Positions 1-64,000 of a stretch of 64,000 nt of DNA are shown here, in pieces. The stretch lies in the UHGV virus genome UHGV-1373362, one strand, 5' to 3'. The DNA is from a virus. Position 1 is the first letter of the stretch; each line of letters opens with the position of its first letter. Both the position numbers and the translations under genes were made by a program. The notes under the pieces were generated by a model. It made no database searches and had not been told where the DNA came from. It saw only the letters and a list, made by a program, of their open reading frames with translations.

Positions 1-2
1 AC

Positions 3-374
3 GATGCAGAGTATACTAAGCTACTAGAACAATATGGGGATGATCCTGTTAAACTGGGTAATGCTTTAAAGGCTTTAAGAGCTAAGTCTACACAGGAAAT
101 GTTAGACTATAAAAAAAGCTTATTTGGAAACGATTGGTTCTTTGGTAGAACACCTCAGGTAGGATCTACTATTACCTTTGCTGAAAAGGGTAGTAAGCTT
201 ACATATGCAGAGAGAGCTAAACTTCAAAGTTCTAGGGATTTCAACAAGAGCCTATTGGAAAATAATAAACAGTTTCATAAGGACATAATGAAGTCCAAAG
301 AAGAAAACAATAAGATGATTCAGAATATGTCTGCTATAACAGCAGCATTAATCAAACGAGGAATGGGCCTATGA
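3..374 (+). CDS. hypothetical protein, 5'-partial (reading frame is open from the window edge into the ORF-track ORF 99..374)
   Basis: Frame 3 translated from nt 3 (DAEYTKLLEQYGDDPVKLGNALKALRAKSTQEM...) has no stop before the annotated ATG at 99. Ends ATGA-overlapping the next gene (371). Confidence 0.5.
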   Translation, partial: DAEYTKLLEQYGDDPVKLGNALKALRAKSTQEMLDYKKSLFGNDWFFGRTPQVGSTITFAEKGSKLTYAERAKLQSSRDFNKSLLENNKQFHKDIMKSKEENNKMIQNMSAITAALIKRGMGL

Positions 375-2224
375 AATTGATAGAGAAGCTACAACAAGGT
401 GGGGGAATCCCCGCCTTTGTCAGCTTTACAAATGTGCCTCAACCACAACCTGCTGCACCATATACAACTCAGCAGAACACTAAGTCTACAGAGACTAATG
501 ATGGTGGAATTGGATTACTCGACAAGAATATGGTTAAGTTCTTATATGAGAATGGCATTCCTAGTGATGTTGAGGCATTTATAGATAAATCAGGTATATT
601 CTCCAATGAAACATTTAGCAATCCATTCAGGAAGGATAGTTCATTAATACAGTATAAAACTATATTAAGAATGCTTCCCAGAATCAAGGCAGAAAGTGAG
701 CGATTTAAAAACGCCATGTCTGCTGCCGAAAAAAATGATGGTCTAAATGAAGTAGCTGTTACTGATGGGGGGTATGTAATTACTATGGATTCCCAAGGCA
801 ATATGAGTAAGAAAGCTATGGGGGATGTCGATTTAGAGAGTGAACAGATTCTAACCAATTCAGAATTGGCTAACTATAGAGCCAATAATATAGGTGCAGC
901 ATTTAATACTGATATAACTAGTATTATATCTAATGGAGTTGGAGTGTCTAAGATAACTGACTTTATTAGAAATATAACTGATAAATTGGGCACTAGTTCT
1001 AGTACTAGAGAGGGATATGTAAGTCAGCAAGCTGGAAGGGTCTTAAAAGGTTTAGAATATTTAAAATCATTGAATCCCAATGCCAATGATCTAGCTGGGA
1101 TGTCACTAGATGGGGTCTATAAAACAAGTGGGATGGACAAGAATCAAATTACCCAGGCTAATGCAGCTATAAATTACATTATGAATACCATGCCCAAAAA
1201 TATGAGAACAGTTTTGCAAGCCAAGGCTGCCTATATGTTGGGAGACAATTCTGCCCAAGGAGTAAAGAAATTGGTAAGTATGCTAACTTCTTCTGCACTA
1301 AAGGGAGAACATTCATTTACTTTGGACTATAAAGAGAGTCTAAATCCAGATGGGACCAAAAAATCAGAAAAGTCTAGTAAAGATGATAAAGTTATTGGGC
1401 CAGCAGAAGGATTTATACTAGGATATGGTGATAAACAGGTATATAGGATTAATAATGGAACATCATATGATCTAAACGTTTATGGAAACAGAGGGATAAT
1501 AACAACTGAATCTGGTAGACCACTAGGTAATGCAACATTAGCTGACGTATCAAATAAGAGCACATTTGCTGGATCTTTAGACTTGGAAAATGCCACTATG
1601 GGCAATCAGCCTATTGATTTTAGTACAGCTGATAGAATAGCTATCTATGGTTCTAAAATTGTTGGCGCAGATCTACCATTAGATTTAGAAGCTAAGGCTA
1701 AAGGTATTATTAAACCTGATTTAGACTCTCTAAGAAGAATGGAAGCTGCTGATGAGGAAATTAGAGCTAAGGGCTTAACTGCCCCAGAAGATAAAAATAG
1801 GGTCTATGCTGCACACCAATTGCCATTTAAATTTGACCAGAATGGCAACGTTAATCTGGAATATTACGCTAGATTTGGAATATTGGATGCCTATGCTGAT
1901 GAATCTGCCTTTAAGGAGGATGTTACGTTTGATGATTCACTGTCTACAGTGGGGGATGAAAATGAAAGGAGAGGTATAGAGCGTATTCTAAAGGCAGCAG
2001 ATAAGGATTATAAGATGTCTGAGGGATTATTTGGAGGCACTACCGTTTATAAAGGATCTGTGTACGTTCCAATAAATAGTAACATACTTAATAGTTCTTG
2101 GGGTGCAGGACATAATCCAACAGTACAAGGTAATGATGCTAAACTATTAGAAGCCAAAGAACAACTTCTACAAAAGGAGAGAAATTATCAAAGACCAGCT
2201 CCTTTGTCTAGCTATATAAATTAA
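371..2224 (+). CDS. hypothetical 617-aa protein, first complete gene of the RNAP-containing operon (possible virion/cargo protein)
   Basis: Long ATG-initiated ORF. ATGA overlap with the upstream gene and a 9-nt gap to the next. No recognisable motif. Confidence 0.6.
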   Translation: MKLIEKLQQGGGIPAFVSFTNVPQPQPAAPYTTQQNTKSTETNDGGIGLLDKNMVKFLYENGIPSDVEAFIDKSGIFSNETFSNPFRKDSSLIQYKTILRMLPRIKAESERFKNAMSAAEKNDGLNEVAVTDGGYVITMDSQGNMSKKAMGDVDLESEQILTNSELANYRANNIGAAFNTDITSIISNGVGVSKITDFIRNITDKLGTSSSTREGYVSQQAGRVLKGLEYLKSLNPNANDLAGMSLDGVYKTSGMDKNQITQANAAINYIMNTMPKNMRTVLQAKAAYMLGDNSAQGVKKLVSMLTSSALKGEHSFTLDYKESLNPDGTKKSEKSSKDDKVIGPAEGFILGYGDKQVYRINNGTSYDLNVYGNRGIITTESGRPLGNATLADVSNKSTFAGSLDLENATMGNQPIDFSTADRIAIYGSKIVGADLPLDLEAKAKGIIKPDLDSLRRMEAADEEIRAKGLTAPEDKNRVYAAHQLPFKFDQNGNVNLEYYARFGILDAYADESAFKEDVTFDDSLSTVGDENERRGIERILKAADKDYKMSEGLFGGTTVYKGSVYVPINSNILNSSWGAGHNPTVQGNDAKLLEAKEQLLQKERNYQRPAPLSSYIN

Positions 2225-2233
2225 ATATAATAT

Positions 2234-5200
2234 ATGAAGAACAATACCAAGGAGAACGACTTGTTCCTAAATATTGCAGCTAATCCTACATTCTCAATTA
2301 CAAATTTTAGAGATGTAGGGTTAAATGCAAGCAATACGTCACTTGCAGATGAAAATACTTACAAAAATATTCCTCAAATACAGGAGAATCCATTATTTCA
2401 AACAGATGGTAAGTTCGATGAGGCTAAGTTCAGTGATGCCTATCAAGCAGCTGCTATTGCTTATAATCATCTAGCTGATGAGACGTATCAGGAAGATATA
2501 ATTAAACAAGCTACTTTTCATAGGGATGATATATTTGCTGAACCAGAGCAAAGACGTCAAGGGCCAGAAGTGTCCCTTACTAGAACACCTAACCCTCTAA
2601 GACAAAAGAAAGGAATTAGAAGGATAAATCTCCTTGATGAGCCTACTCAATCTATTGATGAGATTGCACAAACTCAAAAGGTATGGGATGGTGCCACTCA
2701 AACATGGCATGATTCACCTAATGATTCATTTTGGACAGACTTTTGGGATACCAGAGTTATGGCCCAGTGGGATTTTGATGCAGATGAACAAGGAAGGCCT
2801 ACTACTGATAAGGATAAGATAGTTTATAGAAAGGGAGACTTAAAGCTAAATGAGAATGGTACATACTACTATGAAAACCTTAACGGAAGGGAAGTGTATG
2901 GTAGAAGAGTATTATCCAAGTTAAATACCTTGACCACTGATGGTTCAGCATGGAATAAATACGATTTTTTTGATTCTGATGATCTAGAAAAAAGTGTTGG
3001 GGGCACTTTCATGAAGAATGTTGCCATGATTGCTCCTATGTTTATTCCATATGTTGGTGCTTGGTATGTTGGTGCAGGTATTGCTACCGAAGTGGCTAAG
3101 GTAGGATCAGTCCTTGGTAAAATGTTCTTAGGTAGTGATAATCAATTTTTATCAGCAGTAGAGGGATTTACTCAATCATTAGAACCAACCTCTTCCCAGT
3201 ATACACAAGACCATGCTTGGAGTATAGAGAACTTACTAAACCTTACAGGGGATGTATTTAAACAATTGTATGAACAAAGGTGGTTATTCAAGTATGCTCC
3301 AGCTATACTGAAAGGTAATTTAGGAATGTCTGAGGATTTACAAAAAGCTAAACAAGCTGAATGGGTTTCAGAATATATGAAAACTAAAATTCTCGATATA
3401 AATAAAATACCATCTATAAAACCTGATGATGTAGCTAGAGCTACTAAGGAACTACAAGCTGTTAGTACTCTTAGGGCCCAAACTAGGCTAGAAGATTACA
3501 TGAAGGAGTACAATAAAGTAGGGGAGCTAATCTCTAAGGCATATATGACTGGTATAACAGTTCAAAGTGCTTATGGGGAAGCTAAACAACAAGGTGCTTC
3601 TGATATGGAAGCTGCATTACTTACTTTAGGATATGCTGCCGGTGAGTATGCCATTATAAATAGTAATTTAGGAAAGTGGATACTTCCTGAGTTGAGAATG
3701 GAGAAGGAGCAATGGAAACAAATTGCTAAAACCTTAACCCAAGCTGGTCAAAAACCTCTGCAAAACAGCCCAAAAGAACAGAAAGTTCAATTTATGAAAA
3801 AATTGTTCCAGATGGGTAAGGACATTGCACAGGCTAATTATTCAGTTGGAAAAACCACACTGAAAGCTACAGGTGCTAATGCTATTGGTGAGGGTGTGGA
3901 AGAGGTTTCAGAAGAGTTATTATATGACCTTGCTAAATCTGTATCTAACTTAGGGAGCTGGCTATCTGGAAGTGATACTAGGCTAACAGCTTGGGATGAT
4001 ATGACTAACCGATATGGTCTATCCTTCGTAGGGGGTGTGATTGGTGGAGGTGTGTTTGATATAGCATCGGATGTTAAGAGTGCCCGTAACATGAAGGATC
4101 TAAAATATAATGATGCTTATCAACAATTAGTATACATGGCACGTAATGGTAAGATGAATGATTTCTTAAATACAGTCAACAAGATGTCTTTAGGAAATAA
4201 GTATTTATCTGCCACTAAGCAAATTACTACAGCCGATGGGGAAGTTATATGGCAACAAGGTACTGAGACTGATAATCAGGATCTCGCAGCTAAAACTATG
4301 CTTAACCAACAAGCTAAAATGATTAATGATATTTTAGCAGCAAACTCAGCCAATATTAGTGATGATAGTTTTTTAGAGATACAAACTCTAAAAGATCTAA
4401 GGTTTTCCCAATTATCTAATAGTTCAGTTGCAGGTAGGTACTTGCAGGACTACAACAGTATATGTACTGATATTATTGATCTTACTAATCAGCTAAATAA
4501 TCTGAATAGTACTGCATCAAAGATGGAAAAGGGAGTTACAGATCAGAATGAGAGGGATAATGGAGAGGATTTATCTACTCAAACTGAGAGGAGCAACCTT
4601 CAGGCTAAACTTAAAGAGGCTATAGAAAAGAAGGATTCTTACATTAATGGTGATAGAGCACCAGAATATGTAAAGGAGTCTATATTTGAAATGTCTCCAG
4701 CTTTAAACTCTCCGTTTGTATCTTCCACATTAATTAGATATATAGAGTCTCAAAGTGGTAAGAGGGTTGATGAGTGTAGTAAAGCAGAAATAGCTAAATA
4801 TAAATTAGAGTATGAGAGTCTAAACAAAACTGATAGAAGGGATAGGATACACCAGGCATTCATGATATTTAATACAATGAATGAGCAAACTTCTCCCATG
4901 TTTGCAGATCATAGTATGAGATACTATGAATCAACAGACGATGTACTTAATGAGCATATAAACATTCTACATAAGTCTATAAACGAGACACTAGAAAGAC
5001 TTGGATCTATATCTGACTCTGAAAAATTTCAGGATGCAGCTGGTAATTATTTAAGGGAGAAATCGTCCTCTATAACCTTAACATTGGTCAAAACCTTAGG
5101 TGACCAGTCTGATGTTGATTCTTGGGATCGACTTATAAGTGAACCCATAGATGAGGATTATAGTGAAGCTGATAGGAATAGAGATGCTTCTAAATTCCTA

Positions 5201-8200
5201 AGTAATTTCATATATACTAAAATAAATGACATTGTTTCCCCTATAATTTCTAGGGGCTATGTTAATCCAGAAGTAAGACAGACTCTTCTAGATACAATAC
5301 AAGCTGCTGAGAATTACTTCTATATGGCAGAAAACGAAGCTTCATCCTCTGGTGCTGATACTGCAACATATGAGCTTGCTATAGATGCTCTTACTAAAGC
5401 ATCGAGCCAATTAAAGAAGTTGCCACACTCTCCAATTACAGAGGTGTTGGATAGTTTCGCATTAAGTATTACTGACAATGGTATAAAGTTTTCTAAACTA
5501 CTGCAAGATTTAGATGAACAACTTCTCAATGCACAAGAGGATCTATCCACATTTGATATAGATAATCAGGTTGGGGCACAGATTGATGAAGCTTTACATA
5601 TCTTACAAGCAGCTAAAAGTATTGTTCTAGCAACTAGAACTGACTCTACAACAATAGACAATTTATTTGGATACAATTCTACTGTAAATAGTCTAAAGCC
5701 GGAAGTACAAGTAGCTGAGATACAAGCCCCTATAGCTGATTCTATGATACAAGATCTGGAAATCTTGGAGAACAAGCTAAAATTCTTCCAAAGGCTTACA
5801 GATGCTAACAACGAGCAAAAGTTAAATGAGCAGTCTAAGACAGCAACTAATAAAGATTATATTACATATAGAAAATTAGTGCAGCTTGCAGATGCAATCC
5901 CAAGTAATTGGAAGGGTTCAGCAGAGTTTAAACTAGCTATAGATAGTCTTACTAATATAAAAGAGTTATCTAACATCAATAAACTTAATCTCACTAATGA
6001 TGAAAAGATATTAGTTGAGAAGGATAGAATTGCTGCTGAAGATGCTATATATACCTTGTTCGAAGCTAATCCTGATAAAGTATCCGACCCAGTAGAATTA
6101 TCTAAGTTTATCAATACTAAGAATTTTAACATTTACAACAACAATGAAGATGTTCTAGATTCCTCGTCTAAAAACATAGATGATAATTCATTTGTATGGT
6201 ATTTGGCTTCTAGGGCAGCTATTAGATCTACAGATTTCTATAATGAGTTTAAACAAATTATTAGGGATAATATTGCCCCACTTCCAACACAGGAGTTAGC
6301 TGTATACCTAGGATATGCATCTATTGCAAATGGCTCAATTATTGATTCTTTTGTAGATGCTATTAATGAATCTATAAAGAATGACTGGAAGACTTTATCC
6401 GATTCGGAGAAGAATGAAATAAATAAGAGAGTAAAACCAGCTATATATTGGGATTATCCATTGGATTCTTCTGTAGCTCCTAGATTTTCTAGGGTTACAT
6501 TTGTAGAAGGCATTCCTGGAAGTGGTAAGACTAGTGCAGTATTTGATACTATAGTTACTTTACTAAGAAAATTTCATCCAAGCATCTTAAACAATACATG
6601 GGTTGGCCATGCTACTACTAAAAGTGCTGAAGGGTTAGCTAATAGCCTAAACCTAGAGGGGGCTTCTAAGTTAGACAAGAAAGGTCTTATGAAGAAGATT
6701 TCTCCTAATTGGCATGAATCATTAGATGCTAACGGTAATGTAGATATTAATGATGATATGTATATTATGGATGATGAGGGGATATTAAGGTCAGCATTTG
6801 GAATAAATGAGGTTGATTCATCTTCTCTCCCATCTATTATATTTATAGATGAAGTTTCAAGGTATACTACATTTGATCTTGACTTAATTGAGAGGTTTGC
6901 TAAAAAATACGGCGTTCCAGTTATAGTGGCTGGGGACTTCGATCAAACTAGAGCCATAGGAGTACATAAGATACCTATAAACGGAAAAGAGGTTACTAAC
7001 TATGTACAGCTGTTTAGAAATAACTTCGTAAGAACTCCTAAGTTGGGGGTATCCATGAGAGCTAACAACTCTCAAAAAGTATTCAACATGAAGCTTATAA
7101 GATCTAGTCTGAGTGACTTGAGAAACAATAATTTCTCTGACGTTCTGACATTGCATTACTTCCAAGATGGGACTGGTTTATATGGTGATAAGGTATATGA
7201 TTCATACAACTATGACCAGAGCTTAGTCTCCAAAGATATAGATCTTATGATTAGTACCTTAAAAGAAGGTCAGAAAATCGGATTTATATACACTGATGTA
7301 AACACAGACATCTATAAACTACTTAGCACTGCAACATATAAGGATTATATAGACTGGCATGAGGGTACTTCTGCACAAGGGTTAGAGAATCAATATTATA
7401 TTATTGATGATTCTGATGCACAACCTGAACAGTACTGGAGTGATTTATATACTGGAATTAGTAGAGCTATGCAGGGTAGCATTATCATGCATACTAAGGA
7501 TTATAATGCTATGACTACATATTTTGAATCAGTCGCTGATACTATGACTAACGTAAGCCAGTTACCAGAAAAAAGTATTAAGGATTTCTCCCAGACTAGG
7601 AAAAAGCTATTAGAACAAGTAGTACCATCTGGAAATCCTATTAAAATTGTTCCCAGGAAAAAGGATAGTGCTATAGTAGCTATACCTCCAGTTAATCCAG
7701 AAGGAGGTCTAGAATCTACAGTGGTTGAAACCATAGATGATTCTGGAAATCCAACTACTGAAATTGTAACTAATGATGGACTTCCATCAGAGGAGGATTT
7801 GAAGAAAAAGACACTAGCCTCTAGTGAAGACCCAGAACATCCTGCAAAGGAAGTAATAGATTCCGATCCAGACTTAACTAAACCACTAGACCAATTGAAT
7901 ATGATTCTTCATACATTCAATACATTTGAATCTGGATGGGTTAAGGATCAGAATGGTGTCTTACGTCCTGGAGAGGATGCTGATTCGAGAATAGACAGCT
8001 TTAATGGTCTAAGCAAATTGAGTAGCCTTCCAAGCAGTATGCACAATGTAAACAGTTACACTGACTTAATTGGCCAACTAAGAAGCACTGTATTTAATAA
8101 TAAAGATAAGGCCGAGTTGGTCTCTAAGGTTAAATCAATTCTTAACTTAAACTCACAAGTTTATGCTACGTTTGCATTTAAGAGTTCTGCTGGAGTAACT

Positions 8201-10279
8201 ACCAATCAAAATTACGGAAAGTTCGGCAAGAATCCTTCAGAAGAGATTGATTTTGTATATGCACATGATCTTAGAACAAAAGAGGCTAGGAGAAAGGCCC
8301 TAGTATTAATAGTTGGGGAGTCAATAAATGGTAAAAATAACGATTTGTTAGAAATTCCATTAGCTACATTAACTTCTCCTTTGACCATGTTAAATCTTAA
8401 GGTCTTTTCAGGCATAAAAGACATATACAATGATATTAATATATCACACTCCGATAAAAGTACTCATTTTAGGCTTGGAGAGTTAAGAAAGAGGCTTTCA
8501 GGAAGTAATGCATACGGTAAGGATGTTTTTATCAAATTGTTAGACCTGTGGAATTTTACTCAAAATGGGATATTCTTTATCAATGATCCCACTTGGACAT
8601 TGGCTCAGAATTTCAAGTCTTCTGGTCCTACTATGGTAAATAAAATTAAAGGCTACGACTACGAGGTAGAAGGATTTGCGTATGATGCTGACTGGATTAG
8701 TTTAGAGGAGATGGGTGAGAACCCAGGAAGAAACATATCCAGTATCATGGTATCTCCACGTGGTACATATACTTATGGAGATTCCAAAGTTGTACAAGCA
8801 GCTGAACCTGGCCAACCATTTGTATTAATTACCGATGACATTTCACTTAGCGGTGATAGGCTAAGGGATTATTATTTAAACCAATTGGTTGATCCTAATT
8901 TGGAAAAGAAAGTGAAGTTGGTATATGTTATTCCTCCTAAAGCATCTTTCAAGTCTTATTTTGACAACCTGAAGGCTATCATTACCAAAGATGGAACTCC
9001 CAAGAATATAGGTAATAACCTTACCGCATTTAGGATGTTAGATATCCTAATGAGGCAACCAGGCTTTAAGACTTCTGAGTTAAATTATATAGACTCCGCA
9101 TATGATGGTATATTAGAAGTAGTAAACAAACTAGCAGGAATGAATACCATAAAGGACAGGCTAGCTTACTTAAAAACTTCTGTTAATATACAGGGCTTAA
9201 ACTCTAATATTAGTGTACAACAGGCCTTACAAAATTATCTACTTAGAATGGTATATCCTGGTAAGGCTGGAGGAGGTGTAGTATTTAAGCCAGAACTTCT
9301 AGCTAAGATAGAGGACATCATGAAGGCAAATAGAATTGATGGTATATTCTACGATGTTAAGTATGATAGAAACTCTAAAGGTGTAACTATGGTTGATGCT
9401 CAGGTTACTTCAAAATACACTATCGATGGTATTCCGTTCATGATAAACGGTAAGGTAGACTCTACTTCATTTTTTGGAAATGTATTACCTATGGTAGAAT
9501 CCACCCTTAATAAAATAAAGAAAAGTGGGAACTCTATTTCGTCTATAGATAATGCTAAGTATTTAGCTGGGGATTCCAATATCAATATTCCAACTAAGAG
9601 TCCTATCCAACAATTTATTGAGAACTTTGGTATAGAGATGGATGCTTCTGTACGTAAAGAAATAGAGGATAGATTCAAGGGAAGTGCTGGATACACCACA
9701 GATGAAATTTGGCAGTATTTAAAAGATACTGGGCATTTATCCTTAAAAATTGGAGGGAGAACATATATAAGTCAAAAAACATCCCAGTTTGAAGGGCTAT
9801 CTCCTACTGGAATTAATATGGTTCCAAAGACTAACAATATATATTCAGTTGACATGTCTATAGGAGAGGATTCCTACACAGGTGAGTTCAACTTAGCAGA
9901 TAGGGTATTGTTATTGGTTAAAGTTACTAATGAACCTACTACCCAAACACCTGCTGCTGAAGGAGTATTTGCAATAGAAACTAGGGATGAGTTGAGTACA
10001 TTCATACAGTCTCTCAAACCTATTACATTTGCCAATGCAAATTACAACAATTTAAAGAATGCAACAACAGTTGAGGAATTTAATACTAAAGTAAATGCGC
10101 TTCCTATTACACCAAAACTACTTAGTAAAATAGTAGACAAAGTTAATGACTTTGGGGATGGGCCTAATAAGGAAGCATTACAGAACTTAATAGATTTCTT
10201 AACAACTAAACTAAATATGAAGAAGTTCGTTCAGCAAACTGAACAATCTTGTCCAATAACAATTAAAGTTAAATTCTAA
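2234..10279 (+). CDS. giant 2681-aa protein with an embedded complete SF1 (RecD/Pif1/Dda-like) helicase core
   Basis: Uninterrupted 8-kb ORF. Internal motifs read directly from the translation: GIPGSGKTS (Walker A / motif I), IIFIDEVS (motif II), VIVAGDFDQ (motif III, GDxxQ), WHEGTSAQGLE (motif V-like), YTGISRAMQGSII (motif VI-like). Confidence 0.8.
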   Translation: MKNNTKENDLFLNIAANPTFSITNFRDVGLNASNTSLADENTYKNIPQIQENPLFQTDGKFDEAKFSDAYQAAAIAYNHLADETYQEDIIKQATFHRDDIFAEPEQRRQGPEVSLTRTPNPLRQKKGIRRINLLDEPTQSIDEIAQTQKVWDGATQTWHDSPNDSFWTDFWDTRVMAQWDFDADEQGRPTTDKDKIVYRKGDLKLNENGTYYYENLNGREVYGRRVLSKLNTLTTDGSAWNKYDFFDSDDLEKSVGGTFMKNVAMIAPMFIPYVGAWYVGAGIATEVAKVGSVLGKMFLGSDNQFLSAVEGFTQSLEPTSSQYTQDHAWSIENLLNLTGDVFKQLYEQRWLFKYAPAILKGNLGMSEDLQKAKQAEWVSEYMKTKILDINKIPSIKPDDVARATKELQAVSTLRAQTRLEDYMKEYNKVGELISKAYMTGITVQSAYGEAKQQGASDMEAALLTLGYAAGEYAIINSNLGKWILPELRMEKEQWKQIAKTLTQAGQKPLQNSPKEQKVQFMKKLFQMGKDIAQANYSVGKTTLKATGANAIGEGVEEVSEELLYDLAKSVSNLGSWLSGSDTRLTAWDDMTNRYGLSFVGGVIGGGVFDIASDVKSARNMKDLKYNDAYQQLVYMARNGKMNDFLNTVNKMSLGNKYLSATKQITTADGEVIWQQGTETDNQDLAAKTMLNQQAKMINDILAANSANISDDSFLEIQTLKDLRFSQLSNSSVAGRYLQDYNSICTDIIDLTNQLNNLNSTASKMEKGVTDQNERDNGEDLSTQTERSNLQAKLKEAIEKKDSYINGDRAPEYVKESIFEMSPALNSPFVSSTLIRYIESQSGKRVDECSKAEIAKYKLEYESLNKTDRRDRIHQAFMIFNTMNEQTSPMFADHSMRYYESTDDVLNEHINILHKSINETLERLGSISDSEKFQDAAGNYLREKSSSITLTLVKTLGDQSDVDSWDRLISEPIDEDYSEADRNRDASKFLSNFIYTKINDIVSPIISRGYVNPEVRQTLLDTIQAAENYFYMAENEASSSGADTATYELAIDALTKASSQLKKLPHSPITEVLDSFALSITDNGIKFSKLLQDLDEQLLNAQEDLSTFDIDNQVGAQIDEALHILQAAKSIVLATRTDSTTIDNLFGYNSTVNSLKPEVQVAEIQAPIADSMIQDLEILENKLKFFQRLTDANNEQKLNEQSKTATNKDYITYRKLVQLADAIPSNWKGSAEFKLAIDSLTNIKELSNINKLNLTNDEKILVEKDRIAAEDAIYTLFEANPDKVSDPVELSKFINTKNFNIYNNNEDVLDSSSKNIDDNSFVWYLASRAAIRSTDFYNEFKQIIRDNIAPLPTQELAVYLGYASIANGSIIDSFVDAINESIKNDWKTLSDSEKNEINKRVKPAIYWDYPLDSSVAPRFSRVTFVEGIPGSGKTSAVFDTIVTLLRKFHPSILNNTWVGHATTKSAEGLANSLNLEGASKLDKKGLMKKISPNWHESLDANGNVDINDDMYIMDDEGILRSAFGINEVDSSSLPSIIFIDEVSRYTTFDLDLIERFAKKYGVPVIVAGDFDQTRAIGVHKIPINGKEVTNYVQLFRNNFVRTPKLGVSMRANNSQKVFNMKLIRSSLSDLRNNNFSDVLTLHYFQDGTGLYGDKVYDSYNYDQSLVSKDIDLMISTLKEGQKIGFIYTDVNTDIYKLLSTATYKDYIDWHEGTSAQGLENQYYIIDDSDAQPEQYWSDLYTGISRAMQGSIIMHTKDYNAMTTYFESVADTMTNVSQLPEKSIKDFSQTRKKLLEQVVPSGNPIKIVPRKKDSAIVAIPPVNPEGGLESTVVETIDDSGNPTTEIVTNDGLPSEEDLKKKTLASSEDPEHPAKEVIDSDPDLTKPLDQLNMILHTFNTFESGWVKDQNGVLRPGEDADSRIDSFNGLSKLSSLPSSMHNVNSYTDLIGQLRSTVFNNKDKAELVSKVKSILNLNSQVYATFAFKSSAGVTTNQNYGKFGKNPSEEIDFVYAHDLRTKEARRKALVLIVGESINGKNNDLLEIPLATLTSPLTMLNLKVFSGIKDIYNDINISHSDKSTHFRLGELRKRLSGSNAYGKDVFIKLLDLWNFTQNGIFFINDPTWTLAQNFKSSGPTMVNKIKGYDYEVEGFAYDADWISLEEMGENPGRNISSIMVSPRGTYTYGDSKVVQAAEPGQPFVLITDDISLSGDRLRDYYLNQLVDPNLEKKVKLVYVIPPKASFKSYFDNLKAIITKDGTPKNIGNNLTAFRMLDILMRQPGFKTSELNYIDSAYDGILEVVNKLAGMNTIKDRLAYLKTSVNIQGLNSNISVQQALQNYLLRMVYPGKAGGGVVFKPELLAKIEDIMKANRIDGIFYDVKYDRNSKGVTMVDAQVTSKYTIDGIPFMINGKVDSTSFFGNVLPMVESTLNKIKKSGNSISSIDNAKYLAGDSNINIPTKSPIQQFIENFGIEMDASVRKEIEDRFKGSAGYTTDEIWQYLKDTGHLSLKIGGRTYISQKTSQFEGLSPTGINMVPKTNNIYSVDMSIGEDSYTGEFNLADRVLLLVKVTNEPTTQTPAAEGVFAIETRDELSTFIQSLKPITFANANYNNLKNATTVEEFNTKVNALPITPKLLSKIVDKVNDFGDGPNKEALQNLIDFLTTKLNMKKFVQQTEQSCPITIKVKF
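6500..7500 (+). other. SF1 helicase-like P-loop NTPase core (motifs I, II, III, V, VI) inside the 2681-aa ORF, roughly aa 1425-1755
   Basis: Walker A at about 6508-6537, DE-box at about 6838-6861, GDFDQ at about 6931-6950, YTGISRAMQ at about 7443-7480. Spacing between motifs is typical of SF1 helicases. Confidence 0.65.
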
Positions 10280-10284
10280 TTAAA

Positions 10285-13200
10285 ATGGAAAAATGTATTT
10301 TTAACAAGGGTGATGGGAACCTAGATCTTCTTGATCACCTTGTAGATGTTTGTGAGGATTTATCAGAAGTAGAAGACTTGACTGAGAGGAAATCTCTGTT
10401 TATAGGTAATCTAAAAGAACTGGGGGAAGGATTCACTGAATCCTCCCATCCAGCTCTTGCGGAATTTATAAAAGAGTACATTGACTCTAATTATCCTGAC
10501 CTATCTGATATAGTTCCTGTGAATGCCGACATATATTTATCCGGCAAAACTAGTAATATTGATGAGACTTTACAAGAATCTGAGGCTAAAACTAATACAC
10601 TAGAAATGCCAGATGACGTTGGAGATAATCCACGTGGTAATTTCATATCTAAATCATATGGAACTGCTACTGAGGTTCAAACGGCTATGGAAGCTAGCTT
10701 CAGAAGAAATGTTGTAAACTCATTTATAGTTAATAGGGATAAGGGCACTGTCATAAGTGACACAACTACTCTAAATGGAGAAGTTAGAGAATATCAAGAA
10801 CAACTATTACAAAACATAGTAACTTATTTAAAGGACAGGTATCAGAATGTGCAATCAAGTAAATATGATACAGATTCTATACTCAACACATTAAATACTT
10901 TATCTATGTATAAGGATGGGAGATACACTGGTGCGGTAGAAACAGTAAATGGTATTGCAGATCCGTTCTTTAGTAAACAGACCTCCAATTCATTAAATGA
11001 ATATTATTCCAATGCGCTAGCTAGACATATTCCATCTAAAAAGTTTATTGATGCCTATAACAGTTATGTTATCCTTAACAACTTTGATCCACTGCTTAGA
11101 CTAACATTAGGTAAAGTCCTAGAAATTAATCCAGAAACTAATGGTAAGTTCGTAGCAGATTCTAACAAGTATTCTCTAAATGGTAAGAATAATCTTCCTA
11201 CCAGTTGGAGGACTACTGAGGACATCTTTCCTGAAAGGGAAATTAGTAATATAGACAGGTTGCTGGTTGAAACCACACCAATGTACTTATGGCAAGGTGA
11301 GGCCCCAATGAGTAATAGATCATTAGGATTACAGGAATTCAATTATATAGTATGTAAAGTAAAAGATTTAGTAACTAATTCTTATGCAAGAGATATTGTA
11401 TTTGATGGTCAGTTCTTTAATGACTATCCTGAATTAGCTAAACACAGATCTAGGATATATGGTAAGACACTCTACGAACTAATAGCATTAGTGAGAGAAC
11501 ATCCTGAAACCAATCTTAGTACTATATTTAGCATATTATGTGATCCTAAATTCTTCTCATCACAATCCACGACTTTACTTAGGGAATTCTATCGTCCTGA
11601 TATGGATATTATGTATTCCCTATATAAAGGAATGTTTGAAGATTCTCCCAATTCATTGTTTGGAATTAAAAAGAGGAATCCTGGTCAAACTAACTATTAT
11701 TCATATATTACCCAAACTGCTAATTCTATAGCTAACATTAGTTATGCTCAGTATAGACAGGATGAGTATGGTAATATAGTTATGAGAACTCTTAAGGACT
11801 CTTCCTTGAATCTTACTAAACTAAGGATCGAGAACAAAATTAACGGTATGTTAAGTAAGGTGGCACCTATCAAATATGATGATCTAGTAACTAAGTACAA
11901 TGCCAGTTATGAGGATGGTATATTCAAATTTACCATTCCAAACGCTGATATAATTGTAGAGTTTAAACCCTCATCTGATAGGAATACTGCTTTCACTCTT
12001 ACTAGGAAAGTGATGGAAAATGGTCAGGAAAGCTTCTCTAACGTTCAGTACTTTGAAGGTAGAGACGATTGGAATAAGCTTCTTGGATTCTTTAATGACT
12101 TCCTAAAGCTTGATTTTGCTCCTGACTCTACCTATATGTCTAACTATCTGTCCTTGAAAAGCGAGGGTGAGAATGTCCAGTATGATCTAGCAATCAATGA
12201 CTTGCTCCAGTTCTCTACTAGTGTATTCTTCAATTCCTACTTATCTCATAAACTTACATATCCAGAGATGAGTTGGACAAAGCTCGATGATCTACTTGCC
12301 AATACATATGATGATAAGAATAGACCTAACATAATCAAGTCTTCAGGAGAAATAAGTTTAATCTCCCGTTCTTATACACCAGTGTTAAATGATTTAGCTA
12401 ATGCTAATAGTATGACTACTGGAATGTTTGCTAGTAGTATTGTGAGGGATGCTGAAGGTAATGGCTTAGGATCAACATCAATTACCCGTATGTTTGATTC
12501 TACTCATACTCAGTGGGCTGCTCAATGCCTTAGAAATCCGAGGTCTGCTAGTCGAGGATTTAGTTTATTGAACAACCCTAAGATGTTGAGAGGTGTTATT
12601 ACTTCCAGAGAATATAAAGGAAGAGATAGCGCCAAGAGACATACTCAATTTAATGTTGCTGAGTCTTACTTCTCCTCATTAGTTTATGACTATGTAGGGG
12701 GATTAGTAGCACATGAAGGAAATGATCCAAGGGCTGGTGTTTCTGGCTTCATGCCTTCAGTAAATTCAGATAAGACAACTATCCTGAAGATGCTGATTAA
12801 CATGAACGACATAAGTGCTGCCAAAAAGACTTATGCCCAACTTAGTAAGGAGGAAATTAGGAGTATTATTAATTCAGAAATTGGAACATGTTATACCAGA
12901 ATCATGGATAATATATTACAGGATTTTGCAGAGTTAGCAAACTTTGCTAAAAGTACTGGAAATAACATTATTCTTAATCCATTAACTAATTTTTCTGAAT
13001 TTAATGCATTGTATGGAAAGGATGCAGCCAATCAATTAGCTATTCTTACTAAAGCATATAACAGTACTCACAGAGTCCCACTAGAATTTATAGATCAAGT
13101 TCATTTTATTAATAATAAGGGAAAGCTTGCATTTAATAGATCTTTAGTGTCTCTTACTAACAGATTCAGTCCTGGATATTTCTCTTCCAAGAACTTCGAC

Positions 13201-16200
13201 CCAACTCCAGTATTTGGGAGATTAACTACGGCCAACGAGTTTTGGAATCTTAAGGAGAGGGAACTACTATCCCAAGCTTTAGATAACAACTTTGTAATTG
13301 AAACTACCAATAGTAGAGGTCGCACGTTAAACTCTCCTGAAATCCAGCACTTTGCAAAAATGGGTTCCTGGATTGATCCAAATACTAAAAGGGTTATACT
13401 TGCAAAGTTTACTCCTAGTGGTGGAGGCGCAACGGTAAACATCTCTAAGTGGTCGGATTTTGGCGATCTTGGATATACTGAGCAAGATTCTTTCGGAAGA
13501 ACTGTTAGACGTACATATTTGTCTGATGGATTCGATATATCTAAGTTGAAAGGTAAGTTGGAGTTACACCCGACAATGGCTAATCATAATGCTCTTGATT
13601 ATTTATTTACTCAAGAATATATGTTATCTACTGTAGGTACTCATATCTCTCACCCAGCTAAAAAGGCAGCTAATGATGTATTTGACTTGGTCGAAGAGGC
13701 TGCAAGGTATGTAGCTCAACACAAGAGAAATGTGTCTTTTACAGCTAGTATGCATGTATTTCAACAGGATACTTTGACTGGCATTCCATCTGTCTATAGA
13801 ATGGCTGTTATCGATGATCTAAAGGCAGTAGTATTTAATGTAATGGGTGATTTCGATAAGGGGGGTGCTAAACCATATGATGGTGCAACTTTTGTTAATC
13901 CATTCGTTGTATACTTGGAGAATAATTCTCTAGGTGGATCTAAGGCTGGCATAGATAAGAAGCAATTCATTCACTCCTACAAGGAAAACACTTGTACTGG
14001 TATTATTATCAAAACAGCTGGGTTTGGTCTAACTAATGATAGAATTAGAGAGTCTGCATTTTATCGTCTTATGATGAAAAAAATGACAGATCATGTCTGG
14101 ACAGACAATGTTGGTATACCGTTTGTTACAGACATTACTAAGGATTTCAGAGGTAACCCAATCCGATATGATGATATGTACTACAAGGATACTGACGGTA
14201 AGTTCTACATGATTAAGGTAGAAAGTGCTGAGGGTGGAAACAATTTCTATGCTGTTACTAAGTCAGAAGTTGATCCAAATGGTAATATTATTAGAGAACT
14301 CCCAGTAGAAATGACTGGCCCAGTAAACACTAATTATGCCCTTTGGAATATGTTTGGTGGTATGAACTCCATGGAATTAAAGGATGATGGGTTTGGTAAT
14401 AAAACTCTTCAACCGTCTGAAGTATCTATCACCAATGTAGTTAAGGCTATGAATAGTATAGGAATAGTTACTAATCCAGAAGGTATCGTAGATACTCAGG
14501 AGGACATCTATCAAGTTCTTAAACATTCCGACATCCATTATGTTCCTACTGCTGGTGCTGTTAAACAGGGTGCTGCCAATATTAATAGTTCTGCATTCTA
14601 TTCTAACACAGAGAATTACAACATAATGACGGTTAAATTAGATTTCGCTGGTATTCAGTTAGATGCTTCTCATGAGGCAGATGAGGCTAACCTATCTATC
14701 ATGACTCAGGTTATTTCTTCATTAGCCTCTAGAGGATACACAGCTGATATGGCCCAGGAAGTTTATGATGCACTAAGTGCATTAACTGAATATGGAATTA
14801 GAGATTACATTGATGGTTACTCTAAGTACTTAGAAACTGAAAACCCAGAAGAGTTCCAAAATGTAATTACTAAGACTATTGTTAAATCTCTGATGAATAG
14901 TACCTCAAGGGATGGGAGTATAGTTCAGGCTGTAGCTGAAACTCTTCTAGAGAAGGCTAGACAGGGGAAAGAGCTAAAGTTCAAGGATACTAAAGGAATA
15001 ATTCCCTATAGTGATCCTAGTGTATTTAATCAATTGGTTTCTACGATTAGTTCTTCCCTTACCAAAGCTGCAATTCGTGTCAAGTTTAATGGTACACTGT
15101 CTGTATTAAATCCGTCTCATGGTATCTGGAAATTGTATGGTGATAGAAAGTTGGGATCATTTAATAATTCCAAACAAATTGAAGCGTTACAGAAGATCTA
15201 TGATACTAGACCTTTAAAATCAGTGTCAGAGATTCAATTAGGTCGCACGTACAATGTAACTGTGGATGGTATCACTTTACCCAGATTCATAGAAACACCC
15301 CAACAGTATTGGGATCTGAAGGAAGAATTGGCTGGTAAAGAGGCTACAATCGTAGAGAACATTACCGTTGGTAGAGATTTAGCAACTTATAATGTTAGTT
15401 TCTCTGATATAGAGGGTACTAAGTATAATATGTGGGATCTGGATGAGGTTAAGAACGTCTATAACTTTAGGACTTTAGTTGATGCGGTTAAAAATGCGGA
15501 GGCAGAGGAACGTACTCTTATGCTTGCTAACCTAAGGGCATGGCTGAAAAGTAAGGGACTTAGCAGCAATGCTAAAGAAGCTTGGAAACAACTTCAAGAA
15601 GGTATGCAGCGCACTCTGGGAGCCATAGGTTCCAGTGCCTCTGGTGCGGTTGTAATCAACGGAGTGCCAGTACTAATAGACAAAAGCAGTGTAGATATTA
15701 GAGCATATGAAACTATTATGCCGAAAATCTATGCAACTAAGTTCGGACTGCTTGAAAATGATGATTTACAAACTATTAAGAATGATAGGTGGTTCTTCCT
15801 GAAAAGGATGCTAGCCAAGGATAGATGGAATAGTAAAGTGGATGATGCAGACTTCGATGTAGAATTAAAGAGGATTAATGGTAAACATACCTACCTAGTT
15901 AATAAGGGAACATTTAATAAACATCATCTAACTGAGAAAAATGTAAATAAGTTATGGGATGGAGATAAAGTATATAGAGTAAATGAAGAAGGTCAGAAGT
16001 TGTATAGGTTATCTTCAGATGAAGATCTAATCTTTACAGATATTGACGGGAATGAAGTTATCGTTACTGACAATATTGATTTCTACGTTGGTGCTTCCAA
16101 CTATCATACTCTTAGAATCTCTGATTCTGTAGCTAAAACTGAGCTATTGGCACATATTTGGACTAAGATAGAAGGGGCTACTAGTAAACCTGCTCAACGA

Positions 16201-19200
16201 TTTATAAAAAGAGTTAGTAATGGTAGTATAGCTCAAAATATTTTAGCTATGAATGAGACTTACAGAACTAGTATTGAAAGTCTAAGAACTAATCCTGACG
16301 TGAGCGTTAAGGATCCTAATTTAAGGGCTTTATATAATTCTAGTATGGAGATTCATTCCTCATTTATTAAATCCTTAGATGTGTTAGCCGCTCGTATTCC
16401 AGCTCAAACAATGCAATCATTCATGCCTATGAAAGTTGTTGCGTTTGACAATCCTGACGTAAATTCTGCCTACGTTAATTATTGGCAGATTTGGTTACAA
16501 GGTTCTGACTTCGATATTGATAAGGTTTCTCTGTTAGGATATTCATTTGACAGAACTGGTAAGTATGTTGGATGGAGTCCTTACTTTAACCTTAAAACAA
16601 TCAATAATTTGAAGGCATCTGAAATGCTGCCGTTCCCTACTGGCAAGAAAGTTGAGCTAGTTCCAACTAATGATGAAAGTTTAACTGGATGGTTCAATGA
16701 TTATGTTGGAGAGTCCAAATTGTTTAACTTTGTAAAAGGCAATAAGTTAAGTGTATCTATAAACAATGATGCTATACAAAAAGAAATAGCATTAGGAGAT
16801 TTAGCTAAGTTTTTAAGGTATATAAGGTCTAATGGACATAAGTTATTTGTTCCAGCAGAATCTTCCCTTGATTTTGAAGCTATCAAGAAGTTCGTTGATA
16901 CACATAACACGTACCTTCAAGATTTAAAGGATGATTCCGGTACTGACATGATTAGAAATTTTATTTCTACACACATGTACAAGATCAGTTCAGATCCTAT
17001 AAATCTTATTCAATCTCAATCACCTATTGACCTAGGAGATCCACAAACAGCAGCTGAAGGATCAACAGCAGGAAAGCTAGTTAAAACTTTTACTCCTGGT
17101 AATAATTTTAACAAGCACATTTCACTGTTTGAGAATATGGCTGGTAAGGAGGTAATTGGTATTACTGCTGCAGGTATGAAGATTTTCTTCGCACTTACCC
17201 AGTATTACAATACTACACTTAGAAGTAATGATCCATTAAAGCAATCATTATTACTATTTAATAAAACTATAGCTGGGCAAAATGTTCAATTACTAGCTAA
17301 TAGCTATACTAGTAACTTAAGTACAATAGCAGATCCTAGAGTTCTGGAAGCAATAAGTACAGTAGTTCAAGATAAAGATGCTGCATTAATACTGTCAGCT
17401 CTATTATCATGTGCAACTGATAATGCCAAAGAGCTAATTTTATCTAAGATTAATGCTGGTGCCGACATGGTTAGTTTGTACATTTATGGTATTGCAATCG
17501 GTATTGACTTTAATAAGATTGCAGACATTATGATGTCAAGAACGGCTAAGATTATTAGTAAGATTAAGAGTGGTAATGTATTTAATGATGATTCTGGAAT
17601 ACCGTTTTTAACTAGTGTATTCGATTACCTAGATAAAGGTCCTAGAGTTAGTGGATTAGATTATCGCTTTAAGAGCAGAATAGCACAGCTATTGGACTTA
17701 GAGAATGATGGTGACGGTGATGTTAGAGAAGCTCTAAATCGTAAGATGCATGATACTATAGGTACGGATTTTATGTTGAACAGTAAATTACAGTTTATTG
17801 AACAATTGAAGAAAGCCGCAGTGTCTATTGATTCTGACGAAGCTAGGATCAGTTCTTTCAAATTTATCGATAAGTTGGAAGAATTTGTATCTAGTTTACA
17901 GATAATTCAGAATGAAGGCCAAGGGGTGTATGATACAATCAAAGAATTGTATTTCGGAGGTTCTGAGTTAAGGAGGTTAGGTTCTATTTTGGGTCTAAAT
18001 CAACAATTAAGAACTAAAGTAGATAGAAAGCTAAGTTTCATACGGGATTTCGAAAATCTGTTTACCAGTAGGTTTGCCGAGTTTGATTCTGACGAGGGTA
18101 TTAGAAAGGCCCAGCTTATGCAACCATCTATAGTAAATGGTCAAACTACTACGATTGGGGATGCTTTTGATGCTTTAGCCAATTTTGTTAAGGATGATAA
18201 TCTTGATGAAGACGGTAATGTGATAGAAAGTAGAAAATACAGAATATCATTTACTAAATTTATCAACGATGAGGCTTATAGGGATACCATTATTAGTCTG
18301 TATAACGGAGTTAAGCATACCTTTAATATACTAGATGTAGTATGGTCACTACCTCATTTTAGAGGATATTTGAAAACAGCATTTATTGACTATGCTGCTC
18401 AAAGTGCAATATCATCTAAATTTAGAGCTATTGATCGTATAGGAAGTAGAGTTATTGATGCATATGGATTTAAGTCATCTGGGGATATTATGAATGTCTA
18501 TAGAGGCGTACAATCATTCCTAGATAACACATTGATTAACTCTTGGCTAAAAACTTCTAATAAGGTAATAAACATACCTAAAGGAGTTACTATATTTAGT
18601 ACTAGTGGTCATGAATTTACTACCGAAGTAGAAAGCACTCCTATATTGCTAGGTACAGAGTGGGGTAATGCATCTTTTAAACGTTGGATGGAATCAACCG
18701 TAATACCTGACCTTAAAGAGGGTATATTCGGAGAAGGTGACAAGTCATTTATGGATAATAAATTCATTTTGGATTTGTCCCCTATGATGTTTGATAAAAC
18801 TGTAACGAGAAATGCAACATTTGTATATACGTTGCCAGTAAGTATGATTCCTAAGTCTGATGCTGAGAAAGCTGCTTATGCAATGTATAAATCTGAGTTT
18901 AACAAATTACAATACAGAGGATATAGAGGGTATCCAATATCTGATTTATTCTTCTACTATAATTTGATAAACTTTAGAAATGTAACCACCCAAAACTCTC
19001 TGACTCCTATGTTCGAGGAGATTCTTAGGGATGGTTCATCTCCTTTATTGCAGAAATATAATGCATTCGTTTCAGAATTTGATACTGGATCTGACCTGTT
19101 AGAAGGCATTGATTACATAATGGAAGATGTTATCATGTGGTGTGCCCCATTTGTGGATACCTATCGTGCTACCACTCCTTATGTATATAGCTATGACTAT

Positions 19201-19695
19201 AATACAATGACTTTCAAACTTTATAAGAGAAGACTTAAAGTATCAGAGGATGAGTCAGGAGATGATACCTTGGATGGGGGCTACTATGGAGGAGATGATT
19301 TCTATGACTACGGTGATTTCTATATGGACGACTTTTATGAGGATTCAGATGAATCTGGAGACTCCAAAGTTAATCCAGATTACGAAGTTGTCGAAGACTA
19401 TAGAGACCGTCGGTATTTCTTAACTAGAGAATCTTCTTTAGGTGAGGGTACAGCAGTTAGATTAAACTCAACATCCTTGATAAGTGTAGATAGGGGTATA
19501 ATATCCGAGGTTAAGTACAACGGTAAGAATTACGCTAGAGAAGAAGTTATTGCTAAGATCAAGAATTTGGGAGGTTCAGAATCAGACTTAGATATTCCAT
19601 ATATGACGGTTAGAGTTAATGGTTTTAACTATCAAATCGTTGATACAGTGTCTCTGTTAAAGATTTTGGACCATACATTCAACAATCCTTGTTAA
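10285..19695 (+). CDS. giant 3136-aa virion-packaged RNA polymerase (crAss-like two-barrel RNAP, phi14:2 gp66-like)
   Basis: 9.4-kb ORF containing WLQGSDFDIDKVSLLGY. DFDID (Dx Dx D) is the catalytic metal-binding motif of the crAss-like virion RNAP family. The gene starts 5 nt after the previous gene. Confidence 0.72.
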   Translation: MEKCIFNKGDGNLDLLDHLVDVCEDLSEVEDLTERKSLFIGNLKELGEGFTESSHPALAEFIKEYIDSNYPDLSDIVPVNADIYLSGKTSNIDETLQESEAKTNTLEMPDDVGDNPRGNFISKSYGTATEVQTAMEASFRRNVVNSFIVNRDKGTVISDTTTLNGEVREYQEQLLQNIVTYLKDRYQNVQSSKYDTDSILNTLNTLSMYKDGRYTGAVETVNGIADPFFSKQTSNSLNEYYSNALARHIPSKKFIDAYNSYVILNNFDPLLRLTLGKVLEINPETNGKFVADSNKYSLNGKNNLPTSWRTTEDIFPEREISNIDRLLVETTPMYLWQGEAPMSNRSLGLQEFNYIVCKVKDLVTNSYARDIVFDGQFFNDYPELAKHRSRIYGKTLYELIALVREHPETNLSTIFSILCDPKFFSSQSTTLLREFYRPDMDIMYSLYKGMFEDSPNSLFGIKKRNPGQTNYYSYITQTANSIANISYAQYRQDEYGNIVMRTLKDSSLNLTKLRIENKINGMLSKVAPIKYDDLVTKYNASYEDGIFKFTIPNADIIVEFKPSSDRNTAFTLTRKVMENGQESFSNVQYFEGRDDWNKLLGFFNDFLKLDFAPDSTYMSNYLSLKSEGENVQYDLAINDLLQFSTSVFFNSYLSHKLTYPEMSWTKLDDLLANTYDDKNRPNIIKSSGEISLISRSYTPVLNDLANANSMTTGMFASSIVRDAEGNGLGSTSITRMFDSTHTQWAAQCLRNPRSASRGFSLLNNPKMLRGVITSREYKGRDSAKRHTQFNVAESYFSSLVYDYVGGLVAHEGNDPRAGVSGFMPSVNSDKTTILKMLINMNDISAAKKTYAQLSKEEIRSIINSEIGTCYTRIMDNILQDFAELANFAKSTGNNIILNPLTNFSEFNALYGKDAANQLAILTKAYNSTHRVPLEFIDQVHFINNKGKLAFNRSLVSLTNRFSPGYFSSKNFDPTPVFGRLTTANEFWNLKERELLSQALDNNFVIETTNSRGRTLNSPEIQHFAKMGSWIDPNTKRVILAKFTPSGGGATVNISKWSDFGDLGYTEQDSFGRTVRRTYLSDGFDISKLKGKLELHPTMANHNALDYLFTQEYMLSTVGTHISHPAKKAANDVFDLVEEAARYVAQHKRNVSFTASMHVFQQDTLTGIPSVYRMAVIDDLKAVVFNVMGDFDKGGAKPYDGATFVNPFVVYLENNSLGGSKAGIDKKQFIHSYKENTCTGIIIKTAGFGLTNDRIRESAFYRLMMKKMTDHVWTDNVGIPFVTDITKDFRGNPIRYDDMYYKDTDGKFYMIKVESAEGGNNFYAVTKSEVDPNGNIIRELPVEMTGPVNTNYALWNMFGGMNSMELKDDGFGNKTLQPSEVSITNVVKAMNSIGIVTNPEGIVDTQEDIYQVLKHSDIHYVPTAGAVKQGAANINSSAFYSNTENYNIMTVKLDFAGIQLDASHEADEANLSIMTQVISSLASRGYTADMAQEVYDALSALTEYGIRDYIDGYSKYLETENPEEFQNVITKTIVKSLMNSTSRDGSIVQAVAETLLEKARQGKELKFKDTKGIIPYSDPSVFNQLVSTISSSLTKAAIRVKFNGTLSVLNPSHGIWKLYGDRKLGSFNNSKQIEALQKIYDTRPLKSVSEIQLGRTYNVTVDGITLPRFIETPQQYWDLKEELAGKEATIVENITVGRDLATYNVSFSDIEGTKYNMWDLDEVKNVYNFRTLVDAVKNAEAEERTLMLANLRAWLKSKGLSSNAKEAWKQLQEGMQRTLGAIGSSASGAVVINGVPVLIDKSSVDIRAYETIMPKIYATKFGLLENDDLQTIKNDRWFFLKRMLAKDRWNSKVDDADFDVELKRINGKHTYLVNKGTFNKHHLTEKNVNKLWDGDKVYRVNEEGQKLYRLSSDEDLIFTDIDGNEVIVTDNIDFYVGASNYHTLRISDSVAKTELLAHIWTKIEGATSKPAQRFIKRVSNGSIAQNILAMNETYRTSIESLRTNPDVSVKDPNLRALYNSSMEIHSSFIKSLDVLAARIPAQTMQSFMPMKVVAFDNPDVNSAYVNYWQIWLQGSDFDIDKVSLLGYSFDRTGKYVGWSPYFNLKTINNLKASEMLPFPTGKKVELVPTNDESLTGWFNDYVGESKLFNFVKGNKLSVSINNDAIQKEIALGDLAKFLRYIRSNGHKLFVPAESSLDFEAIKKFVDTHNTYLQDLKDDSGTDMIRNFISTHMYKISSDPINLIQSQSPIDLGDPQTAAEGSTAGKLVKTFTPGNNFNKHISLFENMAGKEVIGITAAGMKIFFALTQYYNTTLRSNDPLKQSLLLFNKTIAGQNVQLLANSYTSNLSTIADPRVLEAISTVVQDKDAALILSALLSCATDNAKELILSKINAGADMVSLYIYGIAIGIDFNKIADIMMSRTAKIISKIKSGNVFNDDSGIPFLTSVFDYLDKGPRVSGLDYRFKSRIAQLLDLENDGDGDVREALNRKMHDTIGTDFMLNSKLQFIEQLKKAAVSIDSDEARISSFKFIDKLEEFVSSLQIIQNEGQGVYDTIKELYFGGSELRRLGSILGLNQQLRTKVDRKLSFIRDFENLFTSRFAEFDSDEGIRKAQLMQPSIVNGQTTTIGDAFDALANFVKDDNLDEDGNVIESRKYRISFTKFINDEAYRDTIISLYNGVKHTFNILDVVWSLPHFRGYLKTAFIDYAAQSAISSKFRAIDRIGSRVIDAYGFKSSGDIMNVYRGVQSFLDNTLINSWLKTSNKVINIPKGVTIFSTSGHEFTTEVESTPILLGTEWGNASFKRWMESTVIPDLKEGIFGEGDKSFMDNKFILDLSPMMFDKTVTRNATFVYTLPVSMIPKSDAEKAAYAMYKSEFNKLQYRGYRGYPISDLFFYYNLINFRNVTTQNSLTPMFEEILRDGSSPLLQKYNAFVSEFDTGSDLLEGIDYIMEDVIMWCAPFVDTYRATTPYVYSYDYNTMTFKLYKRRLKVSEDESGDDTLDGGYYGGDDFYDYGDFYMDDFYEDSDESGDSKVNPDYEVVEDYRDRRYFLTRESSLGEGTAVRLNSTSLISVDRGIISEVKYNGKNYAREEVIAKIKNLGGSESDLDIPYMTVRVNGFNYQIVDTVSLLKILDHTFNNPC
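16506..16520 (+). other. DFDID catalytic aspartate motif (DPBB-A metal site) of the RNAP, at about aa 2075
   Basis: The nucleotides gacttcgatattgat translate to DFDID. Confidence 0.65.
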
Positions 19696-19699
19696 TTTT

Positions 19700-20782
19700 A
19701 TGGCAGTATGTCTTAATAAAAACACAGTAGAGTACCAGACACGATTAAAAATGTCTGGTCTCTCTGCGTTTAAATTTGATGCTTATGCATCTGATTTTGT
19801 AAGTAAGTTTGGAAGGTTCCCGGAGTTAGATGAACTTCCGGGAGCTAATTCCGAACCACATATTAGAAAAGCTTTAGATATAAAGGAACATCAGGGAGAA
19901 AATATAGTATCAAATGATAAGGTACTATCATACACCAATTCTGCAGAAATACCTGATGCTAATATAAAACTTAATAATGTCTTCAGAGACTTAGAGATAA
20001 AACTAACCCCTATTTTTAGTAAATCTGTAGTAACTATAAAACAGAGGCCTACTAAATGGAGAGGAGTGTATGAGGGAGGAATTGATGTTGATTCAGAAAT
20101 GAATAAACAGAGAAACATTGGGGTTATGAATAACATCATAGAAAGGCTAGCTACATTATATGGGATAAACTTCATTCCAATTAGTAATGCAGAATTAGGC
20201 ACTTCTAAATGGTCTGGTATAGTTGATGATGCTAAAACTACCAATGCATTTATATATAATGGTGATATTTACATTAACGTGGATAATGCTAGGATAGATT
20301 CTCCACTTCATGAAATGCTTCACCTTATATTAGGATCTATGAAATTCAGTGATCCTAAATTATATACTGACTTAGTGAGCAGTATGGAAGCTATACCAAA
20401 TTACAATAACAGAGCCATTACCTATAAGGATAGAACTAGGTCAGATATTAATGAGGAGTTGTTTGTGTCAGAATTCTCTAAATATCTAACTGGACAAAGT
20501 AACACAATAAAGGACTTAGACGGAAAAACGTTAAACAAGATATTTTATAACATGAGTAGAGTTTTGGATAGTGTACTATTTGGAAAACAGAGCGTTACTA
20601 CTATGGATTCAGTGGAACTATTCAACCATTCCTTAGTACAACTATCCGACTATCTTGGTTCGGAATTAACTAACAATGACTTTACTGGCACCTTAGATGT
20701 AAAATCAGCAGAAACTCACAGAATTTTAGCTAATGTGAAATCTGATTTAATGAAGTCTGGTAAACTTAAAGAATATTGCTAA
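19700..20782 (+). CDS. 360-aa protein with an HExxH...E zincin-like motif (putative Zn-metallopeptidase)
   Basis: HEMLH at nt 20309-20323, followed 22 residues later by a Glu (SSMEAIP), a gluzincin-like spacing. No other support. Confidence 0.45.
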   Translation: MAVCLNKNTVEYQTRLKMSGLSAFKFDAYASDFVSKFGRFPELDELPGANSEPHIRKALDIKEHQGENIVSNDKVLSYTNSAEIPDANIKLNNVFRDLEIKLTPIFSKSVVTIKQRPTKWRGVYEGGIDVDSEMNKQRNIGVMNNIIERLATLYGINFIPISNAELGTSKWSGIVDDAKTTNAFIYNGDIYINVDNARIDSPLHEMLHLILGSMKFSDPKLYTDLVSSMEAIPNYNNRAITYKDRTRSDINEELFVSEFSKYLTGQSNTIKDLDGKTLNKIFYNMSRVLDSVLFGKQSVTTMDSVELFNHSLVQLSDYLGSELTNNDFTGTLDVKSAETHRILANVKSDLMKSGKLKEYC

Positions 20783-23700
20783 TGGCATGTATTTATGAAT
20801 ATAACGGGCATGTATTCCAATCAGAGCTAGCATTAGATGATTTCTTAATGACTAGTGGTAAACTCATTAGTAAGTATGGTGATATAGTGTTTAGTAGAAC
20901 TACTAGGGCTAATTACACATATGATATATTAATGAGTAGGAAAAAAGAAGAAGATAAGTTAAGAGACCAATACCTGCAAAATAGAAATAAGTGGCAAGTA
21001 GAGGACGATGAAAACTATGAAGTTAAAACTCCGTTTATTGGTGTGACTAAGTTTTTATCTGGACTTACTAGAGATGGTAATTTACTATTCCCCGAATTTA
21101 GACCTGAGGAGTTCTGGAAGAGAAGAAGAGAAAGATGGGCCAATGGTGAATTTAACCAAGATGAGGTCGAGGTTTTATTCCAAAAGGTGGGAGACAATTA
21201 CCTAGTAGAACCTATCATTACAGATGAGAAATTTGAGCAGTCTCGTGAGTTAATAGAAGACAAATGGAAAAAGCAAGGTAAAATAGGTAATGAGTTGCAT
21301 AAGATAATGCAAAAGTATTGGAGTCAGACTAGTAGTGGCAAGAATGTTAGAGATCTAGAGGATGACTTCTTGCTGAATAAATTCTACCCTAGTATTATAG
21401 ACCCAGATTTAGTTCCACCAGAGGCTTTAAAAGAAACCCTACAGTACTGTAGAGACCTAGAGAAATCCCTTATACAGCAATTTGGAAAGGATGGTGAATT
21501 AACCTTCCTTCCTGAGTTTGTAGTTAGTGGAGATACATCTCAACATGATGAAGATGGAAATCCTACTAAACTATTAGGAGTTATTGATTTATTAGTAATA
21601 GATGGTAAAGGTAATGTTCATGTAATAGATTATAAGACTTCTCCTAAATTCTATGGTAATTATGATGATGCTAAAGTCTTAGCATTTAAATATCAACTTG
21701 GAGTATATAATAGGCTATTAAGGCTGTATGGGTTAAATACCTCTAATTCCAAGATGATAGTAGCCCCTATTAAGCTCAAGGACTTCTCTAACGACGGGGA
21801 CAAATGGACATACTCAGGGATAGAACCATATACTGGATTTACTAAAGATTTGTCACAGGAAATTAGAACTAGTGAAAGAATAAGTGAAAACTTAGATGAG
21901 TTTCTTCCAGCACCGTTTATTAAGCAAGCTAGTACAGAGAGAATGTTGGAGACTACTTCTAATATAATGAGTAAATGGTTTCCGGGGTATAGATTTGGTA
22001 GGGAGGTGACTGATGAGTTAGTTCAGAAAGAAATTGATGAAATTGCAGTTAAGGATGAAGAAACTAACAAGTGGAAATTTCATCCGAAAGGCTCATATTT
22101 TAGACCTATATTAGCTGAAACTGAAGAAGAACTCTTTTCTAAGGTAAAGAAATGGATGACTAGCCAACCTATCAGAAGAATGGAATTTACACAAGTTATC
22201 AGTAGTGGATTGAAAGAAGCTATTGAGACTGAGAATCCAGATTATGGATTTCCAGCTAGTTCTAATTTAGAAGATAGAGATGGTACTACCTTATGGTTCA
22301 AACAACAATTAGGTAAATACTGCAATAAGAACTGGGAGGTATTAGAGTGTGAACCTGCTGAATATTTAGGAATAATCTTATTAAGAAATAAATACACTAA
22401 TCAAATAGATGTAGTTAAGATTACTACATCAAAGATAAAGTATAAAAGGGAATTTGGAAAGGGGAGAAATGGACTAACCGGGGCATTTGAATCGGACATA
22501 GTTCAAAAGTCAAGATCTAAATCTTTAATGCTTCAGAGTATCAATGGGAATATAGAACTTATGGAAACCATGCTAGTTCTTAACAATATCCCAGAATTGT
22601 TTGAAAATAATGCCTTAGTTGGTAATATCCAAGTAATAAATCCAAAATATAATAGTGGATTGTCAGCCGGCAATAAGGAACTATTATACTGTTTTAATGA
22701 GCTTGATAAACATAGTCCTATAGAGGAAAACAACTTCAAATCTTCTAGGATTAAAATGGCTAATCATTATGATCTAGCTAAAAATAGATTCAACGAAATA
22801 TTATATTTTGGAAGCCAATCTAAATGGAAAACATATAAGGGATGGAAATCATTTACTGATGTTAGTAGTAAATTAGATGAATGTATAGGTGATCCCACTA
22901 AAATACTTATAGAACTTAAGGCACTAGCCAAAAGAATGGAAAAGGATCCAGAATTTGGCCCAGGGCTAGCACACATTCAAAAGGACGTGTACGATGAAGT
23001 TAAAAATCCACAAATTCAAGTATATAACGAAATATTATTGGCTATAGCGGAATTACAAGGATATGACTTTAGACAACAAATTAGCAATCATGATAAATGG
23101 TTGGAGGATATATCAATATTCCATAAAGGTCTTAGTGGTACTTATATAGACAATCCTGGCAACTTAAATAGTGAGACCTTAAATACTATCACCAAAGCAG
23201 TTACTGAGGCCTACCAGAACGTAAGGGCTGATATGGAGGAGCCTAAGACCAAGATTAGGGAATTGGTAGATAAGCTGAAGGAGTCTAGGGGATTTGGATA
23301 CATTACCGAAAGAACTGTAGGTAATCAGGCATCCTTATATAAAAATATGATAAAGTTTACCGACGATGGGGATATATTATTTAAAGATCCAAATTCTCCC
23401 ACATCAGGATTAGAAACGGAAGCTGAGAGGGAATTCTTAAGGTATACTTTGGAGACTATCAATAAGAGAAGGTTAGCTGATAAAACTGAGGGTGAAATTG
23501 AAGAACTGAAGAATAATCCTAATAGTGTGTATTACAGAGTACCATTAGCTCCGGGTAATATGGCATCTATGGCCTCTACCAAGGGTATGCTTCAGGCATT
23601 TAAGGACAAGCTGCAAGACTACAATCCTAAGAATATAGTTAAAAGGACTAAACAGAAGATAGAGGGATTCTTCACAGAAGATATAGCTAAGGCTGAATAT

Positions 23701-25494
23701 GAAAAAATGAATAGGGGAGATTTATGGGAAATGACCAATACCTTCAAATGGGGAGAAGACAGTAGTACCAGGCTAGATATTATAGCCGAAAAGGGTATAG
23801 GATTCTTTGAAACAAATTTAGAGACTCTCTTATTAAAACACGAGTTTGCATATTCAATGAAGCAAAATCTGGACAAAGTGTTCCCTACCATCAAAGCGGC
23901 CATGATTCACCTTAGCACATCCGGAATATTACAAAATTCTAAGTTTAATGACGACATGCAATACTTAGAAAACTATATAAAGAATAAAATCTTTAATAGG
24001 TCTATTATTCCAGAAAAATATAGAGCTTGGGCAGAATCAGGAGGAACATTAATGTCAATTGCTTCTAAATTTTCATTAGCATTTGCTCCAGTACAGTATA
24101 CATATCAGTTATTAGATGGTATATGGAAGGATATATCATTAATGATTAGAAAACCAGATGGTAAGGATTCATTTACTTTTAAGAACATGAAAGACTCATT
24201 CTTATTCTCAATGTCTGATATGTTCCAGTACGGAAATGGACACTCAAAGAGTGAATTACTTAATGAATTATATGGCCTGAATGATATGGATATGAATACC
24301 TATATTGATAGAATAAAATCTGATAAGGTTGGATTCTGGAACTTCTGGTCTTCGCTGGCATTTAGATTTGCTTCTAGACCTGACTTCTATAATAGAATGA
24401 CCATATTTGGAGCACAAATGAGAGGAGATGGCACATGGGATGCTCACACAGTAAAGGATGGTAAGTTAGTATATGATTGGAAACTTGATAAAAGGTTCGA
24501 CGCATATGCTAACGGTAAAACATCAGATCCAAAATACAAAGCCCAACAAGGTCTGTACTATGCTATGGCACAGCAATTTGTTAAAGAACATACTAAAAAT
24601 GCTGATGGTACTGAATTCCAAATAGGGCAACCATTACCTAGAGCTTATACAACTGAACAATCAGAAAGTTACAAGTCACTTAGTGATATGATATATGGAT
24701 ATTATTCACACGAGAAAAAGTCCATGATTCATAGTACAGGGCTTGGAGCTTTATTCATGCAATTCCATACTTATTGGTCAGGTAAAAAGAATCAATATCT
24801 AGCCCCTGGTGGAATCAAGACTATGGGAAAGATGGAACAATATGAGGAAAATGGACAGAAGTATTGGTATAAGTTGGATGATAACGGTAATGTAACTTAT
24901 GAGGCAACCACTGAGAATACAGGAGTCCCATTCATGGTTTGGAAGGGACAATGGCAAGAAGGTATATTACTAACCCTAGTTAAAATGAGTGGGGATCTGT
25001 GGTCAGGATTAAAAGAAGGTAATATACGTGATGGTTGGAACTTAGCTAAAAATGACATCTGGAATAATGAGGATGAAAATTTAAGAAAGGCATATAGGTC
25101 TAACTTACAACAGCTGTGTTATGATCTAACTATGCTAGCTTTGGTTGGAGGACTACTAACAGGGTGGCTAACAGAACTACTTAGAGAAAGGCTGAAAGAG
25201 ACTAAAGATAATGACAATATAGCAGATGCAATTATTAATACTCTAGCTTCTATTGGAGTAAGAACTATAGATTCTTCATCTGATGATTTTAACTTCATTA
25301 AGTCAATCGGAGGTATAGGTATGGAATGGACCCCATTCTCATTTGGGTTTATAAAAAGAACAGTTGATACTTGGGCTGGAGTATTAGGTGGAGATACAGA
25401 TACATATGATGCATTGGTAAATACAGCAACAGCCACTAGAACTACTAAACCGTTCTGGGATGCTATTAAACCTGATGCTTTAAAAAATGATTAG
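20782..25494 (+). CDS. giant protein of about 1570 aa with an N-terminal lambda-exo/YqaJ-like PD-(D/E)xK nuclease motif
   Basis: The ORF-track start at 20776 is TTG. An ATG at 20782 overlaps the upstream TAA (TAATG). Motif GVIDLLVIDGKGNVHVIDYKTSPK lies at about nt 21578-21650. Confidence 0.6.
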   Translation: MACIYEYNGHVFQSELALDDFLMTSGKLISKYGDIVFSRTTRANYTYDILMSRKKEEDKLRDQYLQNRNKWQVEDDENYEVKTPFIGVTKFLSGLTRDGNLLFPEFRPEEFWKRRRERWANGEFNQDEVEVLFQKVGDNYLVEPIITDEKFEQSRELIEDKWKKQGKIGNELHKIMQKYWSQTSSGKNVRDLEDDFLLNKFYPSIIDPDLVPPEALKETLQYCRDLEKSLIQQFGKDGELTFLPEFVVSGDTSQHDEDGNPTKLLGVIDLLVIDGKGNVHVIDYKTSPKFYGNYDDAKVLAFKYQLGVYNRLLRLYGLNTSNSKMIVAPIKLKDFSNDGDKWTYSGIEPYTGFTKDLSQEIRTSERISENLDEFLPAPFIKQASTERMLETTSNIMSKWFPGYRFGREVTDELVQKEIDEIAVKDEETNKWKFHPKGSYFRPILAETEEELFSKVKKWMTSQPIRRMEFTQVISSGLKEAIETENPDYGFPASSNLEDRDGTTLWFKQQLGKYCNKNWEVLECEPAEYLGIILLRNKYTNQIDVVKITTSKIKYKREFGKGRNGLTGAFESDIVQKSRSKSLMLQSINGNIELMETMLVLNNIPELFENNALVGNIQVINPKYNSGLSAGNKELLYCFNELDKHSPIEENNFKSSRIKMANHYDLAKNRFNEILYFGSQSKWKTYKGWKSFTDVSSKLDECIGDPTKILIELKALAKRMEKDPEFGPGLAHIQKDVYDEVKNPQIQVYNEILLAIAELQGYDFRQQISNHDKWLEDISIFHKGLSGTYIDNPGNLNSETLNTITKAVTEAYQNVRADMEEPKTKIRELVDKLKESRGFGYITERTVGNQASLYKNMIKFTDDGDILFKDPNSPTSGLETEAEREFLRYTLETINKRRLADKTEGEIEELKNNPNSVYYRVPLAPGNMASMASTKGMLQAFKDKLQDYNPKNIVKRTKQKIEGFFTEDIAKAEYEKMNRGDLWEMTNTFKWGEDSSTRLDIIAEKGIGFFETNLETLLLKHEFAYSMKQNLDKVFPTIKAAMIHLSTSGILQNSKFNDDMQYLENYIKNKIFNRSIIPEKYRAWAESGGTLMSIASKFSLAFAPVQYTYQLLDGIWKDISLMIRKPDGKDSFTFKNMKDSFLFSMSDMFQYGNGHSKSELLNELYGLNDMDMNTYIDRIKSDKVGFWNFWSSLAFRFASRPDFYNRMTIFGAQMRGDGTWDAHTVKDGKLVYDWKLDKRFDAYANGKTSDPKYKAQQGLYYAMAQQFVKEHTKNADGTEFQIGQPLPRAYTTEQSESYKSLSDMIYGYYSHEKKSMIHSTGLGALFMQFHTYWSGKKNQYLAPGGIKTMGKMEQYEENGQKYWYKLDDNGNVTYEATTENTGVPFMVWKGQWQEGILLTLVKMSGDLWSGLKEGNIRDGWNLAKNDIWNNEDENLRKAYRSNLQQLCYDLTMLALVGGLLTGWLTELLRERLKETKDNDNIADAIINTLASIGVRTIDSSSDDFNFIKSIGGIGMEWTPFSFGFIKRTVDTWAGVLGGDTDTYDALVNTATATRTTKPFWDAIKPDALKND

Positions 25495-26041
25495 TGCTAT
25501 GTTAATAGGAATTTCTGGTAAGAAACAATGTGGTAAGGATACCATATGTAAAATGATTAGAGCTTTGGACGATAGATGGGAAAAGCATGCATTTGCTGAT
25601 AAATTAAAACAGGCTTTGGCGGTAATACTTGATGTAAAGGTAGAAGCTTTTGAGGATAATATATTCAAGATGTCAGATAGTACTATTGCTAAACCAGAAG
25701 GGGGGTTCTATACATATAGAGAATTACTTCAAAAGTTTGGAACTGAGGTTGGGAGGAGCATAAGCCCTAATATATGGGTAGATGCTTTATTCTCCAACTA
25801 CTCCTTGGAGGATGATTTTTGGATTATAACTGATGTGAGATTCCCATCTGAGGCTGATGCTATTAGAGAACATGGTGGTGTATTAATAAGAGTAAACAGG
25901 AATACAGGTTACATAGACAACCATCCATCTGAAACTTCATTGGATAATTATCCAGACTTTGATTATATAATCAATAATGAAGATTTAGATGAAACTATAA
26001 AAGAGGTAGAATCAATAATGAAGGAAAATTACTTCATATAA
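25487..26041 (+). CDS. deoxynucleoside monophosphate kinase (phage T4 gene 1 family)
   Basis: N-terminal ML(I)GISGKKQCGKDT matches the T4 gp1 G-loop (SGVKRSGKDT). Colinear similarity continues through GTEVGRS, IWVDALF and WIITDVRF...REHGGVLIRVNR, matching T4 gp1 segments. The gene overlaps the upstream stop by 8 nt. Confidence 0.85.
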   Translation: MISAMLIGISGKKQCGKDTICKMIRALDDRWEKHAFADKLKQALAVILDVKVEAFEDNIFKMSDSTIAKPEGGFYTYRELLQKFGTEVGRSISPNIWVDALFSNYSLEDDFWIITDVRFPSEADAIREHGGVLIRVNRNTGYIDNHPSETSLDNYPDFDYIINNEDLDETIKEVESIMKENYFI

Positions 26042-26046
26042 CAATT

Positions 26047-26100
26047 TAGGGGCAACGCTGGTAGTAAAACTACTAGTATTGCCCCTATTTTTTTTATTTT
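26047..26100 (+). terminator. rho-independent terminator closing the plus-strand operon, at the convergence point
   Basis: aggggcaa (26048-55) pairs with ttgcccct (26079-86) and there is an inner gtagt/actac stem. It is followed by tattttttttatttt. Confidence 0.55.
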
Positions 26101-26657
26101 CCTGACTCAACGTACTCAGGAGGTCTCTCGTTTTGCTGTTTTAAATATGTAAACATCTTTTTGCCCAAAGCCTTGTAGTCTTTATCTAATCCAGACTGGT
26201 CGGCTCTTTTAGCCATCCTAATTAATGTTCTAGTATTCTTTCTACTAAAGATTCTCTCTCCACCATTTAGCTCCATTTGAGTAGAACCATCTGGTGCAAT
26301 TACTTTCATTGTTGGCAGCTTCTCATCCTCTTCTATGTCTAACTCATCACCTTCCTCGATTCCAGAATCTTGATTAACTTCCAACACAAACTTGACATTA
26401 TCCTCTTCAGCAATGGATTCATCCTTTGGCATTCCTTTAAATACTGATATTACTTCCATATCTTCGTTAATGAAAACAATATCTAAAGGGATTTCAGTAT
26501 CCTTCATCCAAAATCCAACAGTCTGCGGTTCTTCAAAGAAAAACAGCATACCCTCATCGTCTTTCAGTTCAGTGACTCCCTGCAGTCCTTTCATCCTTTC
26601 CTCTTCGGATTTAGCACAGGTTACATTATACTCTTTACTACCTATTTCTATTTTCAT
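26094..26657 (-). CDS. DUF192 (COG1430) domain protein with an acidic C-terminal extension
   Basis: EERMKGLQGVTELKDDEGMLFFFEEPQTVGFWMKDTEIPLDIVFINEDMEV...FVLEVNQDSGIE matches the DUF192 consensus (R.GLM.r..L....GMLF.f......FWMkNT.iPLDi.Fid..g.v...VLEvnaG). The start was moved from GTG (26660) to the ATG at 26657, which forms TGATG with the upstream stop. Confidence 0.75.
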   Translation of the reverse strand: MKIEIGSKEYNVTCAKSEEERMKGLQGVTELKDDEGMLFFFEEPQTVGFWMKDTEIPLDIVFINEDMEVISVFKGMPKDESIAEEDNVKFVLEVNQDSGIEEGDELDIEEDEKLPTMKVIAPDGSTQMELNGGERIFSRKNTRTLIRMAKRADQSGLDKDYKALGKKMFTYLKQQNERPPEYVESGK

Positions 26658-27964
26658 CACTCAACTTTATTTAATAAACCTGTATTATCAACAGTATTTT
26701 TTAATATTTCATGTACAAGTAATTTACCGGCCTCTATTGCAGCTTCATCACTACCTTGTTCCATTAGCTTCTCTAGCTGCTCTGTGACATCTAGTCTAAA
26801 TATTATTTCCTCTTTCTCAACTTCAGCATGTTGGGTTATGTTACCCCCATCACTCTCAGTTATTACTGGAATACCTTTACTAGTAACATCTTTAAATTTA
26901 TCATCCACATCCTCTAAATGGTGCTTATGAGCATGTAATGCTCCATCTGGTATTACATTAACAGCTCCGCCATTTTTGAAGCCAGCTACCTCTTCTGCTC
27001 TAACTTCCTCTTGGATTTTCTTAATTTTGCTCTTCTTACCGTTGGATAACTTAACCACCCTCTTAGCAAATTCTCTATCCATTTTGAGTCCCGACTTACC
27101 AACTCTAGTACCATTTTGTTGGTACCCTCCAGTTAATTGTAACTGAGTAGCTAGCCCTATCAATGGGTTATTAGATGCCTCATAATTAATTTTGGCATCC
27201 TGTAATATGCCCTGTACTGCTTGATCCTGCCTGGCAGCGTTGGCTATCATTCTATTAGCTTTTCCTTTGCCAAACAATATTTTAGCTCCGGCATTTTTTT
27301 CAGCCGTAACCCCCTTATCTGCTGATCCCGTATATCCAGTAGAGTTTTTTAGTTCATCAGACATAGTGTAGTCAATAGTCTTCTTTGTGAACCATCCTGC
27401 ACCTGGAATAGCTAGAGATGCAAATGCATTGGCAAAATCCAAACCTCCTCCTAAACCCTCTGAGGCATCTGTAAACCCTCCTGTCTTATCTATAATGGTA
27501 TTTGCTGCCCCTGCCAACATACCCCAAGGTCCAAGAGCACCACTTAGCAATGCTTGATTAGCAGTACTCCTAATGTTTGCAGTTGTTGCATCATTATCAT
27601 TCTTAACTTTATCTAATGTAGGTATAGCATCATAGGCACTGGATACTATACTTCCCGCAAAGCCTAATCCTTGTCCTAAACCACTAGATATTCCACTTGT
27701 AACACCCTTTTTTAATTGGGCATCAGCCCTAGCAGTAGCATCCTTAATTCCTTTGGTAACTTCAAATGTTTCTGGTTTAGTTGCCAAGTTAGGAACAGGT
27801 AATTGTGGAACTTTAGTTTTAGGAGCGTTAGCAATAATGTTAACACTAGGTAGTTGACTTGTTAATTGGTATAAATCTTGACCTGGAATGTAGGTAGACT
27901 GATTACCACCTACATTCTGAGTCAATACACCTGAACCTTGAAATTTCTTAATGCGGTTACGCAT
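26657..27964 (-). CDS. Gly-rich 435-aa hypothetical (virion?) protein
   Basis: ATG-initiated ORF overlapping both neighbours. Contains Gly-zipper-like stretches (GLGQGLGFAGS, GLGGGLDFANAFASLAIPGAGW). Confidence 0.5.
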   Translation of the reverse strand: MRNRIKKFQGSGVLTQNVGGNQSTYIPGQDLYQLTSQLPSVNIIANAPKTKVPQLPVPNLATKPETFEVTKGIKDATARADAQLKKGVTSGISSGLGQGLGFAGSIVSSAYDAIPTLDKVKNDNDATTANIRSTANQALLSGALGPWGMLAGAANTIIDKTGGFTDASEGLGGGLDFANAFASLAIPGAGWFTKKTIDYTMSDELKNSTGYTGSADKGVTAEKNAGAKILFGKGKANRMIANAARQDQAVQGILQDAKINYEASNNPLIGLATQLQLTGGYQQNGTRVGKSGLKMDREFAKRVVKLSNGKKSKIKKIQEEVRAEEVAGFKNGGAVNVIPDGALHAHKHHLEDVDDKFKDVTSKGIPVITESDGGNITQHAEVEKEEIIFRLDVTEQLEKLMEQGSDEAAIEAGKLLVHEILKNTVDNTGLLNKVE

Positions 27965-30900
27965 AACTTACTATATATAATGTTTTTAATGCTGTAATAA
28001 CAGCCAAATCGTTACCAGCGTATCTAACTTTGATTTTAACATATTTATCCCTAATTCTAGTCTCCTTTCTATCATCAGTCCACTTATTAACATCCAAAGA
28101 AAAATAATTTGCCTTATAACCTCTGTTCCTAAGATCTAAAGGTATGTCACTGTCTGAATTTATAGATAAGCTATCCATACTTTCTGGAAGAGGATTATTA
28201 ACTAAATTTAGGGGAGGGTAGAAGTTACCATCTTTATCCTTGGTAGTCCAAGCTAGCTCATTCTTAGCCCAATAAGTTATGGAGGGGATCTGAACATCCC
28301 ACTTATCCTCTAAATAGCCCATGTTACCATGAATCCTTCCATATTCCATAATTTCATACCATTTGCCATTCTGAACAGTTACATTAGTATAGCCAGCACT
28401 TAACATGCTATTGTATCTATCTTGTGTAATCTGCTGCAAGAACCTTTTCTTATAGGGACATGCTTTTATATGAGTAGCTATTCTAAATTCATTCAATTGG
28501 GGATCATAAATAATTTCTGATCCAGAAATCCTTTGATAGTTCTTATTGGGAGATGTCATTGATTGATAATGATCTTCAATCTCATTAATAGTATCTACCC
28601 TAGAGTAGAATAGAGGGAACATGATGGACTTATCTTTATAAGGGGTTGTACTGTACAGTATGTCTCTTTGTTCTGGTTGAACATCAAGATAATTGTGATC
28701 ATATACTATATCAGCCCCATTATATTGATATAGGTGCTTAGTAGCTTCCTGTCTAAAGTAAGCGTTCTTCTTATCCTCTGCGAAGTTATATACTTCCCCG
28801 ACAATTTCAAAGTGAAATGATTCAGGTTCGGCTTTATTAGATATAATTTGCAAATCATTAAAGATTTTATGTAGAGAGGGGTTATCTACTACTGCAAATT
28901 CAAACTCAAATGGATGCTGTTTACCATACCAATAGCATGGACTAAGTGATTTTTTAGTAGTCATTAATCCAGCTTTACCATGCTTCCAGAATGAAGTAGT
29001 GAGTATGTCATACCTCATTTTAGTTATTACAGAAACATTAGAGTATATAGTCTGTACCACATTTTTAACCTGCCCTTCTACTAGATCAGTTCCTTCATTA
29101 TATACAGTTGCTTTTACTGGTATAGTCCATCTAGTGTCACCTACCGATGCAGTAACCACATATACTGTTCCATTACTATCAATTGAGAATTTATTTCTAA
29201 CACGTTCATCGGCTATTGAGTATTCTACACTGGATCCTTTGAGATCAATATTCAGCTTCAAAGTTCCTAACTTTGCCTTGCCGTTAACTACGTTAAGTGT
29301 ATTCTCAACAATCCCTCCTTCTTTTAATCCTAGTGAAGGGTAATTAGAAGTAATCTTGGTAATGTCTTTAGATGTAGTTCTATCAAAACTAAAGAATATA
29401 TTATCAATATTTTCAGAATATGATGGAACCCATGAGTAAAAGGTTACAAATTTCTGCATAATTTCATTATAACATAAATTCCAAACTTTCTCCTCTAATG
29501 TGTTAATATCATCATAGAATGTAAACATTAGATCTTGTTTAAACCTATTATAATGAGTTTTTACATTTCGTATTCCAATTATAGGGGTCTTTTCTTTCTC
29601 AGTGAGAGTAATATTGTCATTTAAGAACTTTTGTACCTTGAAATCTGATATACACTCAAATGATGTTCCGTTAGTCCTCCATATCTTCTTACCAACTGTA
29701 TCTATCCCATATACATAATACGGGGTCTTTACAACACTTTCTGGCCACTGAGTACCAAATGTATCACTAAGCATTTTGGGATTCTCTGGCAGTACGTTAG
29801 AGGTGTTTATGAAGATATTTCCGCCTGCACCTTCACCTGCAACGGCTCTTTCATTGACTGGTATCAAAGCAACCCCATGTTCAAATACACATATAATGCT
29901 ACCAAACCACTCAACTAATTTTATTACACTACCATAAGTTAAAGGATAATCCCTGTAATGAGTTAGTTTGAATACTCTATATCCATTCTTAAATGAATCA
30001 TTAACATTAATGTCTGAATACATTACTCTAACATTAAATTTATTTTTAATAGCTGGTACATTCGGAACTTCAAAATGGTATTTATCAGATGTAGTGCTAC
30101 TTAAACCACTATTCCACACAAAAGACTCTGGAATCTTAGATTCTCCAGTTGGAGACATAGCTTGTAAGGGATAAAATCCTCTAGATTTGCCAGTTAATCC
30201 CTTCTCAGAATTATAGGAAACATCAGTGCATCTCATAGATAGATTTATACTACTACATACTTTTATAGTGACCCAGTGCCCTATTTTAATAGCATTAACA
30301 TCTCCTCTATTTATGTTTCCATTAGATTCAGAATCCCCTATGGCATAATTATCCTTCCAAGACATTTGATCTACGATGTCATCATTAATTGGGGCTTCAG
30401 GATCTTGAAAATTCCTACACATTCTATGAGTATAGTTACCTATATAACAATCTCCCCTAAATACATCCTTTACTATTAAATTATCATCATCCTCATCCTT
30501 AATATCATCCCATAACATTCTATTAGTGATGGAATAAAATGCTGATGAATCTTCATATCTAATTTCGAAGTATGTATCCATTAGAGTTTCCTCATAATTA
30601 GGAATTTTAATATCAATAAGACTCATCTTATTAGTATTATATCCTTCTAGGCCTATATATGGTCCCCAGCTCCCTCTTAATAAATTCCTTGCATTAGTAG
30701 ATTTATTAGTATAATCATAATATGATACTCTCCATGCCTCTTCAGCCTCACCTGCTCTAGCGGAAAACAGCTGCTTCTTTCCTTTGAGAACCTTAACATT
30801 ATCCCCTATAGCCATGATATTGTAGTCCTCATCTTGGGTAGAATCATTATATACATATGATATATTATAGAAGTGTACTCCACTCCTATCAAAATACCTC

Positions 30901-32657
30901 TTATTATCTGGAAATTTAGATTTAGCCATTTTCACGTTGAACTGAGTTCCAGTAAACAATTGGTTAAAATACGATTGTCTTAGTTCGAACTCTGGACATA
31001 AAGCAGCGTACCCTTCTAGTACTCTATCAGACTTAATATCTTTACATCTTCTATCAAAATCATGAGTTAATACCCCATCGTCATCTATAAATCTCTCCAC
31101 CCTGTAAGTACTAGTGCCTGAAGGAAGTACTGGTAAGAAACTAGTATTTTCTAAACCTATCGTAACGGCCTGAGCCAATGTAGTAGGTATCCTCTTTTGC
31201 CTTACAAAGAAAAATCCTTTAGTATATCTCTTTAATTCCCTAATAGCTTCTTTACTAATTTTTATATCTAAACCAATAGGAATAGTACCACTATCAGTCA
31301 TTTGGTTGCCATTATATTTTATTCTAATAACCCCCTTGGAATTTTCGTTTTGACTGTCTAGCTTACAAGTTTCTTTATTGATAGGTATATACTCCCTATT
31401 AGCCTGGATTACAGATATGTTATCTGTGCTGGTAGGATCAAAGTCTTTCTTGAATAGTGCATAATCAGTCCACGGAATTCTCTCTGAATCTCCTACTGTG
31501 GTCAGCTTGCTTATTCCTCTAATGTTAAATACAGGAGATAAGGTAAAGTCATTAAGAATATATACAATTCCAAACCTATAAATTTCATCGTTCCAGTATC
31601 CAAGCTTGTTATAAATGTTCATTACATTATAATACTCATACCTTCCCGATGAATCTGTATAGTCCTTATCTACTCTACCTATGTTATTACTGGTATTTAG
31701 TTCAGCTAAAAAGTGTAAAGACAGATCAGTCAGCTCCTTGTATTCTATTTCTGGGTTAGCTACATTACCTAAGAATAACATGTTCTGGCAGGTAGTTTGT
31801 GCAGCTGCACTATTAACTACGTTATATGCAACATTAATATCATTAATACTTACTGATTGAGTTGTCTCAAATCCAGTAATAGTAATCCTAGCTATGTTAT
31901 TATAAACTGCATAATTCTTGGCGATTTTGAATGAAGTAGTTATCTCGTTGCCATCAATGTCTGAAGTACTCCTAGTATAATATACTACTACATTATTATA
32001 GGAGGAATCTATATTAGTTAATAAGAATGAAGCTGATTTATAACTATTTTCATCTCTAATCCCACCTTGAATAGACAAAGGATCATTTAAATTTCCAACA
32101 TGACAGGTAACTATCCCAGATTCAGCTATAAAATCTGTCTCGTTTCCATCTGAGTCAGATAATTTAAAGTAAAACACATAATTACCAACCTTTAGATTTC
32201 CACTGGTATTTAATCCCATAAAATTGAGGTTAGCAATAGTGTTTGTCTTCTTATATAGTGATATATCAGACTCAAATGAATTTATGTCATAAATATTAGT
32301 ATCATTATCTCCTTCCCTATCTACAATTTGATATGTATCCATACCTGTAGATGAAAATCTAGTATTTATAAGTTTAGGGTATGTACTTCCATCATTAAGT
32401 ATCAAGTTCACTGAACCGTCATATGATTGTTGAGGAACAATATCTATAGGATGGTTCAGGTCGAACTTAAGTAGTTCTGTATCTAGGTTGATTAAACTCC
32501 CCTTTGGATACACAACTACTCCGTTCTCCCTTATATCCTCATTTGTTCTTAGTACTCTTAATGGATTGTACTCGTAAACCAGTGCCCCTTTTTGTTGAAG
32601 CTGATTTAACCCTAAATCTAAACTTAGTGACTTCCCACTTAATGATTTAAAGTTCAT
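27957..32657 (-). CDS. giant 1566-aa structural (tail-associated?) protein
   Basis: 4.7-kb ORF in the structural block, 3 nt downstream of the preceding giant gene. No diagnostic motif recognised. Confidence 0.6.
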   Translation of the reverse strand: MNFKSLSGKSLSLDLGLNQLQQKGALVYEYNPLRVLRTNEDIRENGVVVYPKGSLINLDTELLKFDLNHPIDIVPQQSYDGSVNLILNDGSTYPKLINTRFSSTGMDTYQIVDREGDNDTNIYDINSFESDISLYKKTNTIANLNFMGLNTSGNLKVGNYVFYFKLSDSDGNETDFIAESGIVTCHVGNLNDPLSIQGGIRDENSYKSASFLLTNIDSSYNNVVVYYTRSTSDIDGNEITTSFKIAKNYAVYNNIARITITGFETTQSVSINDINVAYNVVNSAAAQTTCQNMLFLGNVANPEIEYKELTDLSLHFLAELNTSNNIGRVDKDYTDSSGRYEYYNVMNIYNKLGYWNDEIYRFGIVYILNDFTLSPVFNIRGISKLTTVGDSERIPWTDYALFKKDFDPTSTDNISVIQANREYIPINKETCKLDSQNENSKGVIRIKYNGNQMTDSGTIPIGLDIKISKEAIRELKRYTKGFFFVRQKRIPTTLAQAVTIGLENTSFLPVLPSGTSTYRVERFIDDDGVLTHDFDRRCKDIKSDRVLEGYAALCPEFELRQSYFNQLFTGTQFNVKMAKSKFPDNKRYFDRSGVHFYNISYVYNDSTQDEDYNIMAIGDNVKVLKGKKQLFSARAGEAEEAWRVSYYDYTNKSTNARNLLRGSWGPYIGLEGYNTNKMSLIDIKIPNYEETLMDTYFEIRYEDSSAFYSITNRMLWDDIKDEDDDNLIVKDVFRGDCYIGNYTHRMCRNFQDPEAPINDDIVDQMSWKDNYAIGDSESNGNINRGDVNAIKIGHWVTIKVCSSINLSMRCTDVSYNSEKGLTGKSRGFYPLQAMSPTGESKIPESFVWNSGLSSTTSDKYHFEVPNVPAIKNKFNVRVMYSDINVNDSFKNGYRVFKLTHYRDYPLTYGSVIKLVEWFGSIICVFEHGVALIPVNERAVAGEGAGGNIFINTSNVLPENPKMLSDTFGTQWPESVVKTPYYVYGIDTVGKKIWRTNGTSFECISDFKVQKFLNDNITLTEKEKTPIIGIRNVKTHYNRFKQDLMFTFYDDINTLEEKVWNLCYNEIMQKFVTFYSWVPSYSENIDNIFFSFDRTTSKDITKITSNYPSLGLKEGGIVENTLNVVNGKAKLGTLKLNIDLKGSSVEYSIADERVRNKFSIDSNGTVYVVTASVGDTRWTIPVKATVYNEGTDLVEGQVKNVVQTIYSNVSVITKMRYDILTTSFWKHGKAGLMTTKKSLSPCYWYGKQHPFEFEFAVVDNPSLHKIFNDLQIISNKAEPESFHFEIVGEVYNFAEDKKNAYFRQEATKHLYQYNGADIVYDHNYLDVQPEQRDILYSTTPYKDKSIMFPLFYSRVDTINEIEDHYQSMTSPNKNYQRISGSEIIYDPQLNEFRIATHIKACPYKKRFLQQITQDRYNSMLSAGYTNVTVQNGKWYEIMEYGRIHGNMGYLEDKWDVQIPSITYWAKNELAWTTKDKDGNFYPPLNLVNNPLPESMDSLSINSDSDIPLDLRNRGYKANYFSLDVNKWTDDRKETRIRDKYVKIKVRYAGNDLAVITALKTLYIVSYA

Positions 32658-32660
32658 ACA

Positions 32661-35600
32661 TTAGTATTTAAAAATTGATTTGGAACCGAATCCTATGCTA
32701 GTAACCATATCTGGTGCATCTCCATCTTTCTTTTTAACCCATGTACCAATTTTGCTTACTACATTATTAGCATTGACCAGGACTTCGTTATAAAAACCAC
32801 TTGGAATTTCTCCTTGCATATTCATAAGCTTATATGCTGTGGTAAATCTTGAATTAACATTATATCCGAGATTTACACTCCTTTTAACCCAATCTACAAG
32901 GACACTACTTGTGGTAGTAGATGTATCCTTAACCTGATAGGTATCATCAGTGTTCTTTTTAAGATTCATGCTTCCATCAGGATTAGCAGTTGTGCCATCA
33001 TGAACCCCAATGTAAATCTGTCCTCTATTTATACTACCTAAATCTGCTTTAGACGAAGTGTAATAGGAATATGCACTAGTATAACAATTTAGTAATGTAG
33101 AGTCATTATCAAATGTAATTGTATCACCAAAGTAAACTGTAACAGGTAGGTCAGAAGGTTTATGTATATAGAACAATGGAAGATAATTCTTAAAATTAGA
33201 TGTAGGACTTATACTATTAATAGCAGAAACCCATCTACTCATGTGTGTTTCTAAGGAATCATTGCTACCATCCATATAGATATTAACATCTACATTAGTT
33301 CCAGCTTTGTCTACACTTAGTGTTAGTTCACTTACGGTATCATATGAATTATGGTATACAAAATTAGAGCTATCTGGTCCAACATAATTTGTGTTCTTGG
33401 AACCCCTCTTTACAACTAACATCTGACTCAAGAAGCAGTTTAACATCCTATCTACTCTAATCAGTGTTGTAGTACTAGATGGGTTTAATTTCTCATTCTT
33501 CCTAGATCCTAAATTAACTGGGCGATGCCATCCATTAGAATCCTTCCATGTAGCTAGAAGAAAATTATCTTCATTATCAATTTCGGATTTATCTCTAAAC
33601 CAGGCACCTGTACTATATTCAGCCCCTTCGATTCTATAACTAGCGTGATCCTCGTCACATCCTCCAAATATCCCAATAGTACCATTACCCATATTAGCCA
33701 AACATACATTTAATCCATCATCATCGTGACCTGCCCCACCGTTTACTCCCTTATATTCGTCTCCAGTGGTATGTTCTACGTTAGGTGGTATTTTAGCATT
33801 ATAGCATATGTAATCTTCATCTCCAACTACACAAGTTAAGGTATCATTAGTGTTTCTAAATGAATATAATTTGTCTCTCTCAGTAACAGACATATTAGAT
33901 TCGTATACAGGCATTAGTTTTTCTACATCCTTTGTTTCGTTCTTAACTGGGCCTGCAACAGCTAAGATATTTCTAGTAGTACTAACCTGACCCTTCAATT
34001 CCTCTTTATCGTAGGTGAAAGCTTTAGACACTCTAGAAGATACTGTACTTATTTCGGATTTGATGGTAGTTTCATTACTAAACGCCATACCACTATCATC
34101 AAATTTGCTACTCTTAATAGTAGGTGTAATCCCAAAGAAGTTCTTCATTAGGCTAGGATCTGGAGTTCCTGCATATAGTTTCTCATCAAAATCATATTCA
34201 GCAGCAGGTCTGATAGTTACATCATATACTCCTGTTTTCTGGCTATTGTATCTATAAGATGCAACATTAGTATTAAGGCTAGGTACTTCTTTTATATAAT
34301 CAGAAGGAGTAACATAGTTCTTGTTAGTAAAACTAGTTGCATCATGAACTTTAATAGCCAACGTCTCATTGTTTTTCTTTACATTAGCATTAATTTCATG
34401 TTTAACTGTCAATTGGATCTTCTCTCTGTTAGAACCACTTGGCAATGCGCTAAAGTCAGGAGTTTCTCCAAATACGTCGTTGAAATACCCCCCAGTATAC
34501 ACTAATTTATACCCTATATCCTTTTTAGTAGAGCCTACATATCTGTCAATCCTAACTATGTAGACCCAATTCTTTCTAATGGTTTTACTATCAAACGGAA
34601 TTATCTCCTCGAAACTTCCATTATAATACTCCTTAGAGACAGTGTATTTGTACTCACCTCCTAAAGTTTGTACCCTTGAAGCATCAGCTGAATTAGTTAC
34701 ACTTATAAATGTAAACTCTATCTTAGTGATATCTGAGTTTTCATTCATATTATAGTAGTCATACCCCCATCCAATTTTGAGATATGTGTCTGTAACATAG
34801 AATCTCCATTCACTTAGTGATTCAGCATTGGCCCTAATAGCATCAAAATCAATTGTTCCAATTTTGGCCATTCTCTCAAGAACCCCATAAGGGCAAGCTG
34901 GCATAATTTTGTATGTCTGTTTGCCAGTTCTACCACTTTTAGTAATGGATGACCTAACAACAGAATCAGTAGATTCTAAGAGTCCTATTTCACTGGAATT
35001 CTTTTCAGTAGTACCGGTATAAACCCCAGTAGTTTCTCCAATAAATTTAACACTAATAAGGTTAGAATCATCACATGAATACTTCCTTATAAGATTAAAT
35101 GTATCAAAAGTCTTTAGTTCAATAACTAGTATTAAAGCCCCAGAAGATTTAGCGCTGAATACTTGAACTATTTCTTTTGATCTAATTATATCAGCCATCT
35201 CCTCATTACTGCCTTCATAAATCCATAAGCCATTTGAATATAACTTTAGATTATTCTCATCTATATAATCAATATTACCACTGCTGTTTATAACCCCGAG
35301 TCTAAGTTTTACAACCCCTTTATTAATAGCCTCTCTTATCTCTGAAGCTATAAAGTCTGTAACTATTACAAACCTATCCCCTGGATGAAATATTTTAACC
35401 TCTTCTGAGTTATTAACTTGAAATAGTTTCTGTTTAAAATATTCTAACTTTATAAATGGAATTGACCCTCTCATTTCAACAAAATTAGAAAAGTCAAAAT
35501 GAATAGGGGCTACATTTAAGTCTTCACCTTCATATAATTGTTGGGGAGATGGAAACGAACCTATTTGTCCTTTACCAGTAATAGGATTGTGAGCTACTAC

Positions 35601-35828
35601 GTAAATAATACCCCCATGTTCCTTCATACCTACTGGTACATACCCCTTATCTAAATATGCAGTATGAACCTCTCCATTACCCATATCATTTTGCAGCACA
35701 AACTCATTACCATTATAGGTGATAATTGTTCCGTTTAGACAATTTGTTAATACATTATTAGGAGTTGTAAGTGGGTGTAGATCCATAACTAGACCTTCTC
35801 CAAAGGTATTAACTGCTTCCTTTCTCAT
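32661..35828 (-). CDS. large 1055-aa structural (tail-associated?) protein
   Basis: 3.2-kb ORF. Its start overlaps the upstream small gene by 20 nt. Confidence 0.6.
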   Translation of the reverse strand: MRKEAVNTFGEGLVMDLHPLTTPNNVLTNCLNGTIITYNGNEFVLQNDMGNGEVHTAYLDKGYVPVGMKEHGGIIYVVAHNPITGKGQIGSFPSPQQLYEGEDLNVAPIHFDFSNFVEMRGSIPFIKLEYFKQKLFQVNNSEEVKIFHPGDRFVIVTDFIASEIREAINKGVVKLRLGVINSSGNIDYIDENNLKLYSNGLWIYEGSNEEMADIIRSKEIVQVFSAKSSGALILVIELKTFDTFNLIRKYSCDDSNLISVKFIGETTGVYTGTTEKNSSEIGLLESTDSVVRSSITKSGRTGKQTYKIMPACPYGVLERMAKIGTIDFDAIRANAESLSEWRFYVTDTYLKIGWGYDYYNMNENSDITKIEFTFISVTNSADASRVQTLGGEYKYTVSKEYYNGSFEEIIPFDSKTIRKNWVYIVRIDRYVGSTKKDIGYKLVYTGGYFNDVFGETPDFSALPSGSNREKIQLTVKHEINANVKKNNETLAIKVHDATSFTNKNYVTPSDYIKEVPSLNTNVASYRYNSQKTGVYDVTIRPAAEYDFDEKLYAGTPDPSLMKNFFGITPTIKSSKFDDSGMAFSNETTIKSEISTVSSRVSKAFTYDKEELKGQVSTTRNILAVAGPVKNETKDVEKLMPVYESNMSVTERDKLYSFRNTNDTLTCVVGDEDYICYNAKIPPNVEHTTGDEYKGVNGGAGHDDDGLNVCLANMGNGTIGIFGGCDEDHASYRIEGAEYSTGAWFRDKSEIDNEDNFLLATWKDSNGWHRPVNLGSRKNEKLNPSSTTTLIRVDRMLNCFLSQMLVVKRGSKNTNYVGPDSSNFVYHNSYDTVSELTLSVDKAGTNVDVNIYMDGSNDSLETHMSRWVSAINSISPTSNFKNYLPLFYIHKPSDLPVTVYFGDTITFDNDSTLLNCYTSAYSYYTSSKADLGSINRGQIYIGVHDGTTANPDGSMNLKKNTDDTYQVKDTSTTTSSVLVDWVKRSVNLGYNVNSRFTTAYKLMNMQGEIPSGFYNEVLVNANNVVSKIGTWVKKKDGDAPDMVTSIGFGSKSIFKY

Positions 35829-36411
35829 ATTTTATAAGTTCATAATTGTTACTACTAATAAGTATGTCTTTAAACGTACTTGGTTTATCTCTTGTAAACG
35901 CAATTTCTGGACACTCACACTTAAACTCACTTTTAAATATGGAATACCCAAGATCAGTAGTAGGGCGGTATTTTATAATACACCTAGACCAGCTATAATA
36001 AATCTTAGCTTCGTCAAACACCTTTAAACATACCTTGTTAAAGAATGTATAATGTTTACGTTTTCTCCCTCTTTTATTTAGTGATTCTAAAAACTCAGAG
36101 TATTCTGACTCAGTTAATCCAAAGTAATAATACCCATCCCATTCCTTAACCTTCTTAGAATAAATAACTCTTAACTTTCTCCTGAGCATTCTTCTATAAT
36201 AATTAAAATGCTTCAGTGAATTTTTAGTGAGTTCTCCAATGTAAAACCAATATTTGTGTTTAGTACTACTTATTACGGTGTCGCATCCTCTAAGGTTATA
36301 GTAATAAATCATTCTCCAACCATACTCTACAGCTCTTTTTATATCAGCCAATGGTACATTTGGAAATTGTTCTTGGAGTATTGGTAAATAATCGTTGACA
36401 CGTTTTAACAT
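35809..36411 (-). CDS. hypothetical protein of about 200 aa with a CxC motif (FKCECPE)
   Basis: The ORF-track start is TTG. The ATG at 36411 overlaps the upstream stop (TGATG). Confidence 0.5.
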   Translation of the reverse strand: MLKRVNDYLPILQEQFPNVPLADIKRAVEYGWRMIYYYNLRGCDTVISSTKHKYWFYIGELTKNSLKHFNYYRRMLRRKLRVIYSKKVKEWDGYYYFGLTESEYSEFLESLNKRGRKRKHYTFFNKVCLKVFDEAKIYYSWSRCIIKYRPTTDLGYSIFKSEFKCECPEIAFTRDKPSTFKDILISSNNYELIKYEKGSS

Positions 36412-36851
36412 CAATAATACTGTTTACCTTGATTAGTAAGTTCTGTTATTCTATCTCTATGAACAGGGTCAAGATATACCAATTTTTGCCTCATAACTCC
36501 CTTAGATTGTAAGTCTAGTACCATTTGATATGCAGTAAACTCTGATGCTAAGAAATCCACGTCTCTCCATTTACCATTACGTCTAGCAGCAGAGAACACA
36601 TCTCTATTAAATCTATTCATACGAAGCTCAGACTTCCTACTCTTGGTTGGGAGTACAAACGTAGCATTATTTTCTATTATATCTTCTATAACCATATTAA
36701 GAGCACTCTTGAAGATTTTCTTAGCAATTACCTCCTTGTGCCTATTACCTATCATTTCCTCACATGCCTTAGCTGTTAGTTTCATTTTCTTAGTAGGAAA
36801 TGAAATAAAAATCTCATCTATATTCATGGCATGTCCTAAAGCATAATTCAT
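36411..36851 (-). CDS. hypothetical 146-aa basic protein
   Basis: ATG ORF, translationally coupled on both sides. Confidence 0.5.
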   Translation of the reverse strand: MNYALGHAMNIDEIFISFPTKKMKLTAKACEEMIGNRHKEVIAKKIFKSALNMVIEDIIENNATFVLPTKSRKSELRMNRFNRDVFSAARRNGKWRDVDFLASEFTAYQMVLDLQSKGVMRQKLVYLDPVHRDRITELTNQGKQYY

Positions 36852-37541
36852 TTACTTACCAAATTTCCAGGATTTATTAAATAATTTCCTATTCCAGCTA
36901 GTTTTAGCGTCCAGGATTTCATTCATCTCATTTTGATTAATATACTTTGGAACTCTAGCTGCATCACATAGTCTATACCATCTTTGTTCCATTAATTGGG
37001 CTTCTTGTAGCATCTGTTGGTTATGTTTACTCCAGCCTTCCTCAAACCTTTTGGTATAAGCGCAATAGCATGCTATAGCATCCTTCTCCTTTTCATTAAG
37101 ATAGGGTAAACCATCTTCATCAACCATGATTCCTTTATACAAGATATTTATATGCCCATAGTCTTTATCAAAATAAAGAGTATCATTCACTTGTTCGAAC
37201 TTGGCAATCTTACCACTCATATATAAAGGATTAGAAAACAGTTTCCTACCCTCGATGTAATTCTCTATAAATTGTGATTGGTAATCCCCATTAACTGTAT
37301 CATTTGATGTATATTTCCAATCCTCCCAATCATAGGTCACTAACTCAACTAGATCACAGTTACATGGAAGTTCTACAGATAATGTAGCACAATCAATTTT
37401 ACATCTAAATCTATAAAGTTTAGTTTGCCTATTACCTATTTTATTCCAGGCAATTAAGCCAATCTCTTCAAACTCTTCTGGAGTCATTTCTGTTTTATAT
37501 AACAAGTGCATTTGTGCATATGCAGATTCAAAGTTCTCCAT
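36852..37541 (-). CDS. hypothetical 229-aa protein with C-x3-C-x8-C-x-C and CYC motifs (possible Zn ribbon)
   Basis: RCKIDCATLSVELPCNCD and AIACYCAY. TAATG coupling to the upstream gene. Confidence 0.5.
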   Translation of the reverse strand: MENFESAYAQMHLLYKTEMTPEEFEEIGLIAWNKIGNRQTKLYRFRCKIDCATLSVELPCNCDLVELVTYDWEDWKYTSNDTVNGDYQSQFIENYIEGRKLFSNPLYMSGKIAKFEQVNDTLYFDKDYGHINILYKGIMVDEDGLPYLNEKEKDAIACYCAYTKRFEEGWSKHNQQMLQEAQLMEQRWYRLCDAARVPKYINQNEMNEILDAKTSWNRKLFNKSWKFGK

Positions 37542-38215
37542 TATTTAGGTGTTTGATCATTAGGTAATAGAGGAGCCGCAAATTGTCTATAATACCTTAG
37601 CTTCTTCTCTGTTAATCTCTTTTTTATTTCTGTATCTATAAAGGTCATATTATTAATATCCATAGCAGAGCAACACCCATAAGTCATAAGCTGTCTTGGA
37701 TCTTTAAAGACCCCTATTACAGAGACTTGCTTAATTACTGGTAAATTGAATATCCAGCAATCATACATGTTATTGGAATTCGGGGTAACATCTATATATA
37801 CATACGGTTTAGTTTTAGCTCTAGTCCTGTACCTATGATATTTCATTACTGTAGGATTAGTATAGTATATAAATGGCTGACCTTTATCCACTGATCCAAT
37901 ATATTCAATACCTCCATCAAACTCAGTTAGAAGCTGAGGTATCTCGAAATGAAATGTTGGAGTACCATCTGTCTTATTCCCACATGTACACGATTCTATA
38001 TCTTTACAATCTACATTGATACAATTTATTGACATTAGTAAGTCCCTCTTAGGTAATAAACCTTTCATAGAGTACTCCTTAATGATTTGTAACCTCTCAT
38101 CGATTATATCATCCTCTAACTGTTCCATAGACAAGCTAGGGGTAGTTGTATAGCCTCTAAGTCCAGATACTATATCATTATAAATTGCAGATGCTAATTT
38201 AAAATAATAACTCAT
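37541..38215 (-). CDS. hypothetical 224-aa protein with a C-x4-C-x5-C-x-C motif (possible Zn ribbon)
   Basis: INCINVDCKDIESCTCGNK. First gene after a strong terminator. Confidence 0.5.
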   Translation of the reverse strand: MSYYFKLASAIYNDIVSGLRGYTTTPSLSMEQLEDDIIDERLQIIKEYSMKGLLPKRDLLMSINCINVDCKDIESCTCGNKTDGTPTFHFEIPQLLTEFDGGIEYIGSVDKGQPFIYYTNPTVMKYHRYRTRAKTKPYVYIDVTPNSNNMYDCWIFNLPVIKQVSVIGVFKDPRQLMTYGCCSAMDINNMTFIDTEIKKRLTEKKLRYYRQFAAPLLPNDQTPK

Positions 38216-38220
38216 AATTA

Positions 38221-38258
38221 CAAAATAAAAAAGGCGAAGGCTTAATTGCCCTCGCCTT
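38221..38258 (-). terminator. rho-independent terminator (minus strand) after the 290-aa gene
   Basis: GC-rich imperfect 11-bp stem aaggcgaaggc / gccctcgcctt with a 6-nt loop. On the minus strand it is followed by ttttttattttg. It stands out against the AT-rich background. Confidence 0.7.
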
Positions 38259-38276
38259 CGTGTTATTGGTCTATAG

Positions 38277-39149
38277 TTATGCTACTGGAGCATCTTCTTC
38301 ACTTGGTTTCTTGATTTCCGTAATAGTACCAAGAACCTTTAAAGCAGTTTCAAACTCGGTTGCTAATGAATCTAACACATAGAATACATGTGTAGTCTTA
38401 GAAGTAACTTGCTGTCCTAAAGCAGCTCCACCAAATGTACCTCTATTAACTGTATACTCAATAATGTATTGATTGTATTTAGCTCCTGGTATAGGAAGCT
38501 CCTCTTGATTAACTGCCTCAAATCTTCTAGCCTCTGTAGTAGGTAATCTAAGATCTTTAAGGATATGAGTATAAGTACCAAACCCTTCTACACTCTTAGT
38601 AATTGTGCCCTCAATAACATCCTCAAATACCTCATTAGTAAGAGGATCATTGGCAGCAGTGTTTAGCTTTTGGATTTTAGCCTCTGTAAACAGTTGATAC
38701 TCATCAACTCCACTAATAGTTAGTTTAGTATCGGCAGCAGCTACAGTAATATACTTATCCCCGTAGAAAGCAGCGATCTTGTCAATAACTCTCTTAATTT
38801 CTTTAGCTACATCTGCAGCAGTAGTATCATCACTAGCAATCTTAAACTCATAAACAAAAGGTTTACCTTTGAATACGAAATCATTAGAGTAGTATGAATT
38901 TTGGCTTCCAGATAGTCTGATGTACAATTTTAATCTGTAGATACCTGCACCTGGATTAGTAACTGTAAATTCAGCTTTACCAATTACTGGATCAGAAGCA
39001 GCTCTTTTATACATAGCAGAAACATTGTCCTTTAAGAACTTGTTCACACGTCTAATCTCTACGTCATTAGAGCCTTTAACGATTTTATCCAAACCAGTTG
39101 TGGCATCTTTAAGTGTGTTTAATACAACTGTACCTGTGTACTGAAACAT
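38277..39149 (-). CDS. 290-aa probable abundant virion protein (capsid decoration or tail component?)
   Basis: ATG ORF. It is the last gene before a strong terminator in the capsid sub-module. Confidence 0.45.
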   Translation of the reverse strand: MFQYTGTVVLNTLKDATTGLDKIVKGSNDVEIRRVNKFLKDNVSAMYKRAASDPVIGKAEFTVTNPGAGIYRLKLYIRLSGSQNSYYSNDFVFKGKPFVYEFKIASDDTTAADVAKEIKRVIDKIAAFYGDKYITVAAADTKLTISGVDEYQLFTEAKIQKLNTAANDPLTNEVFEDVIEGTITKSVEGFGTYTHILKDLRLPTTEARRFEAVNQEELPIPGAKYNQYIIEYTVNRGTFGGAALGQQVTSKTTHVFYVLDSLATEFETALKVLGTITEIKKPSEEDAPVA

Positions 39150-39156
39150 AATTTAA

Positions 39157-40110
39157 TTATTTTTTAGGTTGTGACTGTTGCTGTACTGGATTGGCAATAG
39201 TCTGATTAACTGCAACATTATTAGCTAGTCTTGGATCACTTGAGTTCTCCAATAACAATTTTACCAGTACATTAATTATCTCTTGGCACACATAATCTGG
39301 AAACTCCATTACCTGAGAGGTATCTTCAACCATATCAATTTGATCCTGAGTGAGTCTAATCCTCTGAGGTACTTTTATATAATCAACAAAGATGTCAGTC
39401 AGTTGAAATACTGAATTATCTTTACCGTATCTAATTTCTAGTCTTACTTGACTTGGATTTCCATATCTATTTACCCCAGGTCTTTCAATTAAATCTACCG
39501 TTTTACCTCCTATAAGAATCTTAGTAGGCAAAGCCCCATCTGTACCAGTCGTTTGCTGTATTGTGGTGTTAGGAGAGATTTGTCCCTCTCCTTCTGTAAT
39601 TCTAACAGGATTACTAGGTAGATTGTTTGAATCACTGTTTACATTATGTATATAATAGTAAGGATTTCTATAAGATGGCATCATGTAGAAATTCCTTATA
39701 ATTTGAGACCATAAATCGGCTGTTAGTCTTCTAGCCCCTATCTGAACATAAGAGTCTTTGTCATAGCACTCATAGGTCTTTAATAGTTTAAAGTTACATA
39801 CACAATTTAAAATATGCAAATAGTCTAATGGTAGGTTTACCTCATATACAGCTCCATACAATGAATTAGTAGAGGAGCTGATTGAGGAGTATGTATTGGT
39901 AGCCAAAGAAGGCTGGAGAATAGCAGTAGATTTCAACACTCTAATGTCATCTGTAGACTGTTGATTTATATCGTATATATTATACTTACTGTTAATATAT
40001 TGATATATGGCCTTGTTGAACATATAGTTGAAGTCTTCAAGCAATAAACTTGGAGAATTGGTCTTGTTCATCTCAACAAGCACTCCAAGATAAACTTGTT
40101 TAGCTGTCAT
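39157..40110 (-). CDS. hypothetical 317-aa structural-module protein
   Basis: ATG ORF, 7 nt downstream of the previous gene. Confidence 0.5.
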   Translation of the reverse strand: MTAKQVYLGVLVEMNKTNSPSLLLEDFNYMFNKAIYQYINSKYNIYDINQQSTDDIRVLKSTAILQPSLATNTYSSISSSTNSLYGAVYEVNLPLDYLHILNCVCNFKLLKTYECYDKDSYVQIGARRLTADLWSQIIRNFYMMPSYRNPYYYIHNVNSDSNNLPSNPVRITEGEGQISPNTTIQQTTGTDGALPTKILIGGKTVDLIERPGVNRYGNPSQVRLEIRYGKDNSVFQLTDIFVDYIKVPQRIRLTQDQIDMVEDTSQVMEFPDYVCQEIINVLVKLLLENSSDPRLANNVAVNQTIANPVQQQSQPKK

Positions 40111-40123
40111 TCACTTATAAGTT

Positions 40124-40960
40124 TTATTTCTTAGCTGCACCCTCTGCAAGGTACATATCTGGATATGTATCTCTCTTTATAAGTTCAAGGACTTTAGCAT
40201 TTGTAGGACTCTTCATCCATGTAATCACAGCATCGTCTGTGGCACCCAATGCAACACTATCACCATATAGGTAAACCTTGTCCTTAATATATATGACGTG
40301 TTTGTCCTTAGCATCCATGAATAATAATCTGATAGCAATATCACCCCCAGTGTATAGATTTATGATCTTTTCTGGATCTTTGTGGGAAACCTCAAGTAAG
40401 AAGTCTGTAACATCTGCATCTGGTGCATTCTTCATATGTTTACCAAGCAATCTAGCTTTCAATGCTCTACCTTCAGCTCCTTTTGGATCTCCATAGATAT
40501 ATGAATCAGCATCGTGGATAAGTTTCCTCTTAGTTACCTTTCTAGCAGTTTCATATCCTGGTCTCTCAACATACAATTCAGCTACACCATAACGTGCACG
40601 GAATTTACCTTCTGCAATTTCTCCGTCAATGAGCAAATTACCATTTGCATCTCTTGCATCCCTTGATAAAGCAATGAGGGGGCAATGTTGAATTGATTCC
40701 CATTCAGCCTTCTGCCAAGGATCGGCTAAGTTAAATGTAGTTCCATCTTCTATGATGAATACTCTATTCTCAGCAATAAGTGGTTCTCCACTATTTCTGT
40801 CCTTATCAGACATGATTAAATCTCCCTTACTATCTACTGGTCTTACACAGTTTGGGAAACGATTGGTTTTTGGGTCCTTCACAGGATTCATAAAGTACTT
40901 CTGTCCAACTTTACCAAATACACTTCTCAAGATTATTATATCGTCTAAAACATCCGCCAT
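40124..40960 (-). CDS. hypothetical 278-aa structural-module protein
   Basis: ATG ORF. Confidence 0.5.
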   Translation of the reverse strand: MADVLDDIIILRSVFGKVGQKYFMNPVKDPKTNRFPNCVRPVDSKGDLIMSDKDRNSGEPLIAENRVFIIEDGTTFNLADPWQKAEWESIQHCPLIALSRDARDANGNLLIDGEIAEGKFRARYGVAELYVERPGYETARKVTKRKLIHDADSYIYGDPKGAEGRALKARLLGKHMKNAPDADVTDFLLEVSHKDPEKIINLYTGGDIAIRLLFMDAKDKHVIYIKDKVYLYGDSVALGATDDAVITWMKSPTNAKVLELIKRDTYPDMYLAEGAAKK

Positions 40961-41011
40961 ATTAGTTCTTATTTTCGTTTTGTATATTATACGACATCTT
41001 TATAATAGTAT

Positions 41012-41036
41012 GAGAGGGGCATTCATTACCCCTCTC
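41012..41036 (-). terminator. perfect 8-bp GC-rich hairpin immediately after the putative capsid gene (attenuator or partial terminator)
   Basis: gagagggg-cattcatta-cccctctc. The minus strand continues atactattataaag, a weak U-tract. Confidence 0.5.
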
Positions 41037-41058
41037 AATATATCTATTATTAATTTTA

Positions 41059-42480
41059 TTATGCTTCTTTCATGATGAAGCTTCTGTATGGAGAGAACAC
41101 TCCAACACCAGAATAACCCCAGTTAATAACCTTAGATGCAGCTACAGTACTGGAAACAATACCAGAGCTTAAACCATCCATACCACCAACACCTGGGTAT
41201 TTATTTGTAATGAAGTCACCACCCTTCAATGTAAACATTTGAATGGCAGGTTCACCACTAGTCTTATCAGCTGTAAGGTCTAGCATTAGACCAAATCCTT
41301 TATCAGAACCCCATTCACGAGAGAACGTTCTGTCTACTCTGAATGAAATAGTATTACCTCCAATTTCATAGCTATTGAATGTAGCACCAACGTCTACATA
41401 TCCATTAGCTTTCTTGGACCATAGATAAGTTCCACAAGTCTTGAATCTGGCTAACCAAGCAGATAGACAGTTTTGAATGTCTCCCCACATCTTCTCGTTA
41501 CAGATAAATACATACTTATTACCAGTTGGCTCCTCTGCTTTCTCGTTCATCATGGACATAGCAGTTGTAAATGCCTCTGGAGTAAGTTTATTGTAAACAT
41601 ATTTAGATGCAAACCTCTCTACTTGTGGAATAATACCATCTCCAATATAAATTGGACGACCAGTATCAGGATCAGAGATTGTTGGTTTACCATTCTTATC
41701 TACATTAGTCTTATTAAATAATAGACCGTTGTTACGAACCTCCAAGAAGTTTCTTAATAGATTCTTCTCAAGAGTGTCCATCTTATACATTACTTCTTTA
41801 GAAGCACCGTTGCCGTCACCTTGACCAATTTTGATGAATGTTTGCTCAAGAGGTTTAAATAATGCAGTATAGCTATCATCAACACGGTGTGTTGTAATGT
41901 AACCCCTATGTCTCTCAATATTGGATTGATATTTTACATATCCCTCTTCATGAGCCTCAGGCATAGCATTAGATTGGAATCTAGTAGTATCACCGATCTG
42001 GCAACCACTAAGGTCTAAAACTGTACTGTAGTCGTTATCAATCAATCTAACTTCTACTCTCCAATAATTATCTGCAACTCTAGTTGGTCTAGAAACAACT
42101 TGGCATTGTTGCATCGTTTTGTCAATCTTAAAGATGTCATACTTCTGGTAGTAATTCTCTTTAAATGCCATTACAATTGTGGAACCACCCTCTCCAGTAG
42201 TTGCCGGAACATCTGCGAACTCAACCCTCTTGATATAGTTAGTTTCAACTTCCCACTCGAAGTACATACTATCAATACTTCTATACTTATTATTTGACTT
42301 AGAATCCATATAGAAGATATTTCTCAAAGATTCTGTCAAGTAAGAAGCAGTTAAATTAGGGTAAAGTCTTGAAACAATACCAAGTCTTGTAGGTTTTGTA
42401 CCTAAGAACTTATAGAAGTCTTCATAAGTTCTAGTTTCCCCCATAGTGGGGCGATTAGTTACGAAATTTGCTACTATCAT
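41059..42480 (-). CDS. putative major capsid protein (473 aa)
   Basis: Inferred from position only. It lies directly downstream of an acidic coiled-coil scaffold-like gene and is followed by a GC hairpin. Size fits an HK97-fold MCP. No sequence motif was confirmed. Confidence 0.45.
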   Translation of the reverse strand: MIVANFVTNRPTMGETRTYEDFYKFLGTKPTRLGIVSRLYPNLTASYLTESLRNIFYMDSKSNNKYRSIDSMYFEWEVETNYIKRVEFADVPATTGEGGSTIVMAFKENYYQKYDIFKIDKTMQQCQVVSRPTRVADNYWRVEVRLIDNDYSTVLDLSGCQIGDTTRFQSNAMPEAHEEGYVKYQSNIERHRGYITTHRVDDSYTALFKPLEQTFIKIGQGDGNGASKEVMYKMDTLEKNLLRNFLEVRNNGLLFNKTNVDKNGKPTISDPDTGRPIYIGDGIIPQVERFASKYVYNKLTPEAFTTAMSMMNEKAEEPTGNKYVFICNEKMWGDIQNCLSAWLARFKTCGTYLWSKKANGYVDVGATFNSYEIGGNTISFRVDRTFSREWGSDKGFGLMLDLTADKTSGEPAIQMFTLKGGDFITNKYPGVGGMDGLSSGIVSSTVAASKVINWGYSGVGVFSPYRSFIMKEA

Positions 42481-42496
42481 ACTTTATAATTTAAAA

Positions 42497-43600
42497 TTAA
42501 TCTACGTCTAAATCGTTGATTGTTATTACTTTATTGTTTATTGGAGGTTTAGCTCCCCCTGACGGTTTTTTTACAACCGATTTAGCAGCATTAGGTTTCA
42601 GTCCGGATTTAGCATCCTCGTAACCCTTGTTATAGTTAGTCTTAGCTGCCTCTGTAATCTTCTGCTTATAATAACCTGAAATTTGGCTAAATGCCTCTTG
42701 TCCCTTTAATGCATACCAAACCATACCAACTAAAGTCTTAGGATCATTCAAGGCTTTGGCAATATGCCTAACTCCAGTAACATCTGAGTCTAAGATAAAG
42801 CTAGCAATTTCATTCATATCGTCCTCAGACAAGGTTAGTCGGGACTCACCCAGATCAATAGTGTCACTCTCTTGAATTGCAGCTACAATAGTATCTTCGA
42901 ACTCTTGAGCAGCTTTTTCTGCTTCTAATCTTCGTTCTTCCTCCTCTTGTTGAGCTGCTAACTCTTCCCTCTTCTTATACTCACTACGAATACTCTGAAC
43001 TTTCTTCTGATAAAGAGACTCATTCTGTTTAGCTAATTCAAGTTCTGAAGCAGCATCCTCATCAGTGAGTTCTGGGATCTTTGCTTTTAAATCTGCTACA
43101 TATAATTCATCATCTGGTATAGAATCGACCTCGAATGTAGGAGTTTCTTCCGTATGACTGGCCAGATACTCTTGAATGGCCTGTCTTCCAATGTATTCTT
43201 TATATTCATCAACACTCAGACCATTAGTTCTAAGCTCGTTAATGATAGAAATTTCATCATCTGCAAGACCATAATCATCGTCAGATTCATTATACTTTAG
43301 AATCTGCAATTGTTCTTCTCTAGTAAGATCATTAAAATCTTTCTCCTCAATATCTCCAGTTTCAGTTTGAAACTTTATAGAACCTGGATTGATTCCTCTA
43401 TCTTTTAGTAGGGCAGCAACCAGATCATCCTCTGTTTCTTCTTCTTGAATGGCATCTGGATCATCTGCGGGAGGTGGTGTTGTGTCATCATCACCCATCC
43501 AAGGCTTTGTAAACGTATCCTCATTGAATACATCAACATCTTCACCTGGTTCACCTAAACCTACATCATCAATGTCTAAATCCTCTAATTTCATTTCCAT
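42497..43600 (-). CDS. putative scaffolding protein (very acidic N-terminus, Glu/Lys/Gln-rich coiled-coil)
   Basis: EDLDIDDVGLGEPGEDVDVFNED... and QQEEEERRLEAEKAAQEFED. The ORF-track start is TTG (43627). The likely true start is the ATG at 43600 (MEMKLEDLD). Confidence 0.5.
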   Translation of the reverse strand: MEMKLEDLDIDDVGLGEPGEDVDVFNEDTFTKPWMGDDDTTPPPADDPDAIQEEETEDDLVAALLKDRGINPGSIKFQTETGDIEEKDFNDLTREEQLQILKYNESDDDYGLADDEISIINELRTNGLSVDEYKEYIGRQAIQEYLASHTEETPTFEVDSIPDDELYVADLKAKIPELTDEDAASELELAKQNESLYQKKVQSIRSEYKKREELAAQQEEEERRLEAEKAAQEFEDTIVAAIQESDTIDLGESRLTLSEDDMNEIASFILDSDVTGVRHIAKALNDPKTLVGMVWYALKGQEAFSQISGYYKQKITEAAKTNYNKGYEDAKSGLKPNAAKSVVKKPSGGAKPPINNKVITINDLDVD

Positions 43601-43620
43601 ATTAATCCCTCTTAAAGTTA

Positions 43621-43660
43621 TTTGCAAAGTTAAATAAATTTTATCGTATGTTAAAACGAT
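43621..43660 (-). promoter_or_regulatory. candidate Bacteroidota-type sigma-A promoter: -7 TAACTTTG inside the conserved TTATTTAACTTTGC motif, with a weak -33
   Basis: The minus strand reads ...cgttttaacatacgataaaatttatttaactttgcaaataactttaagagggattaatATG. The same 14-mer recurs at 62671-62684. Confidence 0.4.
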
Positions 43661-43699
43661 TCATAGAATTTCGTTAAAGATTCTAAATTACAGCATTTA

Positions 43700-44293
43700 T
43701 TAACCTTGAATTGCCTTTACATAATTCAATATACCATTTACATGAGTATTAATAATAGATCTTCTCCCTTCCTCTGATAGAAGGAATTCTACATCCTCTT
43801 TATTATCCTGAAATAAGTTCTCAGTGAGAACTGCTGGACAGCTAGTTTCCCTACATATAGCTAGGTTTTGCTTCCAATATACTTGTGTTTGTGAATATTT
43901 TCTTAGTGTTAGTCCCTCTGCTTGGGCTGCTTTAAATAAGCACTCTGCTAGTTTTTTACTTTTGCTTGAGCTATTATTCGATATAAATACACTCCATCCT
44001 TTTGCATTTAGCCAACTTGACCCATCACCAGCAGCATTACAGTGAATCGACACCAATACAGTATTAGCTCTACCATGTTTATCACAGTATTGGTTTACTA
44101 TTTTACATCTCTGCATCAGTGGTATATCTTCGTTGTCTTCTACTACTCTATGAACTTCAAACCCCTTGGAGGCAAGCTGTTTCATAATTTCATCTGCAAT
44201 CTCTCTTGTATACTTATATTCCCTGAGTCTGCCATCCGGGCTTCTTTTACCCGGAGTAGACTCACCATGTCCTGTATCTAATAAAATTATCAT
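43700..44293 (-). CDS. N-acetylmuramoyl-L-alanine amidase (Amidase_3 family), probable endolysin
   Basis: ILLDTGHGESTPGKRSPDG (DPGHGG-like), LVSIHCNAAG (SIHxNA) and AVLTENLFQDNKEDVEFL (E-x-gFisN) match Amidase_3 signature blocks. Confidence 0.85.
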   Translation of the reverse strand: MIILLDTGHGESTPGKRSPDGRLREYKYTREIADEIMKQLASKGFEVHRVVEDNEDIPLMQRCKIVNQYCDKHGRANTVLVSIHCNAAGDGSSWLNAKGWSVFISNNSSSKSKKLAECLFKAAQAEGLTLRKYSQTQVYWKQNLAICRETSCPAVLTENLFQDNKEDVEFLLSEEGRRSIINTHVNGILNYVKAIQG

Positions 44294-44604
44294 AGTTTAT
44301 TAAACTTTAAACATGTATCAAGGAGGTTTAAATCAATCTTACCCTCATCGTCTAATTTCTTTATACTATTTTGGATGATTTTGATTTGGTCTATATTAAG
44401 ATCGAAGTCTTTACCTAGATCTTTGGACATATCCCATTGAATTTTGCCTTCTGCCTCGTTGTAATTAATTTCATTACGCTCTTCTTCAGAGAACTTGATC
44501 TTTTTAACCAAATCCATTACTTCAACCATTTCGGTCAATTTACCGTTAGCTGGTAAAATTGATATAACTACCAGTCTGTCTCTCACGTTCAAATTTACTA
44601 TCAT
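44290..44604 (-). CDS. hypothetical protein of about 104 aa
   Basis: The ORF-track start is TTG (44616). ATG at 44604. Confidence 0.45.
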   Translation of the reverse strand: MIVNLNVRDRLVVISILPANGKLTEMVEVMDLVKKIKFSEEERNEINYNEAEGKIQWDMSKDLGKDFDLNIDQIKIIQNSIKKLDDEGKIDLNLLDTCLKFNKL

Positions 44605-44605
44605 A

Positions 44606-47600
44606 CTATTCTTCAATTACGTTTACAATCAATCCATTTACTACTACAATCCTAACCTTATCTAAGTCTATACCTTTACCAAATGTTACTCCCATATACC
44701 TCCTTCCTTTTTCAGGATAATTAGGTTTAGTTATAGACACACCATCATAGTCTACTGCATCATCAGAAGGAGTTATAACTGTTTTACCTGTCACAGTATG
44801 ATTACTCTCTGTAGTAATTTCATGTCCCAAGTGTGCCCCAGTATTTAAAAATACTGGACCATCTGCATATAAAGCAAACCTATATTTCTCTAAATTTGGG
44901 TATGTTATATTTTCTTTAAGGTCTGTACTATAACAAGTTGTATAAATTCCAGTGCCCCAACCTTGAACCCTTAAACCCATGAACGCATTTGAGGTTACAA
45001 AGTTATTTTGAATGTCTACAAGTGCATTTCTAGCCCAACTTGACCAGTCATTAGCTCTTCCTATCTTCACAGAATTAGTATATGTAGACCCAAGATAGGA
45101 AGTTATTTTACTATATTCAAGTCTATCTTGTACTATTTTAAACTGACCTATGAATGCACCATTTCTAACTACAAGATTAGTGGTATCTATCTTATCAGCC
45201 GATATACTACCTGTGGCAATCATGTTTCCATTAATTGTAGTTTGTCCTATAACCCCTTGAACTTTGCTTGTAAATATAGCAGACCCCTCAAAGTTGATCT
45301 TATCAGCACTAATGGTAACTTCAGACACATCATTGTTAATTGCAGTCATAATAGAAGCTGCATTAGCTACAGTTCCATCTTCATTAAGAATTGCGCTAAA
45401 CATTACACTTAAGTTGGATTTGGTAACAAACCCACTAGTTTCAGTAGGAACCCAATTACCATCTGGATCTATATATCCTAATTTAGACACTGTCATTTCG
45501 AACTGGTCTGCCCTCATAGATAGGTGGGCAATATTTCCTTTATTGTCATCTACTGTAGCACTGATACCATCTATATCTATAACAAGCTGTGTATACTTAT
45601 CGTTTAAATCTCCAAATAGGAACTCAGCATAATCTTTATTAAAATCAACTACTGACTGCCCTGTACTTAAATAAAATTCTCCAGTTAGGAAAACATTCTC
45701 ACCATATAAACCAAATCCATAGGGTTGTTTAGTTCCGAAAACCTCATTGTTAATTCCTTCAAGATTGCCAAGTCTTACCTTAGTACTTTTCGTGTATGCA
45801 TGTCTATACTTACCATTTGTACCTTTAGCTACAGCTGAGTGTATAGTTGGCCTGTCAGTAATAAAGAAACCATATTTAGATGGATTTGCTAATATAGTAG
45901 AAGTGATCTCAGTGGTAGTGCCATCATTAATGAGTACCTCATAAAGATCCTCCTGCTTTTCATCCTCAGCTTTGGTCACCTTAACAAATACTAATGGATA
46001 TTCCTTAGTATTACTAGTAATATGCGAAGGTTTCTCATGGCTGTTTATATACTTGGGATTAACTGTTTGATAATAGTAATCAGCTGCATCTCCCTTAGAA
46101 TATATGGTGCCTTTCTTTTTAATAAATGCCTTCTTCATATCATAGACTGGAATATCATACAATACTGAATAGTCAGGTTTGTCCAATCCAGATACTATAT
46201 CAATGTAAGGCCCTTGATCATCACAAGAAGTAAGATAGATAGCGTTCTGTCTACTTACGTCTTGAATGTTTCCCATTTGAATCATATCATCCTTTGCGGC
46301 AATATCATCTAGCCTACTTTCTGGGGTGCTGGACTTACTAGATGATTCTATAGTACCAGTAGCAGAACTATAACTCTGCTCTGTCTTATTATATTGGGTA
46401 TTGTTGTATTCCTCCTTAGATGATATTAAAGTACCATCATCTCCGTAATGCAACTCAGTATATATGTCAAACACTGAAGTTGCCTTCATCATTATATACC
46501 TTCTGCTTTCGATTTGATTAACAACCAAAGCATCATAATACTTAATATTACCATCAGTATACTTTTGACACCTTATTATGTCGCCAGCCTTTAAAGTAGG
46601 GTACTCATCTGGGTCAGTATCTACAACCCATAAATTTGGAACAGGGATCACAGGCTTATTACCTGAATTTATCTGCTCATTAGCCTGCCCAATTGCTGTA
46701 TTCATTAATGAGTTGTCAAGTGCAAAGTACTTATAGAAAGTTTTGATTTCCACCAGACTTTTACTATTTAATCCATTAGCTTCATAATCATCCATTGCAG
46801 ATGCATTCTTTGGAATCATCACAAATGAAATATCCTTATTGATGGAATCAGAATAAGTATATTCTAATGGATCATTATCGGGAGACCATTTACTAACTAC
46901 CCTTTCCTTACTAATATAATACAAGCTTATAGCCCCCTTATATTTTTTATATTCATCTTCTGATACTGAACCAGTATATTGACTATATTCTTTAGCTAGT
47001 ATAGACTCATCGTATAAGCTTTGTGGCCCTTTAAATAAAGGACTATTTACAACAGCTTCAGCATTCTTTATATGTATAATAAATTTATAATTAATAAATG
47101 TTTTGGCTGTGGTATTAATAGTACTTGGTTTAGATAACTCCTTAGTGAGAGTAACCTGGCTTTCTATATTGGATGACACTTGTGGAAGATAATAACTCCC
47201 AGAGTTTAAAATCCTCAACATAGCATCCTTATTTTCTTGGGAGCCTGTCCAAACCCCAAAGCTACCTAGTTGTGATGAGGTTAAGATTATAGGTTGTACC
47301 GCAGCTTCACACTTACATGAATTACTAACCCATAAAGAGCCATTAGTTGCACTGATTTTATTGATTACCATTTCATATACCCTCATAGCTTTTCTAACTA
47401 CCAAGTAGTCTACTGTAAGGGTATTGGTATCAGCATCAAGCCTCCAGCCATAACCACTGAATCCAGATGCAAATTCAGGAGAGGTTAAACTATTACTAGC
47501 TACCAAATCTCCATACATTCTTACGTTTTGTTTAAATACCCAGTTGTTCTCTGAGGTACCTTTACCCTTAAATGTCCAATTACCAGTAATTACTTCATCG

Positions 47601-48085
47601 ACTTTCTTTTTAGCAAGATCCTCATATGAATAACCACCTAAATATTCGGCATTTAAGTTTCTAACCAACTTAGACGAAGCTACAACTAATGGTGCTGCAA
47701 CTGTATTAATTTCAAGTTGGCCTGTCATTGTATCTCCCTTACGTCTTACATAACCATCATCAGCACCTTCTGCTGCTTCTATTAACGCTACGTAATGATT
47801 ATCGTATGAAAGATATAATGTTGTATTTAGAGTGTTGTAAACGAAGAATCCATCTCCAGGATACTCCATTTCTTCCATCTCTAATGTACTATGAACTATT
47901 ATAGTGCGGCTCCCAATATCTGACTCCGACGATTTGTCTAATAGCTTTAAGACATCACTAAGGACTCTAGAACTATTTCCAGTTTTAATGTAAACCTTAC
48001 CTAGAGTTTCTAGTACCAGGTCAGTATATTTATTACCTACTATGACTTTGTCGTTTCCTAAAAAGGATTCAGTTCTGACTTCCAT
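44606..48085 (-). CDS. giant 1159-aa structural (tail) protein
   Basis: 3.5-kb ATG ORF. Overlaps the upstream 115-aa gene by 17 nt. Confidence 0.6.
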   Translation of the reverse strand: MEVRTESFLGNDKVIVGNKYTDLVLETLGKVYIKTGNSSRVLSDVLKLLDKSSESDIGSRTIIVHSTLEMEEMEYPGDGFFVYNTLNTTLYLSYDNHYVALIEAAEGADDGYVRRKGDTMTGQLEINTVAAPLVVASSKLVRNLNAEYLGGYSYEDLAKKKVDEVITGNWTFKGKGTSENNWVFKQNVRMYGDLVASNSLTSPEFASGFSGYGWRLDADTNTLTVDYLVVRKAMRVYEMVINKISATNGSLWVSNSCKCEAAVQPIILTSSQLGSFGVWTGSQENKDAMLRILNSGSYYLPQVSSNIESQVTLTKELSKPSTINTTAKTFINYKFIIHIKNAEAVVNSPLFKGPQSLYDESILAKEYSQYTGSVSEDEYKKYKGAISLYYISKERVVSKWSPDNDPLEYTYSDSINKDISFVMIPKNASAMDDYEANGLNSKSLVEIKTFYKYFALDNSLMNTAIGQANEQINSGNKPVIPVPNLWVVDTDPDEYPTLKAGDIIRCQKYTDGNIKYYDALVVNQIESRRYIMMKATSVFDIYTELHYGDDGTLISSKEEYNNTQYNKTEQSYSSATGTIESSSKSSTPESRLDDIAAKDDMIQMGNIQDVSRQNAIYLTSCDDQGPYIDIVSGLDKPDYSVLYDIPVYDMKKAFIKKKGTIYSKGDAADYYYQTVNPKYINSHEKPSHITSNTKEYPLVFVKVTKAEDEKQEDLYEVLINDGTTTEITSTILANPSKYGFFITDRPTIHSAVAKGTNGKYRHAYTKSTKVRLGNLEGINNEVFGTKQPYGFGLYGENVFLTGEFYLSTGQSVVDFNKDYAEFLFGDLNDKYTQLVIDIDGISATVDDNKGNIAHLSMRADQFEMTVSKLGYIDPDGNWVPTETSGFVTKSNLSVMFSAILNEDGTVANAASIMTAINNDVSEVTISADKINFEGSAIFTSKVQGVIGQTTINGNMIATGSISADKIDTTNLVVRNGAFIGQFKIVQDRLEYSKITSYLGSTYTNSVKIGRANDWSSWARNALVDIQNNFVTSNAFMGLRVQGWGTGIYTTCYSTDLKENITYPNLEKYRFALYADGPVFLNTGAHLGHEITTESNHTVTGKTVITPSDDAVDYDGVSITKPNYPEKGRRYMGVTFGKGIDLDKVRIVVVNGLIVNVIEE

Positions 48086-48416
48086 TATTAGCTTTTAATG
48101 TTTTGAATATCTTTTCGAACTCATCAATGTCAGCCTCTCCAAACTTAATTGATTTACCAAATAGTTTTACAACATATCCGTTCTTAGCATGAATCTTCAT
48201 AACATCACGTAAAGCATTCCCGAATAGGTTAATATTTATATTTCCACCTTTATCTAAAAATGGCTCCAAATACATTCCATACTTATCATAAGCATTATTA
48301 ACTACGTATGTTATAAGAGTATCAGTTCCTATAGTGTTAATACCAAATAGGTTACTTACTAAGTTCTTTGTGAATGTGTTTGCTGCCTGAAATAGTAATT
48401 CTTTATCACTCATCAT
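48069..48416 (-). CDS. hypothetical 115-aa protein
   Basis: ATG ORF, coupled to its neighbours. Confidence 0.5.
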   Translation of the reverse strand: MMSDKELLFQAANTFTKNLVSNLFGINTIGTDTLITYVVNNAYDKYGMYLEPFLDKGGNININLFGNALRDVMKIHAKNGYVVKLFGKSIKFGEADIDEFEKIFKTLKANNGSQN

Positions 48417-48865
48417 TTGCTGGCTGATTTATTCATCATAAGTTCATCAAATCTCTTTTTCATTTCTGGGTCACTTTCCATTAATTCTAATAAAGTGTTT
48501 ACTTTCTCTTCTTTAGCTTTTATTTGAGATTGAATAAATTCTTTACTCTTTTTAATGGTTGCAAGTAAATTCTCTGCTGCTACCTTACCATCAGGTGAAC
48601 TTACATACTCTTGACTAAATTTATTACCCAAAAATGTCATGAAGCCTGCTTCATAAGTTTGCTTGGCCATTTGATATTCCTGAGTTTTAGCAAGAACATT
48701 CTGTTCATCTATAGACAGAGACCCAACCTCTCTGTTTATTTCGTCCAAGATAGGTTGGGTCTTCTGCTGTGCTGCTTGTGCTTGTTGCATCACTTGTAGT
48801 TGTTGTAAGTATTGATTTTGTAAATCGGTAAGGTTACTTCCGAATGGTTGTCCAAACATTGACAT
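48413..48865 (-). CDS. hypothetical 150-aa coiled-coil protein (Gln-rich)
   Basis: ATG ORF containing QNQYLQQLQVMQQAQAAQQ. Confidence 0.5.
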   Translation of the reverse strand: MSMFGQPFGSNLTDLQNQYLQQLQVMQQAQAAQQKTQPILDEINREVGSLSIDEQNVLAKTQEYQMAKQTYEAGFMTFLGNKFSQEYVSSPDGKVAAENLLATIKKSKEFIQSQIKAKEEKVNTLLELMESDPEMKKRFDELMMNKSASK

Positions 48866-48868
48866 AGA

Positions 48869-49333
48869 TTATGCATTAGGGACTGGTGTTGTAACTGGTT
48901 GAATCTCAAATACTGAGTAAGCACAATTACCTTTAACTGGCAACGATGTAGGCAACTCATTTAAAATAGCTTGGTTAACTATACTGACTCCGTTAGGAAT
49001 TATAACATCTACTACTTTATTAGATTCAACATTAATATCTGTAACAGTCTCACTAGTAGCTGAAGTTGCTATAATAGTTGATGTGGTATCTGTAACTACT
49101 CTAACATGTCCTTTACAGTCGGTATATTGTAAGTTATGAATTATATCTAACTTAGTTACCTGTAAATAGCTAGCTGCACCAGTTTGCGCTGTATTAATAA
49201 CCTTAGCCCACCTTTGACTGATTGATAATGTAGACACAGGAGCTACTGATGCATTTGCTCCACATGGTAACGATACATTAAATTCAATCACCTGACCATT
49301 ATTCTCCGATATAGGAGTAATTTTAACTTTCAT
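48869..49333 (-). CDS. hypothetical Thr/Val-rich beta-type protein of about 154 aa (possible Ig-like virion protein)
   Basis: The ORF-track start (49414) overlaps the upstream gene. The internal ATG at 49333 (MKVKITPISENNG) removes the overlap. Confidence 0.45.
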   Translation of the reverse strand: MKVKITPISENNGQVIEFNVSLPCGANASVAPVSTLSISQRWAKVINTAQTGAASYLQVTKLDIIHNLQYTDCKGHVRVVTDTTSTIIATSATSETVTDINVESNKVVDVIIPNGVSIVNQAILNELPTSLPVKGNCAYSVFEIQPVTTPVPNA

Positions 49334-49398
49334 TTTAGTTTGTGTTTTAGATAAAAATAATAAAGGGAGACTATGTAACATAATCTCCCTCTGGTATC

Positions 49399-50274
49399 TT
49401 ACTGAGCAGTACAACTAGGACAAGTACTGTTAATAGCTGTATTTACTGCATTCCAGTTAGAAGCAGCTTGACCAGCATACATACCTGTTCCATATTGCGT
49501 AAACGGACTACAGTATAGTGGAGAAATACTAGGAACTGGAGCACATAAGTCACTGTAAGCATATTTCAACTGTCCAGTAATCTTATGGTCTAATTGTCTC
49601 TGTAAATCACCAGCAGCAACTAATAGTTGTTTCTCAGATTTGCAGCAGCAATTGTCTGAATATCTCTCAGCGTTTACTTTGTTAAGTTCAAACATTAGAG
49701 GTAAAGCAGCAGCAGTAGCAGCCTCTTTCTTCTCTAACTCATTGATTCTAGTGCTTAATCTCTCGAAGAGATCAGTCTTCTCCTGTACGTCTTGTTCTCT
49801 CCTCTTATAAAGCTCATCACATAATCTCATGTTCTGAGCGTTATCACGAGTGATTATATCAACGTACATTCCACTCTTCTCTTGTAGGTCTTCTACTCTG
49901 CCTTTCCAGATTTGGTTTGTTAGAATTTGAGTTTCGTTTCCAATTCTTTCGTTAGTAGCTAGATTTCTACTATTGATGTAAGTGTACAAGTCTACATCAT
50001 CTTGCAAAGATTGAACTCTATTGTTCCAAGCTAAGTTTTGTGACATTTCCCCTTGTACCATAGCAGTTTGCATAGCTTTCTCAGCTAGACAGTTGCCATT
50101 GTTTCCACCAAATAGACCTCCAAGGATTCCTCCGTTGTTTCCACAGCCGCAGCCACCGTTGTTACCGAATGCTGATAAAGCTGTTCCAATAATACCTAGA
50201 GTGAGAGCAGCATTGGTGCGACCCTTGCTACCAAATTTGTCCTCTGCCTCATGCATTGTCAAAAATTCTGCCAT
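49399..50274 (-). CDS. 291-aa protein with an N-terminal hydrophobic helix, a Gly/Cys-rich zipper and a coiled-coil (membrane-active or ejection protein?)
   Basis: ALTLGIIGTALSAFGNNGGCGCGNNGGILGGLFGGNNGNC, then a heptad-like region, then NCCCK. First gene after a promoter-like element. Confidence 0.5.
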   Translation of the reverse strand: MAEFLTMHEAEDKFGSKGRTNAALTLGIIGTALSAFGNNGGCGCGNNGGILGGLFGGNNGNCLAEKAMQTAMVQGEMSQNLAWNNRVQSLQDDVDLYTYINSRNLATNERIGNETQILTNQIWKGRVEDLQEKSGMYVDIITRDNAQNMRLCDELYKRREQDVQEKTDLFERLSTRINELEKKEAATAAALPLMFELNKVNAERYSDNCCCKSEKQLLVAAGDLQRQLDHKITGQLKYAYSDLCAPVPSISPLYCSPFTQYGTGMYAGQAASNWNAVNTAINSTCPSCTAQ

Positions 50275-50341
50275 AAATGTTGTGTTTGTGTGTGTTATTT
50301 TATCCCAATCTGTTAAGTGCGCTCCTTAACTTTTAATAATG

Positions 50342-50376
50342 CAAATTTACCCATTCTTAAAGGTCTTACCAAAGAA
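50342..50376 (-). promoter_or_regulatory. candidate Bacteroidota sigma-A promoter (-33 TTTG, 20-nt spacer, -7 TAAATTTG) upstream of the 291-aa gene
   Basis: The minus strand reads ttctTTGgtaagacctttaagaatgggTAAATTTGc, about 68 nt upstream of the ATG at 50274. Confidence 0.5.
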
Positions 50377-50380
50377 TAAT

Positions 50381-50436
50381 TGTTAACATATGTTAAAGAT
50401 ACCAAAATGATTTTGGGAATATCCTGGTATCTTTAA
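50381..50436 (-). promoter_or_regulatory. 12-bp perfect inverted repeat (20-nt spacer) abutting a 14-bp palindrome, between the giant LRR gene stop and the promoter
   Basis: ttaaagatacca (50393-50404) pairs with tggtatctttaa (50425-50436). The palindrome is ttaacatatgttaa (50381-50394). Confidence 0.55.
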
Positions 50437-50444
50437 CTAATATA

Positions 50445-53400
50445 TTACAGCCACTCAGCAGGAAGTAATCTTGTTTCAAGATTATCCACGTTGGTGATAT
50501 TACTTTTAGTACATCCCGATAAATATCCAGAGACTACATTCAGTATCTGGTATGAGGATGATGGAAACTCCGGAACTTCTCCCATCATGTCCTTGCAGTA
50601 ATAAAACATATTACTAATATCATTAATATTGTAGCATGTTAACAATAGTGATTTCTCTACTAACAGCAATCCTGTAGGTATATACCAGTTATATGATGCC
50701 CCAACTGAGAACATTCCAGACGCCTTAGTAATCTTAGTATTATTTTTAAATATTTCACTAAAGTTTATCTGAGGGTAACTAGTTTCAACACCATCGGCTT
50801 TATATTCTCTGTTATCAAATGTACAATTAGACCATAGCTCTGATACCAACTTCAGATTAGCATTGTTTTTAAATAGATCAGAGTTTATATCTACTCCTAC
50901 TTCTATTATAGTTTCCGAGAACATCTGTGATATATCCTCCAATGCTTTGTTATATTTAAACAGATCTGGTGGGTACTTAATTCCCCTAGTACGAGTTTGT
51001 CCATTTAAATTTACAAATGCACAGAATCTAGTTCCCTTAAATACTCCGTTAAGTGCGGTATTATCTACTAATGATTCAAATAACTTACAAGGTATTCTTC
51101 CAACTAACCCTTGTACATTTTCAGTAGTTACAATGCTGTATTGTCCTGTAGCTGGATCGAATTCCTTAATATTCTCATAATAGAATAAATCAGTAAGTGC
51201 ATTTTCAAGGGTACACCTTGGTGAACAATATCTAAAGTAATCAGTAGGGATTGCATAATTCTGATGCCCAGGTTCAGACAAGTCCAGTCCCTGTGCTCCT
51301 ATAGAAGCTTTTTGTTGGGCATCATATTTGAAATATTTTTCAGTAAGTCTGGCCTTAACTTCATCTAACCCTGACTCACTACTAGTAGCACCTTCCCATC
51401 CATAACCGTCAAGATACCAAACATCAAATGCTTGCTCTCCGGGGTTATAGTCCTCACTACTAGAATCTTCATTTCTATCATAGTTATATGACTTCTTCAT
51501 ATTACTTACATCCAACTTATAAGTGACTTGACCTCCTGGAGCACTTACTATATGATCATCCCATGTTGTCCAGGTCATGTCGGGAACTAGAGTTTCCCCT
51601 ACACTAATTGTTCTGATTTCATCATATCCTAAACACCAACATCCTTTGAATACCTCACTAATATTGGTAATTGTTCTAGATATTGTTTTGACACCATCAT
51701 TTTCCCTATGCATAAAGAACAATCTATAAGGTATTCCTCCAAATACCCCACTGTTCTCAAACATATTAGAAACATCAGCTAGGGCACAATTCTTAAACCC
51801 TTCTCCCACTAGTTTTAGCTTTAGATTGTTACATCCACCAAACATACGTTTAGTGGTTGCCAAACTAACGCAATCATCGAACATACCTTTAGTAATACCA
51901 TCATCTTGATATGTAGGTGGGAACTGATATGCTTGGTTATCATTGTTGATAGGCATATTAGCAAAGAAGGATTCTATACTGTTAAGGAGTCTGCAGTTTC
52001 TAAATATATTAGCAGGTATTTTATGCGCCCCGATCTCGTCAGCTGGTTTTACTCCAACAAAGATACCTATTGCCTGTCTTAAAGTAGAAGCAATACCCTG
52101 AAATACATCCCCCATTTCTGACAAGTTCACAGTAAGTTCTCCAGAACTTTCCTCAAAAGGATATTGTATAGATGTAAACGTTGGTATATAATATGTAGTC
52201 CCATTACTACTAATCGTTTGTGATATGCCCCCAAACACGTTAGGACCCAGCTTTCCAACTAACTTTACTCCACTGTATAAGGTATTAGACAATACCATAG
52301 CTTGAGCAGGCTTGTTTATTGTGTGGAATAAGAAAGTGTTGGTTCCTTCGTTTGTAACTTGCATTCTAATCTTACTACATCCAGTAAATACCCCTTTAGG
52401 GTATATACTTATTAGATTCCTTAAATTAATAAAGAATGTTTTAGAATCTAACATCCCAGGGAAGATAGTCTCGGCTCTAGTATCTTCACAGCTTTCTAGT
52501 AAAGAGCAATTTCTGAATATATAGTCAACCTTGGCGATGGGACTATAAATTGTTTGTCCGTTATATACTATTGGGGCAAATACGTTATTATCAATCCATT
52601 CTATAGCTGCACTTTCAAATGCTGCCTCAGCATCACTTAGTTTAGGTAAGAAATCTAAAATGCCCCATGTAGAATCATCATCTGGACTGTAATTTGACTT
52701 TCTAGAGAAAAATATTCCAGTAAGAGTTGTACTAGAAAATGCCTCTTTAATTATACTAACATTAGGACATGGTCTAAACATATCATACCACAAATCACCA
52801 GTAATAAGAGAACACCCTTTAAACATTCCTTCAATTGAGGTTAGGCTGTTTGTTAACCGTGTCATTACATATTTAAAATCATTATATTGTAATGAACTGC
52901 AACCTTCAAACATGAAGTAAGTATCTATAAGATTGTCGTCAAACTTAATATTAGTAACGTTATCGCCCTCTAAGAAGGTATCTGTACCATGTTTCAAATA
53001 GGTATCGTTATCATTTAATACAAACATGGCGTTTCCTCTAAATACTTCTCCTCCTTGGATGTTGAAATATCCCTTTACCCTAGTTAAAGAAGCACAATTT
53101 TTAAATGCACCCGTTGGTAATTCAATAGGATTATTCTTATCATTTTTGCATCTAACCTCCACTAGAGCTGGACAAGAATTGGCATCTATATATTCCAAAT
53201 CTGGAAATGCAGTTAGATTGAGATAATCATCGGATCTATCATTGTATTTTAAGGATGTGATATTAGTTCTACTTATAATTAAAGATTTTAAGCTGTAGAA
53301 GTTGGGTTGTCCATTTACATATAGGGCTGGTAGTACTATGTCAGTAGTTGCTATACCTCCTATATCTAGAGACTCTAAGTTCCAAGCCCCTGTTAGCTCC

Positions 53401-56400
53401 ACTTTTAAAGTTGGATTATTTTGTCCAGCTAAAGATAATATCTTCAGTCCAGGACAGTTATCTATAGTTATCTGAGTTAGGTTACTAATGGAATTATTAA
53501 CAGAAGTATATGGAAGTGTTATGCTTTCCATTCCCTCACAGTTCTTAATAATTACAGTCTTAACACTACTTGGAATGTCTAATGTCTTTAAAGCAGGACA
53601 ATTGTTTATCTCAATATAAGTAAGCTTATTACAATCAGTTATATCTACTGTTGATAAGAATGACTGGTTAGATAACCTTAATTCAGTTACCTGAGTTCCA
53701 GCTAGCCTATAAACTTTTAATACTGCAGAATCTGGCAGAGTTACCTTAGTTATAGATGACTTAGATATATCAAGCTCTTGAATTTTTTTACACCCACTTA
53801 GATCTAATGTATAGGCAGAAGCTGTGGATCCAATTAACGTAACATTGCTAAGATCCAGCACCCTAATATTTTTTAATCCTATATTAGTAGAAGTGTTATA
53901 AACCCCACTTTGGAAGAAGTATGAAGCATCAATATTCTTTAAACCACTAAGATCTAAGTTTTGAATTAATGGTAGATTTATATTATCTAAACCTGTCCAA
54001 GGGTAACTCTTAAACTTAGTAAAGTCTGTAATATATTTGTTTGCATATACATACACAATAGTTTCACCCGTGGGCATTGGTAATATTACTGATGAAGGTG
54101 TTTCATCAATCCAAAATGCACCAGATGTCTTATCGTGGGAATATCTATATAATACTCTACTATCCCCTGTTATATCTGTGCCAAATCTTACAGCTGTTGT
54201 TGAACCAGTAGCCTTATTAGAGGCCCATAGTCCTGTAATAGGGGATTCTATAGTAGTTGGTAATAGACTTTGTCCATCTTTGTATCCGTACACACCATCT
54301 AAGAATAATACTCTTTTCTTGAACCAATCCTTAACATGCATCACACGATTACCATGTAAGAACTTTAGTTGGCTGAAGTCAGTACTATCTTGATATTCCC
54401 CTGTATTAGGATCATATGTTTTAGATATAGCAAGATATTTAATCTTGTAGTCATAATTAAACATAATAGATCCTGTTTTCTCAGTATATGACTGATAGTA
54501 ATCTTTAATAAACTTCTCTGGATCTGGGAATAGGTTAGTTCTTAGATTTACATATAATGACTCTAAGCTAGTTCTACTCTCAGTACTACCACTATCCATT
54601 CCGGCTAAATTCTCCAATACCTCCCAAATCCTATTCCACCAAGAAGCAAAATATTGTTTGTACATATCACTAGATACATAGTTCTTCTCTTGAGTGTATT
54701 GAGTTATACCTGTATCCTGTGCAGAGATATTATACCATCTATGCAAGTGTGCCCAATATTCTACAATATCCTGTCCAGCATTATTTAGGCCAAATGCGGT
54801 ATCCATATCATAGAAACAGCAATACCATACATCAGTACCCCAGCTTCTAATAGTTAAGTTCTTACACATGGAGTCTACACAACCAAATAGCAATGCTATT
54901 ATGAAGTATGCACAGGCATTATCCCAGTTAAGATGTTGGTCACATGCATTGAAATTATAATAAGCATTCTTATCCAAATCATAAAACTCCCCTTCAATAG
55001 GTTTCGTGGGGGTTTGGCCAGCATCATCCATTGTGTACTTTTGGATTCTGGTAAGAGCCATATTAGCCATTTGGGTATAGAATTTCTGCACCTGGTTATA
55101 GGCTGTAGCTTCATCCCTAGATGTATACATCACATCTCCCATAAACTGCACAATCTTCATATCATCTTGCTGGAATGCTCCTTGTGCAGATGAGTTCTGG
55201 TTTATTTCAACAGAATATGTTCCATTAGATAATCCCGTATTCCATTGCTCTACTTTCTCTGTATATTCAGTAACAATGGTAGGGCCATCTTGATTTACTT
55301 TTACATAATCAATAAGTAACTTTAATCCTAGGTTAAAGTATGCGTACCTACCTAAATTGAAATTATAAATACCACAGAATTTAGGCTGTTTAATAGTTCC
55401 ATCAGCATCAGGTGCATATCTAATAAACAGAAGAACTGGAAAACCTTCAGAGGTATGTTTGATTTTACCTCTAATTGCATTAGCTTTATCAGCATCTCCT
55501 CCCCAAACATCATTACCCAGTGACATAGGTGGGGTTGCACTAAATGGAGTAATAGACTGCCCACTACTATTAGTAGCTAACCCATTCACTATTTGACCAA
55601 TAACAACATTATTAACATGGGCGCTGTCAACCACATCGGCTTTTAATGTAAACTCATTTTCTGGCAGCCAATCGTCTTTAGGTTGGAATAACATGTTTTT
55701 ACCAGTTTGGTCAACATGTCCCATATAAATTTCATAGTTCTTAGCGTTATATGACAAAGAAGATGTACCTTGTAGACCAATACTCACTCCGTTATTCTCA
55801 GACACACCACTAGGAGTTGTAATAACTACCTTACCTTTACTGTCCTGATAAGTAATCTTTACGGGAAATTTCTTACCCATTACTTCTATTTTATCAGAAG
55901 CAGAGAATATAGCGGTTGAATAGGGTTCAAATAGTGTTGGACTATTAGATGTTTCTTCAACTAGTACAATAGGATATGGAGTATTAACCTCCATCTGTTC
56001 TACTAATTTGGAATATAGTTGTTCTCCAGAAAGAAATCCTCCCTTACCGCCATCTATTGTTTTATCCCATATAAGGCAATTGCCTGCATTATCAAATAAG
56101 TTCTTGGTTCTTAGCTCTGCATCTAAGGATGCATCTATACTTCCCCTAATAAGTCTGGCTTGTTCAGTTGCAGATATGTAATTTTGCACAATAGCATATT
56201 CACTCTGTGATGAAGTATATATCTTAAAATCATAGATATATACGTCCGAGAAGTTGCTTCTTTCTCCATTGTTATTCCTGCATCCTAAGTAGAAGTCAGT
56301 GCCAAACATCCAATCAATATCTGACTGAAGTACTCTACTTACAGCTGATAATACACCATTTACATAGATTTTGAAATACCATCCTGTTTTGTCCAACAAT

Positions 56401-58199
56401 GATACATCTAGGTCTACAGTTAATAATTCATTTTGAGGTAATTTTACCGTCAATGTATCGGCTGAGCCTATTTTACATACAGCCTTCTCCAATGTAACTT
56501 CATATCCAGTTCTAAGTTCACCATTTTCATATGCGCCTATACCCATTACTACCTCATTAGGATCAGAGGAAGTATCAGCTTTATACGTACAAGATATGTG
56601 AAATCCTAATGGTTGGAAAAATGAAACACCTGCACCAATATCAACAGCGGGGAACATTTGCTCTGCTACTTCGAGATAACCATATGATTCTCCACTTAAC
56701 CTTATGGCTGGAATACTATTTATACCATCACTATCTACCAAGAAACCACTAGTTTTACCATTAACACCCTGTAATGTAAGGTTAACCCCATTAGGGAATT
56801 TAGATGCAAATGCACCCTCATAAATGAACTCTCCACTAGTTTTTAATGGGTAATTCCAAGTTCCAGTTGCAGTATTAGGAAATCCAGAGATTTTGCTAAA
56901 ATATGCAAGTAAGGTATGCATGTCATTATTGGCATACATATTTTTACTAACACTTTCTACTATCCTACAGGTAACAGTCTTCGTGTATTGGGCAGATGTA
57001 TCTCCTGGGTCATTAACAGCATATCCAAATAATGTAATTTTTAGATACTCCCCAGGATTATTAACTCCCAAATTTACAGTACTATAGACAAACCTATTAG
57101 TTTCTGCTTTAGTTATATTCTTGATAGATCCAGTGTCTAATAATGATATTTCACTACTCCCATTCATCAAATGGATCTTATAATCCATATTAAATGTAGA
57201 GTACTTAGTTAATCCATAACTAAAGTAATAATTAAATCCTAATTGGGATCCTTGCCCATATTGCGTAAGATCATCAATGGTTTCCCCGGGAGTTTCCGAT
57301 GGAATAAACTCAGTAATATCTTCAGTTACGATAACTAAATTATTACTATCCGCTACAGTAATATCAAACTTTATTTGACCAGAGGATAATATTTCTCCGT
57401 TAAGTGTAGTACTCGCCTGGGCAACAAAATAAAATCTTTGCCCAGCTTTTGGGTTAAAATGTTCACTTTCAAACAATAGTTTACGAGCATCTAAATTGAT
57501 AGCACGTATAGCTGTGGTAATATTTTCCACTCTGGATACTTCTATACCATTGATTGTCATCCAGAATGTAGCAGGACTTTGCAGGATATTATTAGTAACT
57601 GTAAAGTTCAAAGGAACTTCTGAGATACCTCCCATATAAATAGTCTTATTTGGGATAGTCTGTATATCCAAGGATATAGCTCCAGCCACTATCTTTACAT
57701 ATACCGGAACAGTATATGTGTTATCTGCATCATATGCAGTTAATTCAATATCGGTAGTTCCAGTTAATCCTGATAGTGTAATATCAGTTCTGCTCATGGA
57801 ATACTTCTTCCATGTACCAATTGTTTTATTTGTAGATAAATCTTTAGCAACTACAGTAAATGACTTTTTAATACCACCACTTTTAATAGTAATATTAAGT
57901 GTTACTGAACTAGTGGCAGTATATACTGTTGTTCCTTCTGCAACTTCAATAGTGTACTCTCCAGTACCTCCACCTTCTCCTCCACCACCTCCACCTTTGG
58001 CTCCATTTATATAAATCCAGGCAAGGTTCTGTTCTAGTTTAGTCATTCTATTATCTAGTTTAGTAAATCCATTATTAATAGATATTGACTCCCCAGCTTC
58101 ATTTAAGAAGCCAGGGTTAGTCAATTCCAATTCAGAAGCATTAGAAGCACCATGTATCACCCACCTACCAGAGGCTTGGTCATAATGTTTAGTTTTCAT
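50445..58199 (-). CDS. giant 2584-aa tail/adhesin-like protein with classical LRRs and BspA-type LRR_5 repeats
   Basis: 7.75-kb ORF. It carries an N-terminal GGGGGGEGGG linker. There are LxxLxLxxC/N repeats (LDLSGCKKIQELDISKSSITKV...) and then many FxxCxxLxxI units (FKNCASLTRV, FEGCSSLQY, FKGCSLITG, FRNCSLLES, FTGCSKIRM, FRNCRLLNSIE, FDDCVSLATT, FGGCNNLKL, FKNCALADV). Confidence 0.75.
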   Translation of the reverse strand: MKTKHYDQASGRWVIHGASNASELELTNPGFLNEAGESISINNGFTKLDNRMTKLEQNLAWIYINGAKGGGGGGEGGGTGEYTIEVAEGTTVYTATSSVTLNITIKSGGIKKSFTVVAKDLSTNKTIGTWKKYSMSRTDITLSGLTGTTDIELTAYDADNTYTVPVYVKIVAGAISLDIQTIPNKTIYMGGISEVPLNFTVTNNILQSPATFWMTINGIEVSRVENITTAIRAINLDARKLLFESEHFNPKAGQRFYFVAQASTTLNGEILSSGQIKFDITVADSNNLVIVTEDITEFIPSETPGETIDDLTQYGQGSQLGFNYYFSYGLTKYSTFNMDYKIHLMNGSSEISLLDTGSIKNITKAETNRFVYSTVNLGVNNPGEYLKITLFGYAVNDPGDTSAQYTKTVTCRIVESVSKNMYANNDMHTLLAYFSKISGFPNTATGTWNYPLKTSGEFIYEGAFASKFPNGVNLTLQGVNGKTSGFLVDSDGINSIPAIRLSGESYGYLEVAEQMFPAVDIGAGVSFFQPLGFHISCTYKADTSSDPNEVVMGIGAYENGELRTGYEVTLEKAVCKIGSADTLTVKLPQNELLTVDLDVSLLDKTGWYFKIYVNGVLSAVSRVLQSDIDWMFGTDFYLGCRNNNGERSNFSDVYIYDFKIYTSSQSEYAIVQNYISATEQARLIRGSIDASLDAELRTKNLFDNAGNCLIWDKTIDGGKGGFLSGEQLYSKLVEQMEVNTPYPIVLVEETSNSPTLFEPYSTAIFSASDKIEVMGKKFPVKITYQDSKGKVVITTPSGVSENNGVSIGLQGTSSLSYNAKNYEIYMGHVDQTGKNMLFQPKDDWLPENEFTLKADVVDSAHVNNVVIGQIVNGLATNSSGQSITPFSATPPMSLGNDVWGGDADKANAIRGKIKHTSEGFPVLLFIRYAPDADGTIKQPKFCGIYNFNLGRYAYFNLGLKLLIDYVKVNQDGPTIVTEYTEKVEQWNTGLSNGTYSVEINQNSSAQGAFQQDDMKIVQFMGDVMYTSRDEATAYNQVQKFYTQMANMALTRIQKYTMDDAGQTPTKPIEGEFYDLDKNAYYNFNACDQHLNWDNACAYFIIALLFGCVDSMCKNLTIRSWGTDVWYCCFYDMDTAFGLNNAGQDIVEYWAHLHRWYNISAQDTGITQYTQEKNYVSSDMYKQYFASWWNRIWEVLENLAGMDSGSTESRTSLESLYVNLRTNLFPDPEKFIKDYYQSYTEKTGSIMFNYDYKIKYLAISKTYDPNTGEYQDSTDFSQLKFLHGNRVMHVKDWFKKRVLFLDGVYGYKDGQSLLPTTIESPITGLWASNKATGSTTAVRFGTDITGDSRVLYRYSHDKTSGAFWIDETPSSVILPMPTGETIVYVYANKYITDFTKFKSYPWTGLDNINLPLIQNLDLSGLKNIDASYFFQSGVYNTSTNIGLKNIRVLDLSNVTLIGSTASAYTLDLSGCKKIQELDISKSSITKVTLPDSAVLKVYRLAGTQVTELRLSNQSFLSTVDITDCNKLTYIEINNCPALKTLDIPSSVKTVIIKNCEGMESITLPYTSVNNSISNLTQITIDNCPGLKILSLAGQNNPTLKVELTGAWNLESLDIGGIATTDIVLPALYVNGQPNFYSLKSLIISRTNITSLKYNDRSDDYLNLTAFPDLEYIDANSCPALVEVRCKNDKNNPIELPTGAFKNCASLTRVKGYFNIQGGEVFRGNAMFVLNDNDTYLKHGTDTFLEGDNVTNIKFDDNLIDTYFMFEGCSSLQYNDFKYVMTRLTNSLTSIEGMFKGCSLITGDLWYDMFRPCPNVSIIKEAFSSTTLTGIFFSRKSNYSPDDDSTWGILDFLPKLSDAEAAFESAAIEWIDNNVFAPIVYNGQTIYSPIAKVDYIFRNCSLLESCEDTRAETIFPGMLDSKTFFINLRNLISIYPKGVFTGCSKIRMQVTNEGTNTFLFHTINKPAQAMVLSNTLYSGVKLVGKLGPNVFGGISQTISSNGTTYYIPTFTSIQYPFEESSGELTVNLSEMGDVFQGIASTLRQAIGIFVGVKPADEIGAHKIPANIFRNCRLLNSIESFFANMPINNDNQAYQFPPTYQDDGITKGMFDDCVSLATTKRMFGGCNNLKLKLVGEGFKNCALADVSNMFENSGVFGGIPYRLFFMHRENDGVKTISRTITNISEVFKGCWCLGYDEIRTISVGETLVPDMTWTTWDDHIVSAPGGQVTYKLDVSNMKKSYNYDRNEDSSSEDYNPGEQAFDVWYLDGYGWEGATSSESGLDEVKARLTEKYFKYDAQQKASIGAQGLDLSEPGHQNYAIPTDYFRYCSPRCTLENALTDLFYYENIKEFDPATGQYSIVTTENVQGLVGRIPCKLFESLVDNTALNGVFKGTRFCAFVNLNGQTRTRGIKYPPDLFKYNKALEDISQMFSETIIEVGVDINSDLFKNNANLKLVSELWSNCTFDNREYKADGVETSYPQINFSEIFKNNTKITKASGMFSVGASYNWYIPTGLLLVEKSLLLTCYNINDISNMFYYCKDMMGEVPEFPSSSYQILNVVSGYLSGCTKSNITNVDNLETRLLPAEWL
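51750..54000 (-). other. leucine-rich-repeat region (classical LRR followed by BspA-like LRR_5 units) within the 2584-aa ORF
   Basis: Repeat units read from the translation. Located by reverse-complementing marker peptides at about 53765-53815, 52790-52850, 51960-52020 and 51751-51800. Confidence 0.6.
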
Positions 58200-61100
58200 T
58201 GCAACGTCTTCTCAATTACTATGTTATTATTAGGGTTGGTTGATCCATTACCCCCAACCTTCTTTAAATCTGTATATGCTATAGGTACATTATATTTATA
58301 AGCCCAAACTTTAGAATCTGATTTTAGCTGTAACTTATAAGATTTACCTAATATTCTTTCTCTGGTACCACTACTAGTCATTTCTGGATTCTCAACTTCA
58401 TTTCCTTTACCTACATTCCATATAATATAATTAGGGTATTGCTGAGCACTATTAACCTTTACTGTAGCAGTATTAGTAGTATTATTTTCTATCTGACTAG
58501 ATACAGGGTAATATTCTAGTAACCATGGGATATTCTTAGCTGGTAACTCTTTGTTAGAAGTTAATTTATATCCAGTAGCTTGACACATTACATACCTGAT
58601 ATAATTCTGAGAAGCATCAGCAGATATTTGAACACACTGTCTTTCTCTATCGGGTAAACTAGTGTACCATGTTGGAGATAGAGATGGATCATATACTATA
58701 GGTTCCATAGTTCTATCTGGATTGTCTCTGATATATCTAGAATTAGCATATGTGTGTTTGTGCCCACATAAGCATAATTTAAAGTTATTATCCTGCATCC
58801 ATTGGCTAAACCAGTAGTTACCTACTGTATTTAAATGACTACCACCCCTCTTTACGTTTAGGTCTTTATCATAAGACCCAGCTTCGTTCTTTTTTAGATA
58901 GCTCATTATTAAATCAGCAGTAATAATTGTAAATGGGGCTTCATGACAAAATGCTACCTTCCAACTAATTTTACTATCACCAGCATGTTTTGCTAAATCA
59001 TTAGTACACCAGTCTTTTATATCATTATAAACATTGATTCCAGTAACATCACCAAAGATCTCAGTCCTTGCTAATTCAGTAATTTCTGAGTTTACAGACA
59101 AGAAATAGGTATTACCATATACAAAACTATAACAGCAAGGTATGTACACTCCAGCAGACGAAATGGGTACTGTATAAGGATGTTCAAAGGTAAAGAAAAA
59201 TTCTACATTCACTGGATTAGTTTTACTAATATCCTCCCCATCTCCTAGCACATACACATCTACAGGACATAGATCGTTATTTCCAACAGTAAACATCTGT
59301 TCAGTGTCTTTGTAAATAGCCTCTCCCCCTTTATAATAGTCAATCCACTCATTAAACCTATTACCATTTTGAGTCTGATCTCCAGTATTCATACAGAAAT
59401 GATATGGGTTTTCTGTCTTATCAGAATTTATATATTCAGCACAAATTCTCCACATCTCATATTCCTCTCCATTGAATCCCTGCTGATCACTAACTTGTAA
59501 GAAATTAAACCCACTCTCAATTACCTTATCTCTATTTCTAAGGGTGAATTTCTTAATATCAGTCCAATTTCCCTCTCTACCAACCTGATATTCCCATACT
59601 TCTGTATCAGATGGCTCGGTGAAATCTTTGATGAACTTGTGTACAGTAAATGGAGTTCCATCCGTAGTAATGGATCTTATCCTATCATATATAGGATTGT
59701 TCCAGTTTTTATCTGAGGTTCTTCCATCACCTTTCTTAAATGATTCATATGTGGTCCAATCACTAGTTCCCTGTTTTCTCATTCGGATAAATTCATCATA
59801 ATATCCAGCTGAAATCCAATTAAAGCACCTGGTCTTATGGGCGTCATGTCCAAATGTACAAGTAACTATATTAGGAACTCCTTCAGTTAATAAATCCTTG
59901 TTGAAGAATATAGTTTTATTTTGTGAAGAGTTCTTTGGTGTGTAATCTTCTATTCTAATAGCTGAATTAATTCTATCTAGATTTATATAAGTCCAGTCTT
60001 TATTATTATTTCTAGCACTAAGAGCTTTGGTGGCCTGTTTAACAGGATCCATGTTGTAATACCTCATTAACAGTACATTAGCTCCTCTGTTAGCTATAGG
60101 ACTTGACTCACAAGGCATTGATTTATCATTATAGTTACCTATTCCAACTAAATCTACATACCACTTAATAACTCCATTAGATGTCCAGGGGGCAGTTGTA
60201 GTTAATATGTTACTCTCAAAGTATCCTGTGGTTTCCTCACTACTAATATAAAAAGCACAGTCGTAACTAAACTTAATCAATTCGTCAGAAGACCATATGC
60301 TATGAGGCTGGATTCCAGCACCTTCATCCCCAGCTATTTCAAGCCTTGTATTATTAAGAGTTGCGTTCTTAGTCCAATACATATCAGGCTCACCAACCTT
60401 GATTAGTGTAGTATTAATATTCTCTACTGAACATTGAGCACCCTTAATCAGAAATGTTCCTTGAGATTTAAGGATACCAGTTAGGGGTAGGGTAACCCAA
60501 TCTCCACTGTTTCTTTCAGTGTAGTGTAAGAATAATCCCTTCAAGTTTAGATCCTTCTTACCTAAATTACACAGTTCTACGAAGTTGTGTGATACTGGAT
60601 TGTAATCTTTGCTCCCGGCTTCCCCCCCACAATAAACCATATTTACATAAATCTTAGGGGAATCCTTAGATCCAACTTCTTCTGGAATGATTGGGAAATA
60701 TGGTGTTGTATAATAAATTCCAGTTCCTGTAGTTTGTGCATTGCCAGCTAATGTATTCTTATCTAATCTATAGTCGTGTATATCTAATTTACCGTCCTTA
60801 ACTTGAATTAGGAAGGTATTTTCTTTGTTAGCCATATCAGCAAATTCAATACCAATAATTTTAGTTTTTGCTGAGCTACCACTTCCAATGACTTCAGTTA
60901 ATATTCCTTCCACTATTTCTGGGTCTGGTCCAGGTCCTGGATCTTCTCCACCACCCGTGCTACCTATTTTAATGAGTTTACTTGTCTTGGGATCTTTAAT
61001 GTATAGAGCTTGTATATCATAACACCACAATAATTCTTTTGGCATGAAGTCTGCCTTATTTTTCTGCATTTCTTCATATGTACCACTTTTAATACATATA

Positions 61101-61855
61101 TGCTTAGCATTAGGCAAGTAATCCCCATACTCTGTTGGTTCTGGTGAATCTGATAATACTATATCTTTGTTAGCTGCTTGTTGTTCATTATCCTCCTCTT
61201 CAGATGTTCCGTAATCGGGTTCTAATTGTTCATGTCCATCGTAGGCATAGAATTGGTTATTAGTGAAATCACCTGAATCAATTTGATTGTTAAATGCAAA
61301 TTCTAAGCGATTTACCTTTTCTTGCAGTACATGAATTATTTGTAATAGTTCCTGTATTACGGTACTACTAGTTAGATGCTCTTTGTTTTCTGATGTGTCA
61401 ATCCAAATACCTCCTTTGTCTTCTGGGGGAGTGTCCTGTATGTAAATTTTGGAGAATGAATCCCAGGTAAATCCGTTGTAGAATCTTAACTCATTAAGTT
61501 CGTTTACAAACACTATTTGTCCCTTAATTCTTAAAGACTCATTATCCAGCAATTCTTGTAGAGTTTCAACAACTACTAAGGACATTCCTCCGCCACCTTC
61601 TCCCCCTCCACCACCTTGAACCTTCCATACATTCCAAACTCCGTTATAGAATTGATACATATGATTTTCATCAGGAGAGTTCTTTACATAACATAGCATT
61701 CCTTCCTTTAATTTATTAGTGCTAAGGAATGCTTCCATTTCACTCACATTGGTAACTTGAATGTAGCCACCTCTAAGATCATTAACATCAGCTAACGCAA
61801 AATTTGAATTATTCTTAGGTCTTAGTTGGCCAATTACTTCTATATATTCGTTCAT
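58196..61855 (-). CDS. giant 1219-aa tail protein with a C-terminal-half calcineurin-like metallophosphoesterase domain
   Basis: Phosphoesterase motifs in order: FLQVSDQQG, NTGDQTQNGNRF (GDxxxxGN), FTVGNNDL (GNH[DE]-like), AFCHEAP, CGHKHT (GHxH). Domain at about nt 58750-59505. N-terminal GGGGGEGGGG linker. Stop overlaps the next gene's start (ATGA). Confidence 0.7.
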   Translation of the reverse strand: MNEYIEVIGQLRPKNNSNFALADVNDLRGGYIQVTNVSEMEAFLSTNKLKEGMLCYVKNSPDENHMYQFYNGVWNVWKVQGGGGGEGGGGMSLVVVETLQELLDNESLRIKGQIVFVNELNELRFYNGFTWDSFSKIYIQDTPPEDKGGIWIDTSENKEHLTSSTVIQELLQIIHVLQEKVNRLEFAFNNQIDSGDFTNNQFYAYDGHEQLEPDYGTSEEEDNEQQAANKDIVLSDSPEPTEYGDYLPNAKHICIKSGTYEEMQKNKADFMPKELLWCYDIQALYIKDPKTSKLIKIGSTGGGEDPGPGPDPEIVEGILTEVIGSGSSAKTKIIGIEFADMANKENTFLIQVKDGKLDIHDYRLDKNTLAGNAQTTGTGIYYTTPYFPIIPEEVGSKDSPKIYVNMVYCGGEAGSKDYNPVSHNFVELCNLGKKDLNLKGLFLHYTERNSGDWVTLPLTGILKSQGTFLIKGAQCSVENINTTLIKVGEPDMYWTKNATLNNTRLEIAGDEGAGIQPHSIWSSDELIKFSYDCAFYISSEETTGYFESNILTTTAPWTSNGVIKWYVDLVGIGNYNDKSMPCESSPIANRGANVLLMRYYNMDPVKQATKALSARNNNKDWTYINLDRINSAIRIEDYTPKNSSQNKTIFFNKDLLTEGVPNIVTCTFGHDAHKTRCFNWISAGYYDEFIRMRKQGTSDWTTYESFKKGDGRTSDKNWNNPIYDRIRSITTDGTPFTVHKFIKDFTEPSDTEVWEYQVGREGNWTDIKKFTLRNRDKVIESGFNFLQVSDQQGFNGEEYEMWRICAEYINSDKTENPYHFCMNTGDQTQNGNRFNEWIDYYKGGEAIYKDTEQMFTVGNNDLCPVDVYVLGDGEDISKTNPVNVEFFFTFEHPYTVPISSAGVYIPCCYSFVYGNTYFLSVNSEITELARTEIFGDVTGINVYNDIKDWCTNDLAKHAGDSKISWKVAFCHEAPFTIITADLIMSYLKKNEAGSYDKDLNVKRGGSHLNTVGNYWFSQWMQDNNFKLCLCGHKHTYANSRYIRDNPDRTMEPIVYDPSLSPTWYTSLPDRERQCVQISADASQNYIRYVMCQATGYKLTSNKELPAKNIPWLLEYYPVSSQIENNTTNTATVKVNSAQQYPNYIIWNVGKGNEVENPEMTSSGTRERILGKSYKLQLKSDSKVWAYKYNVPIAYTDLKKVGGNGSTNPNNNIVIEKTLQ

Positions 61856-61858
61856 GCT

Positions 61859-61894
61859 GATAAAAATAAAGGGCTATGTTATTCACACAGCCCT
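61859..61894 (-). terminator. hairpin plus U-tract (minus strand) immediately before the 1219-aa gene start
   Basis: agggct-13 nt-agccct stem. The minus strand continues tttatttttatcagcATG. Confidence 0.5.
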
Positions 61895-61905
61895 CGTTTA
61901 CTATA

Positions 61906-62358
61906 TTATGCTACGAATAAGCTATATAGAACCTCTAAGAAGTCAGGAGCACTAAGCTTTACTCCGTTGATCTCCACGTCATTACCTGCATTGACTTCTA
62001 CGATTTCGTTGAATTCATCCTCAGTAAACGTTGCTTCAACTGATACTTCCTCTTTACCCCTCTTATCCACGTAAGCATTGTACTCACTATTGATTTTATC
62101 GTTCCAAGTGCTAATTTGATCCTCATCTTCTTTAGTCTTGGATTCCTTCTGTAATAGATCAGAGTAACCTTCAGGAGTAAGTCCTTTTAAAAGTTCTTGT
62201 AAATCAGTCTCAAATTGCTTACGGATCTTACCCATTTCAATACGAATACTCATAATCTTAACCTTTAAGTCTTTACTTAGTTCACTATTACCATTGCTAA
62301 GTAAAATCTTAACAATAAAATTGTGCTTAGCCATTAATTCATTAAGTGTCATTGTCAT
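61906..62358 (-). CDS. hypothetical 150-aa acidic protein
   Basis: ATG ORF. Confidence 0.5.
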   Translation of the reverse strand: MTMTLNELMAKHNFIVKILLSNGNSELSKDLKVKIMSIRIEMGKIRKQFETDLQELLKGLTPEGYSDLLQKESKTKEDEDQISTWNDKINSEYNAYVDKRGKEEVSVEATFTEDEFNEIVEVNAGNDVEINGVKLSAPDFLEVLYSLFVA

Positions 62359-62366
62359 TTATCAAT

Positions 62367-62654
62367 TTAAATTTCTGTTGTTTCAATCTCACCTAAAGTA
62401 GCATCAAACAGGTTACTAGCTGTTTCAAATAAATCTGATGGTATCTCTCCAATTGATTTACTTACTCTTCCGTCAGATGTTTCTGAGTAATTAAAATTAC
62501 CAATATACTCAACTGGATCTACCCTGTAAAATGATCCACTAAATCCAGAAATCTTTTTCAATTGTGATGATACTAATTCACCCTCTAGCTTAATTGTAGA
62601 TGTACTATTACTTACAGTACATAAACTTCTTTTGTTAGTAATTTCTATTGCCAT
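62367..62654 (-). CDS. hypothetical 95-aa protein
   Basis: ATG ORF, 17 nt downstream of the conserved TAACTTTG motif. Confidence 0.5.
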   Translation of the reverse strand: MAIEITNKRSLCTVSNSTSTIKLEGELVSSQLKKISGFSGSFYRVDPVEYIGNFNYSETSDGRVSKSIGEIPSDLFETASNLFDATLGEIETTEI

Positions 62655-62670
62655 AAATATTTATTTTGAA

Positions 62671-62710
62671 GCAAAGTTAAATAATAATATCTTGTAATCC
62701 AAGTCAATTA
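62671..62710 (-). promoter_or_regulatory. second copy of the conserved TTATTTAACTTTGC promoter-like motif (-7 TAACTTTG)
   Basis: The plus strand reads gcaaagttaaataa at 62671-62684, identical to 43622-43635. It lies between the tail-fibre stop and the 95-aa gene. Confidence 0.4.
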
Positions 62711-62729
62711 TATTAAAATTTCTTATCCC

Positions 62730-64000
62730 CTATTGAGAATGATAAGAATTCACTATCCTAGACAGATCTCTGACTTTTCTAGTGAGTTTAGCTATCCTAA
62801 GTTCTAATTTGTTTAGTTTTTTAGTTCTAGCCTCAATCAGGTTACGAAGTTCTTTGTATCCATTTATTGCCACCACAGCTCCCAACGCACCGTAGTCTAC
62901 AGTATAGTAGTGCTGGCAATATTTGTTCTCTAGGCATTGATTTAATTCTGTTAACTCTGGAAATGCATAACGAACTTCGTTGGCACTAACCCCTAGCCTT
63001 ACACCATTTTCTTCTTCACCTTTTTTAGTGTAATAGAAGGGAGTTATATGTTTTAGTTTTTCCCACATATTACATGATAAAGAAGAGATCCTATTTTTCA
63101 ATCTAATATCAGATGTAACCTGAGATCCCCCAGCATATAGAGATGCAGCATAGAATCTATTATTAGTCTCTACACAAGCAACACTCCTACTAGTACTATA
63201 TCCTAACCATAGTCTACCAGTACCTCTTTTAATGTCTCCAGCTATTTGAATAGCCCCATTAGCGGCCTGCCAGTTAGTATTAATTGCAAAGCCCCCGTTA
63301 TTACTTGTGGTTGTAGAAAACGTCATTTTAGTATAGTTACTGCCTCCAAACCTTCTAGCTATTTCAAAACTTGCAGAAGAGACCCTATCATCCTTTACTC
63401 CTGTACAGTTAGAGATCCCACCATCCATACTAATAGTAGTAACTCCAGTCAAGGCCCCAGAAACATTACCAGTCCCATTAAAACTTTGGCCCCATATGGA
63501 TCTAGAAGTGGTTAAACCTGCTGCCCTATATGCATATAGGCTACCAATTGTTCTATTCTGTCCAGCAACAGTAATACTAAGGTTGGTAGATGAATTAGAG
63601 GATAATGCAGAAAATACTGAGCTGGCTGTGCATTGTGTGATAGTTCCACCATTCATGTATACAGGAACGGTTGAAGAGCCTACAGTAGATGAACATGCAG
63701 TTGGGGTTCCGCTATTTAAATAGATAGGTTTACTAGTTCCACCTATAGTGGATGTTCCTATTTTAGAAGCAGATGCTACAGTAACATCTAGTTTCTGGCG
63801 ACTTTGTAAAGATGTATTTACACCATTAACCACAGTTGGTGCTGATTTTAGTGAGAATGTTCTATTAGCTGAGTCAGTAAATGCAGATGTATGTACAGTA
63901 GCAGATAGGTTAAGTCCTCCGTTAGAAAATATTCGATAAACAGCACTACCACCTCTTAGCCAAACTACTAAACCTTGTGTAGATGTATCTAAGCCATTAA
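62730..64000 (-). CDS. tail-fibre/tail-spike protein with a C-terminal intramolecular chaperone (Peptidase_S74 'chaperone of endosialidase'-type) domain; 5'-partial, N-terminus lies beyond the window
   Basis: The C-terminus SDIRLKNRISSL...ITPFYYTKKGEEENGVRLGVSANEVRYAFPELTE...YYTVDYGALGAVVAINGYKELRNLIEARTKKLNKLELRIAKL matches the S74 chaperone consensus (RLKeNI..l....l..l.pv.Y.wk....iGfIAQEV..v.PElV....y.sVdY..L...li.aikEL..ki..LE.ri..L). The ORF-track start at 63833 is GTG. The frame stays open upstream to nt 64000, giving ...NGLDTSTQGLVVWLRGGSAVYRIFSNGGLNLSATVH.... Confidence 0.65.
   Translation of the reverse strand, partial: NGLDTSTQGLVVWLRGGSAVYRIFSNGGLNLSATVHTSAFTDSANRTFSLKSAPTVVNGVNTSLQSRQKLDVTVASASKIGTSTIGGTSKPIYLNSGTPTACSSTVGSSTVPVYMNGGTITQCTASSVFSALSSNSSTNLSITVAGQNRTIGSLYAYRAAGLTTSRSIWGQSFNGTGNVSGALTGVTTISMDGGISNCTGVKDDRVSSASFEIARRFGGSNYTKMTFSTTTSNNGGFAINTNWQAANGAIQIAGDIKRGTGRLWLGYSTSRSVACVETNNRFYAASLYAGGSQVTSDIRLKNRISSLSCNMWEKLKHITPFYYTKKGEEENGVRLGVSANEVRYAFPELTELNQCLENKYCQHYYTVDYGALGAVVAINGYKELRNLIEARTKKLNKLELRIAKLTRKVRDLSRIVNSYHSQ

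Follow-up and report, generated by a model that had tools for sequence, protein, structure and literature searches.

The window analyzed here is a 64,000-nucleotide stretch of the viral genome UHGV-1373362, which belongs to a crAss-like phage, probably of the Zeta group, with a genome of ~186 kb. It opens with a block of large genes, all on the plus strand, in which consecutive ORFs show operon-like packing, with gaps of 4–9 nt or overlaps. The subject of this study is an intact ORF within this block, at positions 2234–10279, which starts with ATG and encodes a giant protein of 2681 aa, exactly as had been claimed when the sequence was first read. Positions 1–370 hold the 3′ end of another large block gene that runs off the window; blastx matched it to the upstream ORF of a related locus, L005 (at least 1311 aa; 50% identity), and to a 1554-aa ORF of MT835470. 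Between this gene and the giant ORF lies a conserved partner ORF of 617 aa (371–2224), for which family searches in Pfam, PHROGs, and NCBIfam gave no match. Immediately downstream is a 3136-aa ORF (10285–19695), a putative crAss-type RNA polymerase with a DFDID motif (within 16495–16527) and similarity to crAss001 gp50. It is followed by a 360-aa ORF (19700–20782) with a zincin-like HEMLH motif (within 20300–20332), which is 30% identical to an 804-aa ORF of MT835470 carrying HEFAH. The next ORF, of 1572 aa (20776–25494), contains a RecB-type PD-(D/E)XK nuclease domain at aa 163–331 (GVIDLL...VIDYKT within 21550–21669) and matches Pfam PF12705 at 2e-8, over its cut-off.

The helicase gene described below therefore shares its block with a DxDxD polymerase, a zincin protease, and a PD-(D/E)XK nuclease, beside the structural module; Pfam matches in the window include Crass_capsid, crAss_MUZ, and ring-protein. 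The gene order is fixed as an ORF of ~1000–1550 aa, an ORF of ~610 aa, the helicase giant, and the RNA polymerase, and each of the nine representative IMG/VR loci inspected, out of 44 fetched, keeps it, with the 617-aa partner ahead of the helicase gene every time. The block genes are only 25–30% identical to those of MT835470, whereas the capsid protein is 87% identical.

Residues 1395–1775 of the giant protein (6416–7558) form an SF1 helicase core of the RecD/Dda-like type with two RecA-like domains, recognized from Pfam, a PDB profile, a structure model, fold searches, and invariant residues. Motif I (Walker A, GIPGSGKT) lies at 6509–6532, motif II (Walker B, IIFIDEVS) at 6836–6859, motif III (VIVAGDFDQ) at 6920–6946, motif V (WHEGTSAQGLE) at 7355–7387, and motif VI (YTGISRAMQGSII), which includes the arginine finger R1744, at 7448–7486. 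These are the five motifs quoted in the original prediction, and the position of each was verified, as was that of a motif IV-like segment, KLGVSMRANN, at 7040–7069. A motif Ia-like segment, WVGHATTKSAEGLA (6599–6640, including GHATTKSAEGL), is proposed from its pattern and its position relative to motif Ia of RecD/Dda. Motifs Ia, III (GDxxQ), and IV follow the order expected for the first RecA-like domain and the linker.

Conservation was scored over 45 homologues that are overall only 26–63% identical. Thirteen residues are nevertheless invariant: G1426, G1429, G1431, and K1432 in motif I, D1539 and E1540 in motif II, G1567, D1568, and Q1571 in motif III, R1609 in motif IV, G1716 in motif V, and T1740 and R1744 in motif VI. 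K1603, G1605, and N1612 of the motif IV-like segment and Q1715 and E1718 of motif V are nearly so. Since every ATP-binding and coupling motif is strictly conserved, the core can be predicted with near certainty to be active as a nucleic-acid-dependent ATPase or translocase.

Profile and fold searches lead to the same family. When the domain was excised, it exceeded the gathering scores of both AAA_30 (28.3 bits, gathering score 27) and AAA_19 (26.0 bits, gathering score 25.1); the whole protein scored 23.5 bits against AAA_30, under the cut-off of 27. All 22 excised homologous domains matched both families, with a best value of 4.7e-10. In the PDB, the family profile found coronavirus nsp13 over motifs V–VI (3.3e-6), with SAQGLE...YTGISRA aligned; a single-sequence phmmer search of aa 1301–1900 against the PDB returned nothing useful. 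The structure model and the fold searches both gave two RecA-like domains, with β-hairpins after motifs III and IV in the model, and the top fold-search matches were nearly all SF1 helicases. A complete SF1 helicase core spans residues ~1395–1775, and the SF1B type (RecD2, Dda, nsp13/Upf1) comes closest to it. The helicase assignment made at the outset was right, and both profiles and folds led to SF1 families rather than to a terminase or a kinase.

The helicase domain occupies a fixed position within a large and diverse family of giant proteins. Homologues of the giant ORF form more than 1323 clusters at 90% identity and, among the matches listed, measure 1787–3116 aa and are nearly all full-length. 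A search with the domain at 50% clustering matched 492 representatives, 339 of them with E ≤ 1e-10. In the best 150 of these 492, every full-length protein is a giant, with the domain at about aa 1370–2390; carriers of the domain are almost exclusively giants of 2.5–3.6 thousand residues, in which it lies roughly at residues 1400–1950. Among GenBank phages, megablast gave zero matches, and tblastn found two relatives only, MT835470 and MT835492, which are unannotated and ~27% identical. PHROGs gave zero matches to the giant ORF and its neighboring ORFs. Neither an HExxH motif nor, by Pfam and PDB profile, a nuclease motif was found inside the helicase protein. A 2584-aa ORF at 50445–58199 had been suspected to be a paralogue, but blastp against it was empty, and the window contains no paralogue of the giant ORF.

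The sequences flanking the core had been described as unrecognizable, which proved too sweeping. No part of the protein is better conserved than the N-terminal module (aa 1–770; 2234–4543), a small β domain followed by long helices, with 47% mean identity and 27 invariant columns. Foldseek with the AF2 model of aa 130–770 (pLDDT 70) gave no match better than E 0.3, the matches being generic long-helix membrane proteins. Within this module, aa 254–342 (2993–3259) form a hydrophobic, glycine-rich segment with EGF..S and W.EN..NL.GD motifs that resembles the N-terminus of crAss001 gp47 by hhalign; the Kyte-Doolittle maximum falls at aa 263–281. A variable linker (aa 771–1100; 4544–5533) follows, with 23% mean identity and zero invariant columns, and then a conserved pre-helicase region (aa 1101–1394; 5534–6415) with 38% mean identity and 3 invariant columns, for which Pfam and PDB searches gave no match. 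The C-terminal region (aa 1776–2681; 7559–10276) is moderately conserved in its middle part, aa 1901–2450, and had no match in Pfam, PHROGs, or the PDB. The full-length family profile found nothing in the PDB outside the helicase region.

Whether the giant protein is virion cargo, as originally proposed, can be approached through its relatives. The proposal is plausible from indirect, comparative evidence: the synteny, the gp47-like N-terminal segment, and the late-gene-type recoding in relatives all point in this direction. Aligned by hhalign, the N-terminal family and the gp47 N-terminal family gave a probability of 71% and E 3.7e-5 over a short stretch of 81 columns, which is moderately significant; against the single gp47 sequence, the probability was only 23%. 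In a relaxed alignment with the gp47 N-terminus, the motifs are collinear over ~490 columns. No similarity was found by hhalign between the helicase-giant family and crAss001 gp45, gp49, or gp50, the family HMM did not match any of crAss001 gp45–gp50, and the Pfam cargo families crAss_CARG1 and crAss_CARGO2 did not match any ORF of the window. The crAss001 cargo had been given as gp36, gp45, and gp57; the proteins detected in virions are instead gp45, gp46, gp47, gp49, and gp50, with gp47 identified by mass spectrometry (PMC10172136). Because none of crAss001 gp45–gp50 has a Walker A motif, the helicase is specific to the present lineage.

Zincin and PD-(D/E)XK domain types, encoded in the window downstream of the polymerase, are shared with two virion proteins, phi14:2 gp65, which includes a zincin domain, and crAss001 gp47 (10.1101/2020.03.07.982082; PMC10172136). 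The nuclease motif of ORF 20776–25494 recurs at aa 1776–1813 of gp47. Recoding provides a further indication. In relatives that read TAG as sense, the helicase gene contains 46–103 in-frame TAGs, in a comparison that did not include the early genes of those genomes, and TAG recoding has been described as confined to late genes (Yutin 2021, PMC7886860). One relative, L046, shows TAG recoding in the helicase gene but not in the polymerase gene, which could mean that the two genes are expressed at different times.

The neighboring gene had been called the virion RNA polymerase. Its position directly after the giant ORF is borne out by synteny, and its identity is supported by the DFDID motif, but a PDB profile match to phi14:2 gp66 was not obtained. 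ORF 10285–19695 carries ARIPAQTMQSFMPMK...LQGSDFDIDKV, which matches GSDFDVDK of crAss001 gp50 and the β′ double-psi-barrel pattern. In MT835470, the polymerase orthologue is split inside the DFDID motif by an insert of ~1 kb, presumably a group I intron, that encodes a LAGLIDADG-type endonuclease; disruptions inside this motif have been described for RNAPB′ of the Zeta group (Yutin 2021, PMC7886860). Neither phmmer nor a profile built from the polymerase ORF reached phi14:2 gp66 in the PDB, and the homologue search yielded only 13 fragments. On motif and synteny, the ORF is thus a putative crAss-type RNA polymerase.

We propose, with a little less than even confidence, that ORF 2234–10279 encodes a multidomain giant of the crAss-like transcription and cargo block that is packaged, ejected, and opens the template for the RNA polymerase. 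The protein would be made late, packed into the virion, and ejected along with the polymerase, as crAss001 gp47 is. The helicase would then load onto the entering phage DNA and unwind it at the expense of ATP, yielding a single-stranded template for the crAss-type two-barrel polymerase. The conserved N-terminal module may serve in packaging, ejection, or membrane contact, and the C-terminal third could bind a partner or DNA. SF1B enzymes load on a 5′ single-stranded tail, which counts against template opening on ejected dsDNA. In vitro, phi14:2 gp66 accepts ssDNA and denatured DNA as templates but does not transcribe native dsDNA, and QDE-1 needs the helicase QDE-3 and RPA (10.1101/2020.03.07.982082). 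By analogy with these polymerases, we infer that supply of template is the most likely role of the helicase. It is not generally required, since the lineages of the studied polymerases, phi14:2 and crAss001, have no helicase in the block. A bolder version, which we regard as speculative and probably too far-reaching, sees in the giant the first helicase of a phage to travel in the virion and enter the cell alongside the virion RNA polymerase. It would be the missing factor converting incoming duplex into ssDNA template and, jointly with the block's RecB-type nuclease and zincin protease, would make up an ejected kit for early transcription and DNA processing. For such a system, the nearest parallels are the helicases of poxvirus cores and the QDE-1/QDE-3 pair.

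Other explanations of the giant have to be weighed against template opening. It is unlikely, though conceivable, that the helicase remains unpackaged in the cell and teams up with the product of the RecB-type nuclease ORF (20776–25494) in a split version of RecBCD/AddAB or Dna2. Such a pair might degrade host DNA, support recombination-dependent replication, or process concatemers ahead of packaging. Helicase and nuclease are the two activities of RecBCD/AddAB-type enzymes, and an SF1 RecD-like helicase and a RecB-family nuclease (PF12705, 2e-8) are indeed encoded on the same strand of the same tightly packed block. However, the two activities are not combined in one polypeptide, whereas a RecBCD/AddAB/Dna2-type enzyme joins them in a single polypeptide or stable complex; the nuclease has its own ORF two genes away, and the polymerase and zincin genes lie between the two giants. 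The block also forms no part of a replication module and runs convergently toward the structural genes, and the helicase family is never stand-alone among the full-length proteins of the best 150 of the 492 matches. The nuclease itself is probably cargo, because its motif also occurs in a virion protein, crAss001 gp47 (PMC10172136). The conserved hydrophobic, glycine-rich segment and the long helices that make up the N-terminal model could also suggest an ejectosome motor, anchored at a membrane channel by its N-terminus and pulling in the ~186-kb genome as an ATP-driven translocase. The giant is found only in long contigs, of up to ~187 kb in the lineage of the window (about twice crAssphage) and 117–122 kb in the distant GenBank relatives, and gp45 and gp46 of crAss001 are proposed channel formers (PMC10172136). 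We nevertheless consider such a motor quite improbable: SF1 helicases translocate along single strands, whereas packaging and uptake motors move along duplex DNA, the hydrophobic segment is moderate (1.47) and without a formally predicted transmembrane helix, and the fold search with the N-terminal model gave no significant match.

An anti-defense effector is a further candidate, favored only by the place of the giant among putative ejected proteins and by how very quickly the block has diverged. An ejected helicase of this kind would strip or unwind nucleic-acid-guided or DNA-bound host defenses, or shield the entering DNA ends. This explanation is very unlikely, as no similarity to any known anti-defense protein was seen, and architecture and synteny are strictly kept in at least 339 clusters, which suggests a core rather than an accessory function. 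The idea that there is no working helicase at all, the domain being a decayed structural P-loop relic or a member of another P-loop family such as a terminase or kinase, could draw on the whole-protein Pfam score below the cut-off and on the weaker matches, which include SRP54 (P-loop region only) and T4 gp17. It is scarcely credible, given that the catalytic motifs, including the arginine finger, are all invariant, that motifs V–VI, located in the second RecA-like domain, can be aligned with nsp13, that the top folds are nearly all SF1, and that the excised domains exceed the Pfam cut-offs.

The closest known proteins are the SF1B helicases of the RecD2/Dda type (Pfam AAA_30, with a UvrD_C_2-type second domain). 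The identity to them is only 12–15%, motif III lacks the usual downstream L-PV, and the phage domain does not stand alone but lies in the middle of a protein of 2.6–3.6 thousand residues. The nsp13/Upf1-like SF1B helicases gave the best PDB profile match (motifs V–VI, 3.3e-6) and the best Foldseek matches, and they are physically coupled to a viral polymerase. However, their substrate is RNA, in RNA viruses, and the phage protein lacks their zinc-binding domain and stalk; the likeness is confined to the core motifs. crAss001 gp47, annotated as RNA polymerase-associated (262.5 kDa), is likewise a giant of the same gene block and shares with the helicase giant an N-terminal segment with hydrophobic, EGW..S, and W.EN..N.IGD elements. 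The homology between the two is limited to this N-terminal part and moderately significant. gp47 lacks Walker A and bears PD-(D/E)XK-like and HExxH motifs, types which in the window are found in separate ORFs downstream of the polymerase.

Neurospora QDE-1, a two-barrel relative of the crAss-type polymerase, prefers ssDNA templates and depends on a helicase (10.1101/2020.03.07.982082). QDE-3 is a RecQ (SF2) helicase unrelated in sequence to the phage domain, and any parallel would be functional only. HelD, the SF1-like motor that recycles RNA polymerase in Gram-positive bacteria, was matched in NCBIfam over the P-loop only (19 bits against a cut-off of 419), and HelD-specific domains are absent from the phage protein.

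crAss-like phages are the most abundant human gut viruses, and the helicase giant is a concrete candidate for the factor that opens the template to their virion RNA polymerase. It cannot be the general answer, because phi14:2 and crAss001 lack it. The cargo and transcription block is a site of domain shuffling: from lineage to lineage, the helicase, RecB-type nuclease, and zincin protease are apportioned in different ways. For biochemistry, an excisable domain is now defined at aa ~1390–1780. Across the ~186-kb crAss-like clade, a strictly conserved SF1 helicase that looks catalytically intact directly precedes the putative polymerase gene.

The 2681-aa reading frame at nt 2234-10279 (+) is uninterrupted, and the five helicase motifs named in the original prediction lie at nt 6509-6532, 6836-6859, 6920-6946, 7355-7387 and 7448-7486. 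To these we add a motif Ia-like segment (WVGHATTKSAEGLA) and a motif IV-like KLGVSMRANN. Searched with the whole protein, AAA_30 (5.3e-5, 23.5 bits) and AAA_19 of Pfam both fall slightly under the cut-off; the excised domain exceeds it for both (28.3/27 and 26.0/25.1 bits). Both families were matched by all 22 homologous excised domains tested (best 4.7e-10), with weaker, sporadic matches to UvrD-helicase, Viral_helicase1, UvrD_C_2 and the SLFN helicase family. In an alignment of 45 full-length sequences, 26-63% identical to the query, invariance within the helicase region coincides precisely with the catalytic columns: G1426, G1429, G1431, K1432, D1539, E1540, G1567, D1568, Q1571, R1609, G1716, T1740 and R1744. 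The region aligns with SF1 helicase families rather than with a terminase or kinase P-loop. Motif positions, scores of the excised domain and invariant residues thus bear out an SF1 helicase core, which by every testable sequence and fold criterion is a predicted SF1 member. The core is real and, as an enzyme class, ordinary. Strong purifying selection acts on the predicted motor, which is intact and resembles SF1B enzymes most; its link to the polymerase gene is permanent.

What is unusual is its context: the core is found exclusively in giant proteins, fixed beside a crAss-type polymerase and fused to a gp47-like N-terminal module, in hundreds of divergent lineages. An exhaustive helicase-profile HMM search of 1.84 billion representatives matched 492 proteins, 339 of them at E <= 1e-10. 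Among the best 150 of the 492, all full-length proteins are giants (2333-3638 aa, domain at about aa 1370-2390) and the short matches are fragments, so this helicase lineage is essentially confined to an internal module of giants. The helicase-giant family is very large (>1323 clusters at 90% identity); its members among the matches listed measure 1787-3116 aa, nearly all full-length. No source annotates the family, the sole name among the matches listed being "hypothetical protein".

Conservation is uneven along the protein. The most conserved part is aa 1-770 (mean identity 46-47%, 27 invariant columns), followed by a variable linker at aa 771-1100 (23%, none), aa 1101-1394 (38%, three), the helicase core at aa 1395-1775 (39%, 14), aa 1776-1900 (24%, none), aa 1901-2450 (31%, one) and aa 2451-2681 (17%, none). 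Outside the core, no match was found in Pfam, PHROGs, NCBIfam or PDB profiles. The 2681 residues include only three cysteines.

The N-terminal module carries the strongly conserved motifs DFFDSD, GK...GSD, W.EN..NL.GD, YGEAK..GASD, GEG.EEVSEE and RY..SFVGG..GG. A glycine-rich, moderately hydrophobic stretch lies at aa 263-281 (Kyte-Doolittle 1.47); this hydrophobic glycine-rich region (aa 254-300) falls within the best-conserved part of the protein. An AF2 model of the module (pLDDT 70) shows a small beta domain that leads into long helices, and a structural-neighbour search with it returned nothing significant. Profile-profile comparison pairs aa 254-342 with aa 98-183 of crAss001 gp47, with a probability of 23% (E 9e-4) against the single gp47 sequence and 71% (E 3.7e-5) against a 20-sequence gp47 family. 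When the gp47 alignment is relaxed, collinearity extends across about 490 columns, within which the EG.EE and F(V/I)GG..G motifs line up. Homology of the module to gp47, a proven virion protein, is thus moderately supported at the profile level.

Mass spectrometry of crAss001 virions detected gp45 (C1), gp46 (C2), gp47, gp49 and gp50 (PMC10172136), and phi14:2 virions contain the polymerase gp66 with its neighbours gp65 (zincin) and gp67 (10.1101/2020.03.07.982082). In relatives with TAG as a sense codon (loci L004 and L029-L048), the helicase gene contains 46-103 in-frame TAG codons and forms an uninterrupted frame only when so decoded; its neighbours likewise carry in-frame TAGs. The code of the window is the standard one. 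PMC7886860 reports TAG recoding as confined to late genes. Indirectly, the gp47-like module and this late-gene-type recoding make the cargo status proposed in the original prediction plausible, and we consider it somewhat favoured. At locus L046 (13864-21195), the helicase gene has 46 in-frame TAGs and the two genes upstream 16 and 28, against none in the polymerase gene that immediately follows the helicase gene. Recoding ends precisely at the helicase-polymerase junction, possibly reflecting different expression timing or recent recombination.

The window bears the crAss-like phage markers Crass_capsid (41059-42480, -), crAss_MUZ (27957-32657, -), CrAss_Ring_1 and CrAss_Ring_2 (Pfam). The tightly packed plus-strand block with the helicase gene converges on the structural module, and GC skew changes sign at about 26 kb. 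The block opens with the end of a large ORF (1-370), then a 617-aa ORF, the helicase giant and, directly after it, a 3136-aa ORF (10285-19695) with a DFDID polymerase motif. It continues with a 360-aa ORF (19700-20782) with a zincin-like HEMLH (SPLHEMLHLILGSMK) within nt 20300-20332, and a 1572-aa ORF (20776-25494) with a RecB-type PD-(D/E)XK domain (PF12705, 2e-8; nt ~21262-21768, GVIDLL...VIDYKT), and closes with a dNMP kinase (25487-26041). Within the structural module lie a DUF192 protein (26094-26660, -) and an Amidase_3 N-acetylmuramoyl-L-alanine amidase (43700-44293, -). A second giant ORF of 2584 aa (50445-58199, -) has an EndoS-type leucine-rich-repeat match and no blastp similarity to the helicase giant, to which it is unrelated; the adjoining 1219-aa ORF (58196-61855, -) matches metallophosphatase and lamin-tail domains. 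A role in the tail or in host interaction is probable for both. The 64-kb window yielded no tRNA genes.

The order of a ~1000-1550-aa ORF, a ~600-650-aa ORF, the helicase giant and the polymerase recurs in 9/9 representative IMG/VR loci examined (44 fetched), and also in MT835470 and two metagenome contigs. Between the window and MT835470, the capsid protein is 87% and the muzzle protein 48% identical; the 617-aa ORF, helicase giant, polymerase and zincin ORF are merely 25-30% identical. This cargo/transcription block either diverges far more rapidly than the capsid or has been exchanged between lineages.

In crAss001 gp47, a PD-(D/E)XK-like motif at aa 1776-1813 aligns to the 1572-aa ORF, and a HEAFH motif is present as well; the window's nuclease and zincin ORFs are therefore the counterparts of distal gp47 parts. 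Sharing of the nuclease motif with a virion protein suggests that a RecB-like nuclease is a conserved, and probably ejected, component of crAss-like phages. The zincin-like motif is kept in an 804-aa ORF of MT835470 (SLHEFAHLIMGSMK), and the 360-aa ORF is probably the counterpart of the phi14:2 gp65 zincin domain, here a separate small gene.

The 3136-aa ORF bears ARIPAQTMQSFMPMK...LQGSDFDIDKV, collinear with RVPTEDKYSMAPL...GSDFDVDKL of crAss001 gp50. Its R-to-DFD spacing is 38 residues, near that of the bacterial beta-prime barrel (35 in E. coli). No profile search from this ORF recovered the phi14:2 polymerase of solved structure, so the placement of the helicase directly upstream of a virion RNA polymerase holds by hallmark motif and synteny, on which the polymerase label rests. 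A roughly 1-kb insert (35737-36798) interrupts the polymerase gene of MT835470 right within the GSD(F/Y)D.D catalytic motif (LQGSDY before, GYDFD after). The insert codes for a LAGLIDADG-type homing endonuclease (LLLGDGTIS ... WYMDDGC) and is therefore presumably a group I intron; its site corresponds to window nt ~16510, where the polymerase copy is uninterrupted. Yutin et al. 2021 (PMC7886860) report internal disruptions of the RNAPB' DxDxD motif in Zeta-group phages and, in the Fig. 3 legend, LAGLIDADG intron-encoded endonucleases in transcription blocks. Near-identical helicase giants sit on contigs of ~183-187 kb, the origin is the human gut, and standard-code and TAG-recoded lineages are mixed. 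Since the motif split, contig size, origin and mixed codes fit that account, we infer that the phage belongs in or near the Zeta group.

Published biochemistry makes template supply the most economical role for the helicase. With double-stranded M13 DNA as template, phi14:2 gp66 gives no transcription; it transcribes native phi14:2 genomic DNA only weakly, but ssDNA and denatured DNA with high efficiency. QDE-1, a related eukaryotic enzyme, requires the QDE-3 helicase and RPA (10.1101/2020.03.07.982082). The helicase giant would act on DNA jointly with the polymerase, and a co-delivered helicase would supply it with single-stranded template. However, this would not be a general solution: the studied crAss001 and phi14:2 polymerase systems are without a helicase of this kind. 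The giant could instead pair with the RecB-type nuclease of its own block as a split helicase-nuclease, serve as a membrane-anchored DNA-uptake motor for a very large genome, or act as an anti-defence effector; these are rivals to template supply. An inactive relic is excluded in practice because the catalytic motifs are invariant.

None of the literature searched, the Yutin 2021 figures aside, describes a helicase encoded in this block or carried by crass-virus virions; Bayfield 2023 and the Crassvirales review nowhere mention helicases. The gene families of Yutin 2021 Fig. 1c include "SF1 helicase", which the legend puts with replication genes (PMC7886860), and a stand-alone helicase of the SF1 type is present in p-crAssphage. 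Zeta-group giants may already be marked in the figures of that 2021 paper. As originally supposed, known crAss-like cargo proteins have not been described with such a domain, and crAss001 gp45-gp50 have neither a Walker A motif nor a match to the family HMM. The helicase giant is a new architectural variant among the "RNA polymerase-associated" giant proteins of crAss-like phages, and it offers a testable link to the question of how the polymerase gains access to its template.

Follow-up and report, generated by a model that had tools for sequence, protein, structure and literature searches.

Candidate host-type sigma-A promoters of late transcription units in the virion block of an uncultured crAss-like phage

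The window analyzed here, a stretch of 64,000 nucleotides from the virus UHGV-1373362, contains two convergent gene blocks: a plus-strand block (99-26041) and a minus-strand block, running from 64000 down to 26094, that encodes virion and lysis genes (Table 1). By the Pfam matches of its capsid and muzzle proteins the window belongs to a deep-branching crAss-like phage (Crassvirales). Its major capsid protein is 24-26% identical to those of ICTV-classified Crassvirales, and the close GenBank records are unannotated gut contigs only. As the IMG/VR relatives include many contigs of 175-190 kb, the clade is probably the Zeta crAss group, an uncultured group (Yutin et al.) that spans 145-192 kb (PMC7886860). 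The plus block consists of seven giant ORFs, including those for proteins of 2681, 3136 and 1572 aa, with no intergenic gap; Pfam searches gave weak helicase-like matches to AAA_30/AAA_19 under the curated cut-offs and one PD-(D/E)XK nuclease match above cut-off. A scan of this block (99-26041) for TAnnTTTG-type promoters found none, and since it also lacks gaps its promoter must sit upstream of the window.

Two of the genes discussed below are without family assignment. The 367-aa acidic protein encoded directly upstream of the capsid gene matched nothing in Pfam or PHROG, and we call it scaffold-like from its position and composition alone. A PDB sequence match (8vd6, E = 5.2e-8) covers a single 22-residue stretch and was set aside as uninformative about its identity. 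Likewise, the 291-aa protein matched nothing in PHROG or Pfam, and a sequence-only search of PDB chains returned nothing significant (E = 0.7).

Table 1. Features of the window discussed in the text; promoters, start sites and transcription units are predictions.
Feature	Coordinates	Strand	Details
Promoter P1	62667-62703	minus	-33-like CTTG at 62703->62700, 20-nt spacer
P1 -7 box, TAACTTTG	62679->62672	minus	predicted TSS A at ~62667; 13-nt leader to ATG 62654
95-aa and 150-aa genes	61906-62654	minus	putatively driven by P1
Intrinsic terminator, GGGCTGTGTGAATAACATAGCCC then TTTATTTTT	61859-61895	minus	after 150-aa gene, closes P1 unit; -18.1 kcal/mol, z = -4.8
Long hairpin without T tract	50392-50437	minus	after 2584-aa gene, just upstream of P3; -20 kcal/mol, z = -5.7
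Promoter P3	50337-50373	minus	perfect -33 TTTG at 50373->50370, 20-nt spacer
P3 -7 box, TAAATTTG	50349->50342	minus	predicted TSS A at ~50337; 63-nt leader to ATG 50274
291-aa gene	49399-50274	minus	putatively driven by P3; no family match
Intrinsic terminator	49352-49392	minus	immediately after 291-aa stop codon; -18.6 kcal/mol, z = -5.9; T tract follows
Promoter P2	43620-43656	minus	weak -33: TTTT at 43656->43653, or TTTA with 19-nt spacer
P2 -7 box, TAACTTTG	43632->43625	minus	predicted TSS at ~43620-43621
Leader of scaffold-like gene, UAACUUUAAGAGGGAUUAAU	43601-43620	minus	near-invariant in relatives
SD-like AAGAGGG	43613->43607	minus	6 nt before ATG; sole strong SD-like site of minus block
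Scaffold-like protein, 367 aa	42497-43600	minus	acidic; directly upstream of capsid gene
Major capsid protein, 473 aa	41059-42480	minus	Pfam PF23898 Crass_capsid, E = 3.9e-14; second gene of P2 unit
Terminator-like hairpin, GAGAGGGGTAATGAATGCCCCTCTC	41005-41037	minus	just after capsid gene, closes P2 unit; -22.9 kcal/mol, z = -5.0
crAss muzzle protein, 1566 aa	27957-32657	minus	PF25731, E = 3.6e-29
Bidirectional terminator	26042-26093		between the convergent blocks

In canonical sigma-A promoters of Bacteroidota, about 19-21 nt separate the -7 box from a -33 TTTG element upstream of it. A preliminary description of the window had noted matches to this consensus and proposed an intergenic search for its TAnnTTTG core; run on the window, that search returned 83 copies on both strands, of which three are intergenic, all on the sense strand. 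The 634 nt of intergenic DNA in the minus block hold these three sense copies, against 0.43 expected (P = 0.0096, 20,000 shuffles), and no antisense copy. The placement of the core in the window is thus beyond chance, at a modest significance (P ~0.01), so that the case leans mainly on the relatives, whose copies of each site are of common descent. The three boxes are positioned 18 nt (P1), 25 nt (P2, counted from the box G) and 68 nt (P3) from the ATG. All of them (TAACTTTG at P1 and P2, TAAATTTG at P3) fit TAnnTTTG with a TTTG-like -33 element at 19-20 nt. At P1 the -33 element (CTTG) matches three of the four consensus positions, as do both readings of it at P2 (TTTT at 20 nt, TTTA at 19 nt).

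The same description had centered on a plus-strand 14-mer, GCAAAGTTAAATAA, whose reading on the minus (coding) strand is TTATTTAACTTTGC, with TAACTTTG inside it. It does occur exactly twice: one copy is at 62671-62684 as reported, but the other is at 43624-43637, 2 nt away from the reported 43622-43635, and the distances to ATG 62654 and ATG 43600 are 16 and 23 nt rather than 17 and 24. Conservation of the 14-mer as a unit could not be upheld. The window contains 66 distinct 14-mers with at least two copies (56 +/- 11 in Markov-1 random sequences), GCAAAGTTAAATAA with up to 2 mismatches has three matches where 1.6 are expected, and none of the 181 loci fetched has the 14-mer. We therefore rejected it as a special element: two sites that each match one promoter consensus well happen to agree over 14 nt, a repetition at chance level. 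A further element reported at 50342-50376 does exist, as TTTG-N20-TAAATTTG, but runs from 50373 to 50342 on the minus strand.

When one mismatch was tolerated in the -33 element, no other TAnnTTTG site was found within 100 nt upstream of gene starts in the window, and the other usefully sized gaps of the minus block hold strong hairpin terminators (61856-61905, 40961-41058, 38216-38276). Promoters of the E. coli type (TTGACA-17-TATAAT) are not enriched between 36000 and 52000 (61 matches, against 68.5 +/- 7.2 in shuffles), and none coincides with the three sites. One perfect TTTG-N19-TACTTTTG on the plus strand (55013-55043) runs antisense to the 2584-aa gene that contains it; this may be an antisense promoter, or one of about two such matches that the window should contain by chance.

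Comparison with about 115 related IMG/VR contigs revealed that TTTG-N19/20-TAnnTTTG(CA) is kept at all three positions. TA and TTTG are almost fixed, and variation falls on the two n positions and the spacer, the pattern to be expected of this consensus and of purifying selection that acts on the boxes. Among 45 distinct instances in relatives, an exact TTTG lies at 19-20 nt in 37, C at -4 is kept in 41 and A at -3 in 42. In a set of 16 representative loci we counted 23 sense matches to the strict pattern TTTG-N18-21-TAnnTTTG outside ORFs, largely homologous copies of the same three positions; within coding DNA there were 0 sense matches (284 kb) and six antisense ones. The difference between sense and antisense coding matches (L001...L107, 16 loci) hints at selection against internal sense promoters. 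A candidate downstream leader motif shared between the sites (A-n-TT-A followed by a purine run, at about +15 to +25) is present in 64% of instances versus 30% of the background, but in only about 7 of 17 independent lineages, and was rejected.

At P1, the search of IMG/VR found no relatives of the 95-aa protein, and 37 loci were instead fetched via the neighboring 1219-aa protein. Upstream of the 93-95-aa gene these relatives have at least eight versions that cannot be aligned with one another. At least seven of them carry TTTG, and one carries CTTG like the window, in each case 19-20 nt ahead of TAnnTTTG or a one-mismatch variant of it; the commonest lineage has the one-mismatch box TAACTTAG. 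Since TTTG would fall at the right spacing by chance in about 1% of sites, finding it again and again in unalignable versions is the strongest evidence for a bipartite DNA signal as opposed to inherited neutral sequence. In one lineage, a P1-type site is located upstream of a 148-aa gene instead.

At P3, relatives with 64-91% protein identity keep (T/C)TTGG-N19/20-TAnnTTTGCA, and the spacer sequence differs between lineages. Together with its terminator, P3 and the 291-aa gene probably form a self-contained unit that would be highly expressed. Several minor features surround this site. A GTTAAC-N5-(G/A)TTAAC repeat just upstream of the -33 element (50380-50400, minus strand), which could be a regulator site or an UP-like element, is partly kept in relatives (L006, L051) at 76-91% protein identity. 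In one relative (L072), four tandem copies of the 15-nt CCTTTGCATTATCGA, located about 95-135 nt upstream of the 291-aa homologue (ATG near 5546), duplicate the 3' half of the -7 box and the predicted P3 start site. The leader (50275-50337) contains a small hairpin (GTTAAG-GAGCGCA-CTTAAC) and a conserved CTYAACAGAT. A conserved RNA structure was nevertheless rejected there, since divergent relatives yielded no consensus pairs in RNAalifold and the hairpin in the window is weak (-5.4 kcal/mol). Just before the ATG of the unit lies a (CA)n-rich tract whose length varies among close relatives in the manner of a microsatellite (e.g. L006 3170-3252, L018, L034). The TTG listed as the start of the gene that follows the 291-aa gene (49414) would overlap the terminator at 49352-49392 and is probably wrong.

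To compare P2 we fetched 78 relatives of the 367-aa protein (46-75% protein identity), 77 of them full-length, and all 77 full-length loci have a TAnnTTTG box 32-33 nt before the ATG. An alignment of ten representatives shows T, A and TTTG(C) to be invariant, the box changing at its n positions only (TAAC, TAAT, TATT, TAAA, TATC). In most relatives an exact TTTG precedes the box by 19 nt. In many of them (L003, L004, L010 and others, ~9890-9975) an inverted repeat (AGGGGTGTYC ... GGACACCCCT) brackets the -33 element, so that a terminator-like hairpin of the upstream gene overlaps the promoter; this repeat is absent in the window.

The same alignments revise the start of the scaffold-like gene. 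The preliminary description had doubted the annotated TTG start (43627), and with reason: this TTG lies inside the -7 box, and relatives have frame-breaking 1-nt indels before the ATG, which give a TTG-to-ATG stretch of 29 nt in L027 and of 31 nt in L012, L063 and L064. Nor does the stretch vary at third positions, even though protein identity falls to 50%; it is therefore non-coding. In L001, L002 and L027 the first ATG is lost (AAG or ACG), so that the second ATG, equivalent to 43594, must serve there. By these alignments the gene starts at ATG 43600 or 43594 and not at TTG 43627, which corrects one gene start of the window.

The P2 leader, GCAAATAACTTTAAAAGGGAATAATATG, is more conserved in the alignment than the coding sequence after it and is predicted to be unstructured. 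Conservation this extreme points to selection beyond the promoter alone, and the leader may additionally promote translation of those late proteins that are most abundant. An 11-mer, TAACTTTAAGA, followed by G-rich purines is common to this leader and to that of T7 gene 10 (NC_001604 22935-22966), where it likewise precedes the start of a highly expressed head-assembly gene. The gene behind it is the capsid gene in T7 and the scaffold-like gene in the window, and phages and hosts are unrelated. Homology of the two leaders was rejected, as blastn gave non-significant matches to RBS regions of many AT-rich phages; the likeness is probably a resemblance by convergence or coincidence.

The architecture of P1-P3 is that of chromosomal promoters in Bacteroidota. 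TAnnTTTG is the sigma-A box at -12 to -5 in Flavobacterium psychrophilum (PMC9723704) and is found ahead of 81% of the primary TSSs of B. thetaiotaomicron (PMC7366714), and the TTTG element has been published as located "around -33" (PMC7366714, PMC9723704). Promoters of sigma-ABfr have the same boxes and geometry, a spacer of 19-20 nt placing TTTG at about -36 to -32. P1-P3 differ from them in being phage-borne and not chromosomal, and in the C and A at -4 and -3 that are near-fixed in the phage clade.

Comparison with known phage promoters, which the preliminary description had recommended, yielded the same architecture. According to Drobysheva et al. (10.1101/2020.03.07.982082), early genes of the Cellulophaga crAss-like phage phi14:2 are transcribed by the virion RNAP, and its middle and late genes are rifampicin-sensitive and located behind a motif with -35- and -10-like blocks. 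In the same source, primer extension mapped host-RNAP-dependent promoters before g070, g075, g108 and g110, the E. coli sigma-70 holoenzyme transcribed phi14:2 promoters in vitro without phage factors, and similar motifs were predicted upstream of gp092 and gp093 homologues. At the four mapped promoters the phi14:2 genome reads TTG/TTTG-N20-TAnnTTTG, as at P1-P3. Like the window, phi14:2 has sense-strand intergenic promoters in its virion block, one of which, like P2, precedes the pre-capsid gene: g092, the 374-aa gene immediately ahead of the capsid gene, carries TTTG-N21-TATATTTG at 37 nt upstream of its ATG. The differences are that phi14:2 belongs to the Steigviridae and infects a marine Flavobacteriia host, unlike the window phage; that its "extended tripartite motif" is described with a third, upstream block (10.1101/2020.03.07.982082); that A tracts upstream of its -33 elements have no counterpart at P1-P3; and that several of its boxes come within 5-6 nt of the ATG, so that the mRNAs are nearly leaderless, where the distances here are 16-67 nt. 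Promoters of the unrelated Bacteroides fragilis phage Bf12P1 were predicted from intergenic TTTG-containing -7/-33 elements (PMC13139388), the same criteria as used here, and were backed by read-density steps; predicting Bacteroides phage promoters in this way is routine.

The same gene order is found in the Bacteroides phage crAss001 (MH675552), in which a lysis gene, a gap with a terminator and a protein of about 380 aa (gp31, 389 aa) are followed by the major capsid protein gp32. GTTG-N20-TATCTTTGCA lies 30 nt before the gp31 ATG, the gp31 leader AATAACTAAAGGAG resembles AATAACTTTAAGAGGG of the window, and it too has an SD-like site (AAAGGAG). The capsid proteins of crAss001 and the window are about 25% identical, and the 367-aa protein has no detectable similarity to gp31 (E = 0.31) or to phi14:2 gp092 (E = 1.1), so that the equivalence of the 367-, 374- and 389-aa pre-capsid proteins is positional only. 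A putative host-type promoter before the pre-capsid gene is shared by very distant Crassvirales (the window clade, crAss001 and phi14:2), and is thereby useful as an annotation anchor and, in the engineering of Bacteroides, as a supply of strong promoters. Within its first 50 kb, crAss001 has five sites with the strict pattern on the coding strand, four of which are intergenic. Two perfect TTTG-N20/19-TAnnTTTG sites, at 1625-1656 (27 nt before the tRNA array) and 41937-41967 (20 nt before gp45), are candidate host-type promoters; in the collection of papers searched we found no published account of them and no published TSS map for gut crAss phages, crAss001 included.

Taken together, these comparisons make it very likely that P1-P3 are genuine Bacteroidota housekeeping (sigma-A) promoters of short, terminator-bounded late units. 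The proposal that host RNAP drives middle or late units within the structural block is supported as far as sequence goes, in that P1-P3 share the architecture of the phi14:2 host-RNAP promoters. In the scheme we propose, whose start sites, host-RNAP dependence, timing and read-through we infer from sequence, host RNAP with the primary sigma factor would bind P1, P2 and P3 after the early phase and initiate about 5 nt downstream of the -7 box G, near the predicted positions 62667, 43620 and 50337. Transcription from P1 would cover the 95-aa and 150-aa genes up to the terminator at 61859-61895, that from P3 the 63-nt leader and the 291-aa gene up to the terminator at 49352-49392, and that from P2 the scaffold-like and major capsid genes up to the hairpin at 41005-41037, and genes past each terminator would be reached by partial read-through. 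Between the end of a unit terminator and the gene that follows lie from 3 nt (1219-aa gene) to about 50 nt (278-aa gene), and in a relaxed scan none of the three is followed by a promoter-like site. With strong terminators and no promoter behind them the model needs read-through, and the long genes past the terminators (1219 and 2584 aa; tail-fibre-like through endolysin; 278-317 aa) would depend on it or on something unseen. Host-type promoters are an already known way of late-gene expression in crAss-like phages, and the current understanding of their transcription is unchanged by this result. For an uncultured crAss-like clade of the human gut it adds testable unit boundaries: three promoters with predicted starts and five terminators.

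We weighed the sigma-A reading against three others. That a short, degenerate motif matches AT-rich intergenic DNA by chance, with no function, would be in keeping with the 83 copies of TAnnTTTG in the window, the strict pattern found once antisense in a gene (55013-55043) and the chance-level repetition of the 14-mer. This we find scarcely credible, given the probability calculated above for three sense-strand intergenic matches and the retention of boxes at all three positions down to 46-64% protein identity while their flanks change. Very improbable, if somewhat less so, is that the conserved blocks act in RNA, as a translation leader, an enhancer or a processing site of a longer transcript, with TAnnTTTG incidental. 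The P2 leader speaks for such a role, as it outdoes the following coding sequence in conservation, has an SD-like site and shares its 11-mer with the T7 gene 10 translational leader, which even holds TAATTTTG just upstream of that 11-mer. T7, however, has no TTTG at the corresponding spacing, and similar AT-rich RBS-like strings occur at chance-level E-values in many phages. Moreover, a function in RNA cannot explain a TTTG fixed at 19-20 nt across unalignable P1 variants, and it leaves unexplained both the restriction of variation to the n positions and the same bipartite pattern at the primer-extension-mapped phi14:2 promoters.

The remaining alternative accepts the sites as real late promoters for which host sigma-A is insufficient, a phage activator, RNAP modifier or anti-terminator being needed in addition. 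It would explain the additional near-fixed bases of TTTGCA (C at -4, A at -3) and why terminators directly behind the promoter-proximal genes have to be read through, and it fits the poor -33 element of P2 in the window and the strong terminator that ends each unit, with downstream genes lacking their own promoter. The phi14:2 counterpart genes switch on only in the middle and late phases (Drobysheva et al.). In the same study, however, phi14:2 promoters of the same architecture worked in vitro with plain E. coli sigma-70 holoenzyme; no extra motif up- or downstream is shared between the sites after control by independent lineages, and no candidate regulator was identified in the window. We consider this alternative unlikely. 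By analogy with lambda Q at PR', a phage factor acting at TTTGCA or the initial transcribed region could activate host RNAP or make it terminator-resistant, a regulated late system that we regard as unlikely too. Were it true, sigma-A recognition alone would not explain late expression in this uncultured clade, probably the Zeta group.

The sigma-A reading agrees with what can be deduced about the host. A Bacteroidota host, proposed in the preliminary description, is supported by the crAss capsid and muzzle Pfam matches, by Bacteroidales homologues of the endolysin and by the near-absence of SD sites. Three lines independent of the promoters (Crassvirales membership, endolysin relatives, few SD sites) agree in pointing to a Bacteroidales host, and the present analysis adds three sequence-based lines for such a host: promoter type, few SD sites and endolysin relatives. 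SD-less mRNAs are characteristic of Bacteroidota (PMC7366714). In keeping with this, and as is typical of their phages too, an SD-like motif is found upstream of 3 of the 32 genes in the window, below the 17% background, with the scaffold-like gene as the clear exception. The closest bacterial homologues of the endolysin (43700-44293) are in Bacteroides genomes (57-58% identity), and nearly all of its 63 matches are from Bacteroidales, with a few MAGs carrying other labels.
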